The notes beneath the pieces are model-generated. The model had not been told where the DNA came from. It saw only the letters and a list, made by a program, of their open reading frames with translations, and ran no database searches. From positions 1 through 64,000 of IMG/VR virus record IMGVR_UViG_3300035241_000016: a stretch of 64,000 nt of DNA; one strand, 5' to 3'. The translations under genes were made by a program, and so were the position numbers. This document shows, one piece after another, positions 1-64,000 of the stretch (position 1 is its first letter; the number at the start of each line of letters is the position of its first letter). Source of the stretch: a virus (lineage: Duplodnaviria; Heunggongvirae; Uroviricota; Caudoviricetes).

Positions 1-943
1 CGCCCCAGCCCACCTTGCGGTTGGTCCAGTAGCCGAACATCAGGCCGGGCGCCTGGAAGTAGGGCACCTGCTTGTAGCCGTGCTGCCACTGGGCCACCTG
101 CTGGGCCGCGTTGCCGACGCCGCTTATGAGGTACGTGCACCAGGTGTTGTCCCAGTGCTCGATGAAGGTCACGTCCCTGGTCCCGCCCAGGCTGCGCAGC
201 TCCGACTCGGACGTGCCGCGGCCGGTCTCGTCGGGCACGATGTCGCCGTTCTCCACCCGCAGCCGATGCTCCCGCAGGGCCGAGAACAGCGGCCGGCGGG
301 TGACCTCGATCACCTCGGTGAGGCGCGTGCCCGACCACAGGGGATAGACCGTGAGCGGGTCCACGTTCACCCAGATGAAGGGCGGCCCGGCATCGCGCTT
401 GGCATCCTCGGTGCGGCGGTTGTACTCGCCGGCGGGCAGCTTGCCCTTGCCGGCCACGGGCTGGCCGTCGTCGTCCAGCGGCTCGCGGCGCAGGCGGTAG
501 CGCTCGTCCCACAGGTCGCGCTGGAACAGGAGCTTGGTCCAGGCGCCGCCATCGCCCACGCAGCAGTCCACGGCGGCGGCGAACGTATCCAGCCCGGCGA
601 TGCGCCGGCCAGCGGCCAGCAGGGTGGCCTGCGTCCACTCCTCGCGCAGGGTGCTGTTGGCCTGGGCGCCCTCGCTGGCGTTCACGCCCGAGGAGGGCGT
701 GACGAAGCACTTGGGCGGGTTCAGCGCCAGGATGGCCGAGCGCCGGCCGATCTCCGCGGCAACGTCCGGATCGCGCACCTCGATGTCGACGACGCGCTGC
801 TCGAGCGCCACCGGCTGGCGCAGCTCGCGGACCTTGCGCATGCGCTCGATCTGGTCGTCCTGCTCGCGGAACGCCTCAGTCAGCTCATCCTTGAGGCGCA
901 GGATGTACGCGGCATCCGGCGGCGCCAGCTTTGCCCGGGCCAT
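1..943 (-). CDS. phage structural protein, possibly portal (start ~943; 3' end lies beyond window start)
   Basis: Minus-strand frame from ATG ~943 (MARAKLAPPDAAYILRLKDELTEAFREQDD...) has protein-like composition and strong GC3 bias. The listed + ORF 80..952 is Ala/Arg/Gly-rich antisense. Same orientation as, and downstream of, the terminase block. Confidence 0.45.
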   Translation of the reverse strand, partial: MARAKLAPPDAAYILRLKDELTEAFREQDDQIERMRKVRELRQPVALEQRVVDIEVRDPDVAAEIGRRSAILALNPPKCFVTPSSGVNASEGAQANSTLREEWTQATLLAAGRRIAGLDTFAAAVDCCVGDGGAWTKLLFQRDLWDERYRLRREPLDDDGQPVAGKGKLPAGEYNRRTEDAKRDAGPPFIWVNVDPLTVYPLWSGTRLTEVIEVTRRPLFSALREHRLRVENGDIVPDETGRGTSESELRSLGGTRDVTFIEHWDNTWCTYLISGVGNAAQQVAQWQHGYKQVPYFQAPGLMFGYWTNRKVGWG

Positions 944-1169
944 TCAAGGTGAGGGTAGTCCGCAAGGGCACCGCACGGCGGATACGGCCGGCAGCGGCCG
1001 ACAGGTCCAGCACCAGGACACCGCGGTCTGCTCAGTGAGTCGTGCCAGCCCTCGCGCCTCGAGGCGGTGACCTCACTTCCACCTGGCCCCGCTCATGTCC
1101 CCCGACGTCCAAAGCAGGGGGTACGTCCTAGGGGGCAGCATGCCCCCTGGACACCTAAATCCGTCCTCC

Positions 1170-1440
1170 CCCGTAATACTCCGTAATCCCGTTTTCGGGG
1201 GGCGTAACCCCGTAGCCTAAAGACGGGGTTCCCCGCGCGCGCGTGTTCATACCGTGCTTCTGAGCTCGCGAAATATTCCGTAATGCCATTACGGTCGCCT
1301 AATACGCTCGCCCGCTATACCGTAATATTACGAAATACATTACGCCCTGATTTTGAGCTCGCTACTCTGCTCGCTTGCGTAATACTGCCCCGATTCGACG
1401 ACGCCCGCTTGCGTAATGGCATTACGGAATATTACGGTCG
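1170..1440. repeat. cluster of CGTAAT(G)/CATTACG half-sites including two perfect palindromes CGTAATGNCATTACG arranged as a ~150-bp inverted repeat
   Basis: ...cccccgtaatactccgtaatcccgttttcggggggcgtaacc... aatattccgtaatgccattacgg ... ccgtaatattacgaaatacattacgcc ... gcgtaatggcattacggaatattacgg; in the divergent intergenic region between the portal-like gene and hicA. Confidence 0.6.
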
Positions 1441-1489
1441 GCCTTGCGGCGATGTCTCACTTCCGCTCTGACGGGGACTGACGCAATCT

Positions 1490-1520
1490 ATTGACATTGT
1501 ATGTAGATTCTGGTAAACTG
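1490..1520 (+). promoter_or_regulatory. near-consensus sigma70-type promoter (TTGACA-N17-TAAACT) upstream of hicA; a second TTGACA follows
   Basis: Seen directly: ttgacattgtatgtagattctggtaaact, then GGGGATAGG SD 9 nt before the hicA ATG. Locally AT-rich in a high-GC genome. Confidence 0.5.
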
Positions 1521-1548
1521 TTGACACAGTACGGGGATAGGTGCCAGA

Positions 1549-1767
1549 ATGAACATCCGAGACATTGCCAAAGCAGCCGAGGACCAAGGCTGGACCGTCA
1601 GCCGCAACAAGCAGCAACACTGGGTGTTCCTACCGCCGACCAAGGAGCAAGGCGGGCCGTACGTCTACTCGGGCACGCCGAGTGACTGGCGGAGCATCCG
1701 CAACTTCCTGGCCCATGCTCGTCGCGGCGGCCTGGTATATCCGGTGAACAAGAAGGGATCGAAGTAA
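1549..1767 (+). CDS. hicA: HicA-family mRNA interferase toxin
   Basis: 72 aa; DIAKAAEDQGWTVSRNKQQHWVFLPPTKE matches the HicA/YcfA consensus (xLxKdGWxlvRqkGSHrqfkhP) including the conserved His. Overlaps the next gene (TAATG). Confidence 0.7.
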   Translation: MNIRDIAKAAEDQGWTVSRNKQQHWVFLPPTKEQGGPYVYSGTPSDWRSIRNFLAHARRGGLVYPVNKKGSK

Positions 1768-2243
1768 TGGATTGGGTAGTTACGCTGGAGTTCGACCAGC
1801 TGATCGATGCGGACCGCTGTGACGAACTGCTGGAGCAGCTCCGGCCACAGGCGGCCAGTATTGAGCAGGCGCCAGACCACACTGGCATCATCCTCAGCGT
1901 CGACGGCCTTGAGGGTGATGCCGAGGCAGCGCTGCGGTGCGCCCGGGGTTATGCCGCCGGCATCCCTGGCCGCCTGGTAGGCGCCCAGGTGCAGACGGCC
2001 GCGGCGCTCGAGCGCGAGCTGCAGCAGCCGCAGGTCCCGGAGCTCGGCGGCGTGACCGAGTTCGCGGAGTTGCTGGGCCTGTCGCGGCAGCGCGCCTGGG
2101 GCATCAGCCAGAAGCCGGACTTCCCGGCGCCGATCATGGAGCTCGCCGCGGGCCCGGTGTGGTTGCGCAGCCAGCTGGAACACTGGGCCAACACGCACGA
2201 GCGCAAGCCCGGGCGGCCGCCAAAGGTTGCAGTAGAGGCTTAG
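1767..2243 (+). CDS. hicB: HicB-like antitoxin candidate with C-terminal excisionase/AlpA-type HTH
   Basis: 158 aa, translationally coupled to hicA. C-terminal half (VTEFAELLGLSRQRAWGISQKPDFPAPIMELAAGPVWLRSQLEHWA) is an AlpA/Xis-type HTH. N-terminal fold assignment is tentative. Confidence 0.5.
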   Translation: MDWVVTLEFDQLIDADRCDELLEQLRPQAASIEQAPDHTGIILSVDGLEGDAEAALRCARGYAAGIPGRLVGAQVQTAAALERELQQPQVPELGGVTEFAELLGLSRQRAWGISQKPDFPAPIMELAAGPVWLRSQLEHWANTHERKPGRPPKVAVEA

Positions 2244-2244
2244 G

Positions 2245-2463
2245 TTATAGCCGCGGCTTGCCGGGCTTGTCTCGCCACCGTTGCCAGGCCTCCCACTCGG
2301 CGCGCGACACACCATGCTGCTGGGCGACATCGGCAGTCAACCGCTGCCGCTCCAGGTCGTAGGGATCTTCGGTGTAGGCTCCGCCGCTGAGCAATTCCCG
2401 CAGCACGATGTCGACGGCCGCTGGCGCTCGCAGGGTTTGGGCCTCCAGATGGCGAAAGGTCAC
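2245..2463 (-). CDS. small putative DNA-binding protein (GTG start)
   Basis: The frame ending 2245 encodes ...VDIVLRELLSGGAYTEDPYDLERQRLTADVAQQHGVSRAEWEAW... The listed 104-aa ORF has a junk N-terminus; a GTG start overlapping a small upstream ORF is inferred. Confidence 0.3.
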   Translation of the reverse strand: MTFRHLEAQTLRAPAAVDIVLRELLSGGAYTEDPYDLERQRLTADVAQQHGVSRAEWEAWQRWRDKPGKPRL

Positions 2464-2630
2464 GATGGGAACCGCTGGGGCGCGAACTGGGCGATGTCCG
2501 CGGCCGTGGTGCTGTACCGATCCCGCGCGTCTGCCATGACAGTAGCAGCATAGCGGCATCCAGGCTGTCCATCGGTGCAGGCAATCCGCACTGGCTTATA
2601 GAACACGCGAGCTAGGACTAATAGGCAGTA

Positions 2631-2672
2631 TTGACAACGCACCAACCAGGGTGTACGCTGTCTGCAGACAGC
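2631..2672 (+). promoter_or_regulatory. promoter-like TTGACA-N17-TACGCT overlapped by the perfect 14-bp palindrome CTGTCTGCAGACAG (operator candidate)
   Basis: Seen in sequence upstream of the Zn-ribbon operon starting 2742 (AGGAG SD before its ATG). Confidence 0.4.
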
Positions 2673-2741
2673 GGAAGAGGCCACCAGGCGGCAACCCGAT
2701 GACCTCCACTTCACCCGCTGCCACTGTTAGGAGCAGTGACA

Positions 2742-2975
2742 ATGAACAAGGCTATCAGCCTCGCACCCGGCACACGCTGCCACAGCGGCGTAACCGGCCT
2801 CCCACTCGATCACGACGCTACGGGCTGGCTGTGCGCCCCCAATGGCTCGCGAGGTCCCGCTATGTGCCAGGAACATGCCTACGAAGTCATCCACGAATAC
2901 GCCGAGAAGTTGGGCGAGCAATGGACCTGGCAATCCGCCGGCGGCACCCACTATGCACCGATGGCCCGCTCATGA
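2742..2975 (+). CDS. small Cys-containing protein (first gene of coupled operon)
   Basis: ATG preceded by AGGAG. MNKAISLAPGTRCHSGVTGL...; inside listed ORF 2736..2975. Confidence 0.5.
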   Translation: MNKAISLAPGTRCHSGVTGLPLDHDATGWLCAPNGSRGPAMCQEHAYEVIHEYAEKLGEQWTWQSAGGTHYAPMARS

Positions 2976-3127
2976 CCTGCCAGCACCCACCGACGCGCCT
3001 CTACTCCTGGTTCGCCTTCGATGGCACCTGGTGCGTGTGCTGCTGCCAGTGCCGCAAGGTCCTCCGTGGCGCAGCACCCGAAACCCCTGCAGCGTGGGTG
3101 GCCGAACAGGCAAGGCTGGTGCGCTGA
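2972..3127 (+). CDS. small Cys-rich protein (CVCCCQC)
   Basis: ATGA overlap with upstream stop; MTCQHPPTRLYSWFAFDGTWCVCCCQCRKV... Confidence 0.45.
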   Translation: MTCQHPPTRLYSWFAFDGTWCVCCCQCRKVLRGAAPETPAAWVAEQARLVR

Positions 3128-3381
3128 TGAGCAGCGCTTACACGTCGGATGGCAAGCGCCGTTCGTCCCAGACCCACGCAAGACGGGCTCACACCTGCGT
3201 CTGCGGGAAAGTGACGCACGGCAATGGCGGCAGGAGCAGTCATCAACGCGCCTGCCCTGAGTACATCGCTCGTTACGGCTGTCCTGCCTGCAAAAGCACT
3301 CGCATGAAGTACCACCATAAGCCCGACGACTGGCGCTGTGAGGACTGCGGGGCCTGGCGGCGCAGCGAGACGAACCTATGA
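3128..3381 (+). CDS. zinc-ribbon protein (multiple CxxC)
   Basis: TGATG junction; MSSAYTSDGKRR...CVCGK...CPACKS...CEDCG. Confidence 0.5.
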
Positions 3382-3572
3382 AGATCTGCAAGCACTGCGG
3401 CGGCATTGACCACTACTGGAACGAACGACCAGCGTGCGAAGCGGCGGTCATGCTTGGATGCCCACCCCGTCCCGGCTGGACATGCCCTTACTGCGGTGTA
3501 CGGATCGCTGGCGACAACGGCACCGCCAAGGCGCGGCATCTCCACGACGTCCATATGAAAGCCGCTGCGTGA
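3378..3572 (+). CDS. zinc-ribbon protein
   Basis: ATGA overlap; MKICKHCGG...CPYCG. Confidence 0.55.
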   Translation: MKICKHCGGIDHYWNERPACEAAVMLGCPPRPGWTCPYCGVRIAGDNGTAKARHLHDVHMKAAA

Positions 3573-3820
3573 CCCTCCCCGCCGCCGAAGCCCGTGCACG
3601 CCGCAGGGCCAAAGGACTGTGTACAGAAGATGCTGTGGCGGTCAATCTGGCCCTAGGTCGCATCTTCGGCATGATGCATCGGCCCCACAAGCCAGGCGAT
3701 GATATCGAATATGAGCGCTGCCGTGCGATCGTCCTCGACTCATTGGACGGCCGCTATGTAGTCCGCGACGATAGGCCAAATTACGCAACCTCTTACGGCA
3801 AGGGCGCGGCGGGTGCCTGA
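3569..3820 (+). CDS. hypothetical protein (GTG start, GTGA overlap)
   Basis: GTG overlapping upstream TGA; VTLPAAEARARRRAKGLCTEDAVAVNLALGRIFGMMHRPHKPGDDIEYERCRAIVL... Confidence 0.4.
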   Translation: MTLPAAEARARRRAKGLCTEDAVAVNLALGRIFGMMHRPHKPGDDIEYERCRAIVLDSLDGRYVVRDDRPNYATSYGKGAAGA

Positions 3821-4026
3821 TGAACCGTACCGCCAAGGTCCGCCGCCGCTACCGTGCGGAGGGCCGGTGTACCTACTGCCCGGCCCCTGCAGTCCAGGGC
3901 CGCGCTTTGTGCGAGCACCACGCGGCTATCAACCGGCAGAAGGCCCGAGAACGGCGCCAGGCACAGAAGCGCCCCGCGGATAGACGTCAGGCGACAGCCG
4001 AGCGCGCCGGCGGTTCTGAGACCTAG
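3820..4026 (+). CDS. small Zn-binding basic protein
   Basis: ATGA overlap; MNRTAKVRRRYRAEGRCTYCPAP...CEHH. Confidence 0.5.
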   Translation: MNRTAKVRRRYRAEGRCTYCPAPAVQGRALCEHHAAINRQKARERRQAQKRPADRRQATAERAGGSET

Positions 4027-4072
4027 ACGGCTGCCTTTGAGGCGGCCCCGCACGTCACTTGTCCGCAGTGGA

Positions 4073-4273
4073 TCACGACAGCGAGTGCTCCCCGGCCCCG
4101 ATATCTCCGTCATCATCTGGCCAGTGATTGTCCACGACGCCCCACAGGCCTTCTTCGTCCCACCACTCCGACCAAGATCCATCCGGCGCAACGTCACGCC
4201 ACTGCGGGAACTCGGACCAGCGTCCGCCGCTGAGTCCCTTTAGCCAGCGAGACTGCCACGCCTGGTATCCCAT
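4073..4273 (-). CDS. hypothetical Trp-rich small protein
   Basis: 66 aa, abuts the next gene; W-rich (SRWLKGLSGGRWSEFPQWRD...). Confidence 0.4.
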   Translation of the reverse strand: MGYQAWQSRWLKGLSGGRWSEFPQWRDVAPDGSWSEWWDEEGLWGVVDNHWPDDDGDIGAGEHSLS

Positions 4274-4474
4274 TTAGACGCCGGGCAGCCAACCAGTGGC
4301 CTGGATGACGCTCATGAGCGCGAGAATGCCAGCCGCGATGACCACCGGGACCAGCAATAGGCCCCCAGCGGGACATAGCTGCAGGGGATTCGATAGCCGC
4401 GGGTCGGGCATCCTGCTCTTGCCGCCGTCAGCCGCCCTTTTCTCCGTGTTCATGTCATGCCCGCCGTAACCCAC
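4274..4474 (-). CDS. small membrane protein
   Basis: Hydrophobic helix LLLVPVVIAAGILALMSVIQA. Confidence 0.4.
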   Translation of the reverse strand: MGYGGHDMNTEKRAADGGKSRMPDPRLSNPLQLCPAGGLLLVPVVIAAGILALMSVIQATGWLPGV

Positions 4475-4492
4475 TCTCGCAGGCGTGCCAGA

Positions 4493-5002
4493 TCACAGAA
4501 GTGCTCCGCCTGGAGGCGCCACAGCGACATTCATCACCGCTCCCCCCTCCTGCGTGGCTCGCCTAGCCAGCGCGGCACCCTTCGCGATCACCGCGGTTCT
4601 ACCGTGTTGTAGGCACCCCAAGGCCAACGTGGCAACCGCTGCAGGTCCGCCACGGTGGATGGTGTCGGCTACGTCGCGGAGCGCGGCCTCTTCGGTGGCG
4701 TACTCTCCAATGACATTGCCCGTTTGCAGCTCCATTAGTTCATAGGGGCTCGCCCCGCCGACGGCGAGCGGCAGGCCTGGGACGACATCCTCAAGTGGCA
4801 CCTGCCCAGGCATTCGCACAGCCTTTGACCACGGCATGAATGTCACGAGCAAAGCGACATCGTGGGCACGGGCTATCTCCATCAACTGCCTAACGTCATG
4901 GTCCTCTGCCGGGTCAAGGCCAACCATCGCCAACGTCCGAGCAATGTCCGCATCGTTTATTTCACGACGCTTCGTACTCCAGAGCGGGTCATTCGACCTC
5001 AT
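4493..5002 (-). CDS. hypothetical protein
   Basis: 169 aa, overlaps the start region of the upstream gene; moderately protein-like. Confidence 0.35.
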   Translation of the reverse strand: MRSNDPLWSTKRREINDADIARTLAMVGLDPAEDHDVRQLMEIARAHDVALLVTFMPWSKAVRMPGQVPLEDVVPGLPLAVGGASPYELMELQTGNVIGEYATEEAALRDVADTIHRGGPAAVATLALGCLQHGRTAVIAKGAALARRATQEGGAVMNVAVAPPGGALL

Positions 5003-5777
5003 GCTCCTGCCTCCTACTGCGCAACAGGTTCCACGTCGACAGCCTTAAGGCGGCCAGGCAGATGGCCTCGGCGGCAGTTGCAGCAGTGACGTGGGCCACG
5101 GGTTCAGCGCCGTGCGCCACGATGCACTCCCAGCGATATTCGGGCAGTGACGACTCCAAGGTGTACGTCGCCACCTTGACCTGGAACCCACCAGCCACCA
5201 TGTGCTCCACCACCTGCCAGGCAGCCGCCATATCGCTGGAGTACTTTTTCAGCCAATGGCCACACTGGCCATGTGCCCACGTACCGGCACAGCGGCACAC
5301 TGGGCGGCCATTTGAGTAGCCCACGGCGCAGCCCAACATCTTCTCCGCCACCAGCGCGTCCAACTCCGGGCCAGCCTTCATGCTCACGGACGAGGCCACG
5401 GGAATACGCCCGGCGCCGCCGTCGTGGCGCTGCAGGGCCGTCAGGCCTTTGCCGGTGATGACGAACACGGGCTTCTGGGCCTTGCGGGTCTGGCCGTGGC
5501 CGACGGGCACGTCCACCGAACGCGGCGGGAGCTCGCGGATGAGGCCATCCTCCTTCATGCGCTTGAGCACAAAGAAGGTGGTGCTGCCGTCTAGTTCAGA
5601 CAGGGGGTGCGCCGCCTGCAGTTGGTCGATGATCTCGATGCCCGAAAGCGCGGTCCGCGGCCGGGCCAGCACACGCAGAATGGTCCACGACGGGTCACCG
5701 TTGCGGCGGAAGATGCGCTTAAGCTCGGGCTCGGGCACCTCCTCGGCGCGCACGTCCTCGAGATGCGCCTGATTCAT
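4989..5777 (-). CDS. PadR-like winged-HTH fused to phage ABA-sandwich-like domain (paralog 1 of 3)
   Basis: Start re-placed at MNQAHLED (listed ORF has a junk N-terminus). TILRVLARPRTALSGIEIIDQL...FFVLKRMKEDGLIRE is a PadR-type wHTH. C-terminal KAGPELDALVAEKMLG...AAAWQVVEHM...AICLAALRL is shared with 9342..9740 and 50276..50746. Confidence 0.55.
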   Translation of the reverse strand: MNQAHLEDVRAEEVPEPELKRIFRRNGDPSWTILRVLARPRTALSGIEIIDQLQAAHPLSELDGSTTFFVLKRMKEDGLIRELPPRSVDVPVGHGQTRKAQKPVFVITGKGLTALQRHDGGAGRIPVASSVSMKAGPELDALVAEKMLGCAVGYSNGRPVCRCAGTWAHGQCGHWLKKYSSDMAAAWQVVEHMVAGGFQVKVATYTLESSLPEYRWECIVAHGAEPVAHVTAATAAEAICLAALRLSTWNLLRSRRQEHEVE

Positions 5778-5787
5778 CGGATCGCTC

Positions 5788-5988
5788 TCATGCTGGTCGT
5801 CTCCAACGTTCGACCTCTCGGCCGTTGATCGTCCGGGTGGTGGTGATGTAGGCCCACGGCTCCTTCCCACACCGATAGCAGCGGAACTTCGCAGCATAGG
5901 CCGGGAGCTTGGTCGGAACCTCGCGCCAGGCATGGCCGAATTCGCGGCAACGCCTACCCTTCGGGAACCGCAGCCTCCGAAGCCTCAT
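5788..5988 (-). CDS. small zinc-ribbon protein
   Basis: CREFGH...CYRCG; ATGA overlap with the terL stop. Confidence 0.45.
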   Translation of the reverse strand: MRLRRLRFPKGRRCREFGHAWREVPTKLPAYAAKFRCYRCGKEPWAYITTTRTINGREVERWRRPA

Positions 5989-7313
5989 CGCCCGTATCCA
6001 TAGCTAGTGGTGGTCGCTGCCTGCGGGCGCAGCTTATGCCCGCCCATCAAGCCGTAGCGCAGGGCATCGACGGCGTGGTCTTCGCCTTCCGTGTTCAGGT
6101 CCTCCACACGGTGTAGGTCGTGGACCTGCGCCGGCAAGGTGCGGATCAGGTTCACGCACGTGTCGAACACCTGCAGCACCGGTTCCTCTGACAGCGCCTG
6201 ATGCACCCGCTGCCAGCCGGCGAGGCGGTCGTTGTTCGCCGGCACCAGGTACACTCCGCCGGCCTGGTAGGCCTGCGCGATTGACGTGCCATTCGGCTGC
6301 GTGTTCCACATCGAGGGGTCGCCATACGAGACGGCGATACGCTCGTTGCCCGACAGTCCCTGAATGGTCATGGCCTGCTCGGTGTCGCGCAGGCCGGTCT
6401 CGTACAGCTCACGGTACACGAACACCTGCCCCTCGGGCGATCGCGCCAGCCACAGGCAGCACATCGGGGCGAAGTGCCCGAAGTCCACTGCCCGCCAGCG
6501 CAGCCACTCCCGCGGGATGGCGAACGGCCGGCACACGTGGATATCGCGGCGCCACTCTGGAAAGTACTGCCCGGCGAAGACGTCCCAGTCGCCGTCCAGC
6601 ATGGCCCGGCGCTCATGATCGGGCAGCATCTGCAGGCGCGCGCGATAGCCGGGGTCGGCCGCCTCGCCGGCCGGGTTGTCGTCGATCTTGGCGAAATGGA
6701 AGCAGCGGTCGACCGGCACGCCGGCTCCATTGGTGATACCCTTGCCGCGGTCATCCAAGACCGTCCAGGGTTCGCAATCGAAGGTGCCGTGGTTGACGAA
6801 CCGTTGACGCACCCAGGCGTGCCCGATGCCACCCGGGTTGAAGGTGGAGCGGGTGTAGGGCTCCAGCTCGGCCACGCCGCTGCGGTTCTGCATCAGCAGG
6901 TAGGTGTACTGGCTCTCGCTGAACTCCTCGAGCTGGTCGAAACCCATGAACTGGTACTCGTGGCCCTGGTAGGCGAACTTGGATTCCTCGTGCTGGCAGT
7001 GCCGCAGCAGCAGCCGGCCGCCGCTGGGGAAGGTCCACACGTGCTCGTCGCCCTTCCAGGTGGCGCCCAGGCCCGGCAGCCACTGCCAGGCGCGATCGAG
7101 CAGCTCCGAGAGGCGTGGGAAGTCGCGCCGGAAGATGACCCCCCGGTAGCGCGGATGATGGCTGTAGCGCGTTGCCTCCATCAGGAGGCCCAGGCTCTTG
7201 CCGCCGAACTTGGCCCCGCCAAAGCCGCTCTCGTAGGCGGGACATTGGTGCCAGGCCTCCTGCTTGGGCTGCGGCCGGTACACCAGCTGCGGCTTCTCGG
7301 CGACGGCGGCCAT
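5985..7313 (-). CDS. terL: terminase large subunit
   Basis: Walker A GGAKFGGKS, DGDWD, C-terminal nuclease motif EDHAVDALRY; Terminase_6-like. Start placed at MAAVAEKPQLVY (TAATG overlap) rather than the listed 7412. Confidence 0.85.
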   Translation of the reverse strand: MAAVAEKPQLVYRPQPKQEAWHQCPAYESGFGGAKFGGKSLGLLMEATRYSHHPRYRGVIFRRDFPRLSELLDRAWQWLPGLGATWKGDEHVWTFPSGGRLLLRHCQHEESKFAYQGHEYQFMGFDQLEEFSESQYTYLLMQNRSGVAELEPYTRSTFNPGGIGHAWVRQRFVNHGTFDCEPWTVLDDRGKGITNGAGVPVDRCFHFAKIDDNPAGEAADPGYRARLQMLPDHERRAMLDGDWDVFAGQYFPEWRRDIHVCRPFAIPREWLRWRAVDFGHFAPMCCLWLARSPEGQVFVYRELYETGLRDTEQAMTIQGLSGNERIAVSYGDPSMWNTQPNGTSIAQAYQAGGVYLVPANNDRLAGWQRVHQALSEEPVLQVFDTCVNLIRTLPAQVHDLHRVEDLNTEGEDHAVDALRYGLMGGHKLRPQAATTTSYGYGR

Positions 7314-7654
7314 TAGGCTTTGGTGCCACCATCGCGGAGCTCGATGAGTTCGTTCACTTGGGGTTCCTCCGCCGTACCATCGGACGGCTCCGCCGGGCGC
7401 TCCAATAGACACAGGGCAACGGCATTGGGGGCGTAGCGTCGGATGGCCTGCTCACACCGCTCGGCTGACGCGAGTAGCATGTGGAATGCTCGCGTGGTCT
7501 CGTGGTCGTTCACCGTGCGGACCATGTCTAGGTCACGGATCAGTGACACCAATCCACAGGCCGCGTGCAGAACGTTCTCCCGCCGCACGTTCTGTATGGC
7601 GCGAAGCTCGTCGTGGTTGACCACTACCTGAAGCGCCGGCCCCTCAGTGGCCAT
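7313..7654 (-). CDS. hypothetical protein directly upstream of terL
   Basis: 113 aa, coupled to terL (TAATG). No recognisable TerS motifs. Confidence 0.4.
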   Translation of the reverse strand: MATEGPALQVVVNHDELRAIQNVRRENVLHAACGLVSLIRDLDMVRTVNDHETTRAFHMLLASAERCEQAIRRYAPNAVALCLLERPAEPSDGTAEEPQVNELIELRDGGTKA

Positions 7655-7982
7655 CGTTGCCCGAGCCTAAGCCTGAGTGCGTCGGCAACGTGGTCCTGGC
7701 TGCCGGAGTCAAGCGCGGGTCCCATTCCGGACGCCATGCTTTGCATGTGCAGGTGTCGAATGGGTAGCCGTGCGAGCACCCCAAAGGTCCGTGTATCCCG
7801 GTGTCGTGTGGGCACTCTGGGCACTCGCTGCCCTTTTCCTCCAGCGCCTTCAACTCCGCCTCCATCGCGGCGGGGAAGCCCAGCCACCCAGCAGCGTCGA
7901 ACCGAGCATTCACGCGGTCGACGAAGGACCGTACGGCCTCCAGTTCACGCGAGCTCATAAGCTCGGTACCGCGGATCGCCAT
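7644..7982 (-). CDS. zinc-binding small protein
   Basis: Real part MAIRGTELMSSRELEAV...CPECPHDTGIHGPLGCSHGYPFDTCTCK; listed ORF 7644..8345 has a junk N-terminal extension. Confidence 0.4.
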   Translation of the reverse strand: MAIRGTELMSSRELEAVRSFVDRVNARFDAAGWLGFPAAMEAELKALEEKGSECPECPHDTGIHGPLGCSHGYPFDTCTCKAWRPEWDPRLTPAARTTLPTHSGLGSGNDGH

Positions 7983-8770
7983 TCGATCCACATATCCTTC
8001 AGTAGCTCCTTCACCGCGTACCGCATGGCAGCCTCGTGGCGGTGGGCTTGCGTCCAATCGGGGCGCTCGGCTTCGTAGTACGCCTTCTTGGCGTCGTATG
8101 CCGCCCTGTATGGTCCGCGTCCAACCTTCACGATGGCCTCGGCGAGTTGGTGGCAGACCATGCGGCCCTGCGGGCTGTGCGTGAGCTTCTGGCCTCGGAC
8201 GAGCCGCGGTGCCGCTCCGTCCACGACGTGCAGCCCGAGATAGTGCCAGAGCTTCGACACCGTAGCGAAGTTGCTGAGCGGGCCGGTGATCCCCATGAGC
8301 CGCGCAAACCCTGGCAATCCGATGCCTGGCGCCTGCTCGACCCATCTGCGCATTGGGTGCTGCCTGGCCAGGCGTTCTAACTGTCGATCAATCCCTCGCT
8401 CGGTCAGCAGCAGGGCATCCGCGGCGGTCTGCGCCGGCAGTCGCCACTCCTCTGCCAACTGGTCACGGACCATCGCGGCAACGCGGTTGCTCATGGCGAT
8501 GCGCACCTTCTGGACGTCCCACAGCAGACGCGCGTAGTGGCCCAGCAGGGCGTGGAGGAGCCGTAGGTCGGGCACTACGACTTCGGGCTGCACGTGCAGC
8601 TGGGCCCGACCTACGGCCTCCGAACCCCTGGCATGTGGGAAGCGGGTATCAGCCCCATCTCGGCCAGGAGTGCTCTCCCCAGCATGTACTCGAAGGGCGT
8701 CATCGCCTACTCGGCTGGAGAGCGGGATAGGCAACGGTACTTGCGGCGCGCGCACGGGCCCGTTGTTCAT
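7955..8770 (-). CDS. HhH-motif protein resembling IS110 transposase C-terminal (Transposase_20) region; lacks DEDD domain
   Basis: VEQAPGIGLPGFARLMGITGPLSNFATVSKLWHYLGLHVVDG...GRMVCHQLAEAIVK matches the PGIG...GL...R pattern of Transposase_20/HhH. N-terminal half looks non-coding, so the true start may be internal. Confidence 0.35.
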   Translation of the reverse strand: MNNGPVRAPQVPLPIPLSSRVGDDALRVHAGESTPGRDGADTRFPHARGSEAVGRAQLHVQPEVVVPDLRLLHALLGHYARLLWDVQKVRIAMSNRVAAMVRDQLAEEWRLPAQTAADALLLTERGIDRQLERLARQHPMRRWVEQAPGIGLPGFARLMGITGPLSNFATVSKLWHYLGLHVVDGAAPRLVRGQKLTHSPQGRMVCHQLAEAIVKVGRGPYRAAYDAKKAYYEAERPDWTQAHRHEAAMRYAVKELLKDMWIEWRSAVPSL

Positions 8771-9309
8771 GCGGCCTCAATGACGAGCTCGACGCCCAGG
8801 GCAAGCTGTCGCACCTGCTCCTGGGCGGTCAGCACCTGATCGACCATCACGTCGTCGGTCTTGAGCTGACCGCCCAGGAGCCGCCAAAACGACAGCGCTG
8901 TCTCGGCGCGCTCCATGCGCGTCTGGTGCATCTCTGCCTGATGCCGGCAATCACGGCGAGTGAACGAACCCAGGCGCTTCCACTGGCCGCCGTGTACCGG
9001 CAGCATCGCCTCGAGGATCGCCTGCTCCGTCTTCAGCAGTGTCACGTTGACCTTGCGTGGGCCAAAGACATCACTGTCGTACTCCAGCGGGAGCGGTTGC
9101 GAGGCGAGGTGTGATTGCCGGCGGTTGCTCGGTGTCAGGAGTCCGACGCGCTGCTTGTCGTTGTTAACGGCTGAATTCCAGATCTTCATCAAGCCCTGGA
9201 CGCCGACCAGCGCCAGCACTTCGTCACCCCGCCCGTCTTTGATGAACCCATCCAACGCTACGCGAGCAGCCTCACCGGTGGGCATGCGCTGGTCCTCGAC
9301 CAGCGGTAG
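8767..9309 (-). CDS. hypothetical protein (coupled to 7955..8770)
   Basis: ATG preceded by AAGAGG; ends in ATGA overlap; ~180 aa (MLPLVEDQRMPTGEAARVALDGFIKDG...). Confidence 0.4.
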   Translation of the reverse strand, partial: LPLVEDQRMPTGEAARVALDGFIKDGRGDEVLALVGVQGLMKIWNSAVNNDKQRVGLLTPSNRRQSHLASQPLPLEYDSDVFGPRKVNVTLLKTEQAILEAMLPVHGGQWKRLGSFTRRDCRHQAEMHQTRMERAETALSFWRLLGGQLKTDDVMVDQVLTAQEQVRQLALGVELVIEAA

Positions 9310-9341
9310 CATGGCGTTGATAACCTCTTGGGCGTCCACGG

Positions 9342-9740
9342 CTACGCCGGCACCTCGGCACCCACGGCCTTCAGGGCAGCCAAGCAAATGGCAAGCGGCA
9401 CCGTGGGAGCCACGCAACTGTCCTTCGGGTCGCCCGTGAAGTTGACCAGCGCGCCGAGGCCATCCTTGAACGGACGACGCGCCATCTCCCACCACCTGTA
9501 ATGGTTCGTCGCCATGTGCTCCACCACCTGCCACGCCGCCGCGATGTCGGTGCTGTACGCAGGAACGTCGCGACAGTAGTCCGACCAGCGTGGAAAGTCG
9601 GGGCGACATTCCTCGTGTTGGCTGTAATAGCCCAGCGGGTCCAACGTCGCCTTGACCACGCCGTTCACGCCGACCTTGCGCCACACAACGCCCATCACCT
9701 TCTCGGCCACCAGCGCGTCCAGTTCCCGGCCTGCGGTCAT
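9342..9740 (-). CDS. phage ABA-sandwich-like domain protein (paralog 2 of 3)
   Basis: MTAGRELDALVAEKVMGVVWRK...DIAAAWQVVEHM...LAICLAALKAVG. Listed ORF (to 10184) has a low-complexity false extension. Confidence 0.6.
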   Translation of the reverse strand: MTAGRELDALVAEKVMGVVWRKVGVNGVVKATLDPLGYYSQHEECRPDFPRWSDYCRDVPAYSTDIAAAWQVVEHMATNHYRWWEMARRPFKDGLGALVNFTGDPKDSCVAPTVPLAICLAALKAVGAEVPA

Positions 9741-9778
9741 CGTGTCGAAATCTAGGGTTGGCGTGTGGTGCGCCGCCG

Positions 9779-10330
9779 TCACTTCTTCTTCCGTTCGGGC
9801 AGGTAGATGGTGACGCCGGGCCCGTTCAGATCGAGCTGCTTTTTCTCGGTCCACTGGCCCAGTTCCTTTGCGGCCTGCTCCTGCAGCGCGCGTACCTCGC
9901 GGGGGATGATCGGATCCACTTCGTATTCGGTGACGGTCTGGGCGTTCGGCCCCATGCCGATCACCTTCAACGTCTTCACCACCAGGCCTTGGTCGCCGCC
10001 GGGTAACTCCCGCAGTTCCGGGTCTGCAGCACGAGCCGCCAAGACCTTTAGATAGCGCTCCTGCAGGTCGTCCAGGATCCTGACGCGCTTGTGTCGCTGG
10101 GCGATGGCCAGATGGACGATGCTCCGCTCCATCTCCTCGAGGATGGCTGCCTTCTTCGCCTTGAAGTCCGGGTGGAGTTTCCACGTCGCCAGTGTGCGCC
10201 GGTTAACGCCACACTCGGCCGCGATGTCCTCATCACTAAGCCGGTCTTCGGCAAGCAGTTGGGCGGCCCTCAGACGTTCCTCTGTCCACTCGAATGCCGT
10301 GGAGTTTTGTGATCCGTGGCCACCGCTCAT
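9779..10330 (-). CDS. terS: terminase small subunit candidate (HTH)
   Basis: Start at MSGGHGS preceded by AAGGAGAGAAGGA. N-terminal HTH WTEERLRAAQLLAEDRLSDEDIAAECGVNRRTLATWKLHPDFKAK typical of TerS; ~183 aa with basic C-terminus. Confidence 0.55.
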   Translation of the reverse strand: MSGGHGSQNSTAFEWTEERLRAAQLLAEDRLSDEDIAAECGVNRRTLATWKLHPDFKAKKAAILEEMERSIVHLAIAQRHKRVRILDDLQERYLKVLAARAADPELRELPGGDQGLVVKTLKVIGMGPNAQTVTEYEVDPIIPREVRALQEQAAKELGQWTEKKQLDLNGPGVTIYLPERKKK

Positions 10331-10725
10331 TCCTTCTCTCCTTGGTTCGCGGTCCTTGTGGCTTTGTACCCCCAGCCGGTCAGGGGCTCCGAACCTCGGC
10401 GCACCTCGGGTAGCGCCTCTGGATAGCAGGAAGAACAGGCGCAGGTTCCTTTCATGGACCGGTCCGCCGGCGGCGTCACAAGCCCACCCTTCGCACCGTG
10501 CGCCGCGTTCCGCCAAGGAGCACTCGCGGCCACCAGCCACGCACTTAGCCCGGCGAAGACCATTGCGTCCGGCACCCAACTCGGGATGTGATCCGCAAGC
10601 AACGCAACCCAGCCGATTCGGTCCTTTAGAATGACGGCGACCACCAGCATGGGCATCCCCACATTCGTCAAGAGGGAGTACTGCCTCTCCAGCATGGTCG
10701 CCTTCTGATCAGTCTTCATAGCCAT
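10327..10725 (-). CDS. membrane protein (2 TM)
   Basis: MAMKTDQKATMLERQYSLLTNVGMPMLVVAVILKDRIGWVALLADHIPSWVPDAMVFAGLSAWLVAASAPW; AAAGGAG SD; ATGA overlap with terS. Confidence 0.5.
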   Translation of the reverse strand: MAMKTDQKATMLERQYSLLTNVGMPMLVVAVILKDRIGWVALLADHIPSWVPDAMVFAGLSAWLVAASAPWRNAAHGAKGGLVTPPADRSMKGTCACSSCYPEALPEVRRGSEPLTGWGYKATRTANQGEKE

Positions 10726-10733
10726 ATCTCCTT

Positions 10734-10931
10734 TCAGTTCCCCATGTCCGAAATCAGCCGCAGCACGAGCTGCTGTCCGCCATCTGGAGGAGGCACGAAC
10801 CCGGCGCACCACACCTGACGTCCCATGACGTCGCGCACCATCAACAAGGCCGCGCGCTGAGCTCGCGCCGCCGCAATCAGGTCGGGCTCCGCCAACACCG
10901 CGCGCAGGGTTGCCGGATTGATGGGCGTCAC
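10734..10931 (-). CDS. hypothetical small protein
   Basis: 65-aa ORF, plausible composition. Confidence 0.3.
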   Translation of the reverse strand: MTPINPATLRAVLAEPDLIAAARAQRAALLMVRDVMGRQVWCAGFVPPPDGGQQLVLRLISDMGN

Positions 10932-10992
10932 AGGAGAACCCCATCAGACGGCAGCAACTTGGCCGCATCAGCAATGGTCAACCGTCCGACAG

Positions 10993-11652
10993 TCACTTCG
11001 CTTGATCTCTGAACGCGTCCGCCCACGCCCGCCATTCGGCCACGAGCCGCGACATCTCCGCTCGCTCGGCGGCGCTGAGGTGCAGCAGCAGTTCCGCCGG
11101 CGGGACAGTGCGCACGAGTTGGCTCATGGCGCCGCAAGCCCGCGACCAGGTCGCACGGACGGCGAAAGCCGACTGCCGAATGAAGCGCGCTGTGGGCAGC
11201 GTGGACGTGTCCACGGTCGTCCTGCCAGATGCCGGCGCCGGTGCACTCGCCCCGAGGTGCGCGGCCACAGCCTCGCGAACCTCGACCACCGTCGCGGTCC
11301 CGACGTCGATCCTGGCGGCGACCTGCCGCTGGCCTTCAGTAGGCAGGCGTGAGAGGACGCGGGCCGTCTCGTGGCCGACCGGTTTTGTGGACAGGCTGTC
11401 CACATTTTGGGCGGCTCGTGAGGCGCTGATGTACTTGTAGCCAGCCGAGCGCCCGAATCCCCAGCGCTGCTCACAGTAGTCCTCGAAGGTGTCGTAGCCG
11501 GTCAGGCGGTAGGCCTTGGCCTCGCGGATGGCGGCCAGAGCGTTGCCGACGGCGACGAAGTGCTCCCGGCTGGATTCGATGACTGCCTCATGGCCTTCGA
11601 GTTCGGCCACCGTCATTGTGGAGGCGGCGGCTGCGGTGAGGTGGTCAGGCAT
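10993..11652 (-). CDS. putative DNA-binding protein (DUF3102-like)
   Basis: Start MPDHL with GAGGA SD; contains AIREAKAYRLTGYDTFEDYCEQRWGFGRSAGYKYISASRAA, a motif common in phage/plasmid HTH proteins. Confidence 0.45.
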   Translation of the reverse strand: MPDHLTAAAASTMTVAELEGHEAVIESSREHFVAVGNALAAIREAKAYRLTGYDTFEDYCEQRWGFGRSAGYKYISASRAAQNVDSLSTKPVGHETARVLSRLPTEGQRQVAARIDVGTATVVEVREAVAAHLGASAPAPASGRTTVDTSTLPTARFIRQSAFAVRATWSRACGAMSQLVRTVPPAELLLHLSAAERAEMSRLVAEWRAWADAFRDQAK

Positions 11653-12283
11653 CGCTATCCTCACGCACCGACTCCACAGCGAAGTACACGAACTGCATCG
11701 TCTCCCCCCATCTCTGGCAATCGGCCTTTGTCCTCGCCTCTTGAATCAACTGCCGCCGCGTCCGCGCTCGCTCGCGGTGGGCATTCCATTGCTGGATGAG
11801 CTCGGGTCTCAGTTGATCCTCGGGCACCGGGACGTACTCGGGACAGCCACCTAGCGCGGCGTCCTTGAGCGGCGCGCGGTGATTGTTGAGGTTGTACATT
11901 GAACACAGCCCTGTCCACATGCCCCGTGTGCAGGCGAACAGGCGGTTGTCGGCGTACCGCACCCGTGGTAATTGGGGCCGCGCCGCCTCCTTTACTTCGA
12001 TCGTGTTGGCGCACGTCGCGCAGTTCGTCGCGCTGCGCTGGTACTGCCGGCGCGGGCTCTCCTCCATCCGCGGTGCCGCGCTGACATTGACGAGCGGGCC
12101 CACGGTGAGCAGGCTCCCGTCCCAGCAGCGCTTCGTCCCAAGGGCGACGCAAGCGTTCCGCCCAATGCAGCGTGTGTATTGATTGCGGATGTCCATACAG
12201 GGGAAGCGACTTGGCGTGTCGGATCTGGGCTCAGCGGAGGCATCCTCGTCGCGATCCAGCGTCAACATCGGCAGATCGATCAC
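11645..12283 (-). CDS. Cys-rich protein sharing a C-terminal domain with the 12582..14132 gene product
   Basis: GTG start in GTGA overlap after an AAGGAGAAGGAG SD. NCATCANTIEVKEAARP...RLFACTRGMWTG...CPEY...LRPEL parallels QCATCANAVDIPQKRADG...RLVRCQVGCWSG...CPHF..ADLRPEL in the neighbour. Confidence 0.45.
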   Translation of the reverse strand: MIDLPMLTLDRDEDASAEPRSDTPSRFPCMDIRNQYTRCIGRNACVALGTKRCWDGSLLTVGPLVNVSAAPRMEESPRRQYQRSATNCATCANTIEVKEAARPQLPRVRYADNRLFACTRGMWTGLCSMYNLNNHRAPLKDAALGGCPEYVPVPEDQLRPELIQQWNAHRERARTRRQLIQEARTKADCQRWGETMQFVYFAVESVREDSDA

Positions 12284-12585
12284 TCCTTCTCCTTGGCGGC
12301 TGCCTCGCGCTTAGCCGCAATCCGCAGCCGAGGGCCCAGGATGTCGCGCCTGTACTGGCGCTGGTTGTACAGGTAGAACTGCACCGTCGTGCTGATGAGG
12401 GCGGCCAACTCCAGCGCCTCGCACGGTGCCATGTCGAAGCTGTGCGCGTGTTCTCCTCCCTCAATCGGCGTGAACTCCAACCGCAGCACATCGCAGGCAT
12501 GCTCCTCGCCGACAGGCAGGATGTGCGCTCGCATCTGCCCTTCACCAACCGTGAAGGAGTCCGCTCGCGGGGGTAGGCGCTTCAC
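12280..12585 (-). CDS. hypothetical protein
   Basis: 101 aa, GTGA overlaps at both ends. Confidence 0.4.
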   Translation of the reverse strand: MKRLPPRADSFTVGEGQMRAHILPVGEEHACDVLRLEFTPIEGGEHAHSFDMAPCEALELAALISTTVQFYLYNQRQYRRDILGPRLRIAAKREAAAKEKE

Positions 12586-14132
12586 GCTGCCTCCGCTTTC
12601 TCTCGTTCGGTCCGGCGTTTCTGCGAGGCTCGGTCGGCCTCGCGTTTCGACACCAGCTCAGGACGGAGGTCGGCCGCCTGCACGAAGTGAGGGCAAGGCC
12701 GCGGGCTCCTCGGGAGCACCGGAACACGACCGTTCACCAGGCTCGTCACCGAGATGGCACCTGACCAGCAACCCACCTGGCACCTCACCAGCCGGTCGTC
12801 ACGGCCGCGACCGTCGGCGCGCTTTTGGGGAATGTCCACCGCGTTGGCACACGTCGCGCACTGTCCGTTCGTGTAGCGCTTCGGCGCCAGTGCCACGTGA
12901 AGTGGTGCCGTGAGCGCTACGACCGATGCTTCGTCATCACCGCCCTGGTCCCTCAGATGCGCTTTCCAGTGCTGCTGCATTGGCGCGAAGCCCTCGGCCC
13001 GACAGAAGTCGTCGAACCAAGCGACGAAGTCAGCGAGTGGTACGGAAGCCCGCCACAGTCGATGGCTGGCCTCGGCCGCTCCTGCGGTGGCCGGCTCCAA
13101 GAGCAGGCGCTTGCTGGAATCCGCGAACAGCCGCTCAAGCCGCAGGTGCTCAGCCCATCCAGCTTTGGTCGGCTTGTCGGCGTGGGTGAACCACGCCCGG
13201 AAGTCTGCGTACGGCGTGTCGGCGTTGGCCCATGCCTGGTAGGCAGACTCGGGCCCGACCATCAGATCCTCCAGCGGCCTCCGGTCGCGCAGGGCGCTGG
13301 AGGGTTTGCGCCCGGAGATAAGGTCGTCCAGTTTGCGCCGGGCCTCCTCGATGGTCCGGCCAAAGACGATCTTGGGCCCGGCATCCGTGGTGAGCCGGCC
13401 CCGCCAGCGGCCGCGGGTCCTGTCCCAGACGATGGTGCCGGCAGGGTTCCGGGGACGTCCGCGAGCAATAGGTGAGGCGGACTTGTTCGGCGCCGCCGGT
13501 CGGAAGCACTCGCGACAGCGACCCCGTACGCCAGCGCCGCCATCCCGGGCGATCTGGAAGGCAGCGATGGGCAGCACGCGATCGCACCCGCGGCAGCGCT
13601 TCGTGCCCGGCTCGAGCACCACGACGCCAAGCCGCGCCCGCAGCGCCGCGAGCTTCTCCAGGCAGCGCTCGCGGTCCGTCGACGCCACCCAGAACTGTCG
13701 CCCCTGGTGCGTGACGTGCCCGCGCCAGCCGCCGTGCACGCGGTCGTACGACAGCCCCTTGAGCTTGGGCGGGTTGGTGCGCAGGCACTCGGCGCACTCT
13801 CGGCGCTCAGGGTCCACGTCCGTCGCCGGAAGCAGGCGCTTACAGCGTCGGCAGTAGGCGAGGCTGCTGTTATCCTCGGAAGCAAGTGGGCTCGGATTGT
13901 TCCGGGTCGGCGGGGAGGCTCCGGCGGGTGCCTGGGGTGCCTCTTCCTTCGTGGAATGTCGGTCCGGTGCGTGCCCCGGAGCCTCCAGCTTCTCGGGCGG
14001 TTCCGTTTGTGGGCCATCCCACTCCGCTATGGTCGACGTACCGTCGCGGCTGAGGCGACCAAAGGATGCCCTCGTTACCGTCACCTCGACAGAAGTGGTG
14101 CGCCCCGTCCCGCTGCGACCCGCGGTACTCAC
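12582..14132 (-). CDS. AP2-like/zinc-ribbon DNA-binding protein with long Pro/Glu-rich N-terminal tail
   Basis: GTG start in GTGA overlap. Zn ribbon AYCRRCKRLL...ECAEC; two AP2-like units (GLSYDRVHGGWRGHVTHQGRQFWVASTDRERCLEKLAAL and GTIVWDRTRGRWRGRLTTDAGPKIVFGRTIEEARRKLDDL); C-terminal Cys domain shared with 11645..12283. Confidence 0.5.
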   Translation of the reverse strand: MSTAGRSGTGRTTSVEVTVTRASFGRLSRDGTSTIAEWDGPQTEPPEKLEAPGHAPDRHSTKEEAPQAPAGASPPTRNNPSPLASEDNSSLAYCRRCKRLLPATDVDPERRECAECLRTNPPKLKGLSYDRVHGGWRGHVTHQGRQFWVASTDRERCLEKLAALRARLGVVVLEPGTKRCRGCDRVLPIAAFQIARDGGAGVRGRCRECFRPAAPNKSASPIARGRPRNPAGTIVWDRTRGRWRGRLTTDAGPKIVFGRTIEEARRKLDDLISGRKPSSALRDRRPLEDLMVGPESAYQAWANADTPYADFRAWFTHADKPTKAGWAEHLRLERLFADSSKRLLLEPATAGAAEASHRLWRASVPLADFVAWFDDFCRAEGFAPMQQHWKAHLRDQGGDDEASVVALTAPLHVALAPKRYTNGQCATCANAVDIPQKRADGRGRDDRLVRCQVGCWSGAISVTSLVNGRVPVLPRSPRPCPHFVQAADLRPELVSKREADRASQKRRTEREKAEAA

Positions 14133-14665
14133 GCCGCCAACATCTCCGCCGTGATGGCTTCGCCGCGTTCCCAGCGATTGGCGAAGTCCGCCCAACCAGC
14201 CTCGAGCGTCCAAGAAGCATCACGCTGCAGGCGCGTGAGTAGGTCCGCCAACGTACTCGGCACCATCGCGACCTCGTCCCAGCACCAGTTGCCCACCCAG
14301 GTCGAGTAGCCTTTGATGGCGAAGGCACCGCAGCGGTCGAACACCACCCGGAAGTCCTGCCGGTCGATGTGGCCAGGTACGCCGTCGGGCTCGTCATCGC
14401 TATCGCTTACGGGTCCGTGCAATTCCAAACACGGCTCCAGGTGTTCGCTGGCCGTGTAGACCTTCAGCGCTCGGATCCAGCCGTCGGGGAAGCCGTTGCG
14501 CGGGTTATTGCTCGCCAGGGCCAGGCACGGGTAGGGGTAGGGAGAGGCACTCACGTGGACGAGTGAGGTTCTCAAGAGTTTGGTACGGCCACCACCATTC
14601 GGCGCAGTGGCCTTCGCTGGATTTGCGACGCGACCCGGAGTCACCGTTCGGCTCCCTCCAGGCAC
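14129..14665 (-). CDS. hypothetical protein abutting the tRNA 3' end (true start probably internal)
   Basis: C-terminal 120 aa is protein-like (...DRQDFRVVFDRCGAFAIKGYSTWVGNWCWDEVAMVPSTLADLLTRL...). Listed start lies 7 nt from the tRNA, so is unlikely. Confidence 0.35.
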   Translation of the reverse strand: MPGGSRTVTPGRVANPAKATAPNGGGRTKLLRTSLVHVSASPYPYPCLALASNNPRNGFPDGWIRALKVYTASEHLEPCLELHGPVSDSDDEPDGVPGHIDRQDFRVVFDRCGAFAIKGYSTWVGNWCWDEVAMVPSTLADLLTRLQRDASWTLEAGWADFANRWERGEAITAEMLAA

Positions 14666-14672
14666 TGTGCAG

Positions 14673-14744
14673 CTGGCGAGGCAGGATTCGAACCTGCAAC
14701 CGTGCGCTTAACAGGCGCCTGCTCCACCGTTGAGCTACTCGCCA
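14673..14744 (-). tRNA. tRNA-Asn (anticodon GTT)
   Basis: Reverse complement reads TGGCGAGTAGCTCAACGGTGGAGCAGGCGCCTGTTAAGCGCACGGTTGCAGGTTCGAATCCTGCCTCGCCAG. 7-bp acceptor stem, D stem GCTC/GAGC, anticodon loop CTGTTAA (U33, GTT, A37), T arm GCAGG-TTCGAAT-CCTGC; no encoded CCA. Confidence 0.8.
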
Positions 14745-14900
14745 AAACGTGATCCTGGGACACGCCGAGGGTCAGCAGCCGCTCCATGCCCAGCACGATC
14801 GCCTGCAGCGCCTCCCGCTCGGCCTCAGCTCTGTGCATCGCCGCCCGGAACTGCGGCATGGTGTCGGCGATGAGCGCCAGGAGCGTCGGGGTCACGCCTT

Positions 14901-15485
14901 TTACCACGCCGTCGGCGGCGAACCCGGCTGATGGGCATTCGCTGGCCGCTCCGTATCGAGCACCGATCCGGTGCTGTAGGACGAATAGTCACCGATGATT
15001 CGAAACGTCCGCACTACCGCGAAGTCGAAGAGATAGACCTCCGGATCGGCTAGCCCGTATAGCCGCAGGTCAATGGTTCCCGCCGCCGATTTCGCGATGG
15101 CTTCTGGCGTGCAATCATCGGCGCCATGTGTGGAGATGTACTGCACCACCGCATGACGGGCGATGCTCATGACGACGTCCTCCGCGTGGTGGAGGGTCTG
15201 GTACAGCTGCGCAATGTTGGTGATGGAGTAGCTGACGGATCCGGAGAACGTGATGGTGACGCTATCCCGGTTCGTGATGGTCTGGCGCCCCAGACTCGCC
15301 GTCCTCTTCCGAACGCTCTGCACATACACGACATCGATGAATGGCAGCTTCCAATGTGGTCCGGCTTCCAGGACTTTCACGTACTTGCCAAGGCGCACAC
15401 GAACCGCCTGCTGCCAAGGACTGACGACGATCCAGATCACCAGACTGCCGACAAATCGCTGGATGATGTTCAGGATTTCGTTCAT
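14901..15485 (-). CDS. SPFH/band-7 (stomatin/prohibitin-like) domain membrane protein
   Basis: N-terminal TM FVGSLVIWIVV followed by SPWQQAVRVRLGKYVKVLEAGPHWKLPFIDVVYVQSVRKRT...TNRDSVTITF, the classic SPFH core. Locally lower GC. Confidence 0.7.
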   Translation of the reverse strand: MNEILNIIQRFVGSLVIWIVVSPWQQAVRVRLGKYVKVLEAGPHWKLPFIDVVYVQSVRKRTASLGRQTITNRDSVTITFSGSVSYSITNIAQLYQTLHHAEDVVMSIARHAVVQYISTHGADDCTPEAIAKSAAGTIDLRLYGLADPEVYLFDFAVVRTFRIIGDYSSYSTGSVLDTERPANAHQPGSPPTAW

Positions 15486-15874
15486 TCGCTGAACCCTTCA
15501 GTGGGCAGAATTGAAACATTTGTTCTAGTCGCTGAGAAAAAAAGAGAGGCCGGCCGCTGGACCAATCGAGCGCACGTCCAGGCGCCCTCCTGGCCGTCGA
15601 TGACCTGCTCGGCGAAGAAGTTGGCCGCCTGCGCCGGGTCGTATGGGTTGTCGTACCCCGCTCGCCGGAAGGCTGCAGCCTTGCCGTAGTCGCTGATCTG
15701 ATACAGGCCCCGGTTGGGGCCGTTCGTAGCAAGCGGGTTGAACGAGCTTTCGCATCCGGCAACCTCGAGCATGAACCCAGCATGCACACCATGTGCGAGC
15801 GCCACCGCAATGATGAGCTGCTTGATAGCGTCGATTGTCACGCTGGCAATCCTTCGGACTCGCGCGGTTCCCAC
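15482..15874 (-). CDS. lysozyme-like / SLT-family transglycosylase domain protein
   Basis: LEVAGCESSFNPLATNGPNRGLYQISDYG matches the E-S...GL(M/Y)Q SLT motif. True start is probably a GTG near 15841. Confidence 0.5.
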   Translation of the reverse strand: MGTARVRRIASVTIDAIKQLIIAVALAHGVHAGFMLEVAGCESSFNPLATNGPNRGLYQISDYGKAAAFRRAGYDNPYDPAQAANFFAEQVIDGQEGAWTCARLVQRPASLFFSATRTNVSILPTEGFSE

Positions 15875-16017
15875 CAGGCGATCTGGATAAGGTGGTCGAG
15901 CCCGGCCTTGAAGACCGTGAGCTTCTTGCCAGTCGGGCCCATGATTTCCAGCATGTCGCCGGTATCGTCAGTGACGACCCAATCCTTCAAGAACCTCGGC
16001 AGTCGCTTATCCGCCAT
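15838..16017 (-). CDS. hypothetical small protein
   Basis: MADKRLPRFLKDWVVTDDTGDMLEIMGPTGKKLTVFKAGLDHLIQIAWWEP. Confidence 0.4.
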   Translation of the reverse strand: MADKRLPRFLKDWVVTDDTGDMLEIMGPTGKKLTVFKAGLDHLIQIAWWEPRESEGLPA

Positions 16018-16228
16018 CCGTTTCCACCACCTTTTCGCGCTGTTCCTCCGGGGACAGCCAGCCAGCCAATTGGAGCCATTGACGGCTTTCATAGAAGGTG
16101 CAGCCACAAGAGGACACATGTGACGGAGGCCCGGATGGGCTGCCAGTCCACGACTTCAATTCGGCCCGACAACGTGCGCCCTCATGGTCATGGCCGCAGA
16201 TGGGGCACTCCACTTCAGCGCGGACCAT
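16007..16228 (-). CDS. zinc-ribbon small protein
   Basis: MVRAEVECPICGHDHEGARCRAELKSW... Confidence 0.4.
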   Translation of the reverse strand: MVRAEVECPICGHDHEGARCRAELKSWTGSPSGPPSHVSSCGCTFYESRQWLQLAGWLSPEEQREKVVETDGG

Positions 16229-16877
16229 CGGCGTTCGCCGAATCTCCGGAATAGCGTTGATCGGCGAGACGCGGCGACAGAAACCACTTGATGTCGCTCC
16301 ACCAGCGCCGCCAGCGGCGGTACTCCCGCGAGGCATAGCCGACAACGATGAACCCTTCCGGACTAATGGGCTGTGCCTTGCCTCGGGTCGGCCCAATACG
16401 GTGTTTGTAGTAGTCGTCGCGCTCCCAATTCAGATAGGTGGGTCGCAGGTCGTTGAACTGCCGGCCGTCCAGCAGCGCCATGTTTTGCATGTCAGCCAGC
16501 GTTTCTCGGAGGAATCCTCGCTCGCTCAGGTGCTTGTCATATTGGTTGTCGTTGAAGATGCCGACGACGATGGTTTTCGCTGGCCGGATCTGCCCTTTAT
16601 GGCTCCGCACGACGAGGGTGCGAAACGGCCGCTCAGGCTCGCCACCATCATCGGCCCGGTTACGGCACAGCGAACATCGCCACGTTGTCCAGCGGATGCC
16701 ATTTGCGGCAACCCGATCAATCACCAACTCCGCGTTGGGGTGGACCTTGCAATGCACGCCGGTCACGGCTGCGTATATCCTCCGAAACAGGTCGGGCACT
16801 TGGGCAGGTGCGGCAAGAGGCGTTCCTCCTCCGTCCCATTGGTCATTGGTATGGCCGTCCCGCACGTGGTTTTCCAT
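16215..16877 (-). CDS. hypothetical protein
   Basis: Start placed at MENHVRDGH; contains a Rossmann-like beta-alpha stretch TLVVRSHKGQIRPAKTIVVGIFNDN. Function unknown. Confidence 0.4.
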   Translation of the reverse strand: MENHVRDGHTNDQWDGGGTPLAAPAQVPDLFRRIYAAVTGVHCKVHPNAELVIDRVAANGIRWTTWRCSLCRNRADDGGEPERPFRTLVVRSHKGQIRPAKTIVVGIFNDNQYDKHLSERGFLRETLADMQNMALLDGRQFNDLRPTYLNWERDDYYKHRIGPTRGKAQPISPEGFIVVGYASREYRRWRRWWSDIKWFLSPRLADQRYSGDSANADGPR

Positions 16878-16958
16878 GCCCAATGGGTTTCGCTCCAGCC
16901 ATGTTTGGCCAGGTGAATATTCCGTCCGACCCCTGGCTCCCCATCCCACAAATACCGG

Positions 16959-17174
16959 TTACTCGGCATTCGCCACCTCGAACGTCGGCTCAGCCGTCGA
17001 TGTCTTGCATGGCTTGCCGAAGATGAGGTGCGTGGGATCATCGTTCGTGCCCCTGATCACCCGCACCACACGTATGGGGAGCAGTTCACCCTCAGCTTCG
17101 GCAACCTGACACTTCGAGTCCTTAGCGACAGGGTTGCCGATGATAAGCCTGTGGGGCTGGTCGGTAGTCATCAT
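16959..17174 (-). CDS. hypothetical small protein
   Basis: 71 aa; ATGATGA coupling with the upstream gene. Confidence 0.4.
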   Translation of the reverse strand: MMTTDQPHRLIIGNPVAKDSKCQVAEAEGELLPIRVVRVIRGTNDDPTHLIFGKPCKTSTAEPTFEVANAE

Positions 17175-17389
17175 GTGTTCCGCACGTTGGCGGACCGCAG
17201 CAGCAGACCGTCCAAGTACTCGAGCTCGTCGTACATAGCAGCCAACTGCCAGGCGTTAATTTCGCCGTCCTCAAACCAGTGAATAATCGTGTTTATTCGC
17301 CGGTTGCTTCGGCCCTCAAGAGACTCGTCCTCTGGCAAGTCCTCCCAGGCAACATGGCCGAGCGGCACTAAACGCTTGTCCTTAGCCAT
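17171..17389 (-). CDS. hypothetical small acidic protein
   Basis: 72 aa; GGAGTAAGG SD; protein-like composition. Confidence 0.5.
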   Translation of the reverse strand: MAKDKRLVPLGHVAWEDLPEDESLEGRSNRRINTIIHWFEDGEINAWQLAAMYDELEYLDGLLLRSANVRNT

Positions 17390-18134
17390 GCGCCTTACTC
17401 CGTTCTCGCGCAGTTAAGCGGAGGGATGGCAGGCTCAGGACCCCAAAGGCATCCGCTCCCATCCAGTCGCGAGCAAAGCCTTCGACCCGTGCCCCATTCA
17501 GCATCGTGCTGTTGCGATGGTGGTAATGACCATGCACGATGAGCTTTGGACTGACGGCATCAACCACTCGACGGACCTGGCGCCGGTTGCCTAGCGACTC
17601 AGGCCACCTATCTTTGTCGCCTGCCGTTGACGGCCCAACGACGCCGGCGGCGCCATCCGGTGCGTCATGACACACCAGCACATCGGTAGGGCCGCCTTCG
17701 CTGGCCTTCCTAACCTCGTCGTCAGTGATGGTTTCCTCGGACCACCACGACTGGCCTTCGACGCGGTTCGGCTTGTCAACGCTGTAGGCCCCGCCGAGAG
17801 CAAGAAATCGCACGCCGTCACAGGCCCACCGATAACCGCGGGGGAGATACGTCACACGCGGCCGAATTTCGACCGCTCGGCTGCAGTCGTACCGCGTTCG
17901 CAGCAACGCGTGATTCTCGTGATTGCCGTCTACCCAAAAGAGGAAGAGGCCGTACCGCTCCATCAATTCGCTAGCGGCCTTCAGGTAGTAACACCCATCG
18001 TCAAGGTGCTCCCAGTAGCCAAAGTCACCAAGCTGGAGAATGGCCGTGCATTTCTGCTCGTCAGCGACCTGGGCAAGGAACCGGAGCCAGTCCGCTTGGC
18101 CGTGCGTGTCGCCGGCCAGAAGCACTTTCGTCAT
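17382..18134 (-). CDS. Ser/Thr protein phosphatase (calcineurin-like metallophosphoesterase)
   Basis: Motifs LLAGDTHGQ, GDFGYW, VDGNHENH, GHYHH. Start placed at MTKVLLAGD. Confidence 0.75.
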   Translation of the reverse strand: MTKVLLAGDTHGQADWLRFLAQVADEQKCTAILQLGDFGYWEHLDDGCYYLKAASELMERYGLFLFWVDGNHENHALLRTRYDCSRAVEIRPRVTYLPRGYRWACDGVRFLALGGAYSVDKPNRVEGQSWWSEETITDDEVRKASEGGPTDVLVCHDAPDGAAGVVGPSTAGDKDRWPESLGNRRQVRRVVDAVSPKLIVHGHYHHRNSTMLNGARVEGFARDWMGADAFGVLSLPSLRLTARERSKAHG

Positions 18135-18159
18135 GACGCTGACCCTTCGCTCAGTTCCA

Positions 18160-19938
18160 TTAGCGGCTCGCGCTTTCTCGTGGAATGCCGGCCGGGAATA
18201 GGAGCTCCGTTGCCGCAACCGCGCCACGCACGGGGTAGTCAATCAGGCCGAGGCTTCGGAGGCCTCCCAGGTTATTCCCGTAGCCGCTGGACGTCGCCGA
18301 CTGCCCAACCCGCCGCGCGAGGTCATCCCGTGTCATGTGAAGTGGATACGCGTCGACCAACGCCCGGACGATGTTGGCGCGCGGCGCCGGCAACTTGGCG
18401 TACCAGGCATCGTGCAGGGCCTCGAGCGACCGGAAGGCGCCACGCATGGCGGCCACCTGGCGTCCGGCCTCGGTCAGGGCCACCATCCCACCGCGGGGGT
18501 AGTCGACCAGGCCGTTCGTCCGCAGCCGGCCAAGATTGTTCCCGAATCCCGACGATCTCGGCGATTGGTCCGCGAATACGGCGACGTTGCTCCGGGCGAT
18601 CTCCGGCAAGCCCAGAGCTTCGAACTCGGCGAGAGCATCCAGGATGGCTTGCTGGGGTCGGGTTATGTCGCCGGCTGCAATGCTGGCTGGTTGGAGTATC
18701 CTCGGATCCGCGGGTTCTGGCGTCTTTACACCACGCGGTAATCCGTCATGCGCAGCCTGCACAACCGCCGGCGGCGTGTACGAGGGTCGCTGGGCTGAGC
18801 TGAGAGCGGTGGCTACTCGCTCGGCCGCGGTGTTCAGACTGGCGGCAGCCTCCTGGGCTAGCTGCGCCGCTCGCTGCAGGGCTTCGACGTCAGCCGCGCC
18901 GACGATCGGCACCTCAATCCGTTCGACGACGGGCTCCGCCGCTGGCCGGCTCGCTAGTTGGCGCTCAAGCTCGGCAATCCGCTGGCGAAGTTCCTTCGGG
19001 TCGTCCGCCTTCGCCTTGTCGACCACGGACGCCAACTCAGCCGAGAGTGCCGTCAGATCGACGTCGGCTAGCGTTCGCGGCTCAACACGCGTCTCGCCAG
19101 GCTTCGGTGTCGCGGAGCTGTCGAAGGTCTCCCGGCGAGCCACCTGCACGCGCTGAAAGATGCCCTCGTCATCGGGCCAGCCCGGCGACCAGACCCAGGC
19201 CGTACCCACTGGCAGCGATGGCAGCGAATCCATCAACTCGCGGCGCTGCTCCGGCGTGCCATGAACGTCAATCCAATCGTTGAGCGCCGCCAGGTCCTGC
19301 GGCGCGATCGTCCGAAGTGCGATGAGGATCTGGATCTGGGTGAGGACGTTCTTATTAAGAACTGCCGCGCGTTGCGTGGCCATGAGGCAGCCAATTCCAC
19401 GCTGGCCACCGCGGCGGACGATGTCCTCGCAGGCGCCAAGCATCCGCTCCTCACCCTTCTGCGGACGCTGAGGCGCGACAGCATCAGCCTCGTCGATGAT
19501 GAGCATCATCGGCGTGCGGAACTGCTCCTTGGCCTTCAGCCGATACAGCGTCTCCAGGAAGATGGCCATGAACGTGGCCAGCTCGTGCTTGCGAAACATG
19601 GACAGGTCGACCAGCGCCGTCACCCGCTGCTCCACCAGGAACCTGGCCACGGCCTCGCCGGCGTTCACGTCCAGCGGGATGTCGGCGTGTTCACCACCCA
19701 GAATGAGGATTGGTAGGCCAGGCGACTTGCCGTCGGCACTGGAGCGCAGACCATACCAATCGCCTTTGGGATCGACGACAACGACTTGTAGGCCGGCTCC
19801 GAGCATTTGCTCGGTCAGCTTGGCTGCGCAATAGCTCTTACCGGCCCGGCGCTTTGCAAGCACGCCAATGGCCTGCGTCACGGTTTCGAGAGGGAGTTCC
19901 AGCTCGCTGGCAATTCGCAGCACTCTCATCGCTACCAA
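18160..19938 (-). CDS. P-loop NTPase (HerA/FtsK-like; Walker A AKRRAGKS, Walker B LIIDEAD) with two C-terminal wHTH-like repeats
   Basis: 592 aa; VLAKRRAGKSY...VVVVDPKGDWYGL...MMLIIDEADAV. C-terminal repeats SSGFGNNLGRLRTNGLVDYPRGG and SSGYGNNLGGLRSLGLIDYPVRG. Confidence 0.6.
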   Translation of the reverse strand: MVAMRVLRIASELELPLETVTQAIGVLAKRRAGKSYCAAKLTEQMLGAGLQVVVVDPKGDWYGLRSSADGKSPGLPILILGGEHADIPLDVNAGEAVARFLVEQRVTALVDLSMFRKHELATFMAIFLETLYRLKAKEQFRTPMMLIIDEADAVAPQRPQKGEERMLGACEDIVRRGGQRGIGCLMATQRAAVLNKNVLTQIQILIALRTIAPQDLAALNDWIDVHGTPEQRRELMDSLPSLPVGTAWVWSPGWPDDEGIFQRVQVARRETFDSSATPKPGETRVEPRTLADVDLTALSAELASVVDKAKADDPKELRQRIAELERQLASRPAAEPVVERIEVPIVGAADVEALQRAAQLAQEAAASLNTAAERVATALSSAQRPSYTPPAVVQAAHDGLPRGVKTPEPADPRILQPASIAAGDITRPQQAILDALAEFEALGLPEIARSNVAVFADQSPRSSGFGNNLGRLRTNGLVDYPRGGMVALTEAGRQVAAMRGAFRSLEALHDAWYAKLPAPRANIVRALVDAYPLHMTRDDLARRVGQSATSSGYGNNLGGLRSLGLIDYPVRGAVAATELLFPAGIPRESASR

Positions 19939-19976
19939 CTCCCCACCAGTTGCCCATTCGTAGCTAGAATTGGCGC

Positions 19977-20465
19977 ATGCTTCCTCGCGGCGCCGACCTC
20001 TCGGGAAAGCGATTCGGCCGACTGGTAGTCATCGAAGAGGCCCCTCGTCCGAGCCCGCGTCATCGTCTGTGGATATGTCGTTGCGACTGCGGCAACACGG
20101 CCGTCGTTCGACAGGACCACTTGGGGAAGAAGATTCAGGCGTGCGGTTGCCTCCAGCGAGAACGGACATCGGCGGCCAATCGCACACACGGTATGAGCAA
20201 GACTCCCGAGTTCCACACGTGGGAGCGCATCAAGAATCGTTGCCACAATCCGCGCACGCCGGACCATCCCGACTGGGGCGGGCGGGGAATCTTCGTCTGC
20301 GAAGAATGGCGCCATGACTTCACGGCCTTTTATCGCGACATGGGGCCACGCCCAAGCCCGCAGCACTCCATCGACCGCATCGACAACGACGGTCCATACT
20401 CGCCTGAGAATTGCCGATGGGCCACGGCGAAGGAACAAGCCAACAACCGACGCCACGCCGCCTAG
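19977..20465 (+). CDS. HNH_3-like (degenerate, IDRID) DNA-binding/homing-endonuclease-like protein, paralog 1 of 3
   Basis: N-terminal Zn motif [12 protein letters not shown]...[13 protein letters not shown]...CGC. C-terminal [12 protein letters not shown]...DMGPRP...[27 protein letters not shown] resembles HNH_3 but with His replaced by Arg. Opposite strand to all neighbours. Confidence 0.6.
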
Positions 20466-20627
20466 ATCCACGATGACCACCTGCTGACCAGCGCCACTAA
20501 GTTGCTCCGTGAACTTGGCTGCGGAGTAGCTCTTGCCGGCGCGGCGTTTCGCGAGGATCCCGATGGCCTGGGTAACCGCCTCCAATGGCAGCACCAGGTC
20601 GGAAGAAATCTGCAGACCGGCTCTCAC
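20457..20627 (-). pseudogene. duplicated 5' fragment (~57 codons) of the P-loop ATPase gene, truncated where the HNH-like gene sits
   Basis: MRAGLQISSDLVLPLEAVTQAIGILAKRRAGKSYSAAKFTEQLSGAGQQVVIVD aligns with residues 5-57 of the 18160..19938 product. Frame collapses into antisense of the HNH gene after VVIVD. Confidence 0.55.
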
Positions 20628-20796
20628 CAGCCACCGCCGGAATGGTCGTCTAGCCGATCAAAGACCCCGCAGTGGCCGAGCGCAGCTGCAACGCCCAGCG
20701 CCAGACCTGGCCACCATGCTGCCGGCGGGCACCCTTTGGCAGGAGCGTGATGTCTTGTACGTCTTCCTTTAGGATGCATGATGCACAACATACTGC

Positions 20797-22434
20797 CTAC
20801 GCTTCCCTCCGCCAAATGATAGGACCGGCCGCGGCCTGCTGCTCCAGCCGGAGGCGCTCGCCTGGCGTGCGGATTTCGAACTCCCAGCGCAGGCTGCGGC
20901 CATCAGTGACGATGTGGTCGACCAGCGTGCGTACCACTTCGCGCCGCTGTTCGAAGGTGGCGGAGGCGGCCCGATCGCGGATGATGCCCACCACGCTGGC
21001 AGCGCTGGCGATCTGCAGTTCCGAGAGGCGGCGGTGGCCCAACTTCTCCACCAACTCGGCGCGGCGGGCCAGCCAGCGGTCTTCCTCCAACTGGACCTTC
21101 CGGAACTCGGCCTCGGTGACGGCCAGGGTGTACAGCTCCGGCAGCTTGCGCCGGCCGTCCAGAACGACGTCGCGCTCTCGCGCGAGGCGCGGCAGGGCGC
21201 GCGTGTCGATCTCCTCGAGCTCGCGCTCGAGCCCCTCGTAGTAGGCAGCGCCCTTCTCCCGCAGCCGTGAGAGCTCGGCCAGCACCAGCTCGGGCTGCTC
21301 GAGCAGCTCCCGCACCTTTGCCCACACCGGCTCGTCCAGCCGGTAGCTGGCCACGCTCGTACTGGTGCACCTGGGCCCCGGGTGATAGACGCTGCGTAGC
21401 TTGCCGTTACAGCGGTAGAAGGTGTAGGTCACGCCCTTCTTCTTCCCGTCGCGGCTGGCGCCGTGCACAGCACGGCCGCAGACCGAGCAGCGGAGAATGC
21501 CGCTCAGCAGGAACTCGTGCTTGCTGTTGCGCGCCGCGAAGCGCTTGTTGTCGGCGATGCGACGCTGGACTTCGTCCCACAGCTCATCAGTGATGAGTCG
21601 CGGGCAGCCGAGCCGGATCCAATCCTCCTGCGGCCGCAGGCGCTCAGTCTTGCGTGGCTTGCCTCCGACCTTCTTCCGATAGCCCGGCTCGGCGGCGCGG
21701 TAGCGGCGCTGCACCAACTCGCCCTTCAGGGCTGGATTGCGGAGCATGCGGGCGAGCGTGGCCGTGCGCCACTTTCCGCCCCTGGTAGTGGCCACGCCGC
21801 TGTCGATCAGCCAGTAGACGATGGACTGCAAACTGTGGCCAGCGAGCACGCGCTCGACGATGCTGCGCATGGTGGCGGCCTCGGTCTCGCGCAGAACGTA
21901 CTTGCGCTCCTGCTTGTCGTAGGCCATCCAGAAGAACTCGCCTGGGTTGACGATGCGTCCGGCCCGGGCATGCTCGAGGCGGCCGCGGGCGGTGCGCTCG
22001 GCGATCTGCATGCGCTCCACCTGAGCCAACACACCCTGCAGGGCATCGAAGGCAAATCCCATCGGCGTGTCGGTGTTGGCGAAGGGCTGCCCGTTGGGGC
22101 CGGCCAGCACGACGCCGGCGGCGCGCAGTTCCTTGTCGAGGAAGAGCTTGTCGGCCAGGTCCCGGCTGATGCGATCAGGATCGACGCAGCGCACCTGGTC
22201 CACGCCGCGGGCGCGGACCAGCTCACGCAGCCGGGACAGGGCTGGCCGCTCGAGCAGCGCACCGGACCAGCCGGGATCCTCGAACACGGGGGCGTCCATG
22301 TCCTCATCGCGGACCAGCTCGTCGTCAGGGCCCAGGCCGGCCAGAAGGATGGCGCGCTGCACCTCGACGGTCTGGCCGTCCGTGGAAACCCGAGCATAGA
22401 GCGCCACCCGCATGCCGTTAGTCCGGCTCACCAT
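20797..22434 (-). CDS. large serine recombinase (integrase)
   Basis: MRVALYARVSTDGQ catalytic N-terminus, recombinase domain, Cys-containing zinc-ribbon region and long coiled-coil C-terminus; 545 aa. Confidence 0.85.
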   Translation of the reverse strand: MVSRTNGMRVALYARVSTDGQTVEVQRAILLAGLGPDDELVRDEDMDAPVFEDPGWSGALLERPALSRLRELVRARGVDQVRCVDPDRISRDLADKLFLDKELRAAGVVLAGPNGQPFANTDTPMGFAFDALQGVLAQVERMQIAERTARGRLEHARAGRIVNPGEFFWMAYDKQERKYVLRETEAATMRSIVERVLAGHSLQSIVYWLIDSGVATTRGGKWRTATLARMLRNPALKGELVQRRYRAAEPGYRKKVGGKPRKTERLRPQEDWIRLGCPRLITDELWDEVQRRIADNKRFAARNSKHEFLLSGILRCSVCGRAVHGASRDGKKKGVTYTFYRCNGKLRSVYHPGPRCTSTSVASYRLDEPVWAKVRELLEQPELVLAELSRLREKGAAYYEGLERELEEIDTRALPRLARERDVVLDGRRKLPELYTLAVTEAEFRKVQLEEDRWLARRAELVEKLGHRRLSELQIASAASVVGIIRDRAASATFEQRREVVRTLVDHIVTDGRSLRWEFEIRTPGERLRLEQQAAAGPIIWRREA

Positions 22435-22572
22435 CGCGAGAGTCAGTATCCGTCAACAGCGGCGCGAGCAGCCAGGCCCACATACGGTCCCAGCGCTCCT
22501 GCTTCTCACCATCATCGACCACCCGCACGCCACAGGTAACCGGAATGGCGGCGGGATCCTCGGGGGGCGAGA

Positions 22573-22953
22573 TCATAGTGTTTCCAGCAGTGAGCCGTAA
22601 TAGCCGAGCCGCTGCTCATCAGAAGGCACGTCTGCAATCGCTTCGGCACTGCGGCCTCGTCCGTATTCATAGGGAACGCGGCTGTTGTCGAAGTCCAGAT
22701 CGCGGGGCGGATCGACGCCAAGTGCTCGCATCCCTTGCGCAAGCCCGCGTGCGATCCGTTTGGCCGCATCCTTCCTCTGTTTTGCCAACCGCTCCTGGTC
22801 TTGGGCTAGCAGAAAATCCTGGACGGCTCCACGTAGCTCGCGCTGCAAGCCCTCGGCTAGATGGCGCCGAAGGTCGAGGTCTGGCGGAAACGCATTCATG
22901 TCTGTCGCACGGCCTTCGCGCATCAACAGCTCCCCGGCGCTCAGTTTGGGCAC
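22573..22953 (-). CDS. hypothetical protein (small-gene cassette, GTG start)
   Basis: MPKLSAGELLMREG...; junction GAGGGTAAAGCGTAAGTG with the upstream gene. Confidence 0.45.
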   Translation of the reverse strand: MPKLSAGELLMREGRATDMNAFPPDLDLRRHLAEGLQRELRGAVQDFLLAQDQERLAKQRKDAAKRIARGLAQGMRALGVDPPRDLDFDNSRVPYEYGRGRSAEAIADVPSDEQRLGYYGSLLETL

Positions 22954-23298
22954 TTACGCTTTACCCTCGGAGCGTGAGCAGTCAGGCAAACGTTTGAGAC
23001 TGGCCATCAACGCCCCCAGCGTGTCACCGCCGACGAGCTCGTACTCCTTGCCACCGTCAGCGGCTATCAAGTGCATACTCAGGCCGATGCCACCGGTCCA
23101 AAACTGCGGGCTGCCATCGAACGTATAGCCCTTCCGCTTAACGAGCGAAACGAGGCGATTCTCGGACGACTCGGAGATCCAGCCGTGCGGTCGGACGGTC
23201 GGCACCAGCGACTCCGACCGGCCATCGACGTAGCTGTAGAAGAACTTTCCGTCTTCCCACTTGATGGTGGGCAGGTGATTGAAGGCGTGATCTGCCAT
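22954..23298 (-). CDS. hypothetical protein (small-gene cassette)
   Basis: MADHAFNHLPTIKWEDGKFFYSYVDGR...; ends ...SEGKA. Confidence 0.5.
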   Translation of the reverse strand: MADHAFNHLPTIKWEDGKFFYSYVDGRSESLVPTVRPHGWISESSENRLVSLVKRKGYTFDGSPQFWTGGIGLSMHLIAADGGKEYELVGGDTLGALMASLKRLPDCSRSEGKA

Positions 23299-23478
23299 CT
23301 ACGCCTTACCCCCGGCCTGCGGGTCATCGTCGCCAGCAATGAAGCAGGGGCGGCACATGTTCCTCGGATTGACGGCGACTAGCTCTCCGCCGATGGACAT
23401 GACGCTATCGTTGAAAACGATCGGCTGACCTCGCCGCCGTTTCCCGCAGCGTGAGCAGACAAAGCGGTTACTCGGCAT
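23299..23478 (-). CDS. zinc-ribbon small protein (cassette)
   Basis: MPSNRFVCSRCGKRRRG...CRPCF; ends ...AGGKA. Start placed inside the GGGGGTAAGGCGAATG junction. Confidence 0.5.
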   Translation of the reverse strand: MPSNRFVCSRCGKRRRGQPIVFNDSVMSIGGELVAVNPRNMCRPCFIAGDDDPQAGGKA

Positions 23479-23797
23479 TCGCCTTACCCCCGTCCTCGGC
23501 ATACGGAACCACCGTCGTCTCGCTCGACAAGACGTACACCCAAAGGTTGCAACGATTGCAAAGGAAGGCGTCGATCTTGGCTCCGAACTGCGTCACAACC
23601 GGATGCTTGCAGAGGCGATCTCGAACCCGCTCGCTGTCGGAGCGCAGCAGATAGTTCACGTCCCGCAGCGCCATTTGGATCGGGTCACAAGTGCCGTCCC
23701 GGTACTTCCCATCAACGGCATCCAGCCGGACGATCTCCAGCACGTCTGTGACCTTCTCCCAGGCCACCGCGTTGATGCTGTAATCGTGGTCGCTCAA
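23468..23797 (-). CDS. hypothetical protein (cassette, TTG start)
   Basis: MSDHDYSINAVAWEKV...; ends ...DGGKANAE. Confidence 0.5.
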   Translation of the reverse strand: MSDHDYSINAVAWEKVTDVLEIVRLDAVDGKYRDGTCDPIQMALRDVNYLLRSDSERVRDRLCKHPVVTQFGAKIDAFLCNRCNLWVYVLSSETTVVPYAEDGGKANAE

Positions 23798-23816
23798 TGG
23801 TTCGCCTTACCCCCGC

Positions 23817-24128
23817 TCACCGGACTATCTGCGACTCGACGCCGCGCAGGGCCACTTGGACCCGCTTACTCAGTTCCTCCCACGCAGCTGCATAGCCTTC
23901 CTCAGCACCGAGGTACTTAGCCGTAACGTCCGCGTCGGCTAACGCTGCGTCGATCACCGCCTGCCGTGACCGTACTTCGGCCAGCAGGGTTAGCCCGATT
24001 CTGGCAAGGTCATGAACCTCCCTCGCTGCGGCCTGCAGAATCGGCACGGGATCATCACCGGGACACCAGCCATAGGAGCGTTGTTCGCTGGCATGCAGAT
24101 GTAGCTCGTAGTTAGCAAGATCACCCAT
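23817..24128 (-). CDS. hypothetical protein (cassette)
   Basis: MGDLANYELHLHASEQRSYGW...; start inside GGGGGTAAGGCGAATGGGTGA. Confidence 0.5.
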   Translation of the reverse strand: MGDLANYELHLHASEQRSYGWCPGDDPVPILQAAAREVHDLARIGLTLLAEVRSRQAVIDAALADADVTAKYLGAEEGYAAAWEELSKRVQVALRGVESQIVR

Positions 24129-24273
24129 TCGCCTTACCCCCGATTAGCGAAAGGCGCAGAACAGCCCGGTAATGCCCATCCTCGCCGTTTATCGTCCAGA
24201 CAAGCAGCCCTCGGCCAATCTTTGATGCCACCAACACCCGACGACCAAACCGCATGACAAACAAGTTCTTCAT
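24121..24273 (-). CDS. small protein ending ...LIGGKANG (cassette)
   Basis: MKNLFVMRFGRRVLVASKIGRGLLVWTINGEDGHYRAVLRLSLIGGKANG; ATGA overlap with the upstream small gene. Confidence 0.45.
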   Translation of the reverse strand: MKNLFVMRFGRRVLVASKIGRGLLVWTINGEDGHYRAVLRLSLIGGKANG

Positions 24274-24431
24274 GCCGACGTTCCCCCGTTTACCGAACGA
24301 TGCTTGTCCAGCGCCCTCTGGACTTCGGCGACCCACTCCGGATCGTTCTCGGCCAGCTCACGCCCTAGCTCCTCCATCATTTCGGCGTAGCCTGGTATGT
24401 CCATCAGGCTTGGCCGCTTCGAATCAGCCAT
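24270..24431 (-). CDS. unlisted 53-aa protein ending ...VNGGTSA (cassette)
   Basis: MADSKRPSLMDIPGYAEMMEELGRELAENDPEWVAEVQRALDKHRSVNGGTSA; start immediately after GGAGGGAGTCGCTAG; not in the ORF track (<60 aa). Confidence 0.4.
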   Translation of the reverse strand: MADSKRPSLMDIPGYAEMMEELGRELAENDPEWVAEVQRALDKHRSVNGGTSA

Positions 24432-24698
24432 CTAGCGACTCCCTCCATAAGGCGCATACGACGACCGGAACGTCATGCGGCTCGCCATCTGAGCAAGCAC
24501 CCCCTTATCCCGGCTTTGATCGCCGGCGATGATGGCCATGACCACATCAAAGCGCCGTGGTGCGCCGGTCCATAATTCGCGGTACAGCGCCTCGTTGCGA
24601 ACCTTCCAGTCGCAGTACTCTGGCGCGTTCAATCGTGGCGTGATGTCGTGGTGTCGCCGGATGGCCAGCTTGGCGATCTTGGCCTGCTTGCCGGTCAT
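24432..24698 (-). CDS. hypothetical protein ending ...YGGSR (cassette)
   Basis: MTGKQAKIAKLAIRRHHDITPRLNAPEYCDWKVRNEALYRELW... Confidence 0.5.
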   Translation of the reverse strand: MTGKQAKIAKLAIRRHHDITPRLNAPEYCDWKVRNEALYRELWTGAPRRFDVVMAIIAGDQSRDKGVLAQMASRMTFRSSYAPYGGSR

Positions 24699-24892
24699 TC
24701 CGACGACCCTCGGTTTCGCGAACGTCCGGAAATCGACACCAGGGGCACGGGCTCGTCGTCGGAGGGGTCGTACCCGCAGCGGGCGCAGCCGCTAGGGCCT
24801 TCGCGATTCCATTTCTTGCACTCGGGACACTGCCACAAATAGACTCGGCCGAGCCGCTCATCAACCGTCCGCCAAACGGTTTGGGGTATCAC
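24695..24892 (-). CDS. zinc-ribbon protein (GTG start)
   Basis: IPQTVWRTVDERLGRVYLWQCPECKKW...CARCG; GTGA overlap. Confidence 0.5.
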   Translation of the reverse strand: MIPQTVWRTVDERLGRVYLWQCPECKKWNREGPSGCARCGYDPSDDEPVPLVSISGRSRNRGSSE

Positions 24893-25077
24893 CGCGACCC
24901 TCCGAGTAGCAGCGGCTCTACAGAGAACAGCGGCGGCAACGGTGGGCAGCCGCGATCAATCCAGTCCCGAACCGTGTTGCCGATGGTCGCCTCAAAGTGC
25001 TCGTCGCAGCAGGTCGGGCAGGACACAACACCCATCCCTGGCTCCAGCTTTCCACCGTGGTGACACCACCGCGCCAT
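24889..25077 (-). CDS. Cys-rich small protein ending ...LLGGSR
   Basis: MARWCHHGGKLEPGMGVVSCPTCCDEHF...; start after GGAGGGAGTCGTTAG. Confidence 0.45.
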   Translation of the reverse strand: MARWCHHGGKLEPGMGVVSCPTCCDEHFEATIGNTVRDWIDRGCPPLPPLFSVEPLLLGGSR

Positions 25078-25560
25078 CTAACGACTCCCTCCAGACGCGG
25101 TTTTCGACTTCCAGTCCTCGCCGTACTGCTCTCGAAACCGCTCGGCTCGCGCCGCGCCGTAGTCCATCCCCATGCAGGTTTCGCAGCATTGAATCTCCGC
25201 CAACGTCTCGCGGTGCCAGGAGTCAACGTGCTGGATAACGGCGTGCTCCATCCCGCCTCCGCTTAGGCCCTGGCCGCCGGCGATTCCCTGTACCGAACGC
25301 CTGAGGGTGTCCTCTTGGCCTTGCTCGTAGGCTTGGCGCTGCTTCTCCTGGCAATCCGCGATCAACTCCCTGTTCTTGGCTCGCTCGGCATCCAGAGTTG
25401 CCAGGAGGTCCAAGCAGCTGCACTCCGCGCAAATAAGGCGCTTGTCGTCAGTGCCTCTGGTGTTGACACAGACGTGGCGCAGGGTGAAGGCACGGACCAG
25501 CTCGACCTGTTCGATCGACAGTGGCCTGGGCTCATATGCCCCGGCTTTCATCTGTTTCAT
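25078..25560 (-). CDS. hypothetical protein ending ...SGGSR; paralog of 52190..52450
   Basis: Contains ADCQEKQRQAYEQGQEDTLRR (cf. DDECQEKQRWAYEQGQEDLRR at 52190..52450) and CxxC pairs. Confidence 0.5.
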   Translation of the reverse strand: MKQMKAGAYEPRPLSIEQVELVRAFTLRHVCVNTRGTDDKRLICAECSCLDLLATLDAERAKNRELIADCQEKQRQAYEQGQEDTLRRSVQGIAGGQGLSGGGMEHAVIQHVDSWHRETLAEIQCCETCMGMDYGAARAERFREQYGEDWKSKTASGGSR

Positions 25561-25573
25561 TCAGCACTCGCCA

Positions 25574-26554
25574 TCAGGCCGCCACCGCCGGGAATTCTTC
25601 CCGCACCCGGCCGTCTAGTTCGGGGTGCTTGGCGGGCCGTAGACCACTAGATTGCTTGTAGAAGAAGGGGATCCCCCAGATGTGGCAGTCGTGGCTAATC
25701 TGCCGCGCCCACTCCTCGCTCATCGGCCTGTAGCCAGGGCCGGACTCCCCACCGACGACTACCCAGTCGAGACCACCGAGCTCCCCTGGGTTGAGGAAAC
25801 TTCTCATGAACCGTCCGAAGTTCAGCGGCCCCAGGAGCGGCTCCCCGCTCACCCAACGCACCGCGGCCCTGGTCTGCGCGACGTAGTTGAAGCGCCACAG
25901 GTAGTCCTGGGACTCGATCGTCGTGCCGCACCAGACGTGGGGCAGCACCGGCGAAGCCAGCGCCGTCAGGGTCGCCTGGTAGTGCTCCGGCAACCGCTCG
26001 GCAATGTTGTTGACGCCGGTGTCGAGCATTCCCGGCAGCAGCAGATCGATGGCCGCGCGCTTCAGCCTCTGAGTGTCGAGCCCGTTGATGTAGTCGCGCA
26101 TCCGTTTCGGGCGCTTCGTGAGCAGTTGGAACGTGTGGTGCGGCGCCAGCGCCATCATGCCGAAGACCTTGTCGAGCCAAGCATCCGGAACCCAATCGCC
26201 GAACAGATCCGTCATTGAGCAGACGAAGATGCGCCGCGGCCGCGTCCAGTGCAGCGGCTGCAGGAGTGTCGGCTCATGCAACTGCAGCGGCTCCTTACCG
26301 GCGTAGACCGCGCCAGCCAGGCTGACCGTCTGCAGCCCCTCGGTGGTGTATGGGTGCCCGCCGTGGTTCACGTGCAGCGTCGAGGCGTAGCAGTTGTCGC
26401 ACGCTGGCGAGACCTTCTCACACCCCCACAGGACCATGTTTCGCGTGACGACTTTCCCGTCACCCGCGGTGGTCGTGTACTCAGTGCCCGGCCGCGCTGA
26501 GCGGATCGGGTTCAGCGTGGCATCGGTCCACGCAATGCCGCTTCTATCGCCCAT
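25574..26554 (-). CDS. phage Gp37/Gp68 family protein (DUF5131)
   Basis: MGDRSGIAWTDATLNP...WGCEKVSPACDNCYA...WTRPRRIFVCSMTDLFGDWVPDAWLDKVFGMMALAPHHTFQLLTKRPKRM matches the family signature. Confidence 0.75.
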   Translation of the reverse strand: MGDRSGIAWTDATLNPIRSARPGTEYTTTAGDGKVVTRNMVLWGCEKVSPACDNCYASTLHVNHGGHPYTTEGLQTVSLAGAVYAGKEPLQLHEPTLLQPLHWTRPRRIFVCSMTDLFGDWVPDAWLDKVFGMMALAPHHTFQLLTKRPKRMRDYINGLDTQRLKRAAIDLLLPGMLDTGVNNIAERLPEHYQATLTALASPVLPHVWCGTTIESQDYLWRFNYVAQTRAAVRWVSGEPLLGPLNFGRFMRSFLNPGELGGLDWVVVGGESGPGYRPMSEEWARQISHDCHIWGIPFFYKQSSGLRPAKHPELDGRVREEFPAVAA

Positions 26555-27028
26555 TTAGACCGTCCTCACGTCCAAACCGTGCTTGTCCTTGAGCCATTTG
26601 CGTTTTGTGGTCCAGTCCTTCGTCGCCATGCCTTTGGCGTCCTCCAGCACGACGCTGGAATCCGGCAGTTCGTACCGGAAGTCGATGAGCATCCGCACGG
26701 CGCGCATGCCCGGCTGAGCCTCAAATAGGACGTACTCGACCTGTTCCTCCAGCTCAGCTATCTCGCCGGCCAGTTCCATCAGTCGGAGCTCACGCCACCG
26801 GCGACACTCACGCAGGCTGTCATGGGGCCTGAATTGGAGCCGCTCCGAGCGGTCGCATGCAGCCACGAACCCCATGCATCCATCGCCCGCGCTGCAGCCT
26901 GCTTTCCCGTGATCGGCAGCGGCGTGGCTGCAGCGACAGGCGCACTTCACGGCGCCGAACTTCGAGCGCCGCGGTGCCTCAGCCAGCCCCATGCGGACGG
27001 CTTCCTTCGCCGACAGGAACACCGTCAC
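26555..27028 (-). CDS. DUF1064-like (NinX-like, putative nuclease-fold) protein
   Basis: C-terminal IDFRYELPDSSVVLEDAKGMATKDWTTKRKWLKDKHG resembles the DUF1064 YxxDFxY...EDxKG...K signature; N-terminal Cys cluster. Confidence 0.4.
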   Translation of the reverse strand: MTVFLSAKEAVRMGLAEAPRRSKFGAVKCACRCSHAAADHGKAGCSAGDGCMGFVAACDRSERLQFRPHDSLRECRRWRELRLMELAGEIAELEEQVEYVLFEAQPGMRAVRMLIDFRYELPDSSVVLEDAKGMATKDWTTKRKWLKDKHGLDVRTV

Positions 27029-27318
27029 CGGACCGCTTCCGCGCGGCTAACCATGAATTGCTGCGCGGCTGGGGTCTCTGCCGGCGTCCTCGCCTGTCGC
27101 GCACGAGCCTCCACGGTATACGCCGTCTCAGTCACACGACTCCAGGCCAAGGCAGCACGCTCAGAAGCACCAGCCAGCAACCACAGGATCAGCGCCACAG
27201 CCACCAACTTGGTCAGCGGGTGCGCTTTCACTCCCCACCTCCATCCAACATCCCGGCCTCGCTGGCTTTGGCGAGCTTCGAGCGATGGCAGCAGCATCCC
27301 AGCGCCTGGCCCGGACAC
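27025..27318 (-). CDS. putative small membrane protein
   Basis: TM LVAVALILWLLAGA; ATGA overlap with the downstream gene; weak. Confidence 0.25.
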   Translation of the reverse strand: MSGPGAGMLLPSLEARQSQRGRDVGWRWGVKAHPLTKLVAVALILWLLAGASERAALAWSRVTETAYTVEARARQARTPAETPAAQQFMVSRAEAVR

Positions 27319-27639
27319 TCCGGCTGGTGCGCGGTCGTCTCCAGCGCCGTCGCCAATTCCATCGCCAGTTCCCGCAGCGCCTCGTGGCTCCGGGCCAACT
27401 TCACAGCCGCACAGCGTGGGTGTGCTCGCTCACAGCCCTCCCAATGAGTCGCTATCAGGGCCGTGTCCAGCGCCGGTGATACCTGCATCGCGGCCACTTC
27501 GGCCGGCGGCAGAATCACGCTCATGCCCACACCTCCAGAGCCCTGAGGTACATCAGCAGGGAGCGGCGCTTCCTCCAGGACCAGCGGGGCGGCGTCACAC
27601 TGCCCGTCTTATCCGCTTCGGCCCTCTCAGTGGTCGCCC

Positions 27640-27712
27640 ACCGTAATGTTTGGGGGCTCTCCCCCTTATAGGGGGAGCCCTCCATTACGCACGAAATATT
27701 CCGAAAGGTATT
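27640..27712. repeat. cruciform-capable palindrome CGTAATG...CATTACG flanking a GC hairpin, plus CGTAAT half-sites, immediately 3' of the helicase gene
   Basis: ccaccgtaatgtttgggggctctcccccttatagggggagccctccattacgcacgaaatattccgaaaggtattacgc; same motif family as 1170..1440. Confidence 0.6.
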
Positions 27713-28991
27713 ACGCACTCTGCACCAGTCCCCAGCGGTCCCCCAACTTCTGGAACCGTTTGCTCTGATTGAGCGTGGCCCGCACCTTGTCCGGACGCTC
27801 GTCCAGCTCGTCCGAAATCTCCCGGACGGTCAGAGAGCCGTGTCGTAGCACGTGCTCGATCCGCATCGTTAGACCGCCGGCCTGAACCAAGGTGGAAGAG
27901 GCTCGAACGTCCTCTGAATGGAGTAGAACGGCAGGCTCGGCCTCGTCCGAAAACCAGTTGGCTCGGATGCCAATAGGTGGCAGTTTCGCGCCGCGATTGC
28001 TCTTGTGGTTGAACAGCCCGATGTGCGCTTCGGAGCTGCCGTCCTCCTGATCCTTGCGGACCTCCCAGGCTTGCCGACACAGGTTCTCCTTGTAAATCGA
28101 GCCGTAAGCCCTTGGGTGTGCGCCTTTGCTGTTCAACCCCTCTTTGCTTATGTGATCGATGCATAAGGGCGTGGCCTCTAGGTAGCCCATCGCCTCGAAT
28201 AACGACAGCGTTGATTCTTCCGGCCCGCCTCGCTCCGACCCTAGACCAGCAGCTAGCCCAACGGAGTCGATAACGTAGAACCCAATCCCGAGCTCAGCAA
28301 ACTCGTTCGCGATGTGATTGGTCTGGTTCTTCAACGGGCCGTTGCGTTTGCAGGACCGCCAGTAGAACTTCGGCCGGTCGATGCCCATGCCGCGACAGAT
28401 GATGGAAATGCGGTAGATCATCTCGTCGTGGTCGTCTTCCCAATCGAGGTAGGCCACATTCGCCTGCCGCACGCGCATGCCCAGGAACTCCCTGCCGGTG
28501 GCCACGCACACAGCGATCGCGGTGGCTATCAAGCCCTTGCAGCTGCCGCCCTCGCCGTACAACCAGGTCGCTGCCCGCCAGGGAACAATGCGCTCCACGT
28601 GGTCAGGCTCGCGCGGCTTCTCCGCCACCTCGGATAGGTCAACGAAGGGCGTCCCCTCGCGCTCGCGGCGCATCACGCCCACGCAAAACTGCTCGACCAG
28701 ATCCCGCCAAGGCACGTTGTCAGCGCGTTCCTGCAAGGCTCGGGCGAGTGTTGTCCGGGCAGTGAGCGAGGAGAAGTTTTGCGTCGCCTCATGGAGGTGC
28801 GGCGGCGTCCCGGGCATGGTGGTTTCCACGGTCAGCACGCCGTGCAATTCCTCACCGCGCCGCTTGAGGAAGTCCGCTCGCATCCGCACCTGCTGTCCCG
28901 GCGGCTCGTAGACGTAGCCGAGCCCTTCACGGCGGAACGCCTCCACGCGCGGCGCGTCCACTGGATCAGGAAAGGCAAGCACTTCCCCCAA
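27711..28991 (-). CDS. replicative RecA-fold helicase/primase-associated ATPase (AAA_25/DnaB-C-like) with C-terminal wHTH
   Basis: GEGGSCKGLIATAIAVCVATG (P-loop, atypical K-G), YLDWEDDHDE (Walker B), C-terminal wHTH LTMRIEHVLRHGSLTVREISDELD; TTG start. Confidence 0.6.
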   Translation of the reverse strand: MGEVLAFPDPVDAPRVEAFRREGLGYVYEPPGQQVRMRADFLKRRGEELHGVLTVETTMPGTPPHLHEATQNFSSLTARTTLARALQERADNVPWRDLVEQFCVGVMRREREGTPFVDLSEVAEKPREPDHVERIVPWRAATWLYGEGGSCKGLIATAIAVCVATGREFLGMRVRQANVAYLDWEDDHDEMIYRISIICRGMGIDRPKFYWRSCKRNGPLKNQTNHIANEFAELGIGFYVIDSVGLAAGLGSERGGPEESTLSLFEAMGYLEATPLCIDHISKEGLNSKGAHPRAYGSIYKENLCRQAWEVRKDQEDGSSEAHIGLFNHKSNRGAKLPPIGIRANWFSDEAEPAVLLHSEDVRASSTLVQAGGLTMRIEHVLRHGSLTVREISDELDERPDKVRATLNQSKRFQKLGDRWGLVQSA

Positions 28992-28992
28992 C

Positions 28993-29382
28993 TCAAGGCA
29001 CCGCGATGCCGCTGAAGGTTGGCTTAGGTCGTTGCCTGGGCCGCGACTGCTCCACGATGCCTTCCCACCGTGCCGCGGCCCAGGCGACGATCACGTCCCC
29101 GAACAGCGCACGCCATAGGCGCATCTGGTCGCAACCCGCGGAGCACTCGGCCGTCATGGTCCAGTCCACCAGCACCTCGAGAGAGAGCGTGGCTTCAGGC
29201 CGCAGCGGATGCAGCGGGCAATGGGTCGTGCCCTTCCGAGCCCGAGCACACGCATGGCAGGAGCAGCCCCGACGCTGACACTCGAGCTGGCGCAGCCGGC
29301 GCTCGATGTCGAGGACGGTAATAATGCCGCGCGTCTCGGTGGGCAGGCTCACGCGGCCATCCAGAGCGCCATGTCCTCGCAT
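28993..29382 (-). CDS. hypothetical Cys-containing protein
   Basis: 129-aa ORF between the PAPS-reductase-like and helicase genes. Confidence 0.3.
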   Translation of the reverse strand: MRGHGALDGRVSLPTETRGIITVLDIERRLRQLECQRRGCSCHACARARKGTTHCPLHPLRPEATLSLEVLVDWTMTAECSAGCDQMRLWRALFGDVIVAWAAARWEGIVEQSRPRQRPKPTFSGIAVP

Positions 29383-29392
29383 AGACGACGAC

Positions 29393-30592
29393 TCATGCCT
29401 CAGACTCCAAGCCCAGCAGCAGGTGCTGCACAGATCCGTTCTCCATCACCTGCGGCAGCAGGACATCGCCGCGGACTTCCGTGCCGTCCCACCCGTTCGG
29501 CCAGGTGTTGGCATCTATCAGCTCGAGGATCCGGGCGTGCTCGGCTGGGTCGATCAGGGTTACCTGCGGCCGTTCGGCAGCCGCCGCACTGATCTCGTCC
29601 TGGATGGCCAGCACGGTCGCGAGGCCAGCCCGCCGGGCGTCCATCGTAAGGGGGCCCATACGCATCGGGTTCAGTGGGATTGAGCCATCCTTGAGGCGCT
29701 GATCGCCTGCCTTGCGCAGCCGGCTATGCGCCTTGGTCAGCTCGGCGTACAGCGGTCGGAGGCGTCGCAGTGGCTCCAGGTAGCGCCAGTGCTCCAGGCC
29801 GAGCAGCATCTCCAGCGCGGTGTCGCGGCTCGCCAGATTGCAGCCCACGCAACCCGTGCGGGCGTTGATTTCCTCGGCCTCATCACCGCCGTAGGCCTCG
29901 GCCACCATCTGCGTCGGGAAGCCCATCCCGGGCGCTTCGAACATCAGCCAGTCCCACACGTGGCAGACGCGCCAATGCAGCAGCGGCGCCAACGTGTCGG
30001 CCACGGCGGTTGGCGTCGCCTCCTGAAACCAGCCCTGGCCGCACTCAGCGCCATCGCGGCTACAGGAAACGGCGATCCGCTGGTCGCGCGCGGCGCTCTC
30101 GCCCAGCCGGACGCCGGTCAGCGCCAACAGCTTCTGGCCGACCTGGTCGCGCAGTCCCTGGAGCGCCGCCATCATCGGCTCGATCTTCAGTTGCGGCGTG
30201 CACCACCGGAAATGGTTCTTGGGCGGGGGCACGCCCCGGCCGAACATGTAGACGAAGAAGCGCTCATCGAGCGGTGGCTTGACGACCTCGGCCCGGTAGC
30301 CGCGCTGGCGCAGCTCGTCAAGGACCCGGAGCGCGGCCACGTTCAGCGGGGGCAACTCCATGCCTGTGTCGGCGTACATGATGGACAGCGACGCAGGCCG
30401 TGGCACAGCGCCCGTTTCGATGAGGTGGATCACGACAGTCACCGTGGCGGTTGAGTCCTTGCCGCCCGAGTAGGCGATAGACCAATGCGGATAGCGCTCG
30501 CCGTAAGCCCGCAGGGACTCGGCCGTCAGTTCGACGCTCTCCTGCATCGTCAGGCGCTCAGCTTCGAACAGGCTCACTCGGCGCACTGTCAT
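29393..30592 (-). CDS. PAPS reductase-family PP-loop ATP pyrophosphatase (DndC/SspD-like)
   Basis: PP-loop WSIAYSGGKDSTATVTVV; 399 aa; C-terminal Cys pair GCVGCN. Confidence 0.7.
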   Translation of the reverse strand: MTVRRVSLFEAERLTMQESVELTAESLRAYGERYPHWSIAYSGGKDSTATVTVVIHLIETGAVPRPASLSIMYADTGMELPPLNVAALRVLDELRQRGYRAEVVKPPLDERFFVYMFGRGVPPPKNHFRWCTPQLKIEPMMAALQGLRDQVGQKLLALTGVRLGESAARDQRIAVSCSRDGAECGQGWFQEATPTAVADTLAPLLHWRVCHVWDWLMFEAPGMGFPTQMVAEAYGGDEAEEINARTGCVGCNLASRDTALEMLLGLEHWRYLEPLRRLRPLYAELTKAHSRLRKAGDQRLKDGSIPLNPMRMGPLTMDARRAGLATVLAIQDEISAAAAERPQVTLIDPAEHARILELIDANTWPNGWDGTEVRGDVLLPQVMENGSVQHLLLGLESEA

Positions 30593-30795
30593 GCAGCCAC
30601 CATCCAGGACCGGTCCTTCTCCTCGCGCCTACGCAGCGCCTCGTGGTTCCGCCGGTCCTCGGCCCAAAGCCACAGAACCGCCAGCGAGCTAGCCGTCACC
30701 AGAAACGTCACCAGCACCAAGTCGATGAGACCCCCGAGCGGGAGATGGACAGGGGTCTGGAGCCCGGCCATGATGGCGTCGATCACGCAGTCCAC
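30589..30795 (-). CDS. small membrane protein
   Basis: TM LIDLVLVTFLVTASSLAVLWLWA; ATGA overlap. Confidence 0.45.
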   Translation of the reverse strand: MDCVIDAIMAGLQTPVHLPLGGLIDLVLVTFLVTASSLAVLWLWAEDRRNHEALRRREEKDRSWMVAA

Positions 30796-30827
30796 CTACG
30801 CCGACTCCAACACCATGTTCGCGCTCA

Positions 30828-31118
30828 TCACGCTGGCATGGCCCCAAAGAGGCTGGCGCTCGTCGCATAGAAGTGGCAGCCCGCCAAGCAATCGGCGCAG
30901 ATGTCCTGTGGCGTCGGCTCCATGCAGTCACACGCGGGGCAGCCGCAGGCGTCGGGGTTAGGATCATTCGGGCCGTGAACATTCGACCGGCCCGCTGCTG
31001 GCACATCTGGCTGTGCGAGGTATGTTTCCGCCGGCCGGCCGTCACCCTCTGCCCTGACCACCCGGCCCAAGTCCTCTGCCAGCGGTGCTACCGAGGCCAT
31101 CTCCTCACCTACGGTCAC
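30828..31118 (-). CDS. hypothetical Cys-rich protein
   Basis: ...DACGCPACDCMEPTPQDICADCLAGCHFY; weak. Confidence 0.25.
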   Translation of the reverse strand: MTVGEEMASVAPLAEDLGRVVRAEGDGRPAETYLAQPDVPAAGRSNVHGPNDPNPDACGCPACDCMEPTPQDICADCLAGCHFYATSASLFGAMPA

Positions 31119-31239
31119 CGGGAGGACTCCGGCGAAGCGCCTACGTCGGCGGGCCGATCAACCCAAGCACGGGACAACACCACAGCGCCCGCGAGAGCCT
31201 GAACAACCAGCCACATCGGCACGGCGGCGCAGGATGGAA

Positions 31240-32385
31240 TCACGACGCCACCTCCTCATGCGGTTCCACTCGCTTGAGCGCGTGAAGAGGCAGCGTGTAG
31301 GTGACGCGCGCGCCGCGGGTGAGCCGCTTCTGCCGCTTGAATTCGACTCGCGCCACCCAGCAGGGCTCGCTGTGGGCGAACCTGGTCTCCGTCCAGGGCT
31401 TGCTGCCCTCGGGCCAGTCCTCGAGATCCTCGACCAGACGAATCTTGCCCTTGTACTCCTCCGCCGGCTTGGCCATGCGGTTGAGCGTCCAGTACACCAG
31501 GTGAACGACACCGACGCGGCCCTTGACGTACTGGCGGCCGGGGACGTCGGCGATACAGTGCACCAGGTCTCCAGGCCGAATATGGGTGGGCTTCTCGCGC
31601 GGCTCCGTCAGATAGGCGCTCCGGCGTTGCTTGTTGCGAGAGCGGTCGAGGAAGGCGACCTGATGGACTTTGTAGGGGCTGCCGACGCGCCAATCCTGGC
31701 CCTGCAGGAGCGCGACCAGCCGCTTGGTAAGCGATCGGCGGACGGCTTGCTCGAGCTCCGCCGGCGGATGCTCCCAATCGATCTCTTCGACCACCAACAG
31801 GTCGGCGGGGTCGATGTAGAAGACCTTGGTGCCTTTGAGGTAGGGCAGCTCGCCGCGGGCCATGTACTTCCGGAGGCGGTAGTCGTGGATCCCGGCGACG
31901 CGCGCGACGCGATTGGTTGTCCATCCATGGCGCTCCCACGTGTTGAGCCCGAGGTCGTAGATCCGCCGGTGGATGGCGTCCGGGGTGCGTTTGAGCTCGG
32001 CCGCGATCTCCTGGCGGGTCAGGATGCCGATGGCCTCCTGGATGAACCAGTCCTCGAGGTCCGAGTACTCCTCATGACTCTTGTTGACGTCGATACCGAC
32101 TGCGGTCCAGGCCGCGCGCATGCTGCCAAAGTAGTTGCCGATGGTGGCGAAGCTCGGGAACTCGCCACGGTTGACGTTGGGCCGCGGCCGCCGGCGCCTC
32201 GTCCGGCGATTCCATTCCCCAGTGCTCAGTGGGGTCTCGTTGTGCAGGGCGTAGAACCGCCGCATGGCTTCAAGCACGCGAGTCCGCGTCCAGTAGGTCC
32301 GTGATGGCAGCTTGGCCTTGGTCCGGATCGCCGGCAGAACTGGGTGCGGCTCCGGGAATATGGGCATGGTGCTGACGACTTTCAT
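31240..32385 (-). CDS. HTH-domain protein (sigma-region-4-like and second HTH, SH3/KOW-like C-terminus)
   Basis: Start MKVVSTMPIF in ATGA overlap with the ParB stop; LTRQEIAAELKRTPDAIHRRIYDLGL; VARVAGIHDYRLRKYMARGELPY. Confidence 0.5.
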   Translation of the reverse strand: MKVVSTMPIFPEPHPVLPAIRTKAKLPSRTYWTRTRVLEAMRRFYALHNETPLSTGEWNRRTRRRRPRPNVNRGEFPSFATIGNYFGSMRAAWTAVGIDVNKSHEEYSDLEDWFIQEAIGILTRQEIAAELKRTPDAIHRRIYDLGLNTWERHGWTTNRVARVAGIHDYRLRKYMARGELPYLKGTKVFYIDPADLLVVEEIDWEHPPAELEQAVRRSLTKRLVALLQGQDWRVGSPYKVHQVAFLDRSRNKQRRSAYLTEPREKPTHIRPGDLVHCIADVPGRQYVKGRVGVVHLVYWTLNRMAKPAEEYKGKIRLVEDLEDWPEGSKPWTETRFAHSEPCWVARVEFKRQKRLTRGARVTYTLPLHALKRVEPHEEVAS

Positions 32386-33230
32386 GCGGCGATCGCCGCC
32401 AGCCGGGCCATGTACTCCGCCAAAGGACACGCGGAGCAGATCGACGGCTCCGATTCCATGCCACAGGCGCAGCAGGTCGCCTTGAACACGTCGGCGAGCT
32501 GGCTAAACGCGATCGTGCGATCACCCTCCGCCTCGAGGCGTTCGAGAGCATTGCGCCGGCACTCACTCAAACCTTGTGGCTCGGCGTCCTGGTCGTCGTC
32601 CGGCGGCCGGCGTGGCGGGCTGCTAACGACACCCTGAGCACGGTCGATGACTCGCCGCAGCTCCAGGACGGTGATCTGTTTACGAGCGGCTATCGCTGCC
32701 AGTCGGCGCTGGTGGGCCGGATCCTTGACGTCGACCAGGACGTCAGCCAGGGTGACCGGCAGCTCGCCGCGGTGAAAGCGCTCTTGCACTTCGGGATCCA
32801 GTTTCAGCAGTACCAGCCGACTGTGGACGCGGTTGTGCGGGACACCAAGCCGGCGCGCTGTGTCGGCCTGAGTCCAGCCGGTGCGTTCGATGAGCGCACG
32901 GAAGGCCTGAGCCTCCTGCAGGGGCGTCAGGTCCTCGCGCTGGATGTTCTCGACCAGCATGATTTCCTGCTGCTCGGTCTCGGTCAGGTGCTTCACGATG
33001 ACAGGGACCTCGCGCTCCTTGGCGAGCGTCGCCGCAGCGTGCCGGCGGTGGCCGGCGACGATGGTGCCCTCGGGCGTGATGAGAAGCGGCTGCAGGACGC
33101 CTTTCTGGCGGATCGAGTCGGCCATCTCCTGGATGCCGGGTGCGGCCGGATCTACGGGCCCGCGTGGGTTGAGCGGATTGGGCTTCAGCGTGTCGGTCGG
33201 CCTGCGATCGCCTGGGGTCACGCGCTCCAC
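32382..33230 (-). CDS. ParB-like nuclease domain (ParB/Srx fold) protein
   Basis: LKPNPLNPRGPVDP...SIRQKGVLQPLLITPEGTIVAGHRRHAAATLAKEREVPVIV is the ParBc signature; C-terminal Cys cluster. Confidence 0.7.
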   Translation of the reverse strand: MERVTPGDRRPTDTLKPNPLNPRGPVDPAAPGIQEMADSIRQKGVLQPLLITPEGTIVAGHRRHAAATLAKEREVPVIVKHLTETEQQEIMLVENIQREDLTPLQEAQAFRALIERTGWTQADTARRLGVPHNRVHSRLVLLKLDPEVQERFHRGELPVTLADVLVDVKDPAHQRRLAAIAARKQITVLELRRVIDRAQGVVSSPPRRPPDDDQDAEPQGLSECRRNALERLEAEGDRTIAFSQLADVFKATCCACGMESEPSICSACPLAEYMARLAAIAA

Positions 33231-33815
33231 CTATGCCGCCTCCAACAGCCGGGCCTGCAGCGGACGGCCCAGGCGATCGCAGGCCTCAAACTGCTGCCCG
33301 GGCGTGCGCTCGAGGCCGGGCCGGAAGATCACGACGCCTGCAGGGAAGGTGGCCGGGCCCGACTTGGCGCCGTCCCTTCCTATCTGTATGTAGGACAGGC
33401 GCCCACGGATCAGCCGCACACGGTCAGCGAAGGGCATGACGTACTCGTGCCAGATGGCGGTATCCGACAGGACCTTGCAGACCATCACCACCAGCGCGCC
33501 GGCCCTCGCCGATTGGCAGGCCTTTGGGACGAGCTGGTGGATGAGCGAGAACGGGGGGTTCAGGAACCCTCGCTCCTGTCCCCAATCCGCGGCGAGCGCG
33601 TCCTCGACGATGCCACCGGGGCCGAACCAGCGTGGCAGCTTGTGGTTGGCTGGCGCCAGGATCTCGTACTCCTGGTCCTGCTCCCGGATGCGCGTCAGAT
33701 GTTCGTGCGATGCGGCGAGATCGATGGTGAAGTCGAACTCCCTGTGTAACGACGCGAACAGGTCGTCCGGGGTCCCGTACAGGTCAGTCTTTGGGGTCGC
33801 GATCGTGCCGGCCAC
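33231..33815 (-). CDS. phage Dam-type DNA N6-adenine methyltransferase
   Basis: LYGTPDDLFASLHREFDFTIDLAAS...FLNPPFS (NPPF motif IV) ...VVMVCKVLSDTAIWHEY...IRGRLSYI matches phage Dam (PF05869-like). Confidence 0.75.
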   Translation of the reverse strand: MAGTIATPKTDLYGTPDDLFASLHREFDFTIDLAASHEHLTRIREQDQEYEILAPANHKLPRWFGPGGIVEDALAADWGQERGFLNPPFSLIHQLVPKACQSARAGALVVMVCKVLSDTAIWHEYVMPFADRVRLIRGRLSYIQIGRDGAKSGPATFPAGVVIFRPGLERTPGQQFEACDRLGRPLQARLLEAA

Positions 33816-33997
33816 TTAGGCGCCCACCAGCAACCGCCGAGCGGCCACGCAAATCCAGCAAGGGGCAATTTCCCCCGCTCCATGGAGGGCGCGATCAACG
33901 CGCAGCCAGGGGCCCAGTTCCATGGAGAATGGGCCGCCGGCCGCCCATCGCAGCCATTCGCCAGGCGAAACCGCCGCTAAGTGCGCGTCCAACGGGC

Positions 33998-34477
33998 TCA
34001 CGAGCAAGCCTTCATCAGGTCACCGAGCGGACCTCGGACGTAAGTCTTGAAGTGGACGAACTGACCTTTGTGCCAGAAGCCCCACTCGCGCTGCGTTGGA
34101 CCGACGAGCACCAAGGTCCAACAGTCCTCCTGGCCGTCGCGCACCGCGAACCCACGCTCATCCCGCAGCCGCCAGAACATCGTGATTCGGTGCCGATGCG
34201 ACGATGGGAACGTCCGCAACCAGGGAGCTGCGTAGGTCCGTTCGCCTTCGTCTGAGCGCTCGAGATAGCGACCCTTCAGGCCGACCGTTACGAACCGCTT
34301 CGGATGGTCGTGCAGGTCGAAACTCCAGTCGTCGCCAACGAAGTGGTGGAGGTAGATCTTGACGGGCCCGACATGGCCGATGACCCATCTGTATAGATAG
34401 GTAGAACAGCGCTCGGCGCCGTTGATTTCCTCAGCAGTTCCAAACAGCCGATCGAGGACCGCATGGGCAAAGTTCAA
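33998..34477 (-). CDS. cupin-like His-rich protein (TTG start, TTGA overlap)
   Basis: IYLHHFVGDDWSFDLHDHPKRFVTVGLKG...SSHRHRI; possible metal-binding cupin fold (inference). Confidence 0.4.
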   Translation of the reverse strand: MNFAHAVLDRLFGTAEEINGAERCSTYLYRWVIGHVGPVKIYLHHFVGDDWSFDLHDHPKRFVTVGLKGRYLERSDEGERTYAAPWLRTFPSSHRHRITMFWRLRDERGFAVRDGQEDCWTLVLVGPTQREWGFWHKGQFVHFKTYVRGPLGDLMKACS

Positions 34478-34893
34478 GGCACCACCTCCACAAGCTCGAA
34501 GCGGATCACCCACATCTGGGCGTCGGAGTGGCGCCAGTGGTCGAAGGCGCCCAGGCTGAAGTCCTCGCGGCCGACCTTCTGGCCCCACAGCGTCTTCGGT
34601 AGGTGCTCAGGGTGCTCGTACAGATAGCCGAAGCCCTCGGCCTCGTAGTCGCTGTCGGGCATGGCCGAGATCGGCTCTTTCGTGACAGACACCAGGCGGA
34701 TGGTGGCCACCTTGCGGCCGATAGGCTTACCGGTGTTCCGGTCGACGACGCGCGGACTCTTGTCCCAGGCGTCGACCAGCATCGGCACCTGGCGGGCTAT
34801 GCGCTGAGCGTAGGAGTCGGTCCAATCGCGGCGAGTCACCGTTTTCATGCCGGCCAACAAAGCCGGAGTTGTGTGAGCGAACGAGATGATCAC
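34474..34893 (-). CDS. ASCH (PUA-like) domain protein
   Basis: GTG start; IISFAHTTPALLAGMKTVTRRDW fits the ASCH N-terminal signature. Confidence 0.55.
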   Translation of the reverse strand: MIISFAHTTPALLAGMKTVTRRDWTDSYAQRIARQVPMLVDAWDKSPRVVDRNTGKPIGRKVATIRLVSVTKEPISAMPDSDYEAEGFGYLYEHPEHLPKTLWGQKVGREDFSLGAFDHWRHSDAQMWVIRFELVEVVP

Positions 34894-35417
34894 GCCGACA
34901 CCACCGATAGGGTTGTGGGCGCGTCCAGGCCAGCCCTGGCGCCGAGCGCTCGGCTGTGATGCGTGCACTGGGGGTGACGGTCGTCCGCGCATACGCCGAA
35001 ACTGCAACAGGGGCCGATCACCGCATCGCGTGCCCACCAATCGCTCGGGCTGGGAGCGCCGCACAACACGCAGCAGGTGGCCGCGGGATCGTCGTAGCCG
35101 GAGGCCTCCAGCGCACCGATCAGATCGCGTCCGCGACCCAGGCCAATTGCCGCCCAATGGCGCCAACAGTGCAGCGGGCGCCGCGGACGATCCAGCAGCC
35201 ATAGGTAGAGCTGCACCACTGCCATTGCCTCGGTGCCGCCCATTCCCAGGCTGGCCGGTCTCGCGGTGGGATAGGTACCACCGCCGCGGCGGTCTTGCTG
35301 CAACTGCTTGCGGGCAACGGGGGTAACGATGAACAGTCGGCGGCCGTCCTGCTCGAAGCGATAGGCAGGGTTGATCGCAGCCAGCACGGTGTTCACGTCA
35401 GCCAAGGTGGGGCTCAT
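34890..35417 (-). CDS. hypothetical protein
   Basis: Start MSPTLADV in ATGA overlap; Cys pairs. Confidence 0.4.
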   Translation of the reverse strand: MSPTLADVNTVLAAINPAYRFEQDGRRLFIVTPVARKQLQQDRRGGGTYPTARPASLGMGGTEAMAVVQLYLWLLDRPRRPLHCWRHWAAIGLGRGRDLIGALEASGYDDPAATCCVLCGAPSPSDWWARDAVIGPCCSFGVCADDRHPQCTHHSRALGARAGLDAPTTLSVVSA

Positions 35418-35860
35418 ACGACCGCCCTCATCAACTCGCCCACGGCCTCGAAGTGCCACACGCCGAGCTGGTCCTTGTGCGAGCGGCAGTCCGGACTCAG
35501 GAACAGCGCCATGCTGAACGCGTGATGTGCAATCAGCGGAGCGGATTCGCTATCGAGCTCGCGCCAGCCCTTCCGAGCGGCCAGGAATGGGCACTGCTGC
35601 ATAGCCAGCCGGCCGCAGTCCTCGTGCATCCATGGGTCGGCGAAGCACTGCCTGTGTGCGCTGTCGGGTGCGCCAATGAAGGCGATGGGGCCAGACCGAA
35701 TCTTGCCGTCGCAGACTCCGCAGCGCCGATGCTTCGCGCAGCGGTCAACATGCTCCGGATCGACCGCCTTGAAGTCAACGGGGTGCCGGCGCGCGTCGAC
35801 CATGTAGGGGATGGTCAGCTTGCCCTTGACTGGTCGTTCGTCGAGGCGTGCGCGGCTCAC
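35414..35860 (-). CDS. hypothetical protein
   Basis: 148 aa; HRRCGVCDG...; coupled on both sides. Confidence 0.4.
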   Translation of the reverse strand: MSRARLDERPVKGKLTIPYMVDARRHPVDFKAVDPEHVDRCAKHRRCGVCDGKIRSGPIAFIGAPDSAHRQCFADPWMHEDCGRLAMQQCPFLAARKGWRELDSESAPLIAHHAFSMALFLSPDCRSHKDQLGVWHFEAVGELMRAVV

Positions 35861-36384
35861 GCTCCCACTCCTGCAGCCCGGTACACCTCACGCGGCGTGT
35901 CATAGCCGAGCCGACTTGGATGCCGAGGGCTGCCCGACCCTGTTCGACCCAGGCACCAAAGCTCGATCCCACTGAGCAGCCGAAGCACATCCCGCGGTCG
36001 CCAGTCCCCGGGGCCGGAGTCGCCCCAGGCGACGAGCACGGCCGCGGCGCTCTGCGCCTCAACCCGCAGCCAGTGATCGTTGTCGGGCCCGATCGGATCC
36101 ACGACGGCACGCAGGGCCTTGGGGTCCGTCGACCTCCAGGCAAAGATGTTCGTGACGACAACGCCGTCGTAGCCCCACAGCCGAGCCCATTTCTGCAGCT
36201 TGTGGACGGTCGGGTCGTCGCTCGTCTCGTCAGCGGTGCTGGGATTGAGCGCGATGACATTGAGGCGCCGCGGGTTCGTCTCGTCAGTGAAGTCACGGAA
36301 CAGGCTGTACCGCCACCGGCGGCAGCTGGAGAACAGCGCCCAGCACCGGACGCCATCCGGGCGGACTGTGACGGTAGGGGTCAC
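35857..36384 (-). CDS. DUF1643 domain protein
   Basis: RLNVIALNPSTADETSDDPT...GYDGVVVTNIFAWRSTDPKAL...VAWG matches DUF1643; GTGA overlap with the C5-MTase. Confidence 0.6.
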   Translation of the reverse strand: MTPTVTVRPDGVRCWALFSSCRRWRYSLFRDFTDETNPRRLNVIALNPSTADETSDDPTVHKLQKWARLWGYDGVVVTNIFAWRSTDPKALRAVVDPIGPDNDHWLRVEAQSAAAVLVAWGDSGPGDWRPRDVLRLLSGIELWCLGRTGSGSPRHPSRLGYDTPREVYRAAGVGA

Positions 36385-38153
36385 GCGACGGCCTCGGTCG
36401 ATTCGTCGGTTAGCACTGGTAGGTCGTCGAGCATCGCCTCGAAGAGTGCCCGGGCTGTTTCCAGAGGGACGCTGTTCCCGATCTGCTTGGTGATGTCGGC
36501 CTGCGTGCCCACGAACTTGTAGTCGGGTGGGAAACTGTGGGCGCCGGCCAGTTCAGGTAGGGGCTTGAGCATGCGGTAGCCGATGTCCCCAACGACCACC
36601 ACGAACGTGATCCCGTCGGTGGTCACGAAGCCGAGCCGTCGCGGATCGACGTCTAGGCCTTCGGTCCAGGTTCGGAGCTCGGCGGTAGCGACGGCAATGT
36701 TGTTGCGGATCGTCAGGGTAGGCAGCGGGTCGGCGCTGGAACGGTTGACTCCGTCGTCCTCGCGGCTCGTGTTGGCGACCGTGATGAGCAACGGAGTAAC
36801 CAGGTTGTGATGGCATTCCGTCGTGACAGTTGGCATTGGGTCGTCGATTCCGTGAGTCCGCGGGTGTTGACCTTCACGCTCCTGCAGACGCGGCGTGATA
36901 AACGGCGTGGCGACTGCTAGGCGGTCTTTGGTCATGACGGTCGGCAACGGCTCTTTCGCTGACCGGGCCTCGGCGGTTGGGCCGTAGGGCACGACCTGAG
37001 GAGTAGCGATGGCATGGTGAATGCCGCCGGCGCTGATGGCCCCGATCGGCTCCGTCAGCGGCTTGGCCGTCGACCGTATCTGATAGCCTTTTGTCCCGCG
37101 CAGCGTCACCAGGACGGGGCTGGCAAGTCCGAAGCGGTCACGGACGAAGATGAACGGCTCGAGCGCTTCGGCGCCGTCCTCGGCAACGATGACGAACGGC
37201 TCGCCTGGCTTCCAATCTGTTCCGCACTCCGCGATGTAGCGGTTTTTGGCGGCCTGTGGAATGTCCAGCATGTTGATGTACCAAGGGCCATAGTTCCCCC
37301 AGTACAGTCGCGCGCCGCGGGCAACACGCATCTGGGTGTTGACCGACAGCCGAACCGTGCCATCGGCTTTGTAGATGCTCGGTCCGCGATCGTTCAGATC
37401 CAGCACTTCGGCGGCTGCCCGATAGGGCTTGAGATTCCCGAACATGGTCCGCCGGCCGGCATTCCTCGGGGCATGGGTGGCCATCGGCCAGCGCAGCGGA
37501 CGTCCATCCTTGCGAGCGATGAGGAAAAACCGTCGACGGGTGGTCGGGTCGCCGTAATCCGCGCACGTCAGGACCTTCCAATCGACGTCATAGCCACAGT
37601 CGATGAGGCTCTGACGCCACGCCTGAAAGAAGACGCCTTTACGAGTGGGGTCCGGTCGCTCACCGTCCATCTTCGCGCACTTGGCGATGGACTGGTTATG
37701 GCGCTGGCAATGAGTGTCATGGCCGCGAGTCGGGACGCAGTCTTTGGCGTACAGCATCGGGCCCCAGTCGACGAACTCGGGAACGTTTTCGACGATGAAC
37801 CGGTCAACGTCTAGGTCGGTCAGCCAGCGGTTGATGAGCCAGGGGCTGACACGGAGTTGGTCGGACATGGGCTTCCGGCCGCGGGCTCTGCTGTGGTAGG
37901 TGCACTCGGGACTTGCCCACCCGATGTCGACGTGGCCTCCCCGAATCAACTCGATCGGCTTGACGTCCTCGAGATTGCGGCAGAGGCCCGGGCCGATGTT
38001 CCGCTCGTAGGTCGCGATGGCTACTTTCCAGTGATTCACAGCCGTGATGTGAATGTCATAGCCACGGGCTCGAAGCGCCTGGCGCATGGCTTCGCTTACA
38101 ACGCCCGTCCCGCAGAACAGGTCGAAGCCTTCCAGGGTCTTCGTCGAGCTCAA
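36381..38153 (-). CDS. DNA cytosine-5 methyltransferase (atypical P-E-C catalytic motif)
   Basis: Motif I FCGTGV, motif IV ASPECTY (PEC instead of PCQ), motif VI ENVPEF, motif X GNSVP; 590 aa. Confidence 0.7.
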   Translation of the reverse strand: MSSTKTLEGFDLFCGTGVVSEAMRQALRARGYDIHITAVNHWKVAIATYERNIGPGLCRNLEDVKPIELIRGGHVDIGWASPECTYHSRARGRKPMSDQLRVSPWLINRWLTDLDVDRFIVENVPEFVDWGPMLYAKDCVPTRGHDTHCQRHNQSIAKCAKMDGERPDPTRKGVFFQAWRQSLIDCGYDVDWKVLTCADYGDPTTRRRFFLIARKDGRPLRWPMATHAPRNAGRRTMFGNLKPYRAAAEVLDLNDRGPSIYKADGTVRLSVNTQMRVARGARLYWGNYGPWYINMLDIPQAAKNRYIAECGTDWKPGEPFVIVAEDGAEALEPFIFVRDRFGLASPVLVTLRGTKGYQIRSTAKPLTEPIGAISAGGIHHAIATPQVVPYGPTAEARSAKEPLPTVMTKDRLAVATPFITPRLQEREGQHPRTHGIDDPMPTVTTECHHNLVTPLLITVANTSREDDGVNRSSADPLPTLTIRNNIAVATAELRTWTEGLDVDPRRLGFVTTDGITFVVVVGDIGYRMLKPLPELAGAHSFPPDYKFVGTQADITKQIGNSVPLETARALFEAMLDDLPVLTDESTEAVA

Positions 38154-38500
38154 GCCGCCACCCTCTGAATCGCCACTAGCATGCGCCGTGCGCCAACCAT
38201 GATGGTGATGGCTCGCCGGCGCTGCTGCTGCGCGAACGCCCGCACGTCTTCAGGGTTCTCAGCCAGCCGGTAGCCGCGGGGCTTGGCCGGGATGATGCCC
38301 CAGCCCAGGCCGCGTAGGCCATCGATGGCCTCGCGCACGTCCCGATCCGTGAGCCCCGTGCAGTCACAGAGGTCGGCCCGCATCAGCACGCCGGGCCGGT
38401 TCTGGAAGGCGCGAAGCACCAGCTGCTCGGAAGCAGTGGTCGGCTCCTGCGCCCGCCAGGGCGATCCCTCTGGCAGGGTCAACTGGACCGCCGTGGTCAC
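38150..38500 (-). CDS. hypothetical protein (possible wHTH)
   Basis: 116-aa ORF coupled to the MTase. Confidence 0.4.
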   Translation of the reverse strand: MTTAVQLTLPEGSPWRAQEPTTASEQLVLRAFQNRPGVLMRADLCDCTGLTDRDVREAIDGLRGLGWGIIPAKPRGYRLAENPEDVRAFAQQQRRRAITIMVGARRMLVAIQRVAA

Positions 38501-39300
38501 ACCTTCGCTTCCGCAGCAGGGTTGGGAATCGCTGCCAACAGGGCATCGGCCACATGCTGCTCGGGGATTGCGCGGTCCTCCAGAGGCATCAGCAGCCCAA
38601 ACAGGTCGGCGCCGGGCGACGAATGGAACGTCATGATCGGTTGCGGGTGCTTATCGTCGGCGTGGAACCCGACGACGAAGGCCTGATTCAGTCGCTTCGC
38701 GGCGTGTGCGAATGCAGCGAGCCGCGTGAGGTCAACCGAAACCCAGGTGGTCGGCATCGACGGCAGTGCATAGGCCTTGCGCAATATGGCCCCGATGAAT
38801 GCCAGGTCGACTCTCTCGGCGCGGAATGAATCGGCCATGATGACGATGCCGTGGTCCTGGTTGTGCCAGGTGCCAAGGAGCCCATCGAACGCAGTCTTCT
38901 GCCATTCCTCGGGGCAGTGCGGAGTCAGCATCGCCAGATCGCCAGCCACGACGAGCCGGCCTGGCCTTGGCTGTACCTCGACTTCGAAGCTGTCGCCCTC
39001 TCCCACCATGCGAACGTGCTTGATGGCGGCAGCGGCAAGTAAGTCGTCTGGCAGGTAGAGCTTGATGGGCTCCGTCGCCATGCCCTCCGTGTCCCGAAGA
39101 ACCAGCAGGCGGCAGTAGTCCAGGACCAGCACCAGCGTGCCCTTCTCCTGCGGGATCAGGTACGTGCCGACCTTTCGAGGGTCCCACTGTGACATGAACG
39201 CCATGTCGCTACCAGCGAAGTCCTGGACCTCGCGGATCATCGGCCCCAGCGCGTCGAGAACGGTCGCTGATACGCTGGCGGATAGTGGTCGCTCGGTCAT
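38497..39300 (-). CDS. hypothetical protein
   Basis: 267 aa, protein-like; no motif recognised. Confidence 0.4.
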   Translation of the reverse strand: MTERPLSASVSATVLDALGPMIREVQDFAGSDMAFMSQWDPRKVGTYLIPQEKGTLVLVLDYCRLLVLRDTEGMATEPIKLYLPDDLLAAAAIKHVRMVGEGDSFEVEVQPRPGRLVVAGDLAMLTPHCPEEWQKTAFDGLLGTWHNQDHGIVIMADSFRAERVDLAFIGAILRKAYALPSMPTTWVSVDLTRLAAFAHAAKRLNQAFVVGFHADDKHPQPIMTFHSSPGADLFGLLMPLEDRAIPEQHVADALLAAIPNPAAEAKV

Positions 39301-39478
39301 GCCGCCGCGCCCTCCAGACTGAGCTGCTCAGCGTCGAACAGCGGCAGGGGCGGTGTGCGGGAGCCCTTGGCCGCGAAGTGTTCGCAGTAGCAGCCGCGGA
39401 CCATGCACGGACCTGCAAGCTCGTGCTGATGCTCCGTGTGGGGGCATGTGGTGCAGGGGTCGTTCGGCGCCGCCATCA
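39297..39478 (-). CDS. small zinc-finger protein
   Basis: MAAPNDPCTTCPHTEHQHELAGPCMVRGCYCEH; TGATG junction. Confidence 0.4.
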
Positions 39479-39976
39479 GACCGCCGCTCGCTGCGCATCG
39501 GTCAGTGCCCGGCGTTCCCGGCCCACTCGGACCGGCTTGGCGGACGACAGTCCGCACTGGCACGGGTAATAGCCGCAAGCCTCGCAGAATGTTGGGAGTT
39601 CCGGCCGCACCATCTTCGCGATGGCGTCTTCGATGGTTGGATGGCGTCGTGCGAACGACCCCACGCGGTCCTCGCGCGGATGGAAGTACACCTTCAGGTA
39701 GCGGAAGTTGCAGGGCACGATTTCCACGCGGATGCAGAAGTCGTGTGCCCCAACGACCAAGCGCATCAACAGGCTCCCGTCGTAGCTCGATAGATCCGTG
39801 GTCAGGTTGAGCGCGACGTAGAAGCTGGACCAGTCCGCCGCCAGAACCGCGTGCTCTTGGTGGTAGATGCCGTCGAAGAGCCATTCGCAGAAGCGGGCTA
39901 CGCGCTCGCCCTCGGCACTCAATTCCTTACCGCGCCGGCGGAGCCATTGCGGGCCGAAATTCAGGTCCCGTGGCAT
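39476..39976 (-). CDS. hypothetical protein
   Basis: Start MPRDLNFGPQWLRRRGKELSAEGERVARFCEWLFDG... Confidence 0.45.
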   Translation of the reverse strand: MPRDLNFGPQWLRRRGKELSAEGERVARFCEWLFDGIYHQEHAVLAADWSSFYVALNLTTDLSSYDGSLLMRLVVGAHDFCIRVEIVPCNFRYLKVYFHPREDRVGSFARRHPTIEDAIAKMVRPELPTFCEACGYYPCQCGLSSAKPVRVGRERRALTDAQRAAV

Positions 39977-40521
39977 CAGACCGATGCCTCCTGCGCCGGC
40001 TGGAACAGCGCCAACTGCTGGAATCGCTGCAGGTCCCAACTCCAGAGGCCATGCGTCTGGACGACGTACGCGAATTCCTCGATGTCGTGACCGACGATGA
40101 CCCAGCGCACCTCGCCGTCGTCAGTCAGGGTCTGGCTGATGTGCAGCATCTCGTGCAGCAGCAGCGGCTCAACCTGCTCGCGTGTGAACTGCGACTGGCG
40201 GCAGTTGTCGGCGGCCAGCCAGATGACGAAGTCCGCCTTCGAGTAGTGCGCCAGCAGACCGGACGGCTTCTGACACTGGCCGAACCGCGTCTTCCCCTTG
40301 ACGTTGCCGCCCTGCCGCTTCCAGAGGTAGTGGATGGTGATCTGCGTCAGTACGGACAAGCGGGCATGCTTCTCGATTAGGTCGTCGGCCATTTGCGTCA
40401 GATCTGGCGCGGGCAGGAAATCAACCTCTTCTCCGAAGTCGCCGGTAAACGCGCTGAGCGTCGGAACGGGGTACAGAGCGGACATCTTCGCGGCCCTCAG
40501 GTGCTCACCGAGTACGGTCAC
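39976..40521 (-). CDS. putative Zn-metalloprotease (HExxH; SprT-like)
   Basis: LLLHEMLH zinc-binding motif, preceded by KGKTRFGQCQKPSG...ADFVIWLAADNC. Confidence 0.5.
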   Translation of the reverse strand: MTVLGEHLRAAKMSALYPVPTLSAFTGDFGEEVDFLPAPDLTQMADDLIEKHARLSVLTQITIHYLWKRQGGNVKGKTRFGQCQKPSGLLAHYSKADFVIWLAADNCRQSQFTREQVEPLLLHEMLHISQTLTDDGEVRWVIVGHDIEEFAYVVQTHGLWSWDLQRFQQLALFQPAQEASV

Positions 40522-41909
40522 GTCTGGGCCACCAATCCTGTCGCCATCGCCTCGGGCTCGTCACCCAGCGTCCAGGCCACAGCCTCGCGCGCGTTCCGCA
40601 CGGCCGGCGGCACGCGCAGCCAGTAATCCTTGAAGGAGCCATCCGGCTCTGGCGTGCTGTTGGTGACCTGCACCATCAGGAGATCCTCGTCGCCGGGCAG
40701 CGGTGCTCGCCACAGCGTGCCCCAGTCGTCGGTGCTTACCTTCTCGGCGTTGCACAGCCTGAGGTAGTTCTCCATGCCGAACCGATCGAGCATGATGCGC
40801 CGGATTTCCACGTTGACCTCATCGCGGATCTGCTCCATCGTCAGGGTGTTGGGTGCTTCGACCACCTGTCGGGGTACACGGACGCCGTGAATGGCCCACA
40901 CGCCCCAACCGTCGGGCCAGACCACAGCCGGCCCGTCGTCACAGTGGAGGCGGTGCGAGCCCCAGCCGCGCGGGCGGGACTCGTCGACCAGTTCGCGATG
41001 AATGACCAGCGGACGCTCGCTGACCATGACGAAGTCGCGGTGGGCGTACCACCAGCAGGCGGACTCCATCGTGGCCTCGTAGGCCCGCGCACGGTCCCAC
41101 AGATCACCTAGTAGCTCAAGGTGGCAGACCTCGCGGAAGAAGGATGTCCAGGCTCCGCCATACCACCAGCCGCCCACCCAGAATTGGCCACCGATGATGC
41201 CCCGGTACCAAGATGATCCGATGACCTGCCGGACCGCGTCATCGACCGCGTCATCGACCGCGCCACCGACCGCGTCACGGACCGCGTCATCGACCGCGCC
41301 ACCGACCGCGTCACGGACCGCGCCACGGACCGCGCCACCGACCGCGCCACCGACCGCGTCATCGACCGCGCCACGGACCGCGCCACCGACCGCGTCATCG
41401 ACCGCGCCACCGACCGCGCCACCGACCGCGTCATCGACCGCGCCACGGACCGCGCCACCGACCGCGTCATCGACCGCGCCACGGACCGCGCCACGGACCG
41501 CGCCACGGACCGCGCCACCGACCGCGCCACCGACCGCGTCATCGACCGCGCCACGGACCGCGCCACCGACCGCGCCACCGACCGCGTCACCGACCGCGTC
41601 ACGGACCGCGCCACGGACCGCGCCACCGACCGCGTCATCGACCGCGTCATCGCGTCGCCCTCCTTTCAGTCGGGCAAGGACGTATGACGCCGTGGGGGCC
41701 GCCAGGGCAACCACCAGCGGCGAACTGGTCCAGACAATGACCTTCGGTGGCTGCAGGCCGGCGTAGCGATAGCACTCACGCACGGCCGCCTCAAAGCGAG
41801 GCCTGTCCGCTGGGCCGGTGCGCAGTCCGATTTCGATCCACTTGTCGGCCCACTCCTCGAAGCGGGCCTCTTGCTCCGGTGTCAGCCGGGCGATCTTCTT
41901 AGCCATCAA
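40518..41909 (-). CDS. protein with ~110 consecutive tetrapeptide repeats (D/G/R)-A-V-(G/D/R)
   Basis: Conserved N-terminus MAKKIARLTPEQEARFEEWADKWIEIGLRTGPADRP... and Trp-rich C-terminus; central DAVGGAVRGAVRDAVG... encoded by the 12-bp tandem repeat. Confidence 0.6.
   Translation of the reverse strand: MMAKKIARLTPEQEARFEEWADKWIEIGLRTGPADRPRFEAAVRECYRYAGLQPPKVIVWTSSPLVVALAAPTASYVLARLKGGRRDDAVDDAVGGAVRGAVRDAVGDAVGGAVGGAVRGAVDDAVGGAVGGAVRGAVRGAVRGAVDDAVGGAVRGAVDDAVGGAVGGAVDDAVGGAVRGAVDDAVGGAVGGAVRGAVRDAVGGAVDDAVRDAVGGAVDDAVDDAVRQVIGSSWYRGIIGGQFWVGGWWYGGAWTSFFREVCHLELLGDLWDRARAYEATMESACWWYAHRDFVMVSERPLVIHRELVDESRPRGWGSHRLHCDDGPAVVWPDGWGVWAIHGVRVPRQVVEAPNTLTMEQIRDEVNVEIRRIMLDRFGMENYLRLCNAEKVSTDDWGTLWRAPLPGDEDLLMVQVTNSTPEPDGSFKDYWLRVPPAVRNAREAVAWTLGDEPEAMATGLVAQT
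41228..41652. repeat. 12-bp tandem repeat (gaccgcg[tc]ca[ct][cg]) x ~36, coding
   Basis: Visible directly; period 12, four unit variants interleaved. Confidence 0.8.
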
Positions 41910-42247
41910 TCAGCGACGCGCCGGATGGCTTCCGGGCTGTACTCCCTCTGGATGCGCACCCGGTAGACGCCAGGCTCCAGAGCGATGGCGGCGTGCTCGT
42001 CATGTGTCAGCGTGGCGCCGTTTGGACCAACGCGCAACCAGCGATCAGCCGCTTCGGCGGTGGTCGCGAACAGCTCGACCTCGGGGCTGACGATGACGTG
42101 CGCGTGACCGGTCACCTCGCCGTAGGCCAGGACAACCCGACCCCTGTCGCGCGTGATCGGTTGCGCTGCCGGCGGAATGTCGCCGTCGGCCTTGACCAGG
42201 TAGACGTCGCCCTGGCGGTAGCGGGGTTGGACCTTCTTGTTCACCAT
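41906..42247 (-). CDS. hypothetical protein
   Basis: Start MVNKKVQPRY preceded by AAAGGAG. Confidence 0.45.
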   Translation of the reverse strand: MVNKKVQPRYRQGDVYLVKADGDIPPAAQPITRDRGRVVLAYGEVTGHAHVIVSPEVELFATTAEAADRWLRVGPNGATLTHDEHAAIALEPGVYRVRIQREYSPEAIRRVAD

Positions 42248-42266
42248 GAGACTCCTTTTCGTTGGG

Positions 42267-43559
42267 CTAGCCGGCCTGTGCCGGCTGCTGGTCATGCTCA
42301 TCAATGGCACCGCCTGACGCGAGTTGGACGATCTCGCCGAATGTGAGCTCATCGGCGTTTCGGGGCACGACGCCCTGGTTGTGGGCCATCTGCTTCTGGA
42401 AGGTGCTGTACGCCTGGAAGTGCTCCGGGATGCCGCGGTCGCGATACGGCACCTTGCGCCAGGTGGCGCCGGCCGGGGAGGAGGCGCCCGGAGCGGCCCG
42501 ATCCGTACCGGCGGACGTACCATTTTCCTGGCCTTCCGACTGTGCGCTCGATGCCGGTGTTGTCGTCGCTACGTCGGTTTGGGGCGCAGTAGCTCCCGCT
42601 TGCGCGTTGTTCTTTACGGACGCCTCCTCTCCCGGCTCAGTACCCGTGAGTTCAGTGGCCTCGACGTCGATCGCGTCGTCGGGCGGAATATCCTCCGAAG
42701 GTGGCGGCAGAGTCGGGCCGCTGGGCGCCGCGATCTGTGGCACCTGCGCAGCGCCTGGCATCAGCACGAAGGCTTCCTCGAGGCGGAGGACAGGGACTCG
42801 AGATGCATGCGGGCCGAACACTGCCGATCGACCCTTCTTCTCTTTAATGGAAAGCGTTGCGGCGATGGGCCGGCCATCCTGCTGGCGCGAGAGGTACTCG
42901 GCCTGGATAACGACGTTCGTCCAGTGCTGCGCTGCGTAATTCCCGTGACACACGACGTCCCACACGCCGCGAAAGGGAATCCCTCGAATGCCGACCTTGA
43001 GCCGGGTCACACGCGCACACGCATCCGCATCGCTTCGGTCGCAGCTGCAGGGTCGAGGTATCCAGGGTGGTTGCGTCTTGTCGTCGCGTGCGAGAGGGTT
43101 AGGAACCATAGCGATCTGTCCATCGCAGTACTTCTGCATGGCGTGGCTCCCGTTGTAGGCCTCATAGCGAGGACCAACCAGCGTGTCGGGAAGGGGAAAT
43201 AGCAGGACCGGCAAGACGCTGGCCGTCAGAACGGTCTGCCAGGCGGGTCCATCCGGCGAGTCCCAGGGAGTGATGGTTGCCGGATCGCCGTGGACGCGGG
43301 CTAGCTCTTCGAGGTCATCCCGCTCAAGCGCGGTGGCGCGGAAGCGGTCGAGGGCTTCTCCGAACCCCATGACGGGCTTGCCGTTCCGACCGATGAGCGG
43401 CTTGCCACTGCGTAGTACGGGTCGCTTCGGGCCACCAAGGCGCAGCCGACCAACAACATCAAGCTTCTGTTCGGTGCCCACAATCTGCGGTTGTGGCCGG
43501 TCGGAAGGGCTGATCTCCGCAGCCTGACGTACGGCTACTGCGGTTGACGGTGAACTCAT
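42267..43559 (-). CDS. hypothetical protein with acidic Pro/Thr/Ser-rich C-terminal region (possible recombination/nuclease-type early protein)
   Basis: 430 aa from MSSPSTAVAV (ATGA overlap with HNH paralog 2); Cys cluster CSCDRSDADAC; acidic low-complexity tail. Confidence 0.45.
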   Translation of the reverse strand: MSSPSTAVAVRQAAEISPSDRPQPQIVGTEQKLDVVGRLRLGGPKRPVLRSGKPLIGRNGKPVMGFGEALDRFRATALERDDLEELARVHGDPATITPWDSPDGPAWQTVLTASVLPVLLFPLPDTLVGPRYEAYNGSHAMQKYCDGQIAMVPNPLARDDKTQPPWIPRPCSCDRSDADACARVTRLKVGIRGIPFRGVWDVVCHGNYAAQHWTNVVIQAEYLSRQQDGRPIAATLSIKEKKGRSAVFGPHASRVPVLRLEEAFVLMPGAAQVPQIAAPSGPTLPPPSEDIPPDDAIDVEATELTGTEPGEEASVKNNAQAGATAPQTDVATTTPASSAQSEGQENGTSAGTDRAAPGASSPAGATWRKVPYRDRGIPEHFQAYSTFQKQMAHNQGVVPRNADELTFGEIVQLASGGAIDEHDQQPAQAG

Positions 43560-44011
43560 GCTGCATGCCTCTTGAGCCAGTTCTTGCGCTGGCCAAATGG
43601 AATCAATGGGGTAGTGAGCGCTCGCTCGACAGGCCAGCCATTGTTTAGACGGAACTGGAGCGAGCGCTTCGTGAGCCCCTTTTCCCGGGCCCACACGATG
43701 AGCGGCTTTGTCTCGCCACCGAACGTAATCAATCGGTTCGAGCGCAGATTCTGCTGCTGCTGCCGAGCTGTCGCCCAACGGCAGTTGATGCGGTCGATGC
43801 TGTACCCGGGCCCAGGTCGAGGCCCCATGTCCGTCAGGAACGCCTCGAAGGAGTCGCGCCAGCGATCGCATACGGTGATGCCCCTACCGCCATACCTGGA
43901 GTAGCTCCGATCGCTAGGGTTCTGACACCGCCGTTTGAGGGAATCCCATGTGCGGTATTCGGAGAGGTAGGTGGCCTTGATGCCGATCGGTGTTGTCCGT
44001 GGCTGCCTCAC
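43556..44011 (-). CDS. HNH_3-like (degenerate) protein, paralog 2 of 3, with C-terminal HTH extension
   Basis: [15 protein letters not shown]...DMGPRPGPGYSIDRIN; lacks the N-terminal Zn finger, has a C-terminal LIVWAREKGLTKRSLQFRLNNGWPVERAL HTH. Confidence 0.55.
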   Translation of the reverse strand: MRQPRTTPIGIKATYLSEYRTWDSLKRRCQNPSDRSYSRYGGRGITVCDRWRDSFEAFLTDMGPRPGPGYSIDRINCRWATARQQQQNLRSNRLITFGGETKPLIVWAREKGLTKRSLQFRLNNGWPVERALTTPLIPFGQRKNWLKRHAA

Positions 44012-44466
44012 GTCCAGGCCTCCTCGACCATCGCGGACGGCCGGCTCTCACGAACACGCCGCAGCGTTTCCTCCCAGGCCGCCAGCGCGGCGTCGCCGTT
44101 CGCCGCATAGCCAACCCGCTGTCGCCAGTCGGAAATAGCGGCGCCTAGGTGATGGCAGACGTGGATGGCCGCGCACTCACAGCCGATGGGCCGGCCGGTC
44201 TGCTCGTCGATCTGGCAGACGTACCAAAACCCAGGGTGCTCCTCGCGGCTCTCAGCAGCATGCCAGCCCTCGCCGCGCTCGCGCCACAGCCGGATGCATC
44301 GCGTCCCGTACTCCGCTGCTCGCTCGACCGCCGCCTCGATTTCTGCAGCTGCCGCCTTTATGGCCTCTGGCGTCGGTTCAGGGAACTCGACGGAGATGCC
44401 GTCTTTTGAGTCGCGCACCGTTCCGCCGTGCTCCTCGACGTACTTCCTGAGGCTGGGCGTGCTCAT
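44008..44466 (-). CDS. hypothetical protein
   Basis: MSTPSLRKYVEEHGGTVRD...; ATGA overlaps at both ends. Confidence 0.45.
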   Translation of the reverse strand: MSTPSLRKYVEEHGGTVRDSKDGISVEFPEPTPEAIKAAAAEIEAAVERAAEYGTRCIRLWRERGEGWHAAESREEHPGFWYVCQIDEQTGRPIGCECAAIHVCHHLGAAISDWRQRVGYAANGDAALAAWEETLRRVRESRPSAMVEEAWT

Positions 44467-44642
44467 GCGTCGCCTCGCGGGTACTTGCTGTCGAGCTCGT
44501 CCACCACTTCGGCCATTGCTTTCAAGGTGGCCGCCATGTCGGTGTCGTCGTTGTACAGGTGAACTTCGAAGGAATAGCCCTTGGTGTTCCGAATAACCTT
44601 CACGCCGGACCGCTGCCGCTCGGCCCCAGCCTCGGGCGTCAT
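44463..44642 (-). CDS. hypothetical small protein
   Basis: MTPEAGAERQRSGVKVIRNTKGYSFEVHLYNDD... Confidence 0.4.
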   Translation of the reverse strand: MTPEAGAERQRSGVKVIRNTKGYSFEVHLYNDDTDMAATLKAMAEVVDELDSKYPRGDA

Positions 44643-44908
44643 GCCACACACTCGCGCAACTTGTCGAGCGATGCATCGCCGAGCAGCGGGTGCCGGTGGG
44701 AATCCTCGGGGGAGCCGTGACAGCCGGTCTGGGCGCTGAGCAGGATCTCCAGCAGCTTCGCGCACACGCCCTCTGCGACGGTCGTGCGCCGCTGGAGCAG
44801 GGCCACGTCGGCACGAAGCGCGAACACCAGCGCTTGCAGTTTCTCCACGCGAGAATCCCGGCTCTGCCGGTTCAGGTCGCGCGGATCGATATCGGTAGGA
44901 GTGCTCAT
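44639..44908 (-). CDS. hypothetical protein
   Basis: 89 aa, coupled. Confidence 0.4.
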   Translation of the reverse strand: MSTPTDIDPRDLNRQSRDSRVEKLQALVFALRADVALLQRRTTVAEGVCAKLLEILLSAQTGCHGSPEDSHRHPLLGDASLDKLRECVA

Positions 44909-45090
44909 CGCTGCAACTCGGCCAACATCTGCCTGGAGAACCCGGCGGCGAGACCAGCTAGCCCGTGGAGGGCCTCAGGGCCCTGGCTGACAGCCCCGAG
45001 CAGGGTCTGCAGGACGATCGCGACTTCCGGGGCGATCGGTTCCGCAAAGTCGGATGCCTCCTGTAGAAGGCGCTTCAGTTCCTCGCTCAT
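44905..45090 (-). CDS. hypothetical small protein
   Basis: MSEELKRLLQEASDFAEPIAP...; ATGA overlap with the KGG gene. Confidence 0.4.
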   Translation of the reverse strand: MSEELKRLLQEASDFAEPIAPEVAIVLQTLLGAVSQGPEALHGLAGLAAGFSRQMLAELQR

Positions 45091-45329
45091 CGGTGGGTCC
45101 GCGTCTTGGGCTGTTTGCCGCCGAGGCTGCCGATGCGCTTGTAGTGCGCCTGGCCGTGCCGCTCGTTGGTGGCGTTGCCACCCTTGCGGCCGAGCTCGGC
45201 GTAGTCGGGCCGCTGGCTCTTGGTGGTCGCGCCGCCCTTCCGGCAAATCTCCCGGAAGTGCTCGACGCCGTACCGCTCCTTGACTTTGAGCCCGCCATTC
45301 CGTCGGCGGCCCTGGGTAGGGGCGCTCAT
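45087..45329 (-). CDS. KGG-repeat stress-induced protein family (GsiB/YciG-like)
   Basis: GGLKVKERYGVEHFREICRKGG...GRKGGNATNERHGQAHYKRIGSLGG: repeated KGG motifs. Confidence 0.6.
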   Translation of the reverse strand: MSAPTQGRRRNGGLKVKERYGVEHFREICRKGGATTKSQRPDYAELGRKGGNATNERHGQAHYKRIGSLGGKQPKTRTHR

Positions 45330-45565
45330 TCGGTCGCCTCGACTGGCTGCGCCTTTGGGGCGGGCTCAAAGTGCGCGACGTCGGCGGTGCGGCCGACCAC
45401 GTACTGGAATTCGCGCGAGATGTACAGCTGACCGTCGCGCTTGGTTCGCTCATGGGTCGTGATGCCCTCATAGAGCAGGACGTAGCCAGCGGCCAGGTAC
45501 TCGTTCGCCTTGCGCAGGTGACACTCCTGCACTTCGACAATGCCCTCAGGGATAGGGGTGTTCAT
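45326..45565 (-). CDS. hypothetical protein
   Basis: AAGGAGAGG SD; MNTPIPEGIVEVQECHLRKANEYLAAGYVLLYEG... Confidence 0.5.
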   Translation of the reverse strand: MNTPIPEGIVEVQECHLRKANEYLAAGYVLLYEGITTHERTKRDGQLYISREFQYVVGRTADVAHFEPAPKAQPVEATE

Positions 45566-45611
45566 GTGGTAGCCTCTCCTTGGTTCGTCGTTTCTTCTGG
45601 GTGCGCGGACT

Positions 45612-45815
45612 TCAGGCGGCTTCTCGTTGCGAGCGGGAAGCCGCTGCTGCTTTCTGGTAGTTCACGCGTTGCTGAGCTGACTCAATCAGCTGGTACACCA
45701 CAAACAGGCTGCGGATGACCGTAAACAGGAAGCGGATGACCGTTTCCGCGAGCGCTTGGACTTCCATCCGCGCCTCGTCGAGTTCGGTGTCATGTAGCGT
45801 GAGGTCGCTTTTCAT
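45612..45815 (-). CDS. small hydrophobic-helix protein
   Basis: MKSDLTLHDTELDEARMEVQALAETVIRFLFTVIRSLFVVYQLIESAQQRV...; GGAAGGAGGG SD; ATGA overlap upstream. Confidence 0.5.
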   Translation of the reverse strand: MKSDLTLHDTELDEARMEVQALAETVIRFLFTVIRSLFVVYQLIESAQQRVNYQKAAAASRSQREAA

Positions 45816-46126
45816 GGGCGTGCTTGTTCCCTCCTTCCCTGGGTAGTCGCGTAGCGCTCGACGTCGTCGAGGGGCAGGCGGTACTGGGACCGGCCACCCA
45901 CGGCCTGCAATGCGCCCATGCCGATGAGCCGGACCACGCTGCGCTCGGTGAGATGGAGAAGCTCTGCCGCCTCGTGCGTGGTGACCATCGTGGTGGGCAC
46001 CTCCAGTGGGCCTGGCTCTTCGCACCGCTGTAGCCGCTCGATGTAGTAGAGGTCCTCTTCCTCGGACACGGCGCGTAGGAAATCCTCGGCGCTCATGGAG
46101 GAACGGCCGCCGGGGAGGCCCATCAC
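45812..46126 (-). CDS. excisionase-family HTH DNA-binding protein
   Basis: VTTHEAAELLHLTERSVVRLIGMGALQAVGGRSQYRLPLDDVERY. Confidence 0.55.
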   Translation of the reverse strand: MMGLPGGRSSMSAEDFLRAVSEEEDLYYIERLQRCEEPGPLEVPTTMVTTHEAAELLHLTERSVVRLIGMGALQAVGGRSQYRLPLDDVERYATTQGRREQARP

Positions 46127-46584
46127 ACCACCGCCTCGCTGGGCACCGCCTCGCCCGGTGGCATGTAGGCGACACCGACGACAGCCCAGCCGCGGCTGGT
46201 CAGAGCTAGCTGCTGCACACGCACGTGTGCAGCGGACGAGCCGAATCCCGCTGGCGCCACGTAGCCGCGCTCCCGCAAGTGCCGCAGGTGGTAGGAGAGC
46301 TGGCCGTTGGAACCCAGGCCGGCAGTGCGGATCACGTCTTGGAACGAGGGCGGTCCGTCGTGCTGGGCGCGGTAGGCCGCGATCGCCTCCAGGATCTCCA
46401 CCTGCCGCTCGCTCAGGTCGTCGGCGTCAGACGGCTCCTCGTGGGTGGCGTCGCCTTCGATGACAACCTGCAGCCGGATGGGCGCCGGTACCCCTGGAAG
46501 CAGGCGCAGGGTTGATAGCCGATCATGGCCATCGTCCGGCTGGTTAGCCACAACCGCCCGCGCGTCCTCTAATGTGGCGCTCAT
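46123..46584 (-). CDS. winged-helix (LexA-N-terminal-like) DNA-binding protein
   Basis: LSERQVEILEAIAAYRAQHDGPPSFQDVIRTAGLGSNGQLSYHLRHLRERGYV. Confidence 0.5.
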   Translation of the reverse strand: MSATLEDARAVVANQPDDGHDRLSTLRLLPGVPAPIRLQVVIEGDATHEEPSDADDLSERQVEILEAIAAYRAQHDGPPSFQDVIRTAGLGSNGQLSYHLRHLRERGYVAPAGFGSSAAHVRVQQLALTSRGWAVVGVAYMPPGEAVPSEAVV

Positions 46585-46781
46585 GGAGCAGCTTTCAGGC
46601 GCTCGACGTACTCGTCGATGGCTTCGATCGGCACCTTGACCACGCCACCGTCCGTCACCGCTACCAGATCTCCAGCGGCGATACGGCGCTGGAGAGTGCG
46701 TTTGCTCGTGTCGAGCATCCTGGCAGCCTCAGAAAGCTTGACCAAACGTCTCGGAATGTCACGGCTTGTCGTGGTCTGCAT
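46581..46781 (-). CDS. Cro/excisionase-like HTH regulator (first leftward early gene)
   Basis: LVKLSEAARMLDTSKRTLQRRIAAGDLVAV...IEAIDEYV (AlpA/Xis-type HTH); divergent from the CI-like gene. Confidence 0.6.
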   Translation of the reverse strand: MQTTTSRDIPRRLVKLSEAARMLDTSKRTLQRRIAAGDLVAVTDGGVVKVPIEAIDEYVERLKAAP

Positions 46782-46803
46782 TACGTGACGGATGCTATCA
46801 GAT

Positions 46804-46838
46804 GTGCCGAACGATTGTCAAGAGCAATTATTCGGCAC
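46804..46838. promoter_or_regulatory. operator candidate GTGCCGAA-N19-TTCGGCAC in the divergent Cro-like/CI-like intergenic region
   Basis: Seen in sequence: 8-bp inverted repeat arms in a 119-bp AT-richer intergenic region. Confidence 0.45.
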
Positions 46839-46900
46839 AATCGCCCCCGTCTTTTGTGCCCGATAGACACAACCGGCCGTTTCGCTTTTAGGATGCGGAT

Positions 46901-47530
46901 GTGGATCTGGCAGCGATAGGCAAAGGCGTGCTCGAGCGGCGCTTGGCACTCAACATGAGCCAAGACGACCTCTCAAAGGCAGCAGGCCTTGCCGGCGGCA
47001 GCTACATCTCCCGGATCGAGAGAGGAGGCTGGGCACGCCCAGGTGGCAAGGTGCTGGAGGCACTCTCCGCGGCGCTGCGCGTCCGGGACTGGCGAGACCT
47101 AGAAGCCATCGGTCTGGGTCGCCTCGACCCTCAGTCTGACTTCACTGGCGACATCAGCGATCGACTGGCACCACCGCCGGTACCAGCGGACATCCATTCC
47201 TTGACGCAATCGGTGGCAGACCTGGCGGCATCAGTGACGGCAATGGCAAAGGTGATGTTTGAGCGCGAAGGCGTTGAAGAAAAAGCTGGCGTCTCCTTCC
47301 CGGCTTGGTACCGTCAGCTCACCACCGAGACCCCCGCGAATGAGGCACAGCGATCACGACTGCTGAAGAAGGCCCAGCAGTTAGACGAGGAAGCGCTTAT
47401 CGAGCAGGAAGTGCAACGTCGGGTGGAGGAGGTGCTGGACCAGCTCGTCGATGAGTCCGCTTGGCGGCTCTGGCGCGAGCAGCGAGCACAAGAGAAGAAG
47501 CGGCGCCAACGAGGGCGAGCTCGTGGCTGA
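46901..47530 (+). CDS. XRE-family (CI-like) repressor
   Basis: LALNMSQDDLSKAAGLAGGSYISRIERG HTH_3 motif; charged coiled-coil C-terminus. Confidence 0.65.
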   Translation: MDLAAIGKGVLERRLALNMSQDDLSKAAGLAGGSYISRIERGGWARPGGKVLEALSAALRVRDWRDLEAIGLGRLDPQSDFTGDISDRLAPPPVPADIHSLTQSVADLAASVTAMAKVMFEREGVEEKAGVSFPAWYRQLTTETPANEAQRSRLLKKAQQLDEEALIEQEVQRRVEEVLDQLVDESAWRLWREQRAQEKKRRQRGRARG

Positions 47531-47817
47531 TATGGTCAGGCTCGACGTCAGGCAGAAGTCGCGCCAGCTGAGCAACTGCCTCCCACCACCGGATCCCGTG
47601 ACATTGGTAGGACCGGAGCACCAGCGCAATTCGGAGCACGTCCGGGTTCTTCTTCATCACCCTCCACGGGCCACCAGAATACTCCGATCTCACGTTTGCG
47701 CAAACGTCGAGGTGCACATGTCGGGACCAAGGTACTACGTGAGACCGAATACCACCATTTACCACCGCAGAGCACCAATCTTTGCCAGCTTGGTGGGAGT
47801 TCCATTAGATAGCGCAT

Positions 47818-47991
47818 GTGCCACCACAGAAGCGCAAGGTCATTCCAATCTCGATTCGCCTACCCGAGGACCTGCACGCGGAAATGAAGGCTCTCGCCGA
47901 CAAGGATTACCGCCTGCTGACGCAGGAAATCGTGTTTGCCCTCCGCCAGTTCGTCGAGTCCCGGCGAGAGAACCCGCAACCACCGAAGTAG
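47818..47991 (+). CDS. ribbon-helix-helix (CopG/Arc-like) small protein, GTG start
   Basis: PPQKRKVIPISIRLPEDLHAEMKALADKDYRLLTQEIVFALRQFVESRREN; not in the ORF track. Confidence 0.45.
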   Translation: MPPQKRKVIPISIRLPEDLHAEMKALADKDYRLLTQEIVFALRQFVESRRENPQPPK

Positions 47992-48055
47992 CCTGTCGGC
48001 GGCGCGCCGGGCGCCGGCGGTTCGTAGAAGGACACCTCGCCTAAGGAGGCTTTCC

Positions 48056-48817
48056 ATGCGTCGCCACGCCATTATGTTTGCAGTCCTGCTGTCGCTGCTC
48101 CCGGCGCACGCCCTTGCGGCACCATGCCAGTTCGTGCTCGGCTTTGCACAGATGGCCGCCGCCGTGGCGGAGGTCGGCCAATGCAAGGAAGACCAGCACT
48201 TCGCGCCGAATGGCGACGCCCAACAGGCGACTACTGGCGGGCTGCTGGCGTGGCGGAAGGCCGACAATGGGACCGCGTTTACGGACGGCTACCGCACATG
48301 GTTGATGGGGCCGCACGGCCTGCAGCGTCGGCTCAATACAGAGCAATTCGCCTGGGAGCAGCAAGCAGTCTCGCCGCCCACGCCTCAGTCGGCATCATCA
48401 GGTGCAATCACACCCACAGGTAACCCGGCGCTTAGTTGTGAGTGGAAGGATCGGCTCGTCTTTAACGACGCAACCCTCGATGGTCCGGTTTACCTGTGTA
48501 CGAACGTCGACGGCACGTGGGGATTTTGGGATCAGGAGGGCACGACCACGCCATCGGTCGGGCCCTATGCAGGCCAGCGCCTGCCGTGGCGCTTGCTTGG
48601 AACGACCAGCAAAACGGGCTGGAGCCTTACCGACGCCGGCAACAGGCGGTGGCCTCAGTATGCACCTGTCCCACCGAGTGCAGCCGAGGTAGCGCAGCGC
48701 CAAGCCGCCCTGGTTGCCAAATGCCAGGTCGCCGCAATGGACGCTCTCCGCCAGCCCGGTGCATTCCCGCCCAGTCAAACGTTCGATGACTGCATGCGCA
48801 ACCCTGGGGCGTACTAG
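48056..48817 (+). CDS. secreted protein with Sec signal peptide
   Basis: AAGGAGG SD; MRRHAIMFAVLLSLLPAHALA|APCQ...; 253 aa. Confidence 0.6.
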   Translation: MRRHAIMFAVLLSLLPAHALAAPCQFVLGFAQMAAAVAEVGQCKEDQHFAPNGDAQQATTGGLLAWRKADNGTAFTDGYRTWLMGPHGLQRRLNTEQFAWEQQAVSPPTPQSASSGAITPTGNPALSCEWKDRLVFNDATLDGPVYLCTNVDGTWGFWDQEGTTTPSVGPYAGQRLPWRLLGTTSKTGWSLTDAGNRRWPQYAPVPPSAAEVAQRQAALVAKCQVAAMDALRQPGAFPPSQTFDDCMRNPGAY

Positions 48818-48839
48818 GGCTGCAGATTCACAGGGCGAA

Positions 48840-49097
48840 GTGACCAATAGCCGCGCTGCCATCGCCATTCTGGCCGTCCTCTTGGTGGCCTGCGGCGGCA
48901 GTCCCAAATACGGCGGAGTGTCGCCGGTGAACCGTGCCTGCCCAGCGGAGGCGCCCATCAAAGGCAACGTCAACCAGCAAGGGGAGCGCATCTACCACGT
49001 GCCGGGGGGCGAGTTCTACGCCCGCACCAATCCCGAAACCTGCTTCTCCTCTGAGTCCAGCGCCCGAGCGGCCGGCTTCCGCGCTAGCCTGCGTTAG
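48840..49097 (+). CDS. small lipoprotein (lipobox LVAC)
   Basis: GTG start; AIAILAVLLVACGGSPKYGG...GERIYHVPGGEFYARTNPETCFSSESSARAAGFR. Confidence 0.45.
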   Translation: MTNSRAAIAILAVLLVACGGSPKYGGVSPVNRACPAEAPIKGNVNQQGERIYHVPGGEFYARTNPETCFSSESSARAAGFRASLR

Positions 49098-49232
49098 CCC
49101 CCGGAGACACTTCTTACTCCAAGAGACGGAAGTATCAAAGTCCTCGGGCTTTCGATACCAAAGTACAGGAGCGACCGGTCGCCCAACAATGTCCAGCTTT
49201 ACACCAGGTGTAATGGTGGACATTGACAGGGC

Positions 49233-49487
49233 TCAGGATTCCCGGCGAGGTGGTGGCGAAATGGTGGCAGGCTGCGGCTTCCCGGTGTCCGCTCGGGCCC
49301 GCTCCCCCTCAGCCAGGAACTCCTCCCTAAGCCGCTGCACCAGCTCCGGCCGTGGTGGCCAGTGGTGCCGTTCGCACGGGGCCGTGAGGTGCTCAATGCA
49401 GGTGGGCTGCCGGCAGAGAGGGCACGATGTCAGCGCCTTCTTGCCGCACTGGACACAGCGCTCGCTTCGCGTGACCATGCTCGCCAT
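49233..49487 (-). CDS. zinc-binding small protein
   Basis: MASMVTRSERCVQCGKKALTSCPLCRQPTCIEHLTAPCERHHW. Confidence 0.4.
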   Translation of the reverse strand: MASMVTRSERCVQCGKKALTSCPLCRQPTCIEHLTAPCERHHWPPRPELVQRLREEFLAEGERARADTGKPQPATISPPPRRES

Positions 49488-49748
49488 GATACTGCTCGTC
49501 TGAGCAGTATCACCCACGACTTCAGGGTCGCTGGTCCGCGATTCTTGCCCAGCACACCCGCAGTCAAATGACCGTCAAATACATCCGGCGCTCCTCAGGC
49601 TCAGATGGTGCCTTCTACTCCCAGGGCGGCAGGTTCATCCACGCGGGTTCTGTCGGCAGCTGAGTTGATCGGCCCGCGGAAGCATGATGAACACGATGAC
49701 CGGGGGCACCAACAAACGCCCCTGCAGCCAAGCCCAATAGGAAGGCCG

Positions 49749-50153
49749 TCAGCATGGGTGCGCTGCGCGGTTCATTGCGCTGTCGCGAGCGTGCACGTTC
49801 GCACCACTGAGTGCAGGCGGCCCGAAGCTAGCATTCACCCAGCCAATGAACCGCGCCTGCTCGGCATAAGCCTCGGCCTCCCACTCGCCGCACTCCCTGT
49901 GGAAGCCGGCGCGAGCGTTCGTCCCCTCGTGGACGATCAGCGCCGCTACGGCCGCGGGATGAGTGATAGCGGGATGGATGTGGATAGCCACGGGCTGACC
50001 GTCGCGCCAGACCGTCTCGGCAATGGCGTTGGGGTTGCGGTCCTGGAGCGGCTGGATGCTGATGGGCACCGTGCGCGCTGCCGCACAGTCAGGCGCTGAG
50101 AATGCGCAGACGAGCGACAGGGCGTCCTTCAGTAGCCCTAACGACGCAGTCAT
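49749..50153 (-). CDS. hypothetical protein
   Basis: 134 aa. Confidence 0.3.
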   Translation of the reverse strand: MTASLGLLKDALSLVCAFSAPDCAAARTVPISIQPLQDRNPNAIAETVWRDGQPVAIHIHPAITHPAAVAALIVHEGTNARAGFHRECGEWEAEAYAEQARFIGWVNASFGPPALSGANVHARDSAMNRAAHPC

Positions 50154-50275
50154 GGCGCCTGCTCGAGGCGCCTCGGTATCCTGTCCATTGCAGGAAGGCG
50201 TGTCCTTTCTGCCGTGTCGGGAGCGCTGTCGGGGCTGACTGTGAGAGGGAAACCCCGGCAGCGTGGACGCGGCTG

Positions 50276-50746
50276 CTAGTCCGTTGACGGGATCTTTTGA
50301 CCTCCTGTCACCTCTGCAGGCCCAGGATCAGGACCGACCAGCGCATCAAGGTCCACGCCAACAGCCTTCAAGCCCGCCAGGCAGATGGCCAGCGGGGCGG
50401 TGTCGGCCCAGGCGTCGCTTGCGATACTGCTACCTCGCCATGTTTGGACCGTCCAACCGGTAGCCTCGCCGGTCATGCACTGGTCGATGGTCCAATCGAC
50501 ACCCTGATGGTGAAGGTGCTCCACCACCTGCCACGCCGCCGCGATCTCCGTGCTGAAGGGATCGGCATCAGGGCGAGCGTAATCGTCCACAGGCCGCGCG
50601 GGTATCCAATACGCGTTCACGCTCTCTGGCCGCATCAACCATGCACTATGCGGCTCACTGTCAATGCCATCGGCGGCGGCAATCATCCAACGCCAGCCAA
50701 GCATCTTCTCCGCCACCAGTGCGTCCATCTCTGGCCCGGCCTTCAT
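50276..50746 (-). CDS. phage ABA-sandwich-like domain protein (paralog 3 of 3)
   Basis: MKAGPEMDALVAEKMLGWRWM...EIAAAWQVVEHLHHQGVDW...LAICLAGLKAVG; GAGGA SD; listed ORF has a false extension. Confidence 0.6.
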   Translation of the reverse strand: MKAGPEMDALVAEKMLGWRWMIAAADGIDSEPHSAWLMRPESVNAYWIPARPVDDYARPDADPFSTEIAAAWQVVEHLHHQGVDWTIDQCMTGEATGWTVQTWRGSSIASDAWADTAPLAICLAGLKAVGVDLDALVGPDPGPAEVTGGQKIPSTD

Positions 50747-50754
50747 GATTGTCC

Positions 50755-50973
50755 TCACGGTTGGTCCTCGGAAATCCGAGTCAGCGCCTGCTGCATGAGC
50801 CGCTTGGCGGCGATGGCCGTCGACACCTTGCCCGTCACTTTGTTGGTACATTCCTCGGGATGCTGTTCGGCGTAGCGCCTGAGTGCTGCCTGCTCTGCTG
50901 AATTCACCCAGAAGACAACGCTCTCGCCGCCGTGCTCTGAACGTTTCGGGATTGCCACGCGCCCATTCTGCAT
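50755..50973 (-). CDS. small protein (possible RHH-like)
   Basis: MQNGRVAIPKRSEHGGESVVFWVNSAEQAALRRYAEQHPEECTNK...; AGGAG SD. Confidence 0.45.
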   Translation of the reverse strand: MQNGRVAIPKRSEHGGESVVFWVNSAEQAALRRYAEQHPEECTNKVTGKVSTAIAAKRLMQQALTRISEDQP

Positions 50974-51156
50974 TAGTGCACTCCTGGATCTTCGCGGAGG
51001 CCATCCGCTATGAAGCTCATCGCGGGTGCCGCTGTTCGTAGCGCACACGCCGCTGGTGGGACTTGGGACCGCCGAGCTCCCGGAGATGCGCGCGGAGATG
51101 TTCGGCCGGCGCTGCACGCTGGGCAGCAGCGGGGACAAGGCGGGGATCGGGGAGAT

Positions 51157-51981
51157 TCACGCCGCACGCTCCGGATACGGCAGTACGGGCAGCCCGACCG
51201 TGATGTAGCGGCGGCGCTGCCTGCTGGTGAACACGTACCGATGATTGCCCGGGTGGACCAACTCCCGAACGCCAGCCGTCGCCATAGCCTCCCGGAGCCA
51301 GGCGCGCGCATCTTCGCCGGCCAGCATCGGGCGAGCGCCGAAACTGACGAGGATCCCCTCGGCATAGGCTCGCCCACAATCCCGGCTAAGGATCTTGGCG
51401 ATGCTTCGCTCGCTGAACACGCGACCATCCGGGAGAATGCGCAGTGTGCGCGGTCGGGATCGTCCACAGTAGCGGGCCGAGCTCGCCTTGTAGATGTGGC
51501 CGATGTGCCCAGGGAACACGATCTGTCCCTCCACGGTCGTTCGGGGCAGCGGGTCCGAGAAGGCAACCAGGCCGTGGATATGCTCGCGAGCTGCGAGCTC
51601 CAGGACGCGGGCGATCATCCACGTTTCCGCGGGGGCCGGGACGTCGTCCAGCAGCACGAACCTGCCGAGCTCGGCAAGCTCATCAAGGGGCTGTCCAGGG
51701 AAAGCGCTGCTGAGCGTGGCCGGGTTCGTGGGCACAGAGAGGACCGCGGCGCCCTGTAGTTCGCCGCCGCGATACAGGCCAAGGCAGCGACGCGCGGCAG
51801 GAAAGCTGCCGCTGTAGTGCTGCTGCACGACGAACGGCCGCGCCTCTGACTCCACGCAGAGCTCAACAGAGTAATGGCGACAGTTGAAACCACCTTCGCT
51901 GACGTGTCGCCAGGAGTGCTGGTGGCCGCGCCAGCGCTGGCACCACTCGAGGCCTAGAGGCAACTGGGCCGCGACCTTCAC
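51157..51981 (-). CDS. hypothetical protein, possibly a GNAT-fold modification enzyme (Mom-like?)
   Basis: 274 aa; conserved-looking blocks LGLYRGGELQGAAVLS, GRFVLLDDVP, HGLVAFSDP...GHIGHIYKASSARYCG; family assignment tentative. Confidence 0.4.
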   Translation of the reverse strand: MKVAAQLPLGLEWCQRWRGHQHSWRHVSEGGFNCRHYSVELCVESEARPFVVQQHYSGSFPAARRCLGLYRGGELQGAAVLSVPTNPATLSSAFPGQPLDELAELGRFVLLDDVPAPAETWMIARVLELAAREHIHGLVAFSDPLPRTTVEGQIVFPGHIGHIYKASSARYCGRSRPRTLRILPDGRVFSERSIAKILSRDCGRAYAEGILVSFGARPMLAGEDARAWLREAMATAGVRELVHPGNHRYVFTSRQRRRYITVGLPVLPYPERAA

Positions 51982-52193
51982 GATGTCGCCTCATCGGGGT
52001 AGTCAGCTCGGTAGCACTTCACTCCGCAGTAAGGGCCGCGCCAGCCAGTGAACCCGTGTATGCCGTCTATGTCGATGTCCTCGCCGTACTTCACCCCACC
52101 GAGCGCTTGGGCACCACAGCGGACGCAGCCCTGACCTTTCGCATCGGTGAAGACGCGGTGCAGAATCGGCTTCGCCTTAACAGCCGTCGTCAT
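51978..52193 (-). CDS. small Zn-binding protein
   Basis: MTTAVKAKPILHRVFTDAKGQGCVRCGAQALGG...GPYCGVKCY; start after AACGGCGGAACGTCGGCATGA. Confidence 0.45.
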   Translation of the reverse strand: MTTAVKAKPILHRVFTDAKGQGCVRCGAQALGGVKYGEDIDIDGIHGFTGWRGPYCGVKCYRADYPDEATS

Positions 52194-52450
52194 GCCGACG
52201 TTCCTCCATTTGGCGAATGTCGGCGCAAGTCCTCTTGCCCCTGCTCGTAGGCCCAGCGCTGCTTTTCCTGGCACTCGTCGTCAGTCAGGAGGCGACTGTC
52301 AGCGAGTCGTGTCGCCAACGCGATCAGGCTCGCCGGGCCTTGTACAACACCGAAGGAGTGTCCACCCAGGGTGACGTAGTTCTCGGGCTCGTTGAACCAT
52401 CGATCCAACGTCTTGGCAATGCTCTGAATCCGCCGTGTCCGACTGTCCAT
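52190..52450 (-). CDS. hypothetical protein ending ...NGGTSA; paralog of 25078..25560
   Basis: DDECQEKQRWAYEQGQEDLRR. Confidence 0.5.
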   Translation of the reverse strand: MDSRTRRIQSIAKTLDRWFNEPENYVTLGGHSFGVVQGPASLIALATRLADSRLLTDDECQEKQRWAYEQGQEDLRRHSPNGGTSA

Positions 52451-52816
52451 TCAGCCTCCGTTCGACGAACGTCCCACCCGGACGGCAAGGTGATACAGGT
52501 CCGGACTGCCAAAGTCGCCGACGTTTGATGCGCCGGCGTGTTTACCCGTCAGGTCTAGCCGGGCGTCCTTTATCGCGCCCGGGCTACTGAATTCGCCCGA
52601 ATCCTCGTCAGGGCAGTAGTTGACCCCGGTGGGGTTATTGACGAACAGGTGCACCCAGTAGTCCGCTCCAGGATCCCCATCGGTTGCTCGTGTGACATCA
52701 ACGAACCCCCAGGGGAAGGCCACCCGGAACGTCTCGACTTCCGCGCGCCGTGGATCGCCGGTGATGCGGACACCCTGAACCTTGTCGCCCATGTTGGTGA
52801 GGCGAAACGCACCCAC
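52451..52816 (-). CDS. hypothetical protein (GTG start)
   Basis: MGAFRLTNMGDKVQGVRITGDPRRAEVETFRVAFPWGFVDVTRA... Confidence 0.4.
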   Translation of the reverse strand: MGAFRLTNMGDKVQGVRITGDPRRAEVETFRVAFPWGFVDVTRATDGDPGADYWVHLFVNNPTGVNYCPDEDSGEFSSPGAIKDARLDLTGKHAGASNVGDFGSPDLYHLAVRVGRSSNGG

Positions 52817-53042
52817 CTACCGACTCCCCCCGATTAGCGAATCGACGCGCATCGTCCACACACGTTGGCCATACGTTTCTTGCCAGGCCAAACCCCGATC
52901 TTCTTCCGCTGCGTCGGTCCCGGACGCTTGCAAACTTCACACGCCGACGCGACCTTAACGGCCATCGATCTCTCCCCCCGTTTGGCGACGACAGACTAGG
53001 ACCATCAGGCACTTAGGTGTCACTCGGCCGCGACCTGGGCGC

Positions 53043-53291
53043 TCACAGGAGTACCAGCTGCTCAAGCGATGCACTGGGCGCCAGCGCGGCAGCAGGGCAT
53101 CGGCCGTAGCCGGGGACCGAAGCCAGGGCAAGGCGATCGCGGTCGGCGTGGACGCCGATGAACGCTCCGCCGCGGTACTGACTCGGCCGGCTGCAGCGTT
53201 GGCCTACCTTGGCGCCGCAGTGAGGGCAAGGCACTTCGAGAGCTGGATCTCGTGGCCACTCTTGGCCGCAGGAATGGCAGGAGACGATCAT
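53043..53291 (-). CDS. zinc-ribbon small protein
   Basis: MIVSCHSCGQEW...CPHCGAKVGQRC. Confidence 0.45.
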   Translation of the reverse strand: MIVSCHSCGQEWPRDPALEVPCPHCGAKVGQRCSRPSQYRGGAFIGVHADRDRLALASVPGYGRCPAAALAPSASLEQLVLL

Positions 53292-53584
53292 TCGCCATCC
53301 CAGGCGATCTCATTGCAGTCGAAGTCCTCGGAGGCCGAGCACCAGCCGCACGAGCCGCACTCAAGGTGGCCACCGTGGGCGCTGTCGTAGTCGTAGTCAT
53401 CGATGACGGAATTGACGGCGAGCGTCCCGTTCGGTAGCCAGTACATGGCCTGTCGAATGGCCGCGACGTCCTCGATATGGCGCAACCATTCCTCACCACA
53501 CGACGGGCAAACAGCGGCGTGGTTGCCGTGCTCGTCCGCCTCAATGGCCACAGCTGGGCCCCCGGCGAGCGTGACCACGCTCAC
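53288..53584 (-). CDS. zinc-binding small protein
   Basis: CPSCGEEW...ECGSCGWC; ATGA overlap. Confidence 0.45.
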   Translation of the reverse strand: MSVVTLAGGPAVAIEADEHGNHAAVCPSCGEEWLRHIEDVAAIRQAMYWLPNGTLAVNSVIDDYDYDSAHGGHLECGSCGWCSASEDFDCNEIAWDGE

Positions 53585-53925
53585 ATCGTCACCTCCAGCG
53601 GATATGGCTCATGGAGGATGCGTTGGATGTGGCCGATGGGGGTCCGTTCAGTCGTGGAGATGATGGCCATGAACCGCCGCTTTGCGGTCGGGGTAAGGAG
53701 CGCCAGCCACGTGGGCGCATCCTTCAGATTGCGGAGATCGCGGGCCAGTCCAGCGAACCAGTAGCCCGGGCTGGCCGGAGTGTGATTTGGGACGTCCTTC
53801 CCAGTCTGGATGAGGGCGTCGTACTCATTCAAGCCCTCGGCTGCCCACACTAACGCCTTCGGCTGCTGGGTGGGCCTTCGCTTCGCTGTAGCGATCATCT
53901 GGTCGACGTCGCTATTTGTGGTCAC
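53581..53925 (-). CDS. hypothetical protein (GTG start, GTGA overlap)
   Basis: TTNSDVDQMIATAKRRPTQQPKALVWAAEGLNEYDALIQTGKDVPNH... Confidence 0.4.
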   Translation of the reverse strand: MTTNSDVDQMIATAKRRPTQQPKALVWAAEGLNEYDALIQTGKDVPNHTPASPGYWFAGLARDLRNLKDAPTWLALLTPTAKRRFMAIISTTERTPIGHIQRILHEPYPLEVTM

Positions 53926-54344
53926 GCGACGACCTCCACGGAGGCTCCACAGTTGACACACTGACCGGCGTAGCTCGTCCAGCGGCCGATGGCGCGTACC
54001 TTTCGGTCGCCGCGCAGAAACGTAGTGCTGTGGAACCCAGCATCGTGTTGACAGCGCATCTCTTGATGGAAGGCAATGAGCGCTGGGCTCTGAATGAGTA
54101 CGCTGGAGTGGCAACCGCTACGGCAGTCCCACCACTCGCCACACCATGCTTGCTCTGGCGTCAGATTCGTGCGCCGCACCATCGGACCGTGCTGTGGGCT
54201 CGCTGGGCAGACGATAGAGGTCATCGGACCGCCACCCAGCGCTCGATGCCGGCGCCCAGCTGCGGGGATTGACCGCCAGCATTCACGACAGAAGAACAGG
54301 CGATTCACGACGCGGCGCAGGCCGCAGAGCTTACAGTTGCTCAT
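53922..54344 (-). CDS. Cys-rich zinc-finger protein
   Basis: MSNCKLCGLRRVVNRLFFCRECW...CVNCGASVEV. Confidence 0.45.
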   Translation of the reverse strand: MSNCKLCGLRRVVNRLFFCRECWRSIPAAGRRHRALGGGPMTSIVCPASPQHGPMVRRTNLTPEQAWCGEWWDCRSGCHSSVLIQSPALIAFHQEMRCQHDAGFHSTTFLRGDRKVRAIGRWTSYAGQCVNCGASVEVVA

Positions 54345-54419
54345 GTCGGAACCTCACTTCCGACAGGGATCAATTGGGAGCGGTTCGGTTGGCGCCGGGC
54401 CGCTCTCGCCCTATCTGAC

Positions 54420-54447
54420 TGCATTATTGCACAGATGCATATATGCA
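54420..54447. promoter_or_regulatory. AT-rich operator-like element TGCATTATTGCA + perfect palindrome TGCATATATGCA
   Basis: Seen in sequence in the intergenic region upstream of 53922..54344; a similar TGCATGATGCA element lies at ~20775..20785. Confidence 0.35.
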
Positions 54448-54527
54448 GTCAACTACTCAACCCCTGGCCTGGCTCCAGCCAGCGCACGGCACGCGCACGA
54501 ACTCTCGGCGCGCGAGTCGTCCTACGT

Positions 54528-54908
54528 CTACGGCTTCAGGGTCGCCTCGGGCCTTGGTGAGGAGCCGGACCAGGCCGGGATCGGCAGGCCGAGCACACGC
54601 AACTGGTCCGCGATCTTGCCCAGCAGTGCAGCGATTACCAGCGCCGACACGGCCGTCTCGAGCGCCATCGCGGCTTCACGGTAATCCACCAGCGCGGTCA
54701 GTGCGAGCATCTTGACGGCCGCCCAGCCAATCACGTACGGCATGATCCGGGTCAACAGGAAGTCGCCGACCGCCCCCAGATAGAACTGGTACTGCTTCGA
54801 GAAGAGGGCGCAGGCGATCCCGAGCAGCACGTTCGCGGCGATCAGCCCCATGATGCCTCGGACCCAGGGTGTATTGAAGATGGCTAGCGCCAGGCTGTAA
54901 GCGTCCAT
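54528..54908 (-). CDS. membrane protein with 3 predicted TM helices (holin-like)
   Basis: Start MDAYSLA with AAGGAGA SD; [53 protein letters not shown]. Confidence 0.5.
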
Positions 54909-54929
54909 TGCGAGTCTCCTTACCTTGGT

Positions 54930-55490
54930 TTGTTTGCCGTTCGGCAGTTGGGACATCTATACTTAGTCGTGGCCGCACCATTGCAACTAGTCGGTCGGGT
55001 TTTTGGACGGCTTACCGTTGTGGAACGAGTCGATAACACCCCGACACAGGGAACTCGATGGCGTTGCGTGTGTGAATGTGGACAAACGACCGTCGTTTCA
55101 CGTACCCATCTAGGCAGGGATTGCTTTAGTTGTGGCTGCCTGCTTCGCGAACGGCAACACCTAAGCAAGAATGTGCGCCACGGCCAAAGCCACCACCGCC
55201 GCACGCCGGAATATGCAGTATGGGTTTCCATGAAACAGCGCTGCTTGAATCCCAACAGCGTTCGGTTCCCCATGTATGGAGGGCGTGGAATAACCGTCTG
55301 TGATCGATGGCTTGGCCGCGACGGGTTTAGTAACTTCTTGGCAGACATGGGGCCTAGGCCATCCGGGACGCGTGGAGCGCGGTCTCTTTTTTCAATCGAC
55401 CGCATAGATAACAACGGGCCCTATGCGCCGGATAACTGCCGCTGGGGAACGCGTGAACAGCAACGCGCAAATCAACGACGGATGGCCTGA
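54930..55490 (+). CDS. HNH_3-like (degenerate, IDRID) protein, paralog 3 of 3
   Basis: [12 protein letters not shown]...[14 protein letters not shown]...CGC; [12 protein letters not shown]...DMGPRP...[28 protein letters not shown]; opposite strand to neighbours; true start probably internal. Confidence 0.55.
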
Positions 55491-55663
55491 CGGCAGGACG
55501 GGCAGATCCATCCCTGCGGCCCGCAGGCCCATTGCCGGTTGTTCAGCGTGTTACGAGCGCCGTCACGCGAGACCACGCCCTCCATCGACGTCAGTTGCTT
55601 GCACTCGGTACAGCGAACAGCCCACAGTTGTGCCAGCTCGCCCGCCTTCACGCCCAGCGGCAT
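55472..55663 (-). CDS. zinc-ribbon small protein
   Basis: [24 protein letters not shown]...WICPSCRQ; not separately listed in the track. Confidence 0.4.
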
Positions 55664-55665
55664 GG

Positions 55666-55821
55666 CTAGCTCAGCCTCGCGAGGTGCACCAGGAACAGCC
55701 CGAAGCCAAGCGCGGCGAAGTCGTACCGCACCGGCACGACAGTGGCCAGCACCAGGTCGACGACCGAGAACCCGAAGCAGGCAAGGCCGGCGAAGTGGCA
55801 GACGAGGCGGGCGCGGCTCAC
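55666..55821 (-). CDS. small hydrophobic (2 TM) protein downstream of amidase (holin-like), GTG start in GTGA overlap
   Basis: SRARLVCHFAGLACFGFSVVDLVLATVVPVRYDFAALGFGLFLVHLARLS. Confidence 0.45.
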   Translation of the reverse strand: MSRARLVCHFAGLACFGFSVVDLVLATVVPVRYDFAALGFGLFLVHLARLS

Positions 55822-56327
55822 CGCAGCACCGACAGCCCCAGTTCCCTGGCGAGCTGGTCGAAGCGACCCGAAGCGAGCCAACGCCCAGCTGGGCATGACC
55901 GGGACTGCGGCGAGATGGCGTGGTGCGCCACAAGGTGGGTGATGCCAGGCCATTCGAGGCGGGCCTGCCGGCACAGCGAGAGGACCGCGCGGTACTGGGC
56001 ATCCGTGACAGGCTCGTCGTCCGGGCGTCCGCGGTCCTCCGTCTCGATTGAGATGGTGCGCCGGTTGGGGTTCTCGGATCCGAACACCGGCTCCCACTGG
56101 TTGCCAGGCTCCAGCACACCATTGGCCCACGCACCATCGTGGTCGTCCACGTACTGGTGCACGGTCCCATCCAGCCCGACGCCGAAGTGGGCGCTCACCT
56201 GGCTGGCCGGGTTGGAAAACTGCGCATCACACGACGCCAGGCTCCCAACCATCGTGTGAATGACGATCGCGCAGACGTCGTGCATGCCCTTCGGCCAGAA
56301 GTTCGGCGAGCCCTTCCAGATCTGCAC
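55818..56327 (-). CDS. N-acetylmuramoyl-L-alanine amidase (Amidase_2/PGRP) endolysin
   Basis: CAIVIHTMVGSLASCDAQFSNPASQVSAHFGVGLDGTVHQYV...TISIE...HHAISPQSRSCPAGRW matches the Amidase_2 zinc-amidase signature. Confidence 0.75.
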   Translation of the reverse strand: MQIWKGSPNFWPKGMHDVCAIVIHTMVGSLASCDAQFSNPASQVSAHFGVGLDGTVHQYVDDHDGAWANGVLEPGNQWEPVFGSENPNRRTISIETEDRGRPDDEPVTDAQYRAVLSLCRQARLEWPGITHLVAHHAISPQSRSCPAGRWLASGRFDQLARELGLSVLR

Positions 56328-56356
56328 CGCCGGCTGGGCCGGCGCTTCAGCGGTGC

Positions 56357-57333
56357 TTACTTGAAAGAAGGGACTCGGATATGCCCGGTCAGGTCGTCGT
56401 GGCCGCCCTGCAGCGCGACGACATCAGCCGCGGCGCCTTCGGCTCCGAGGTACTCACCCTTGAGCATGCGGTTCAGTGCTTGAGTAAGCAGGGCGTCCCG
56501 CTCCTCCAGCGCCTTCACGCGCTGCTCGAGATCGGTAGCTGCCATGTCGCGGCCTCCTATCGGGAAATCAGGTACTGAGCTGCCGGCGGAGAACGCTCCG
56601 CGCGGGTCGGTGAATTCGAAGTTGCTCCAGTCGGGTGTCATCCCGTCCGCGGTAAACACGGTCGCCCCCAGCACCTGCGGCTCGCCTGCAACCAGCGCGT
56701 CGTAGTCCTGCAGGTACGCGTAATAGCCGTCTTCGCTGAGATGCAATCGCCAACCGCCGGCGTTCGTTCCGCTGCTGTCGAAGCCGGCTTCGGTGATGAA
56801 GATCGGCCCCGTCCAGCCGGCCTGGATGGCTAGGCGGAACCGCCCCACGTTCACTGGATCGTGGATAGTGCCAGTGTTGGTGTATTCCTGCAGGGACAGG
56901 GCGTCTCGCTTAGGGTTGAGCCTGCACCAATTCCTCGAGGCGACGTACCGCCAGATGTCGTATTCGGGCTGCCCGGTGTACCAGGAGAAAGCGGCAAGGC
57001 GGAGGCCAGCGTCATGGACCACCGGCACGGCCTCTTCGATCATGTCGCACAGGGCGGCAATGTCCCCTTGCTCCGGGCCCACGTACAACTCGACGAACAG
57101 CCGGGGATGCCGGTAGCCTTTCAGCTCCGCGATGACGTCATTGGCCACAGATCGCCCGACTCCGGGGTAATAGGGCTGGTTCTTAAACCACACCCGAAAC
57201 ACACGCCAGGCGTCATCCCGGGCGGCCTCAAGGAGGCTCGTGCCGTTATTGAACTGCTTGACCACGGCGGCACGGCGAGCCCACCCGGTCGCGCGCTCGG
57301 TAGGCCCGTAACAGTGTGGCCCGAGCTTACTCA
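56357..57333 (-). CDS. putative glycoside-hydrolase-like lysin (GTG start, GTGA overlap with holin)
   Basis: 325 aa in the lysis cassette; TIM-barrel-like alternating pattern (LFVELYVG...VHDAGLRLAAFSWYTG...IFITEAGFD); family not assigned. Confidence 0.45.
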
Positions 57334-57531
57334 CCGTGGCAGTCGTAAGGAGGTCAGCGAGGGGCCGTAGTTGTTCCACATGATGATCAGGACGATCACT
57401 GCCAAGATGCACCAACACACCCTCTGGAACGCGGGCGGGATATCCATTACCTCGAACAGCGACCGAAGCGCAATGACGACGATGATGAGGACCGCGATGA
57501 GGAAGAGGAATCCGAGCAGCGCTATCAGCAT
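57331..57531 (-). CDS. holin-like small membrane protein (2 TM)
   Basis: MLIALLGFLFLIAVLIIVVIALRSLFEVMDIPPAFQRVCWCILAVIVLIIMW; AT-richer; directly upstream of the lysins. Confidence 0.6.
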   Translation of the reverse strand: MLIALLGFLFLIAVLIIVVIALRSLFEVMDIPPAFQRVCWCILAVIVLIIMWNNYGPSLTSLRLPR

Positions 57532-57592
57532 GGCCGTGTACCTCCAGGGTTGCCGCGCCAGTCGAAGGCGACGGTGTCAGGCATAGCGAGCC

Positions 57593-57811
57593 TCACGAAC
57601 TCGCCCGCTGGCGATTACGCTCTTGGCGCCAGGGGAACTGCAACACGCCGCCCCGACGCTCAGTGACGAACTTGGCCGCGAGGAGTTCCAACCGCGCCAG
57701 ATCTGATGCCAGGGCCGCATTCAGCCGCTCCATCACTTCACGCCCCTGCCGGCTCTGCGCGACCGTCATGGGACGACCGGGCTCCACGATGGGCACCAAC
57801 GGCAACGGCAT
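57593..57811 (-). CDS. hypothetical small protein
   Basis: 72-aa ORF. Confidence 0.3.
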   Translation of the reverse strand: MPLPLVPIVEPGRPMTVAQSRQGREVMERLNAALASDLARLELLAAKFVTERRGGVLQFPWRQERNRQRASS

Positions 57812-58200
57812 CAGCCCTTCACCACGTCCTCGAGGATGGTCGCCGCCTTGGCCGTGTGCTGGTACAGCTGAAAGGTCATGTCACGCCAGCCTTCACATTC
57901 CTTCACCAGGTCGTCGATACGCTCTGTCAAATCGCGGCGCTCTCGGCTGCGCTCGCGGTCGAGCATGGCCAGTTCCCGCTCACAGCGTTCGCGCTCCCGC
58001 GTGCGCTCCCTGTCGGCGTCATCTCGTTCGCGGAGGCGTTCCTCCTCGAAGTCGGCCCGCTCCTTCGCGCAGCGGTCCTTTTCGTCGCGGAGTTGAGATC
58101 CCCAGCAGAGGAGTTGGGCCTTGAGCGCGGCGATGAATGCCGCTGCCATGACACCGGGGAGGCCGTACTGAAGGAGGATCTGCTTCGTGACTTCATCCAC
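57811..58200 (-). CDS. N-terminal hydrophobic segment + highly charged coiled-coil protein (spanin-like?)
   Basis: LPGVMAAAFIAALKAQLL then ERLRERDDADRERTRERERCERELAMLDRERSRERRD. Confidence 0.45.
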   Translation of the reverse strand: MDEVTKQILLQYGLPGVMAAAFIAALKAQLLCWGSQLRDEKDRCAKERADFEEERLRERDDADRERTRERERCERELAMLDRERSRERRDLTERIDDLVKECEGWRDMTFQLYQHTAKAATILEDVVKG

Positions 58201-58310
58201 CAGCCGCCCTCAGACCCACGGCGTATATGCGCTCGGACCCGAATGGTCTCGGGCAAGTGCCAGTACGGCAGATATGGATTCCAATCACCGCGCCCTCGTC
58301 ATCAAGGACG

Positions 58311-58496
58311 TCATGTGTCCAACGGCGGCGGCGCTCCGGTTCCAGCCGGGGCGTCGTCGGTCCTGGTAAGCTCGGCCACGCGCGCCTCTAGCTCGGCCAC
58401 GCGCGCCTCCGCCCGCTCCGCGCGGTCCTCCGCCCGCTCCGCGCGGGCCACTAGGTTGCTCATCTCTTGCCAGACTTCGGCCAGCGTAATGGCCAT
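58311..58496 (-). CDS. small coiled-coil protein encoded by direct DNA repeats
   Basis: AERAEDRAERAEARVAELEARVAEL; DNA 58369..58450 contains 2x gctcggccacgcgcgcctc and 2x cgcccgctccgcgcgg. Confidence 0.4.
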   Translation of the reverse strand: MAITLAEVWQEMSNLVARAERAEDRAERAEARVAELEARVAELTRTDDAPAGTGAPPPLDT

Positions 58497-59305
58497 CAGG
58501 GCACGTTGCTCACGGCGACCGCGCCCGGCGAGTTTTCGACGTGAATGGTCGCGCCCGTCAGCCCGGATCCAACATTGCCCAGGATGATGCTGTTCGGGCC
58601 AACCTCGTTGGCGTGGACGGCGTTCAGCGCGTTGCTGACAGTGTTGCCCTGAATGCTGACCCCGTCCAGCGTGAGCACCGTCGTAGCGCCACCCTGCGCC
58701 AGGATGGCCTCCAGCGCGCCGCTGGCAATGTTGGTCAGCCGATTGCCATGCACCTGCGCTCGGTGGCTTGCCCCGTTCACCGTGTTGTTGGTGATGAGGA
58801 TGCCGTAGCTACCGCAGATGTCGATGACGTTGCCCACGATGGCGTTGTCGGGCGACTGGTCCACGATGATGCCGTAGCGGCCGACGTTCTGGAGGATGTT
58901 GCCCGCCACCCGGTTGAAGGCCGAATTCAGGTCAACGTAGATGCCGTCGCTACCGCAGGTATCCACGATGTTGCTCTCAAGCAGGTTGTGGCTGCTCGGC
59001 GATCCACCGACCTGGCCGCCGGTTCCCAGCGAGAACCCGATACCCGTCGCAGTCTTGATGCGGTTGCCCCGAACGATGCAGTGGTTGCTACCGATCAGCG
59101 CCACGCCATTCCACACGTTGAGGAAGCTGTTGTCCTCCACCGCGCACTGATCGCAGCCCTGGAGCGTGAGGGCGTTGACGTTGTTCGGGGTATTCAGGAA
59201 CGAGCAGCCGCGGATGACCGTCCGCGTGCAGTTCAGGACCTTCACGCTGTCCGTGAAGGTGCGTCCCTCAATGATCAGATTGTCATAGCCGGTGAAGGTG
59301 ATCAC
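58496..59305 (-). CDS. right-handed parallel beta-helix protein (tail spike/depolymerase-like)
   Basis: Repetitive N/G/V-rich units (CSFLNTPNNVNALTLQGC..., IVRGNRI..., VAGNILQNVGRYGIIVD..., IVGNVIDICGSYGILI...) typical of pectin-lyase-fold repeats; GTG start with AAGAGGA SD. Confidence 0.6.
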   Translation of the reverse strand: MITFTGYDNLIIEGRTFTDSVKVLNCTRTVIRGCSFLNTPNNVNALTLQGCDQCAVEDNSFLNVWNGVALIGSNHCIVRGNRIKTATGIGFSLGTGGQVGGSPSSHNLLESNIVDTCGSDGIYVDLNSAFNRVAGNILQNVGRYGIIVDQSPDNAIVGNVIDICGSYGILITNNTVNGASHRAQVHGNRLTNIASGALEAILAQGGATTVLTLDGVSIQGNTVSNALNAVHANEVGPNSIILGNVGSGLTGATIHVENSPGAVAVSNVP

Positions 59306-59322
59306 TCAGGTATCCTCTTGCC

Positions 59323-60003
59323 ATGAAGCGGCTGATTGATTGGGCCTACCACAATCCGCTCATCGAGCGGCTGGTGCACACGTCCGTCTACTGCCTGAAG
59401 CGCGAGCTGCGCGGTTGCAGATCGGTGCTGGATTTGGGCTGTGGTCCGCGCTCGCCGCTGGAGCACGTCCATACCGATTTCTCGGTCGGCGTCGATATGT
59501 GGGACGACTACCTGACCGCCTCGCAAGAACGCCGCATTCACAGTGCGTACCTCAAAGCAGACCTGGCGACGCTCGACTTCCAATCGCGGTCCGTTGACGC
59601 CGTCATCCTGATCGGCGTGCTGGAACACATGGACAAGGAGGACGGTCGCAGGCTCATGCAGCGGGCCCAGCAGTGGGCCAGGAAGCGTCTGATTGTTTCC
59701 ATGCCCAACGGCTTCTTGCCGCAGGCCGACTGCGACGGCAACCCATACCAGCGGCACCGCTCGGGCTGGACCGTCGAGGATTTGCGGGCTGAGGGGTTCC
59801 GCGTGTACGGCATGACCGGCTGGAAGCCGCTGCGCTCCGTCAACGAAGCCGAGGAACTGGAGGCGGCATCCATCTTCGAGACGATCCGATTCCGGCCCAG
59901 GCTGCTCTGGCTGGCCATCTCAGAGCTCACGCAGGTGTTCACCTACTACCTCCCGAAGGGCAGCTTCGAGCTGTTTGCGGCGCGTGATGTCGCTCTGGGA
60001 TGA
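59323..60003 (+). CDS. class I SAM-dependent methyltransferase (Methyltransf_11-like), opposite strand within the tail module
   Basis: Motif I VLDLGCGPRSP, post-I DMWDD, motif II/III DAVILIGVLEHM; 226 aa. Confidence 0.65.
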   Translation: MKRLIDWAYHNPLIERLVHTSVYCLKRELRGCRSVLDLGCGPRSPLEHVHTDFSVGVDMWDDYLTASQERRIHSAYLKADLATLDFQSRSVDAVILIGVLEHMDKEDGRRLMQRAQQWARKRLIVSMPNGFLPQADCDGNPYQRHRSGWTVEDLRAEGFRVYGMTGWKPLRSVNEAEELEAASIFETIRFRPRLLWLAISELTQVFTYYLPKGSFELFAARDVALG

Positions 60004-60166
60004 CGTCTACTGGAGCTGGTTGTCGTACCTGACGCCGGATCAGCAGCGCCAGATGGTGGGCCTGCTGATGCTGATCGTCCTCGACTGCCTGTGCCTGCTG
60101 GCCTACGGCGTGTACCGCCTGCATCGTCAGGCAATGCCGGTCCACGAACCACCCGTTCTGAAATAG
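59987..60166 (+). CDS. small membrane protein
   Basis: MSLWDDVYWSWLSYLTPDQQRQMVGLLMLIVLDCLCLLAYGVY. Confidence 0.35.
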   Translation: MSLWDDVYWSWLSYLTPDQQRQMVGLLMLIVLDCLCLLAYGVYRLHRQAMPVHEPPVLK

Positions 60167-60933
60167 ATGTGTGTGGTGGAACTACTGCCGTCCGAGCGAA
60201 AGTAGTAGTCACCATTCTGGCCGTTGGCGTTGTTAGGTGCACCTGAGCCAGCGAACAAGGCGGCCGCCGTCTGTGCCGCCAGGGCATCCGTCGAGGGCTG
60301 TAGACGCGCCGAAATCTTGAAGCCAGGCGTACTGGTCCCGCTGTCGATCTGGAGGACGTTCTGAAGGCTGTTCGAGCCGTTGTACGTCTGAAGGGCGATG
60401 CCCGTACCAGCGTTGGCAGCAGTCCGGCGACTGATCAACGTCACCTGGCCCGTGGCCTCCGTGGCGTCAATGTTCGGGTTGGCCCCGCTTAGGGTCAGGG
60501 CGTTGGAGCCGGTGCCACTCGAGGTCAGAGTCGTGAACGTGCTGCTGTTGGTTACCGTGCCAGTCAGCGTGGCAGCGTTAATGGTCGGGCTGGTCAGCGT
60601 CTTGTTGGTCAGGGTTTCCGTACCGGCTACCGACGCCGCCGTGCGGGTCGTCGAGCCGTTGCCATACACGAGGGCGTTGGCCGTAGAGTCGTAGGCCAGG
60701 ACGCCCGCTGTGGTCGGGACCGCACCCGCCGCGCTCGGCAGCTTGAGGCCGGCCGTAGTGCTGGCGGCGCTCATGTCGATGCGGCCGGACGACGTCAGCG
60801 TATTGGTCACGCTGCGGATCAGGGCGCCGTCGAGAGTGTCGAAGTTGGCGCCGATGTTGGTCTTGACGTAGGTGTTGGCGTTGTCGGTATCCTCGGCCTT
60901 GACGAGGCTGAGGATGGGAGTAGTTGTGCTCAT
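60127..60933 (-). CDS. tail fibre protein
   Basis: Start MSTTTPILSLVKAEDTDNANTYVKTNIGANFDTLDGAL (typical fibre N-terminus); long T/S/G/N-rich beta-repeat region. Confidence 0.6.
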   Translation of the reverse strand: MSTTTPILSLVKAEDTDNANTYVKTNIGANFDTLDGALIRSVTNTLTSSGRIDMSAASTTAGLKLPSAAGAVPTTAGVLAYDSTANALVYGNGSTTRTAASVAGTETLTNKTLTSPTINAATLTGTVTNSSTFTTLTSSGTGSNALTLSGANPNIDATEATGQVTLISRRTAANAGTGIALQTYNGSNSLQNVLQIDSGTSTPGFKISARLQPSTDALAAQTAAALFAGSGAPNNANGQNGDYYFRSDGSSSTTHIYFRTGGSWTGIA

Positions 60934-62954
60934 AGCCCCCCCAGCTGTCCCACGGTGAAGCCGGCCAGGTCGCCCACGGTGTAGGGGGCCAGCCGGCCGA
61001 CAATGCCGGTGATGGTGTTCGTCTTGAACTGAAAGGCCTTCACGTCCAGCGAGGCTCGCCATTGGTGGGCGCGCTCATCCCATCCCATCGCCTCGCCGTA
61101 GCTCACGTAGCTGAGCTGCTGGCTGGTCTCGTCCGGTAGGATGGTCGTGCTGCTGCCTTGCGCTGCCGCGGCCGCCTTCACGGCCGTGCGGATCTCGTCC
61201 GCCCCCAGGCGGATGGGCCGGCCGCCGCGGTCTGTCAGGCCGTCCGCGGCCAGCACCTGGAACTCGTACAGCAGCACCAGCGGCGGCCGCACCGCGTGCG
61301 CCAGGCCGATGCCGGCGACGATCGGCGTGGACGAGCCGCCCGGCCCGTTAAGGGTGATCTCGGCGTCGATCAGGTTGCCGCTGGTGTTGTTGGGGAAGTC
61401 GGCCCGCTCATGCGGCGTCGTGTCGAAGTTGGTGCCGAAGGCGGTGTACGAGCTGGCGCTGGGGTCGGTCTTGTAGGCGAAGGTGGCGTAGCGGGTCGGG
61501 CCCAGGTTCGGGCCGGTCACGATCAGGCTGCGCAGCGTCTTGGGCTCGCCCAGGAAGGTGCCGTGCCACAGCGGCGGGTACAGCTTGCCGGTGGTGGTGA
61601 AGACGTAGGACGTGCATCCGGATGGATCTGGCACGCACGAGAGCGTGAAGTACCCATAGCCACCGTCACTGAACCCAATCCAGGCCCGCTTATGGCCACT
61701 GGCAGCGCCAACCGTTGACTGCCACATCGCGGTGATCTTCTTGCCGCTGAAGGCCGTGGTGACAGACCCGTTCCAGGCCTCCGATAGCGTTGGCTGCACG
61801 CTGGGTACGTCCTGCCCCGTGATGCCGAAATGAGACTGCTTCCAGGCGCCGAACTTCATCAGGTAGCTGTCGCCGGTGTCCGGGTTGTACAGACCGCCGA
61901 AACCGTTGTTGGTCGTGCCCAGGAAAGCGCTCACGTAGCCCCGTACGGGCGAATCGTTGCCCGCGATGCGTTCAGGGCCAATGGGCTGCAGCGCGAACTC
62001 TGGCGTGACCTTCCACAGGGCGCCGTCATACTGCACGTACACGTCGTTGCCGAAGTAGCCCACGTTCTTCGCGTTGTCACTGCCCGCGTTCGCGTTCAGC
62101 GACAGGAAGGGGTAGTACTTGATGTCCTGGCCGGCCTGATCCAGTGAATAGATGCCGTCCGTCTTGAAGATGAGCAGCACGCCAGTCGCGGTGACGCCGA
62201 AGCGCACGATGGCGCTCGATTTGTCGCCCACCCGGAACTGCTCGGGCGCCGTCCAGTTGGCCTCCACGGTTGGGTTGGCGTTGGTGTCGACCTTGCTGAC
62301 CAGGTTGACGTCGCTGGCACGATAGAACTCGCGGCCAACGGCGATGAAGTCCAGGCTCTGGAAGGTCGCCATCTGGGTCCAGGTGGTGCCGTCGAAGTAC
62401 CAATCGTTGGCTGGCGTTGCCGAGCCCATCGCGACGAAAATCAGGTTCGTCGAGCTGGCCGTGCTGCGGAACAGCCGCGCCGTTAGGCCTGCGTTGCCTG
62501 CACCGAAGTCCTTGTTGACGGCGAAGGTGGCGTCGTCGGTGCGCTTCTGGACGTAGCGGCCGTTGAGGTAGTACAGCGAGCCGCCGATCTCGAAGAAGTC
62601 CTGCACGCCGTTGGTGCTATCCACGGTGCCGGGCGTCACGCTGGTGACCAGCGGGCCGAGCATCAGCTTGCCCTCGATGCTCGTGTCCACACCGAGGGCG
62701 TAGCGGCTGCGGCGGTCGTTCCACTGCGCCTGGATCTTCTGACCGAACCCGAAGGAGAAGTCTTCCCACGGCTGGATCCGCTCGTCGATGGGCGACTGGG
62801 CGCCGTAGTTGTAGTCGGTCGGGGCGACCTGGTCGAGCGTCTGGGGTCGGGTGGCCACCAGCGGTGAACCCGGCTTAGGCCGAGCCAACATCACGCCCGT
62901 GCCGGCGATGTGCATGTCGTAGGGGAAGGGGTCGCGCACGGGAACGCCGGCCAT
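60930..62954 (-). CDS. large tail protein (minor tail/baseplate-type)
   Basis: 674 aa, beta-rich, ATGA overlap with the fibre gene; position within the tail module. Confidence 0.55.
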   Translation of the reverse strand: MAGVPVRDPFPYDMHIAGTGVMLARPKPGSPLVATRPQTLDQVAPTDYNYGAQSPIDERIQPWEDFSFGFGQKIQAQWNDRRSRYALGVDTSIEGKLMLGPLVTSVTPGTVDSTNGVQDFFEIGGSLYYLNGRYVQKRTDDATFAVNKDFGAGNAGLTARLFRSTASSTNLIFVAMGSATPANDWYFDGTTWTQMATFQSLDFIAVGREFYRASDVNLVSKVDTNANPTVEANWTAPEQFRVGDKSSAIVRFGVTATGVLLIFKTDGIYSLDQAGQDIKYYPFLSLNANAGSDNAKNVGYFGNDVYVQYDGALWKVTPEFALQPIGPERIAGNDSPVRGYVSAFLGTTNNGFGGLYNPDTGDSYLMKFGAWKQSHFGITGQDVPSVQPTLSEAWNGSVTTAFSGKKITAMWQSTVGAASGHKRAWIGFSDGGYGYFTLSCVPDPSGCTSYVFTTTGKLYPPLWHGTFLGEPKTLRSLIVTGPNLGPTRYATFAYKTDPSASSYTAFGTNFDTTPHERADFPNNTSGNLIDAEITLNGPGGSSTPIVAGIGLAHAVRPPLVLLYEFQVLAADGLTDRGGRPIRLGADEIRTAVKAAAAAQGSSTTILPDETSQQLSYVSYGEAMGWDERAHQWRASLDVKAFQFKTNTITGIVGRLAPYTVGDLAGFTVGQLGGL

Positions 62955-63799
62955 CAGCGGCCCGGGCCCCAGCGACGCATCGGGATAAGGGTCTGGGGCA
63001 GACGATCCTTCCAGCCGGGATCCCAGCGGCTGAACAGGGCGGCGGCCTGGGCCAAGCTCTGGACCAGCCGTGGGTTAGCTTCTGCCACGAGGATCTCGCT
63101 CTTCCGTCGCCAGCCCTCCGCCAGCGCGGCATAACCCGCCCACTCCAGGTCGATCGGCACCACGTCGCCCTCAGCCGAAAGCCCACTCTGAGTGAACGTC
63201 GTAGGCGTGGCGGCAGCGGCGCAGTGATAGTAGGCCGGCTTTAGTGCCGTCACGTAGATGGTGTCGGTGGTGTTGAACGCGCCGATGTTCAGGTAGACCG
63301 CATTTGCCGTCGCGTCCAGGTATGCCTCGCCGCGGATTCCGATGTACGGGTTGTTGCTGTCGCGGACCTGGCCTGATCCGAGCACGCCCACCGAACGCAC
63401 CCATACTGGGTCGGTAAGCCAGCTAGCAGCCGTGGCCAAGGAGTGCCGTGTGTTGGTCGCGCTCGATGGCGAGAAACTGAACTCCACCGGGATCATGCAC
63501 AGCTTCAGCCCGTCGTTGATCAGGGTCGGAAACTCGGTGCCCGGCTCGAAGAATCCGTGCAGCTCATAGGCCTCTCCGTTAGTGGGCGCGACGCTCCAGA
63601 CCTTGTCCGGCTGCAGCGTGCCCGCCGTGGCCGATGGGGTATAGGTGGCCACGAGCCGCACCTTGTTTGCCGCGGCCGCGCTCGGCCGCAGGATCCAGTA
63701 GTCCTGCCACGTCTTGGAGCCGGCGATCGAGCTGGTGATCGGCCAGGCGGTGTCCTCCAGCGAGGACACGGTGCTGCCCGCGGTAGCCGTGGACGCCAA
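62954..63799 (-). CDS. tail protein
   Basis: 281 aa, TTG start; beta-rich; tail module. Confidence 0.5.
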   Translation of the reverse strand: MASTATAGSTVSSLEDTAWPITSSIAGSKTWQDYWILRPSAAAANKVRLVATYTPSATAGTLQPDKVWSVAPTNGEAYELHGFFEPGTEFPTLINDGLKLCMIPVEFSFSPSSATNTRHSLATAASWLTDPVWVRSVGVLGSGQVRDSNNPYIGIRGEAYLDATANAVYLNIGAFNTTDTIYVTALKPAYYHCAAAATPTTFTQSGLSAEGDVVPIDLEWAGYAALAEGWRRKSEILVAEANPRLVQSLAQAAALFSRWDPGWKDRLPQTLIPMRRWGPGR

Positions 63800-63881
63800 G
63801 AAGCGCCCCGTCTCGCGGGCTGCAAACTGCCGGATCTGTGTCAGGGTGGCTATGGCGCCACGTCCTGCACGGGCAGGTAGG

Positions 63882-64000
63882 TCACTGGTTAGGCGCCTCC
63901 TGCTCCAGAGGCGCAGCAGCCTTTTGGCGCTTCTCCGCCATATTGGCCAGCTTGAGTGCCAGTCGGGCGCGCACGGCTTCTGCTCCTGAGCCGATCGCCG
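63882..64000 (-). CDS. 3' end of a gene whose start lies beyond the window end
   Basis: Frame ending TGA ~63882: ...AIGSGAEAVRARLALKLANMAEKRQKAAAPLEQEAPNQ. Confidence 0.35.
   Translation of the reverse strand, partial: AIGSGAEAVRARLALKLANMAEKRQKAAAPLEQEAPNQ

Follow-up and report, generated by a model that had tools for sequence, protein, structure and literature searches.

Bacterial replicative helicases of the RecA-fold, DnaB-like kind normally reach DNA with the help of distinct initiator and loader proteins, and self-loading is a principle known from the superfamily 3 helicases of SV40/papilloma viruses, P4, pRN1, and SaPI. In P4, one short repeat occupies two separated cis sites, ori and crr, which are both required for replication, and in the P1 plasmid (oriR/incA, cited in PMC7157519), a second iteron cluster located off the origin is bound by the same initiator and controls replication.

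The SaPI origin consists of 6–12 iterons found just downstream of rep and read by a C-terminal winged helix (PMC9371898). In pRN1, the origin is also located just downstream of the gene of the replication protein, ORF904, and depends on a stem-loop, the protein itself carrying a C-terminal winged helix (PMC4234260), and P4 alpha holds a helicase and a C-terminal winged-helix origin-binding domain in one polypeptide (PMC2777425, PDB 1ka8). As for SPP1, the late genes are interrupted by a moron segment that contains oriR, and replication forks are believed to stall at oriR, by which this second site has been proposed to trigger the switch to concatemer synthesis (PMC6316719, PMC3485210).

Here, we analyzed a 64-kb stretch of phage DNA, referred to as the window in its full length, in which the hexamer CGTAAT(R) accumulates at two distant sites, one of them directly after a helicase-like gene. 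We put at roughly 70% the probability that this hexamer is the iteron of the initiator-helicase of a temperate phage (27711–28991), site 2 being an origin-type element and site 1 a second binding region; in other words, CGTAAT most likely marks two origin-type binding regions for the phage's own helicase.

Two clusters of one hexamer

The repetition of CGTAAT in the window is genuine. On both strands of the 64 kb, the hexamer occurs 24 times, against a mean of 8.7 (SD 2.7, maximum 17) in dinucleotide-preserving shuffles, none of 100 of which reached 24. Fourteen of the 24 matches fall into two intervals, 265 and 74 bp long, with 11 copies in 1172–1436 (site 1) and 3 in 27642–27715 (site 2), as the initial annotation had claimed in describing two distant clusters; nor is the motif equally frequent elsewhere, since the ten scattered singles in the rest of the window are close to the background expectation. 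One-mismatch copies (CGAAAT, CGGAAT, and CGTAAC) add to the count at both sites, and a weight-matrix scan of the window yielded no third cluster. Several finer claims of the same annotation were recovered as well, namely the unit CGTAATG-N1-CATTACG, found twice (1279–1293 and 1412–1426), the palindrome CGTAATATTACG (1321–1332), and GAAATATTCCG, which is common to both sites (at 1270 and 27693). The CGTAATG/CATTACG pair said to surround the GC hairpin of site 2 is present at 27642–27689, with a spacer of 34 nt and not 33.

Site 1 opens with a direct pair of hexamers (1172 and 1182, a 10-bp spacing), followed by G/C hairpins and then by palindromic pairs. A one-mismatch CGTAAC lies at 1203, between the two small hairpins, and the folding of 1188–1231 is weakly better than that of shuffles (z −1.7). 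Further on, two 25-nt arms (1269–1293 and 1412–1436) are 96% complementary and enclose 118 bp, within which the segment 1300–1359 has 42% GC versus 65% in the window and is therefore a candidate unwinding region. The lowest-GC 200 bp of the whole window also falls in site 1. GC content over the window is 64.7%, where about 66% had been given for the genome. The AT-rich repeats themselves account for part of the low GC of site 1. GC skew, which had been suggested as a check for an origin, shows no inflection at site 1 or site 2, its sole slope change across the window being near 31–32 kb.

As regards its surroundings, site 1 belongs to a small-gene segment that separates the large terminase from the next late gene. 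The names initially given to the flanking ORFs were not confirmed: the "portal-like" one on the left has no Pfam match, no PHROG match, and no homologue that we could find, "hicA" has no Pfam match, and the sole match of "hicB" is a weak DNA-binding/excisionase-type HTH, the HicA and HicB Pfam families giving no match at these ORFs even at E ≤ 10.

Site 2 is more compact, with three exact copies, or five when one mismatch is allowed, which is fewer than in most relatives. Its location directly 3′ of the helicase-like gene proved right, the first copy overlapping the TAA stop codon. The hairpin at its center is of a C-run/AT-loop/G-run type that occurs only once in the window, and the AT content there amounts to a 5-nt AT loop in a G/C hairpin, with nothing longer. 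Neither site has a match in the Rfam and tRNA scans of the window.

Coordinates of the two hexamer clusters and of the other features discussed (window positions)
Feature	Position	Strand	Remarks
Site 1	1172..1436	.	11 exact CGTAAT(R) plus one-mismatch copies
Left 25-nt arm of site 1, CGAAATATTCCGTAATGCCATTACG	1269..1293	.	Abutting palindrome and 3-bp-spaced palindrome combined
Right 25-nt arm of site 1, CGTAATGGCATTACGGAATATTACG	1412..1436	.	Repeats the left arm in inverted orientation
118-bp core between the arms	1294..1411	.	CGTAATATTACG at 1321-1332, CATTACG at 1338-1344, CGTAAT at 1378-1383
Two small G/C hairpins, CCCGTTTTCGGG and AACCCCGT-loop-ACGGGGTT	1188..1231	.	Preceded by the direct iteron pair, followed by the left arm
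Strong hairpin GGGGGCA-loop-TGCCCCC	1125..1152	.	Just outside site 1; -13 kcal/mol, z -5.0
Three promoter-like sites	1491..1550	two rightward, one leftward	3 found vs 0.3 expected
Orphan late ORF left of site 1	2..943	-	"Portal-like" in the initial annotation
Two small ORFs right of site 1	1549..2243	+	hicA/hicB in the initial annotation
Large terminase gene	5985-7412
TerS-like gene	9779-10579
tRNA-Asn	14672-14744		Sole match of the Rfam and tRNA scans
Site 2	27642..27715	-	In minus-strand order: CGTAAT (over stop codon), CGGAAT/ATTTCG, CGTAAT, hairpin, ATTACG
Central C5-TTATA-G5 (C5-TATAA-G5) hairpin of site 2	27650..27682	.	Extended by flanking inverted iterons; -15.8 kcal/mol, z -3.7
Gene of the 426-aa RecA-fold AAA_25 ATPase (DnaB/RepA-like)	27711..28991	-	Proposed initiator-helicase
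Coding region of the C-terminal winged helix-turn-helix in that gene	27714..27872	-	Residues 374-426, three helices plus beta-hairpin; proposed iteron reader
129-aa ORF abutting the helicase start codon	28993..29382	-	Relatives have a similarly placed ORF
ParB-like (ParB_N + HTH_ParB) gene	32382-33230

The helicase-like gene and the arrays that follow it in relatives

The AlphaFold model of the 426-aa protein (pLDDT 88.7) ends in a helix-helix-helix-hairpin arrangement, predicted as a winged helix-turn-helix (wHTH), with helices at residues 374–384, 389–396, and 400–409 and strands at 413–416 and 419–422 (pLDDT about 88–94); a single-sequence AlphaFold run on the last 75 residues was discarded, as its pLDDT was 64 and it was at odds with the full-length model. 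Upstream of this tail, the protein displays the Walker A and B features (an invariant K152 and a YLDWE motif). Its best Foldseek match is the DnaB structure 4esv (E 1e-11), at a TM-score of just 0.42–0.46 and with RecA, Rad51, and KaiC scoring nearly equal to DnaB, the best matches comprising also RadA/Rad51, RecA, and RSF1010 RepA; helicase activity is here assumed from this modeled core. The core proved to be of the RecA-fold AAA_25 type and not a superfamily 3 (AAA+) homolog of SaPI Rep, P4 alpha, or D5. Several homologs of the protein match the MarR_2, HTH_5, HTH_23, or IclR-type models, no Pfam HTH model matches the protein of the window itself, and no paralog of its wHTH was found elsewhere in the window.

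The position of site 2 has its counterpart in related loci. In 22 of 57 non-redundant ones, the 300 nt past the helicase stop codon hold the top hexamer-repeat count of the locus, and among the loci at or above 32% identity, 22 in number, 17 behave in this way. These arrays extend over 100–250 bp and consist of 5–12 copies of a locus-specific hexamer in both orientations; the copies set in no more than a few bases from the stop codon, hardly any occur in the remaining ±10 kb, and this position is retained down to about 27–30% identity. The gene downstream of the array is not conserved among relatives, so that neighboring genes do not account for the array. Two oppositely oriented iteron sets right after the ORF are seen in the window and in 14 relatives, and a C-run/AT-loop/G-run hairpin, often flanked by hexamer copies, is held by 15 of 27 arrays versus 11% of control windows. 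A low-GC, marine branch of the helicase family is devoid of arrays, and a second cluster of the cognate hexamer was not found within ±10 kb of the helicase in relatives.

From one lineage to another, all the copies within an array shift jointly. Indeed, locus L001 presents CGTAAC at the positions aligned with the CGTAAT of the window, inverted copy included, and loci L028, L033, and L038 present GTTGCA, CTTGCA, and GTTTCA, respectively, at aligned array positions. Within the protein, divergence is fastest at the C-terminus, where the last 80 residues are 42–62% identical against 75–90% in the ATPase core; in an example pair, C-terminal residues WRTI go with TGGACA and WSTI with TCGACA. The hexamer thus appears to co-vary with the DNA-binding domain of the helicase family, a relationship that is correlative and drawn from sequence comparison. 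This joint change, together with the location of the arrays after the helicase stop codon in relatives, lends support to the iteron/origin candidate of the initial annotation and, among the binders that it had listed, the divergence of the C-terminal domain favors the helicase wHTH, which we infer to be the part of the 426-aa protein that binds the hexamer.

With regard to SaPI, the phage protein presents the same succession of an ATPase/helicase body and a C-terminal winged helix for penta-/hexanucleotide iterons, the two opposed iteron sets are likewise disposed about a putative central melting region directly after the protein's own ORF, and in both cases specificity varies among related elements (PMC9371898). 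The array and its layout are like SaPI Rep and its ori because a candidate iteron origin lies just 3′ of an initiator-helicase gene. However, SaPI Reps belong to superfamily 3 (AAA+), whereas the phage protein has a RecA fold (AAA_25), to which DnaB and RSF1010 RepA are nearest; the center is here a short G/C-clamped hairpin with an AT loop, when that of SaPI is a long AT-rich tract; and the phage, unlike SaPI, has a second distant cluster. No sequence relationship of the phage protein to SaPI Rep is detectable: the former resembles the latter in layout and stands outside its helicase class.

Operators, centromeres, and packaging signals as alternatives

The motifs could also be transcriptional operators for a phage regulator, acting on the late operon and the hicAB-like promoters at site 1 and, at site 2, on whether transcription ends or continues past the helicase gene, with the HicB-like HTH, the CI-like repressor (46901–47530), a LexA-type wHTH (46123–46584), and a PadR-like protein (4989–5933) as candidate regulators, the window encoding several HTH proteins. 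Palindromic units do fit dimeric HTH proteins, and site 1 occupies a divergent intergenic region beside three promoter-like sites, of which the two rightward ones point to the hicA-like ORF and the leftward one (1524 to 1496) would transcribe across site 1 to the late ORF. Nevertheless, the site 1 cluster overlaps none of these predicted promoters. It stops at 1436, which leaves 55 bp to the first −35 box (1491), the predicted hicAB one, and the sites of the cluster, at least 11 in number, are many for an operator. At site 2, the motifs bracket a gene-end hairpin, which could be a U-tract-less terminator of the helicase operon, but no promoter or canonical terminator is predicted there, the hairpin having no following T-run. 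Moreover, relatives retain the post-helicase array though their neighboring genes differ, with no hicAB or CI gene nearby. An operator function is on the whole unlikely, and the HicB or CI-like repressor that the initial annotation had named as possible binders are disfavored by this retention and by the 55-bp gap.

A parS-like role of the motifs, as centromere or spreading sites of the ParB-like protein, is very unlikely, although ParB sites are typically multi-copy palindromes, the protein (ParB_N plus HTH_ParB) is encoded 4.7 kb upstream of site 2, and a ParB-type protein also occurs on the contig of one relative. As a matter of fact, loci L002 (17.7 kb) and L004 (21 kb) keep their arrays on records where neither ParB nor hicAB genes gave a match, the motif follows the C-terminus of the helicase and not ParB, and no ParA was found. 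The ParB-like gene is also embedded among DNA-modification genes (PAPS-reductase-like, Dam), a setting typical of non-partition ParB-like proteins, and the phage, with genes for a large serine integrase and an RDF-like product, probably integrates and has no need of a partition system.

Scarcely credible, finally, is the proposal that site 1 is a packaging signal (pac/cos accessory, for the small terminase) with an incidental likeness to site 2, or that both sites are insertion junction repeats of the att type: terminase recognition regions often contain repeated short motifs and site 1 lies in the packaging/head gene region, 4.5 kb from the large terminase, but the TerS-like gene is not adjacent to it, and the hexamer, its flanks, and the 25-nt composite recur at a helicase-linked site that is conserved in relatives for reasons other than packaging. 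As for att-type direct repeats, which the initial annotation had itself raised against its proposal, the best local alignment of the two sites spans 25–27 nt with a score of 27–28, no better than the best of 200 shuffles, and homology is limited to the composite motif of about 25 nt; this absence of extended homology argues against such repeats, as do the distances of the serine integrase gene to site 1 (19 kb) and to site 2 (5 kb), so that they are disfavored.

A candidate self-loading replicon and its second site

Under the iteron reading, the terminal wHTH of the 426-aa protein would read CGTAAT(R), the inverted iterons on both flanks of the site 2 hairpin would be occupied by copies of the protein, which would then oligomerize, and the oligomer would open the central dyad and load itself without a separate loader, as thought for SaPI Rep. 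Site 1, 26 kb away, would be a larger second region for the same protein, with arms and inner palindromes around a low-GC core. Origin firing would be expected under this reading. By analogy, site 1 is best read as a second initiator-binding region similar to SPP1 oriR or P4 crr, and its most likely function is that of a second origin or of a replication-control site; in the latter role, which we infer from these parallels, it could serve as an enhancer after the model of crr or, after that of oriR, as a fork barrier for the passage from theta to concatemer replication.

The gp38-bound oriL and oriR of SPP1 are similarly two distant regions with identical initiator-binding repeats, one of them at the initiator gene in the replication module, and oriR, like site 1, occupies the non-coding part of a moron segment among late morphogenesis genes. 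Unlike the 426-aa protein, however, gp38 binds the origin as a protein of its own and relies on gp39 as loader and gp40 as helicase; oriL is inside gene 38, when site 2 comes after its gene; and the SPP1 repeats, unlike those described here, are direct and adjoin an AT-rich unwinding element. P4 alpha is, as predicted for the phage protein, a single chain with a helicase and a C-terminal winged helix, but it is a primase and superfamily 3 helicase. The P4 sites also differ from ours in that ori and crr are 4.5 kb apart, neither abuts the stop codon of the gene, and crr is a duplicated 120-bp unit. The likeness of site 1 to incA has its limits too, for P1 RepA is not a helicase and incA serves the copy-number control of a plasmid prophage, when the phage studied here carries an integrase. 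Lastly, pRN1 shares with this locus a 3′ origin with a stem-loop and a protein with a C-terminal winged helix, but it is an archaeal plasmid, whose protein is a prim-pol plus superfamily 3 helicase and for which no iterons were identified (PMC4234260).

Beyond this phage, the helicase family comprises about 3,350 clusters at 50% identity (E ≤ 1e-30), and the examples found all come from metagenomes or MAGs, with none from cultured phages or plasmids. Close relatives searched in IMG/VR through the portal-like and helicase proteins were not found, and nothing useful came from GenBank phage DNA queried with 900–2300 or from phage and plasmid proteins queried with the helicase. A pattern scan of IMG/VR for CGTAATGNCATTACGG returned 37 loci, none with a helicase homolog, which we rejected as chance matches (isolated palindromes on unrelated, mostly low-GC contigs). 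Tentatively, and with odds that we place a little short of even, the locus may be the first recognizable example of a large, unstudied family of self-loading RecA/DnaB-like (SF4-type) helicase-initiators, each with a fast-evolving C-terminal wHTH matched to a private hexamer array that would surround a conserved C-run/AT-loop/G-run cruciform right behind the gene; in this phage, the initiator would additionally control the second array of the late region, serving as an origin or as a fork stop that switches the replication mode.

If this were true, a widespread phage family whose DnaB-like helicases themselves carry the origin reader would broaden the reach of self-loading, and it would offer a minimal replicon, made of one protein and one site, for high-GC soil and groundwater bacteria. 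The private, jointly changing hexamers would be natural matched protein–DNA pairs for the study of the evolution of specificity and incompatibility, and inspecting the sequence right after the helicase gene would become an origin-finding rule for metagenomic phage contigs. With its second array in the late region, this phage would also allow the SPP1-type idea, in which a bound initiator serves as fork barrier or as second origin, to be tested in a phage unrelated to SPP1. The product of the 129-aa ORF that precedes the helicase gene may be a partner of the helicase; in L004, a separate upstream ORF holds a DnaB N-terminal domain.

A hexamer clustered at two sites

Counting both strands, the 64-kb window contains 24 copies of CGTAAT; the dinucleotide-preserving shuffles that provided the expectation averaged 8.7 and peaked at 17. 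Eleven of these copies fall within 1172-1436 (site 1) and three within 27642-27715 (site 2). The 10 isolated ones match the background expectation, and a scan with a weight matrix derived from the 14 copies in the clusters (consensus (C/G)CGTAAT(G/A)) revealed no third cluster. Every palindrome that the initial annotation had described at the two sites was found, except that the spacer of the pair at site 2, given as 33 nt, is actually 34 nt long. One-mismatch copies (CGAAAT, CGGAAT, CGTAAC) are also present at both sites.

Site 1 is more ordered than had been described. Two arms of 25 nt, CGAAATATTCCGTAATGCCATTACG at 1269-1293 and its inverted copy at 1412-1436, are 96% complementary and enclose 118 bp with additional CGTAAT copies, and a direct pair at 1172 and 1182, spaced by 10 bp, lies beyond two small G/C hairpins. 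The inverted arms surround the lowest-GC stretch of the window (48% over the 200 bp at 1323-1522, 42% over 1300-1359). Site 2 has few exact copies of the hexamer; its hairpin folds with -15.8 kcal/mol (z -3.7), flanking inverted copies extend the stem, and CCCCCTTATAGGGGG is found in the window at this site only. The central hairpin may double as a terminator, or may be just a terminator.

Site 1 is a non-coding stretch among small accessory genes that split the late genes: the large terminase and the next long late ORF are about 5 kb apart, with small ORFs on both strands between them. The latter (2-943), which starts at 943 and extends past the left edge of the window, is an orphan, with neither a Pfam or PHROG match nor a detectable homologue among 5.8 billion proteins, and its earlier “portal-like” label thus finds no backing in these searches. 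Its sole match is to an unrelated protein of 218 aa (P0121), with 80% identity over a 16% stretch. Of the flanking ORFs labeled “hicA” and “hicB”, the first lacks a HicA match even at E<=10 and the second has a weak excisionase-type HTH match as its sole match.

Repeat arrays beside related helicase-like genes

The 426-aa helicase-like protein has many metagenomic homologues, and each of the three nearest ones for which DNA was usable harbors its own repeat cluster at the equivalent place. In a farmland soil locus (L001, 72% identity), CGTAAC/GTTACG copies surround a C7-TTTA-G7 hairpin directly 3' of the stop; in L002/L003 (51%), CGTAAC/GTTACG is present four times, its first copy overlapping the stop codon as in the window; and in L004/L005 (48%), a G7-loop-C7 hairpin is surrounded by eleven copies of GTAAT/ATTAC (TGTAATTACA). 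A further 88 loci, retrieved with the family profile, were analyzed by script, the post-stop hexamer-repeat count being compared with that of every other 300-nt window of the same locus, and the comparative reading of relatives spanned +-10 kb around the helicase gene. About 26 loci contain, in the 100-250 bp from the stop codon, 5-12 copies of a single hexamer in both orientations, which is nearly missing from the rest of the +-10 kb. This hexamer differs by lineage (GGGACA, GCGTAC, CATACA, GTGTTA, CGCAAC, GTACAA, GTTGCA, CTTGCA, GTTTCA, GTCGAC, TGGACA, GCAACA, CTGTCC, CGTAGC, GTGACA, GTTACA, GGGAAC). The post-stop window has the highest hexamer-repeat count of its locus in 22 of the 57 non-redundant loci, and in 17 of the 22 loci at or above 32% protein identity to the query. 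No iteron array was found 3' of the gene in one branch of the family, low in GC and mostly from marine sources (about 27-31% identical; e.g. L044-L093), in which the origin may be elsewhere or the protein may have a different role. One such marine locus, L089, carries 8 GTAATA copies in an unrelated stretch (351-650), 9 kb upstream of the helicase homologue.

The arrays share one layout, namely copies in one orientation, a central dyad, and copies in the opposite orientation. In 15 of 27 arrays, the dyad pairs a C-run with a G-run across a short T/A loop (TATAA, TTTA, TTAG), a hairpin type present in only 11% of control windows. With the flanking inverted copies included, the L047 array folds into a perfect 25-bp stem (z -11). 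L047 and L062 lie on one contig (Ga0307503_10000029, 131 kb), about 75 kb apart, as two helicase gene copies that are 77% identical and each followed by a 10-11-copy CGTAGC array; a single genome may here carry a pair of related elements that share their origin specificity.

A candidate reader of the repeats

Among the relatives, the ATPase gene is the sole constant neighbor of the arrays, sometimes with a short upstream partner ORF; the downstream gene is not conserved among those examined, and no ParB, HicAB, or CI-type gene was recorded near the arrays of L002 and L004. The full-length AlphaFold model of the window protein is confident (pLDDT 88.7, pTM 0.81) and comprises a RecA-fold core followed, at residues 374-422, by three helices and a beta-hairpin, predicted to be a winged helix-turn-helix; the tail region of several homologues matches MarR_2, HTH_5, HTH_23, IclR, and Crp-type models. 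The core is nearest in fold to DnaB (4esv), then RecA/Rad51/RadA, and related by sequence profile to RadA/Rad51, RecA, and RSF1010 RepA; on this modeled fold, we assume helicase activity for the AAA_25 protein. The family is large: at E<=1e-30, clustering at 50% identity gives about 3,350 clusters, most of which align over their full length. Some family members have N-terminal primase or prim-pol fusions. It has one weak partial match in GenBank phages and none in PLSDB plasmids.

Three correlations would tie the C-terminal tail to the repeats. First, the tail is the fastest-diverging part of the protein, its last 80 residues being 51% identical between L028 and L033 and 62% between L025 and L029 (core 90% in both pairs), and 57% between the window protein and L001 (core 75%). 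Second, all copies of an array change in concert: where the window has CGTAAT, the aligned copies of L001 read CGTAAC, inverted copy included, and GTTGCA (L028), CTTGCA (L033), and GTTTCA (L038) occupy equivalent array places. Third, the sequence of the presumed recognition helix tracks the hexamer: the diverged copies of L047 and L062 keep the helix NIRNQIQR together with CGTAGC arrays identical in hexamer, and L025 has WRTI with TGGACA versus WSTI with TCGACA in L029. Just 3' of the L002 array, ORF 9649-10194 starts with a stand-alone copy of the helicase winged-helix tail (ADLEVPPANIRTALNRHKDLFMRWPD vs EDLDIPADRIRVELNRHKEVFMRQPD in the helicase) and could be a competitor or regulator at the same iterons.

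SaPI Rep proteins are helicases that also serve as initiators: their C-terminal winged helix recognizes iterons of five or six nucleotides, of which there are six to twelve immediately 3' of the rep ORF, in sets of opposite orientation on either side of a central region that melts, and they do not need a separate loader (PMC9371898); P4 alpha also has a winged helix (PMC2777425). The repeat layout in the window and its relatives is alike, and on this basis we read site 2 as the putative origin-type element of the family. The protein would oligomerize on the inverted copies on either side, open the central dyad, and then load itself. Homology to SaPI Rep, P4 alpha, or pRN1 is ruled out by the core, which has a RecA fold instead of belonging to superfamily 3, but by analogy we infer that the window protein operates like them. 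The same protein should also bind site 1, because its hexamer, flanks, and 25-nt composite match site 2. Either site could be the one that fires, site 1 may act as an origin, an enhancer, or a barrier, and we infer the function of both sites from sequence. In SPP1, one initiator binds two regions, oriL within the replication module and oriR within a late-region moron segment, and the protein bound at oriR is proposed to stall forks and switch replication to concatemer synthesis (PMC6316719, PMC3485210). The place of site 1, non-coding and in an accessory block interrupting late genes, mirrors that of oriR. P4 ori/crr and P1 oriR/incA are precedents for a second initiator-binding cluster. An initiator-helicase with an iteron origin just 3' of its own gene and a distant second binding region is already known as a kind; new here would be that arrangement on a RecA-fold core, in a family of which our literature searches found no description.

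Operators for a regulator would suit the palindromes and the divergent intergenic position of site 1, but this is unlikely, as the sites avoid the predicted promoters (rightward at 1491-1519 and 1521-1550, leftward from 1524 to 1496, all outside the cluster, which ends at 1436) and accompany the helicase gene in relatives. That they are parS sites for the ParB-like protein encoded in the window is very unlikely, given that this gene is not conserved alongside the arrays, that no ParA was found, and that the phage apparently integrates. A packaging signal or att repeats are highly improbable: the motif shared with the helicase-linked site 2 speaks against a packaging signal, and att-type repeats from an insertion are ruled out because the sites share only the ~25-nt composite, with a best local alignment scoring not above the best of 200 shuffles.

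The temperate phage genome

The window, assembled from a JGI metagenome, represents a temperate phage; it has 64.7% GC and nearly every gene on the minus strand, and the identical helicase protein is encoded on an 83-kb contig.

Coordinates of annotated genes in the window
Feature	Position	Strand	Remark
CI-like HTH repressor	46901-47530	+	divergent from neighboring gene
LexA-type wHTH protein	46123-46584	-	
Recombination-directionality-factor-like protein	42267-43871	-	
ParB-like protein	32382-33230	-	
PAPS-reductase-like protein	29393-30592	-	
AAA_25 ATPase (helicase-like gene)	27711-28991	-	
DUF1064 protein	26555-27028	-	
DUF5131 protein	25574-26554	-	
Large serine recombinase	20797-22434	-	
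Small-terminase-like HTH protein	9779-10579	-	
Large terminase	5985-7412	-	

Checking GC skew for an origin at site 1 or site 2, as the initial annotation had proposed, gave no signal for or against any reading: the cumulative skew declines steadily over the first 31 kb or so and then levels off, with a slope change (31000-32000) that occurs despite minus-strand genes throughout and coincides with neither site.

DNA-modification genes are unusually dense in 29393-38153 and 51157-51981, with the PAPS-reductase-like protein adjoining the ParB-like protein, a Dam-type N6-adenine methylase, a C5-cytosine methylase, and DUF1643, ASCH-domain, and Mom-family proteins. A Phage_ABA_S sandwich domain is found in two proteins (4989-5933, 50276-51004), the first of which has an N-terminal region resembling, by eye, a PadR-type winged helix. 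Between the TerS-like and large terminase genes, ORF 7955-8770 matches the transposase PHROG phrog_4285 (E 1.5e-38) and may have inserted into the packaging module. The stretch 14901-19938 groups a Band_7/SPFH protein, a calcineurin-like phosphoesterase, and a HerA/DUF87-like ATPase (weak Mrr_N match), which may form a defense or counter-defense cassette. A tRNA-Asn (GTT) gene at 14672-14744, on the minus strand, overlaps ORF 14641-14907, a candidate from a rough GC3-based ORF screen.

Follow-up and report, generated by a model that had tools for sequence, protein, structure and literature searches.

A free-standing HNH-like gene beside two old alleles of a HerA-like ATPase 5′ end: probable homing-type invasion of a phage gene start

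The window, a stretch of phage DNA of 64,000 nucleotides analysed here as a whole, carries on its minus strand an intact gene for a HerA/FtsK-like P-loop ATPase (18160..19929; 589 amino acids from the ATG at 19929) and, upstream of it, a stub of another ATPase allele (20466..20627) made up of a GTG start at 20627 and 53 further codons. A plus-strand HNH-like gene of 162 amino acids (19977..20465) lies exactly between the two, head to head with the ATPase gene across a spacer of 47 nt from ATG to ATG (19930..19976). On the far side of the stub, a putative minus-strand ORF of 63 codons (20624..20815, a mechanical call) ends in a TGA that overlaps the GTG of the stub (GTGA). In a chain of translationally coupled genes this ORF may be the native upstream partner, and a family search with it gave no hit. 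Next to it lies a large serine recombinase (integrase) gene on the same strand (20797..22434; Pfam Resolvase, Recombinase and Zn_ribbon_recom). A scan for promoters and terminators between 19600 and 21000 gave none above expectation.

The N-terminal half of the ATPase is the ATPase domain, and the C-terminal part consists of two winged-helix-like repeats. Pfam DUF87 and HerA_C both score above their cut-offs, a Walker A P-loop and a HerA-like core are present, the GKS at residues 30–32 is invariant, and alignments with more than 3,000 homologues run from residue 1–4 to about residue 580. The scores for the NCBIfam HerA equivalogs are far below cut-off, which makes the protein a superfamily member and not a HerA orthologue. 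The sequence-only reading had described an intact ATPase of 592 residues (18160..19938) and, at the same time, a gene split by the HNH-like gene. Its intactness is borne out and the gene is whole, at 589 residues; the ATG at 19929 is a likelier start than the TTG at 19938, since a database protein (P0001) is 100% identical to the product from that ATG. The phage GenBank collection holds a single, distant homologue (MW202482, 46%).

Aligning 20457..20627 with 19768..19938 gives clear homology over 50 codons (stub residues 5–54 against resident residues 4–53), with 38 of 50 residues identical by BLASTP (76%, E 5e-27), far above chance. The corresponding codons 1–53 of the intact gene occupy 19771..19929. 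The duplication of 57 codons first reported is thus real, with a smaller count, three of those codons being non-homologous. As had been claimed, the fragment stops exactly where the HNH-like ORF ends: homology runs to GTG GAT, directly abutting CTA, which is the HNH stop codon TAG (20463..20465) read on the other strand, and the end of the stub is in the same codon phase as the antisense strand of the HNH-like gene. Nucleotide identity falls short of the 75–80% originally estimated, at 68.7% (103 of 150 aligned bases), with 78.7% in the best 75-nt core alone. Identical bases number 41/50, 44/50 and 18/50 at the three codon positions, and pS is 0.76, that is, saturated, against a pN of 0.154 (Fisher p = 1.6e-11). 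Since synonymous sites are saturated, stub and resident copy are two old alleles and not the product of a local duplication, and the "diverged duplicate" of the earlier description is better regarded as the remnant of another allele. Distant family members are as near to the stub (P0086, 39/50) as the resident copy is (38/50), and nothing else in the 64,000-nt window matches it.

The HNH-like protein has a Cys-rich ribbon at its N-terminus (CxCxC...CGC), helices in the middle and, towards the C-terminus, a motif that conforms to the beta-beta-alpha fold. The position of the general-base His is taken by Arg134 (SIDRID), and Arg is found there in 51 of 51 diverse family members as well as in all nine ATPase-associated copies. 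An Arg invariant across the 51 members is a family trait and not decay of these copies, so that the label "degenerate", given on account of the His-to-Arg change, does not apply. N145 and N157 are likewise invariant and, placed as the HNH motif predicts, are candidates for its conserved Asn and metal-binding Asn/His. The only model to match the protein is PHROG 374 ('HNH endonuclease', E 2e-66); there is no Pfam match up to E 10, no NCBIfam match and no PDB match, whether by phmmer with the single sequence or by profile, and the more than 7,900 database relatives are not covered by a Pfam or NCBIfam model. In the phage GenBank collection there were just short matches, in actinophages, and a scan of a genome collection with the HNH pair returned no close relatives, hence no host assignment or prophage example. 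The C-terminal tail was also considered as the antisense of further ATPase sequence; no similarity was seen on inspection.

Three HNH-like genes had been recognised in the window as IDRID variants. The number stands, and SIDRID occurs in the first two only. The second gene (54984..55490, plus strand, SIDRID) is 47% identical to the first and lies antisense in the gap separating two genes, one for an amidase (55818..56327) and one for a membrane protein (54528..54956). The third (43556..44011, minus strand) is truncated: there is no ribbon at its N-terminus, part of the beta hairpin is deleted, leaving SIDRIN-CRW, and the C-terminus carries an additional helix-turn-helix-like tail. Comparing flank with flank at both paralogues revealed no duplications.

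The architecture of the window recurs at no fewer than eight other metagenomic loci that carry the closest HNH relatives, where an ATPase 5′ stub, an antisense HNH-like gene, a spacer of 36–51 nt and an intact gene follow one another. The HNH relatives in question (in L225–L228, L169, L171, L170, L172, L090 and L173) are 63–80% identical to that of the window and stand head to head with a HerA-like ATPase gene, 36–51 nt from its start (47 nt in L090, as in the window), while these ATPases are only 27–68% identical to that of the window. In L169 and L171 the stub comes from a different ATPase subfamily than the resident gene, and L170 has no recognisable stub. Two further relatives, at 64–66% identity (L229 and L231), have no ATPase gene after them; L231 retains the stub and the HNH-like gene without the ATPase gene. 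The stubs next to the HNH stop codon measure 13, 18, 20, 25, about 33, about 42 and 53 codons; the codon phase is common to all seven, and six abut the stop codon directly, the stub of L231 falling 9 nt short. Variable length together with exact abutment in most cases is a combination that the mechanism set out below does not fully explain. Among 87 ATPase loci drawn from viral contigs and related sets, an HNH-like gene adjoins the ATPase start in one; the single locus with the HNH-like gene has a stub, against none of the 86 without it. A whole-locus tblastx comparison of L003 with the window yielded compositional noise only and no usable synteny.

The pattern extends beyond the ATPase. Members of the HNH-like family occur in many non-ATPase contexts, and at two of these (L064 and L043) the HNH-like gene is flanked by a diverged duplicate, 24–26 codons long and 69–71% identical in amino acids (56% in nucleotides for L064), of the 5′ end of an unrelated downstream gene. 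The evidence as a whole suggests that this abundant family, which lacks curated models, is probably mobile, its members invading phage genes at their 5′ ends and bringing a spare gene start with them. The stub-type scar recurs in unrelated phages and is apparently the mark of a repeatable and harmless way into essential genes.

An empty site clarifies which copy is the native one in a related locus. L238 is a close, HNH-free relative of L090, with ATPase bodies about 90% identical, so that the HNH-like gene is sporadic at one and the same site. The stub of L090 and the sequence upstream of it are 96.7% identical to the native 5′ end of L238, whereas the intact ATPase gene of L090 matches L238 at only 63–80% over its first 190 nt or so and at 88–97% thereafter. 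Judged by these identities, the pair shows directly that in L090 the native 5′ end was displaced and that the 5′ end of the intact gene is foreign and co-converted. L090 and L172 share ATPase bodies that are 86–92% identical and carry HNH cassettes that are only 57–76% identical, which points to independent acquisitions. Of the uninterrupted alleles that the sequence-only reading suggested looking for, one was thus found for L090; for the window, whose nearest ATPases are 62–68% identical to its own, we found no close HNH-free relative. By analogy with L090, we infer that codons 1–53 of the resident gene came in together with the HNH cassette. A congruence test for the native copy, in which the identities of stub and resident N-terminus were set against that of the body over 113 homologues, gave no signal; even within the ATPase body one half does not correlate with the other (rho ~0), which makes the family star-like at that depth and leaves the test without power. 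The resident N-terminus shares the motif AGLQVVVVD with its nearest full-length homologues, and the co-conversion tract of the window may therefore extend over the entire gene; alternatively, it may be the stub that came in.

Taken together, the old alleles, the recurring layout of stub, HNH-like gene and gene, the L090/L238 pair and the confinement of stubs to loci with the HNH-like gene lead us to favour, with reasonable confidence, a free-standing, homing-endonuclease-type HNH-like cassette that invaded the 5′ end of the HerA-like ATPase gene through double-strand-break repair. Homing-type invasion with co-conversion of flanks and recombination between two phage alleles had initially been offered as alternatives; the comparisons support both together. 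We propose that (i) the nuclease of an HNH-bearing phage would cut an HNH-free ATPase allele, putatively inside the highly conserved stretch that encodes VVD-PKGDWWG (codons ~53–62). (ii) The downstream end of the break would then recombine homologously with the ATPase gene of the donor and copy its 5′ end, the spacer and the HNH-like gene, giving a co-conversion tract of the kind seen in L090/L238 and presumed for the window. (iii) The upstream end, resected to a variable extent, would be joined at the end of the HNH-like gene, so that the original start codon of the recipient, with the first 13–53 codons, would persist as the stub. The predicted outcome is a hybrid ATPase gene that stays intact, so that the invasion is cheap for the phage, and the flanking repeats are too diverged (69% in nucleotides) for the cassette to be recombined out. 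The stretch encoding VVDPKGDWWG in a widespread phage HerA-like ATPase is a candidate site at which to ask whether an HNH protein with Arg in place of His cleaves DNA.

The arrangement appears to mirror, at a 5′ end and in a phage, the hybrid genes that endonuclease-bearing mobile ORFs create in fungal mitochondria, described for atp6, atp9, cox2 and nad3 of Glomus (Beaudet et al. 2013, PMC3630166) and for atp6 of Allomyces macrogynus (Paquin, Laforest and Lang 1994, as cited in PMC3630166). In both settings an endonuclease or endonuclease-like gene has a diverged copy of one gene end on either side of it. Of the two copies, the one attached to the body of the gene is foreign and in phase, whereas the displaced native one matches close relatives; among the phages, this is seen in L090/L238. 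In each case the duplicates also resemble each other more closely as proteins than as DNA, at 63.5% in nucleotides and 91% in amino acids for the mitochondrial gene ends (PMC3630166) and 68.7% and 76% for the window. The mitochondrial elements, however, affect the 3′ end and encode co-oriented LAGLIDADG or GIY-YIG enzymes, whereas the phage element affects the 5′ end, start codon included, and its gene, from an uncharacterised HNH-like family, is often antisense with a read-through frame. The free-standing seg and mob endonuclease genes of T4-like phages, which spread by 'intronless homing' (Edgell, Gibb and Belfort 2010, PMC2988022), similarly lie beside conserved genes, sporadically among related genomes. 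Further shared features are a co-conversion tract in the neighbouring gene, seen in L090/L238, and an illegitimate joint on the side without homology, and one-sided illegitimate break repair is cited in PMC2988022 for T4 intron homing (Parker et al. 1999). T4 elements differ in sitting between genes and leaving no duplicated gene start, and their enzymes are of proven activity, while that of the present family is putative. In the ShiLan-type element, an HNH homing element also lies within a phage gene and the insert is free of stops when read in the direction of the host gene, so that host translation can pass over it. That HNH gene shares a strand with its host gene, out of frame, and ribosomes translate the insert within the methylase; the HNH-like gene of the window is antisense to the ATPase gene, and the read-through frame terminates at the start codon of the complete, restored ATPase gene without fusing to it. 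The mobE gene inserted in nrdA of Aeromonas phage Aeh1 (Friedrich et al. 2007, as cited in PMC2988022) is a further endonuclease gene inside a conserved phage gene that retains its function, as is predicted for the ATPase of the window; nrdA becomes a gene in pieces encoding two polypeptides, whereas the ATPase gene is whole, the element having apparently supplied a spare 5′ end. The HNH restriction endonuclease PacI (PDB 3m7k) is also among the closest known systems.

The most serious rival is an ordinary mosaic junction, in which two phages recombined illegitimately inside the ATPase gene, without homing, and the HNH-like gene, by chance located upstream of the incoming ATPase allele, was carried along as a passive passenger (a moron). 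Phage genomes are mosaic, any recombination between diverged phages would be expected to juxtapose old alleles such as stub and resident copy, and the catalytic His is replaced by Arg in a family whose nuclease activity is only putative. Chance junctions, however, fit poorly with the same HNH clade at the same position, with a stub, at eight or more further loci whose ATPases are 27–68% identical to that of the window, with stubs found only beside the HNH-like gene, with the similar 5′ duplications made by related HNH-like genes at unrelated genes, and with the different cassettes on the near-identical ATPase bodies of L090 and L172. We therefore regard this explanation as unlikely.

Alternatively, the HNH-like protein and the ATPase could form a functional module whose adjacency reflects co-function and not selfish mobility. 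In HK97-like phages, HNH proteins are known to help the terminase, and cooperation of this kind is mentioned in PMC11855218 (section 4.2). Both in the window, where the large terminase gene lies at 5985..7412, and in L007, only a few kb separate the ATPase gene from the terminase genes downstream of it, and even highly diverged ATPases keep the head-to-head arrangement with the HNH-like gene. Set against this are the rarity of the HNH-like gene, present at about 1% of ATPase loci, its antisense position within a one-strand operon, the stubs and the co-conversion tract, which mark insertion events, the L231 locus, where stub and HNH-like gene persist without the ATPase gene, and the many other contexts of the family. 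A module thus seems quite improbable, clearly more so than a mosaic junction.

Direct repeats flanking an inserted gene also recall target-site duplications, and the 5′ end of the ATPase gene might have been duplicated locally, in tandem or at the insertion, with the copies diverging in place. Saturated synonymous sites alongside 76% protein conservation would demand long purifying selection on the stub, the stubs and resident genes of L169 and L171 come from different subfamilies, and the stub of L090 matches the native end of its relative far better than the resident 5′ end does. These comparisons contradict local duplication, to which we give very little credence.

Invasion by the HNH-like cassette raises the question of how transcripts of the operon are translated across an antisense insert. 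The stub, the in-phase antisense of the HNH-like gene, which contains no stop codons, and the spacer together form a composite ORF of 231 codons on the minus strand (19932..20627); its stop codon TAG (19934..19932) lies 2 nt before the ATPase start (TAG CG ATGA). The same construction is found at all nine loci examined. The in-phase antisense frame is without stops in 9/9, while the other antisense frames contain 2–8 stops per locus, apart from one further stop-free frame in L173. By comparison, among 22 family members matched for GC content but located away from an ATPase gene, only 3 are free of antisense stops. Under local codon usage, the product of the probabilities of zero stops is ~1e-4 for six loci; for the window alone the probability is ~0.34, so an open antisense frame there would not by itself be improbable. 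The composite ORF ends at or overlaps the next start codon at eight of nine loci (with ATGA, GTGA or TGATG at other loci), L173 breaking the rule, and among HNH-free relatives an upstream ORF ends at the ATPase start in 61 of 85, with a 4-nt overlap in 51.

A stop-free frame that ends on the next start suggests that translation is kept going across the insert. Ribosomes would start at the stub's own start codon, read through the antisense of the HNH-like gene and terminate at or over the start of the ATPase gene; from these conservation statistics, such read-through would either keep the ATPase gene's usual coupling to its upstream neighbour or protect against polarity. With the HNH-like gene antisense within a long same-strand operon, only joints that keep the frame open would survive. 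We are more tentative, putting it at somewhat under an even chance, about the wider proposal that antisense-embedded HNH genes of this family have been selected for a stop-free opposite strand in phase with the displaced target start, such that ribosomes cross and re-initiate. If true, this would constitute a third route, beside self-splicing introns and inteins, by which a homing element becomes 'invisible' inside an operon, and the codon choice of a gene would be constrained by the need to translate its antisense strand. The conserved antisense frame would then offer a simple, checkable case of cross-insert translation, for coupling or for avoidance of polarity, shaping codon usage on the opposite strand.

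The 231-codon ORF could instead encode a functional protein, an ATPase N-terminus with a new domain that overlaps the HNH-like gene on the other strand, given that the frame is open at every locus and stop/start-coupled to the next gene. Substitutions nevertheless concentrate at third codon positions when read in the HNH frame (values for the three positions 0.27, 0.23 and 0.54), stubs of 0 to 53 codons from different subfamilies leave no conserved product, and mere translation accounts for the pattern without a functional product; we find such a protein highly improbable. The least credible reading of all is that the stub is a piece of target gene carried in the attachment site of the integrase whose gene ends 170 nt upstream of it. 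Homology as long as 160 nt is not required by serine integrases, and this reading is further opposed by the other loci with stub and HNH-like gene, none of which has an integrase adjoining the pair and in which stubs travel with the HNH-like gene, and by the phage genes on both sides of the integrase gene, which show that this is not a prophage end.

Invasion that leaves a spare start would also explain a feature of phage annotations, namely short orphan ORFs that resemble the N-terminus of the next gene. Gene callers mis-handle loci of this type, and the source annotation of the window has only a 90-aa piece of the HNH-like gene (P0133).

The start of the ATPase gene is duplicated in the window, in two copies that have diverged to the degree of separate alleles, and the same arrangement recurs at other loci. 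On the minus strand, a large serine recombinase (integrase) gene (20797..22434, minus strand) is followed by a 54-codon piece of ATPase gene (20466..20627, GTG at 20627; the stub), the antisense of an HNH-like gene (19977..20465, plus strand), a 47-nt spacer and the intact ATPase gene (ATG 19929 to 18160, minus strand, 589 codons). The latter encodes a HerA/FtsK-type P-loop ATPase (Pfam DUF87 + HerA_C), whose full-length alignment is common to more than 3,000 database relatives, one entry being identical to the 589-aa form; the sequence-only reading was right that the gene is whole, although a length of 589 aa is more likely than its 592 aa. The stub aligns ungapped with the intact gene start over 50 codons (38/50 amino acids identical, BLASTP E 5e-27), and, as that reading had described, its homology stops where the HNH gene ends: the last homologous codons are ...GTG GAT, and the next triplet, CTA, complements the HNH stop codon. 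The duplicate itself also stands, with 50 aligned codons and 103/150 identical bases (68.7%) in place of the ~57 codons and ~75-80% nucleotide identity first estimated.

Stub and resident copy are identical at 41/50, 44/50 and 18/50 of first, second and third codon positions, with a Nei-Gojobori pS of 0.76 (saturated) and a pN of 0.154 (Fisher p = 1.6e-11). Such saturation combined with a low pN indicates that the two copies have long diverged as working genes. The stub shares 39/50 amino acids with the distant database protein P0086, and 38/50 with both P0004 and the resident copy, and its average match to the ATPase family consensus is 62%, compared with 59% for the resident N-terminus. A local duplication of the ATPase 5' end is rejected, since synonymous sites are saturated and the stub is equally near distant homologues; the stub is what remains of another allele, with little decay. 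By analogy with L090 (below), the stub may be the native copy in the window.

The stub and the HNH gene are linked across loci, and the arrangement is confined to this HNH clade. Scanning viral contigs with an ATPase profile gave 80 loci, of which L090 alone has an HNH-like gene adjoining the ATPase start; this gene is 65% identical to the window HNH, antisense, and separated from the ATPase ATG by 47 nt, as in the window. Five closer relatives (63-74% identity) came from a metagenome scan with the two HNH proteins as seeds, 5/5 of them head-to-head with a HerA-like ATPase, and P0121, the closest database relative of the HNH protein (80%), is arranged in the same way on 16 contigs. The resident ATPases of these loci are 27-68% identical to that of the window, two belonging to another subfamily; L169 and L171 combine a stub of the common ATPase type with a resident gene of the other subfamily. 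Stubs measure 13 (L225), 18 (L171), 20 (L090), 25 (L169), ~33 (L231), ~42 (L173) and 53 (window) codons; six of the seven directly abut the HNH stop codon, that of L231 ending 9 nt before it, and all seven recognisable stubs share the codon phase of the HNH gene (chance ~(1/3)^6). The stub is doubtful in L172, and L170 has none beyond the HNH stop codon. Among 87 ATPase loci, an extra upstream N-terminal piece occurs only in the one with an HNH gene at the ATPase start. In L231 (4716..5549, ATPase orientation, reverse complement), an unrelated 65-aa gene takes the place of the ATPase after the stub (33 aa) and HNH gene, with the ATGA stop/start overlap kept, so the stub-HNH pair can persist, or move, without an ATPase gene.

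Both a co-conversion tract and an empty site are present in the sister case. The ATPase body of P0005 is ~90% identical to that of L090, and its locus (L238) lacks an HNH gene, thereby providing for L090 the uninterrupted allele that the sequence-only reading proposed to seek in related phages. Over 91 nt, comprising its stub and the end of the upstream gene, L090 matches the native L238 5' end at 96.7% identity. Within the intact gene, identity between the two loci is 63-80% for the first ~190 nt and rises to 88-97% beyond. Since the stub is native-like and the gene start divergent, the native start was displaced and the HNH gene brought a foreign start of ~63 codons with it. The same signature is described for endonuclease-borne hybrid genes in fungal mitochondria, where the displaced native end matches close relatives, the inserted end is foreign, and gene-end duplicates share 63.5% nucleotide and 91% amino acid identity (PMC3630166, citing Paquin et al. 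1994). Homing-type invasion with co-conversion between two alleles, as first suggested, is thus supported by comparison, through the L090/L238 tract, the saturated pS and the recurrence. ATPase bodies of L090 and L172 are 86-92% identical, their HNH cassettes only 57-76% with different stubs, which points to separate acquisitions.

The L090 foreign tract ends just past the DPKGDQ(H)G codons, the window stub (the longest) ends just before the same motif, at VVD/PKGD, and all stubs are at most 53 codons long, from which we infer a break in this most conserved stretch. A cleavage site would then lie in the DPKGD-coding part of the ATPase gene, and the upstream break end would be resected by a variable amount and joined without homology, as in the one-sided repair pathway summarised in PMC2988022. 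The residue after the DPKGD motif is Trp in 102/113 homologues, and among HNH-bearing residents it is Tyr in the window (19752..19766, residues 55-59 KGDWY) and L173, and His in L090 and L172. As a weak lead from a few related loci, the replacement might confer immunity at the presumed site of cleavage.

The open antisense frame is conserved. In all nine HNH/ATPase-type loci, window included, the antisense frame sharing the HNH codon boundaries has 0 stops, and the other two have 2-8 each, except for one further stop-free frame in L173. The composite ORF (19932..20627, minus strand) extends from the stub start codon across the HNH gene and spacer, and ends at or overlapping the next start codon: TAG-CG-ATGA in the window, ATGA in L090, L171, L172, L225 and L231, GTGA in L170 and TGATG in L169, with L173 the sole exception. 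Substitutions among the nine HNH genes (0.27, 0.23 and 0.54 by codon position) fall mainly at third positions, which shows that selection acts on the HNH frame and that, at silent sites, the loci are close to independent. Among 22 family members with a GC content of at least 0.58 and away from ATPases, in-phase antisense stops are absent in only three, and some stop-free members also terminate on a downstream start codon. Local codon usage gives a probability of no stop of 0.04-0.47 per locus (0.34 for the window alone), with a product of ~1e-4 over six loci. In HNH-free relatives the upstream ORF ends at the ATPase start in 61/85, 51 of these with a 4-nt overlap, so coupling to an upstream frame is the native state. 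We infer that the composite ORF is translated: insertions would persist only where ribosomes can go on translating up to the ATPase start, and the selected property would be the act of translation (coupling, or absence of polarity in a long one-strand operon) rather than the product. Nearly all window genes from ~2 kb to ~59 kb lie on the minus strand. The nearest published idea concerns the ShiLan insertion, where the host frame is likewise stop-free across the insert; there, however, HNH gene and host gene share a strand and the protein includes the insert, whereas the window HNH gene is on the opposite strand (PMC11855218).

The HNH protein matches PHROG 374 'HNH endonuclease' (E 2e-66) and has no match in Pfam, NCBIfam or PDB sequences. 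Its AlphaFold model, a confident one (pLDDT 93), predicts a beta ribbon at the N-terminus, in which four Cys are invariant, a helical central part and, at the C-terminus, a beta-beta-alpha unit. The general-base His position is Arg in 51/51 diverse aligned members, in which D133, Y141, N145, C146, W148 and N157 are likewise invariant. Invariance across so large a family (7,989 database matches at E 1e-10 or better) makes Arg a conserved trait, not decay of the window copies, and the earlier description of the HNH as 'degenerate' is not borne out. PacI too does without the canonical His, probably relying on a Tyr instead, so by analogy nuclease activity of the family is plausible. The arrangement provides a well-defined experimental handle on this abundant, uncharacterised family, and is of practical use for phage annotation. 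The source annotation of the contig gives the HNH gene only a 90-aa product (P0133, 56% coverage), probably because the long open antisense frame confused the gene caller.

HNH relatives at 52% identity or less do not adjoin ATPases. In two of these loci, an HNH-like gene co-oriented with its neighbours lies between diverged duplicates (69-71% amino acid identity) that repeat the opening 24-26 codons of another gene downstream: a glycosyltransferase-like gene in L064 (868..945 and 1444..1521, 56% nucleotide identity) and a 580-aa structural-looking gene in L043 (3829..3900 and 4605..4676). With duplicates at such unrelated genes, the family appears habitually to leave a 5' duplicate behind. 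In L066, two 67-aa stretches (2542..2742 and 3781..3981, 48% identical) flank an HNH-like gene, each beginning with an intein/Hint-like 'C[IL]A.GTLVVTD'; the target may be a Hint domain, or the stretches may represent Hint genes in tandem. A second paralogue in the window (54984..55490, plus strand) lies between amidase-like (55818..56327, minus strand) and small membrane-protein (54528..54956, minus strand) genes, antisense within what its flanking genes make look like a lysis cassette, and lacks both a flanking duplicate and a single read-through frame. A third copy (43556..44011, minus strand), co-oriented with its neighbours, has lost the N-terminal Cys ribbon and part of the hairpin (SIDRIN-CRWAT), has gained a C-terminal helix-turn-helix-like tail, and looks degenerate; it is probably decaying or repurposed.

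The window, which includes a primase-like gene, is a phage-type genome and not a prophage end, the integrase lying in its middle. The large terminase subunit gene lies elsewhere (5985..7412), and the ATPase is not the terminase. Between ATPase and terminase, a 543-aa protein (12582..14213, minus strand) may be another nuclease on weak endonuclease VII/HNH-type matches (E ~2e-4 to 9e-4). A PAPS-reductase-like gene (29393..30592, minus strand; PHROG 12882, E 5e-158) and a 590-aa DNA methyltransferase (36381..38153, minus strand) suggest a DNA-modification module on the phage. Within the 170-nt gap from the integrase stop to the stub start (20628..20796) is a mechanical ORF of 63 codons, its TGA overlapping the stub GTG. 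As mechanically called, the start of a metallophosphoesterase ORF (17382..18242) shares 83 nt (18160..18242) with the ATPase 3' end; the true start probably lies further downstream.
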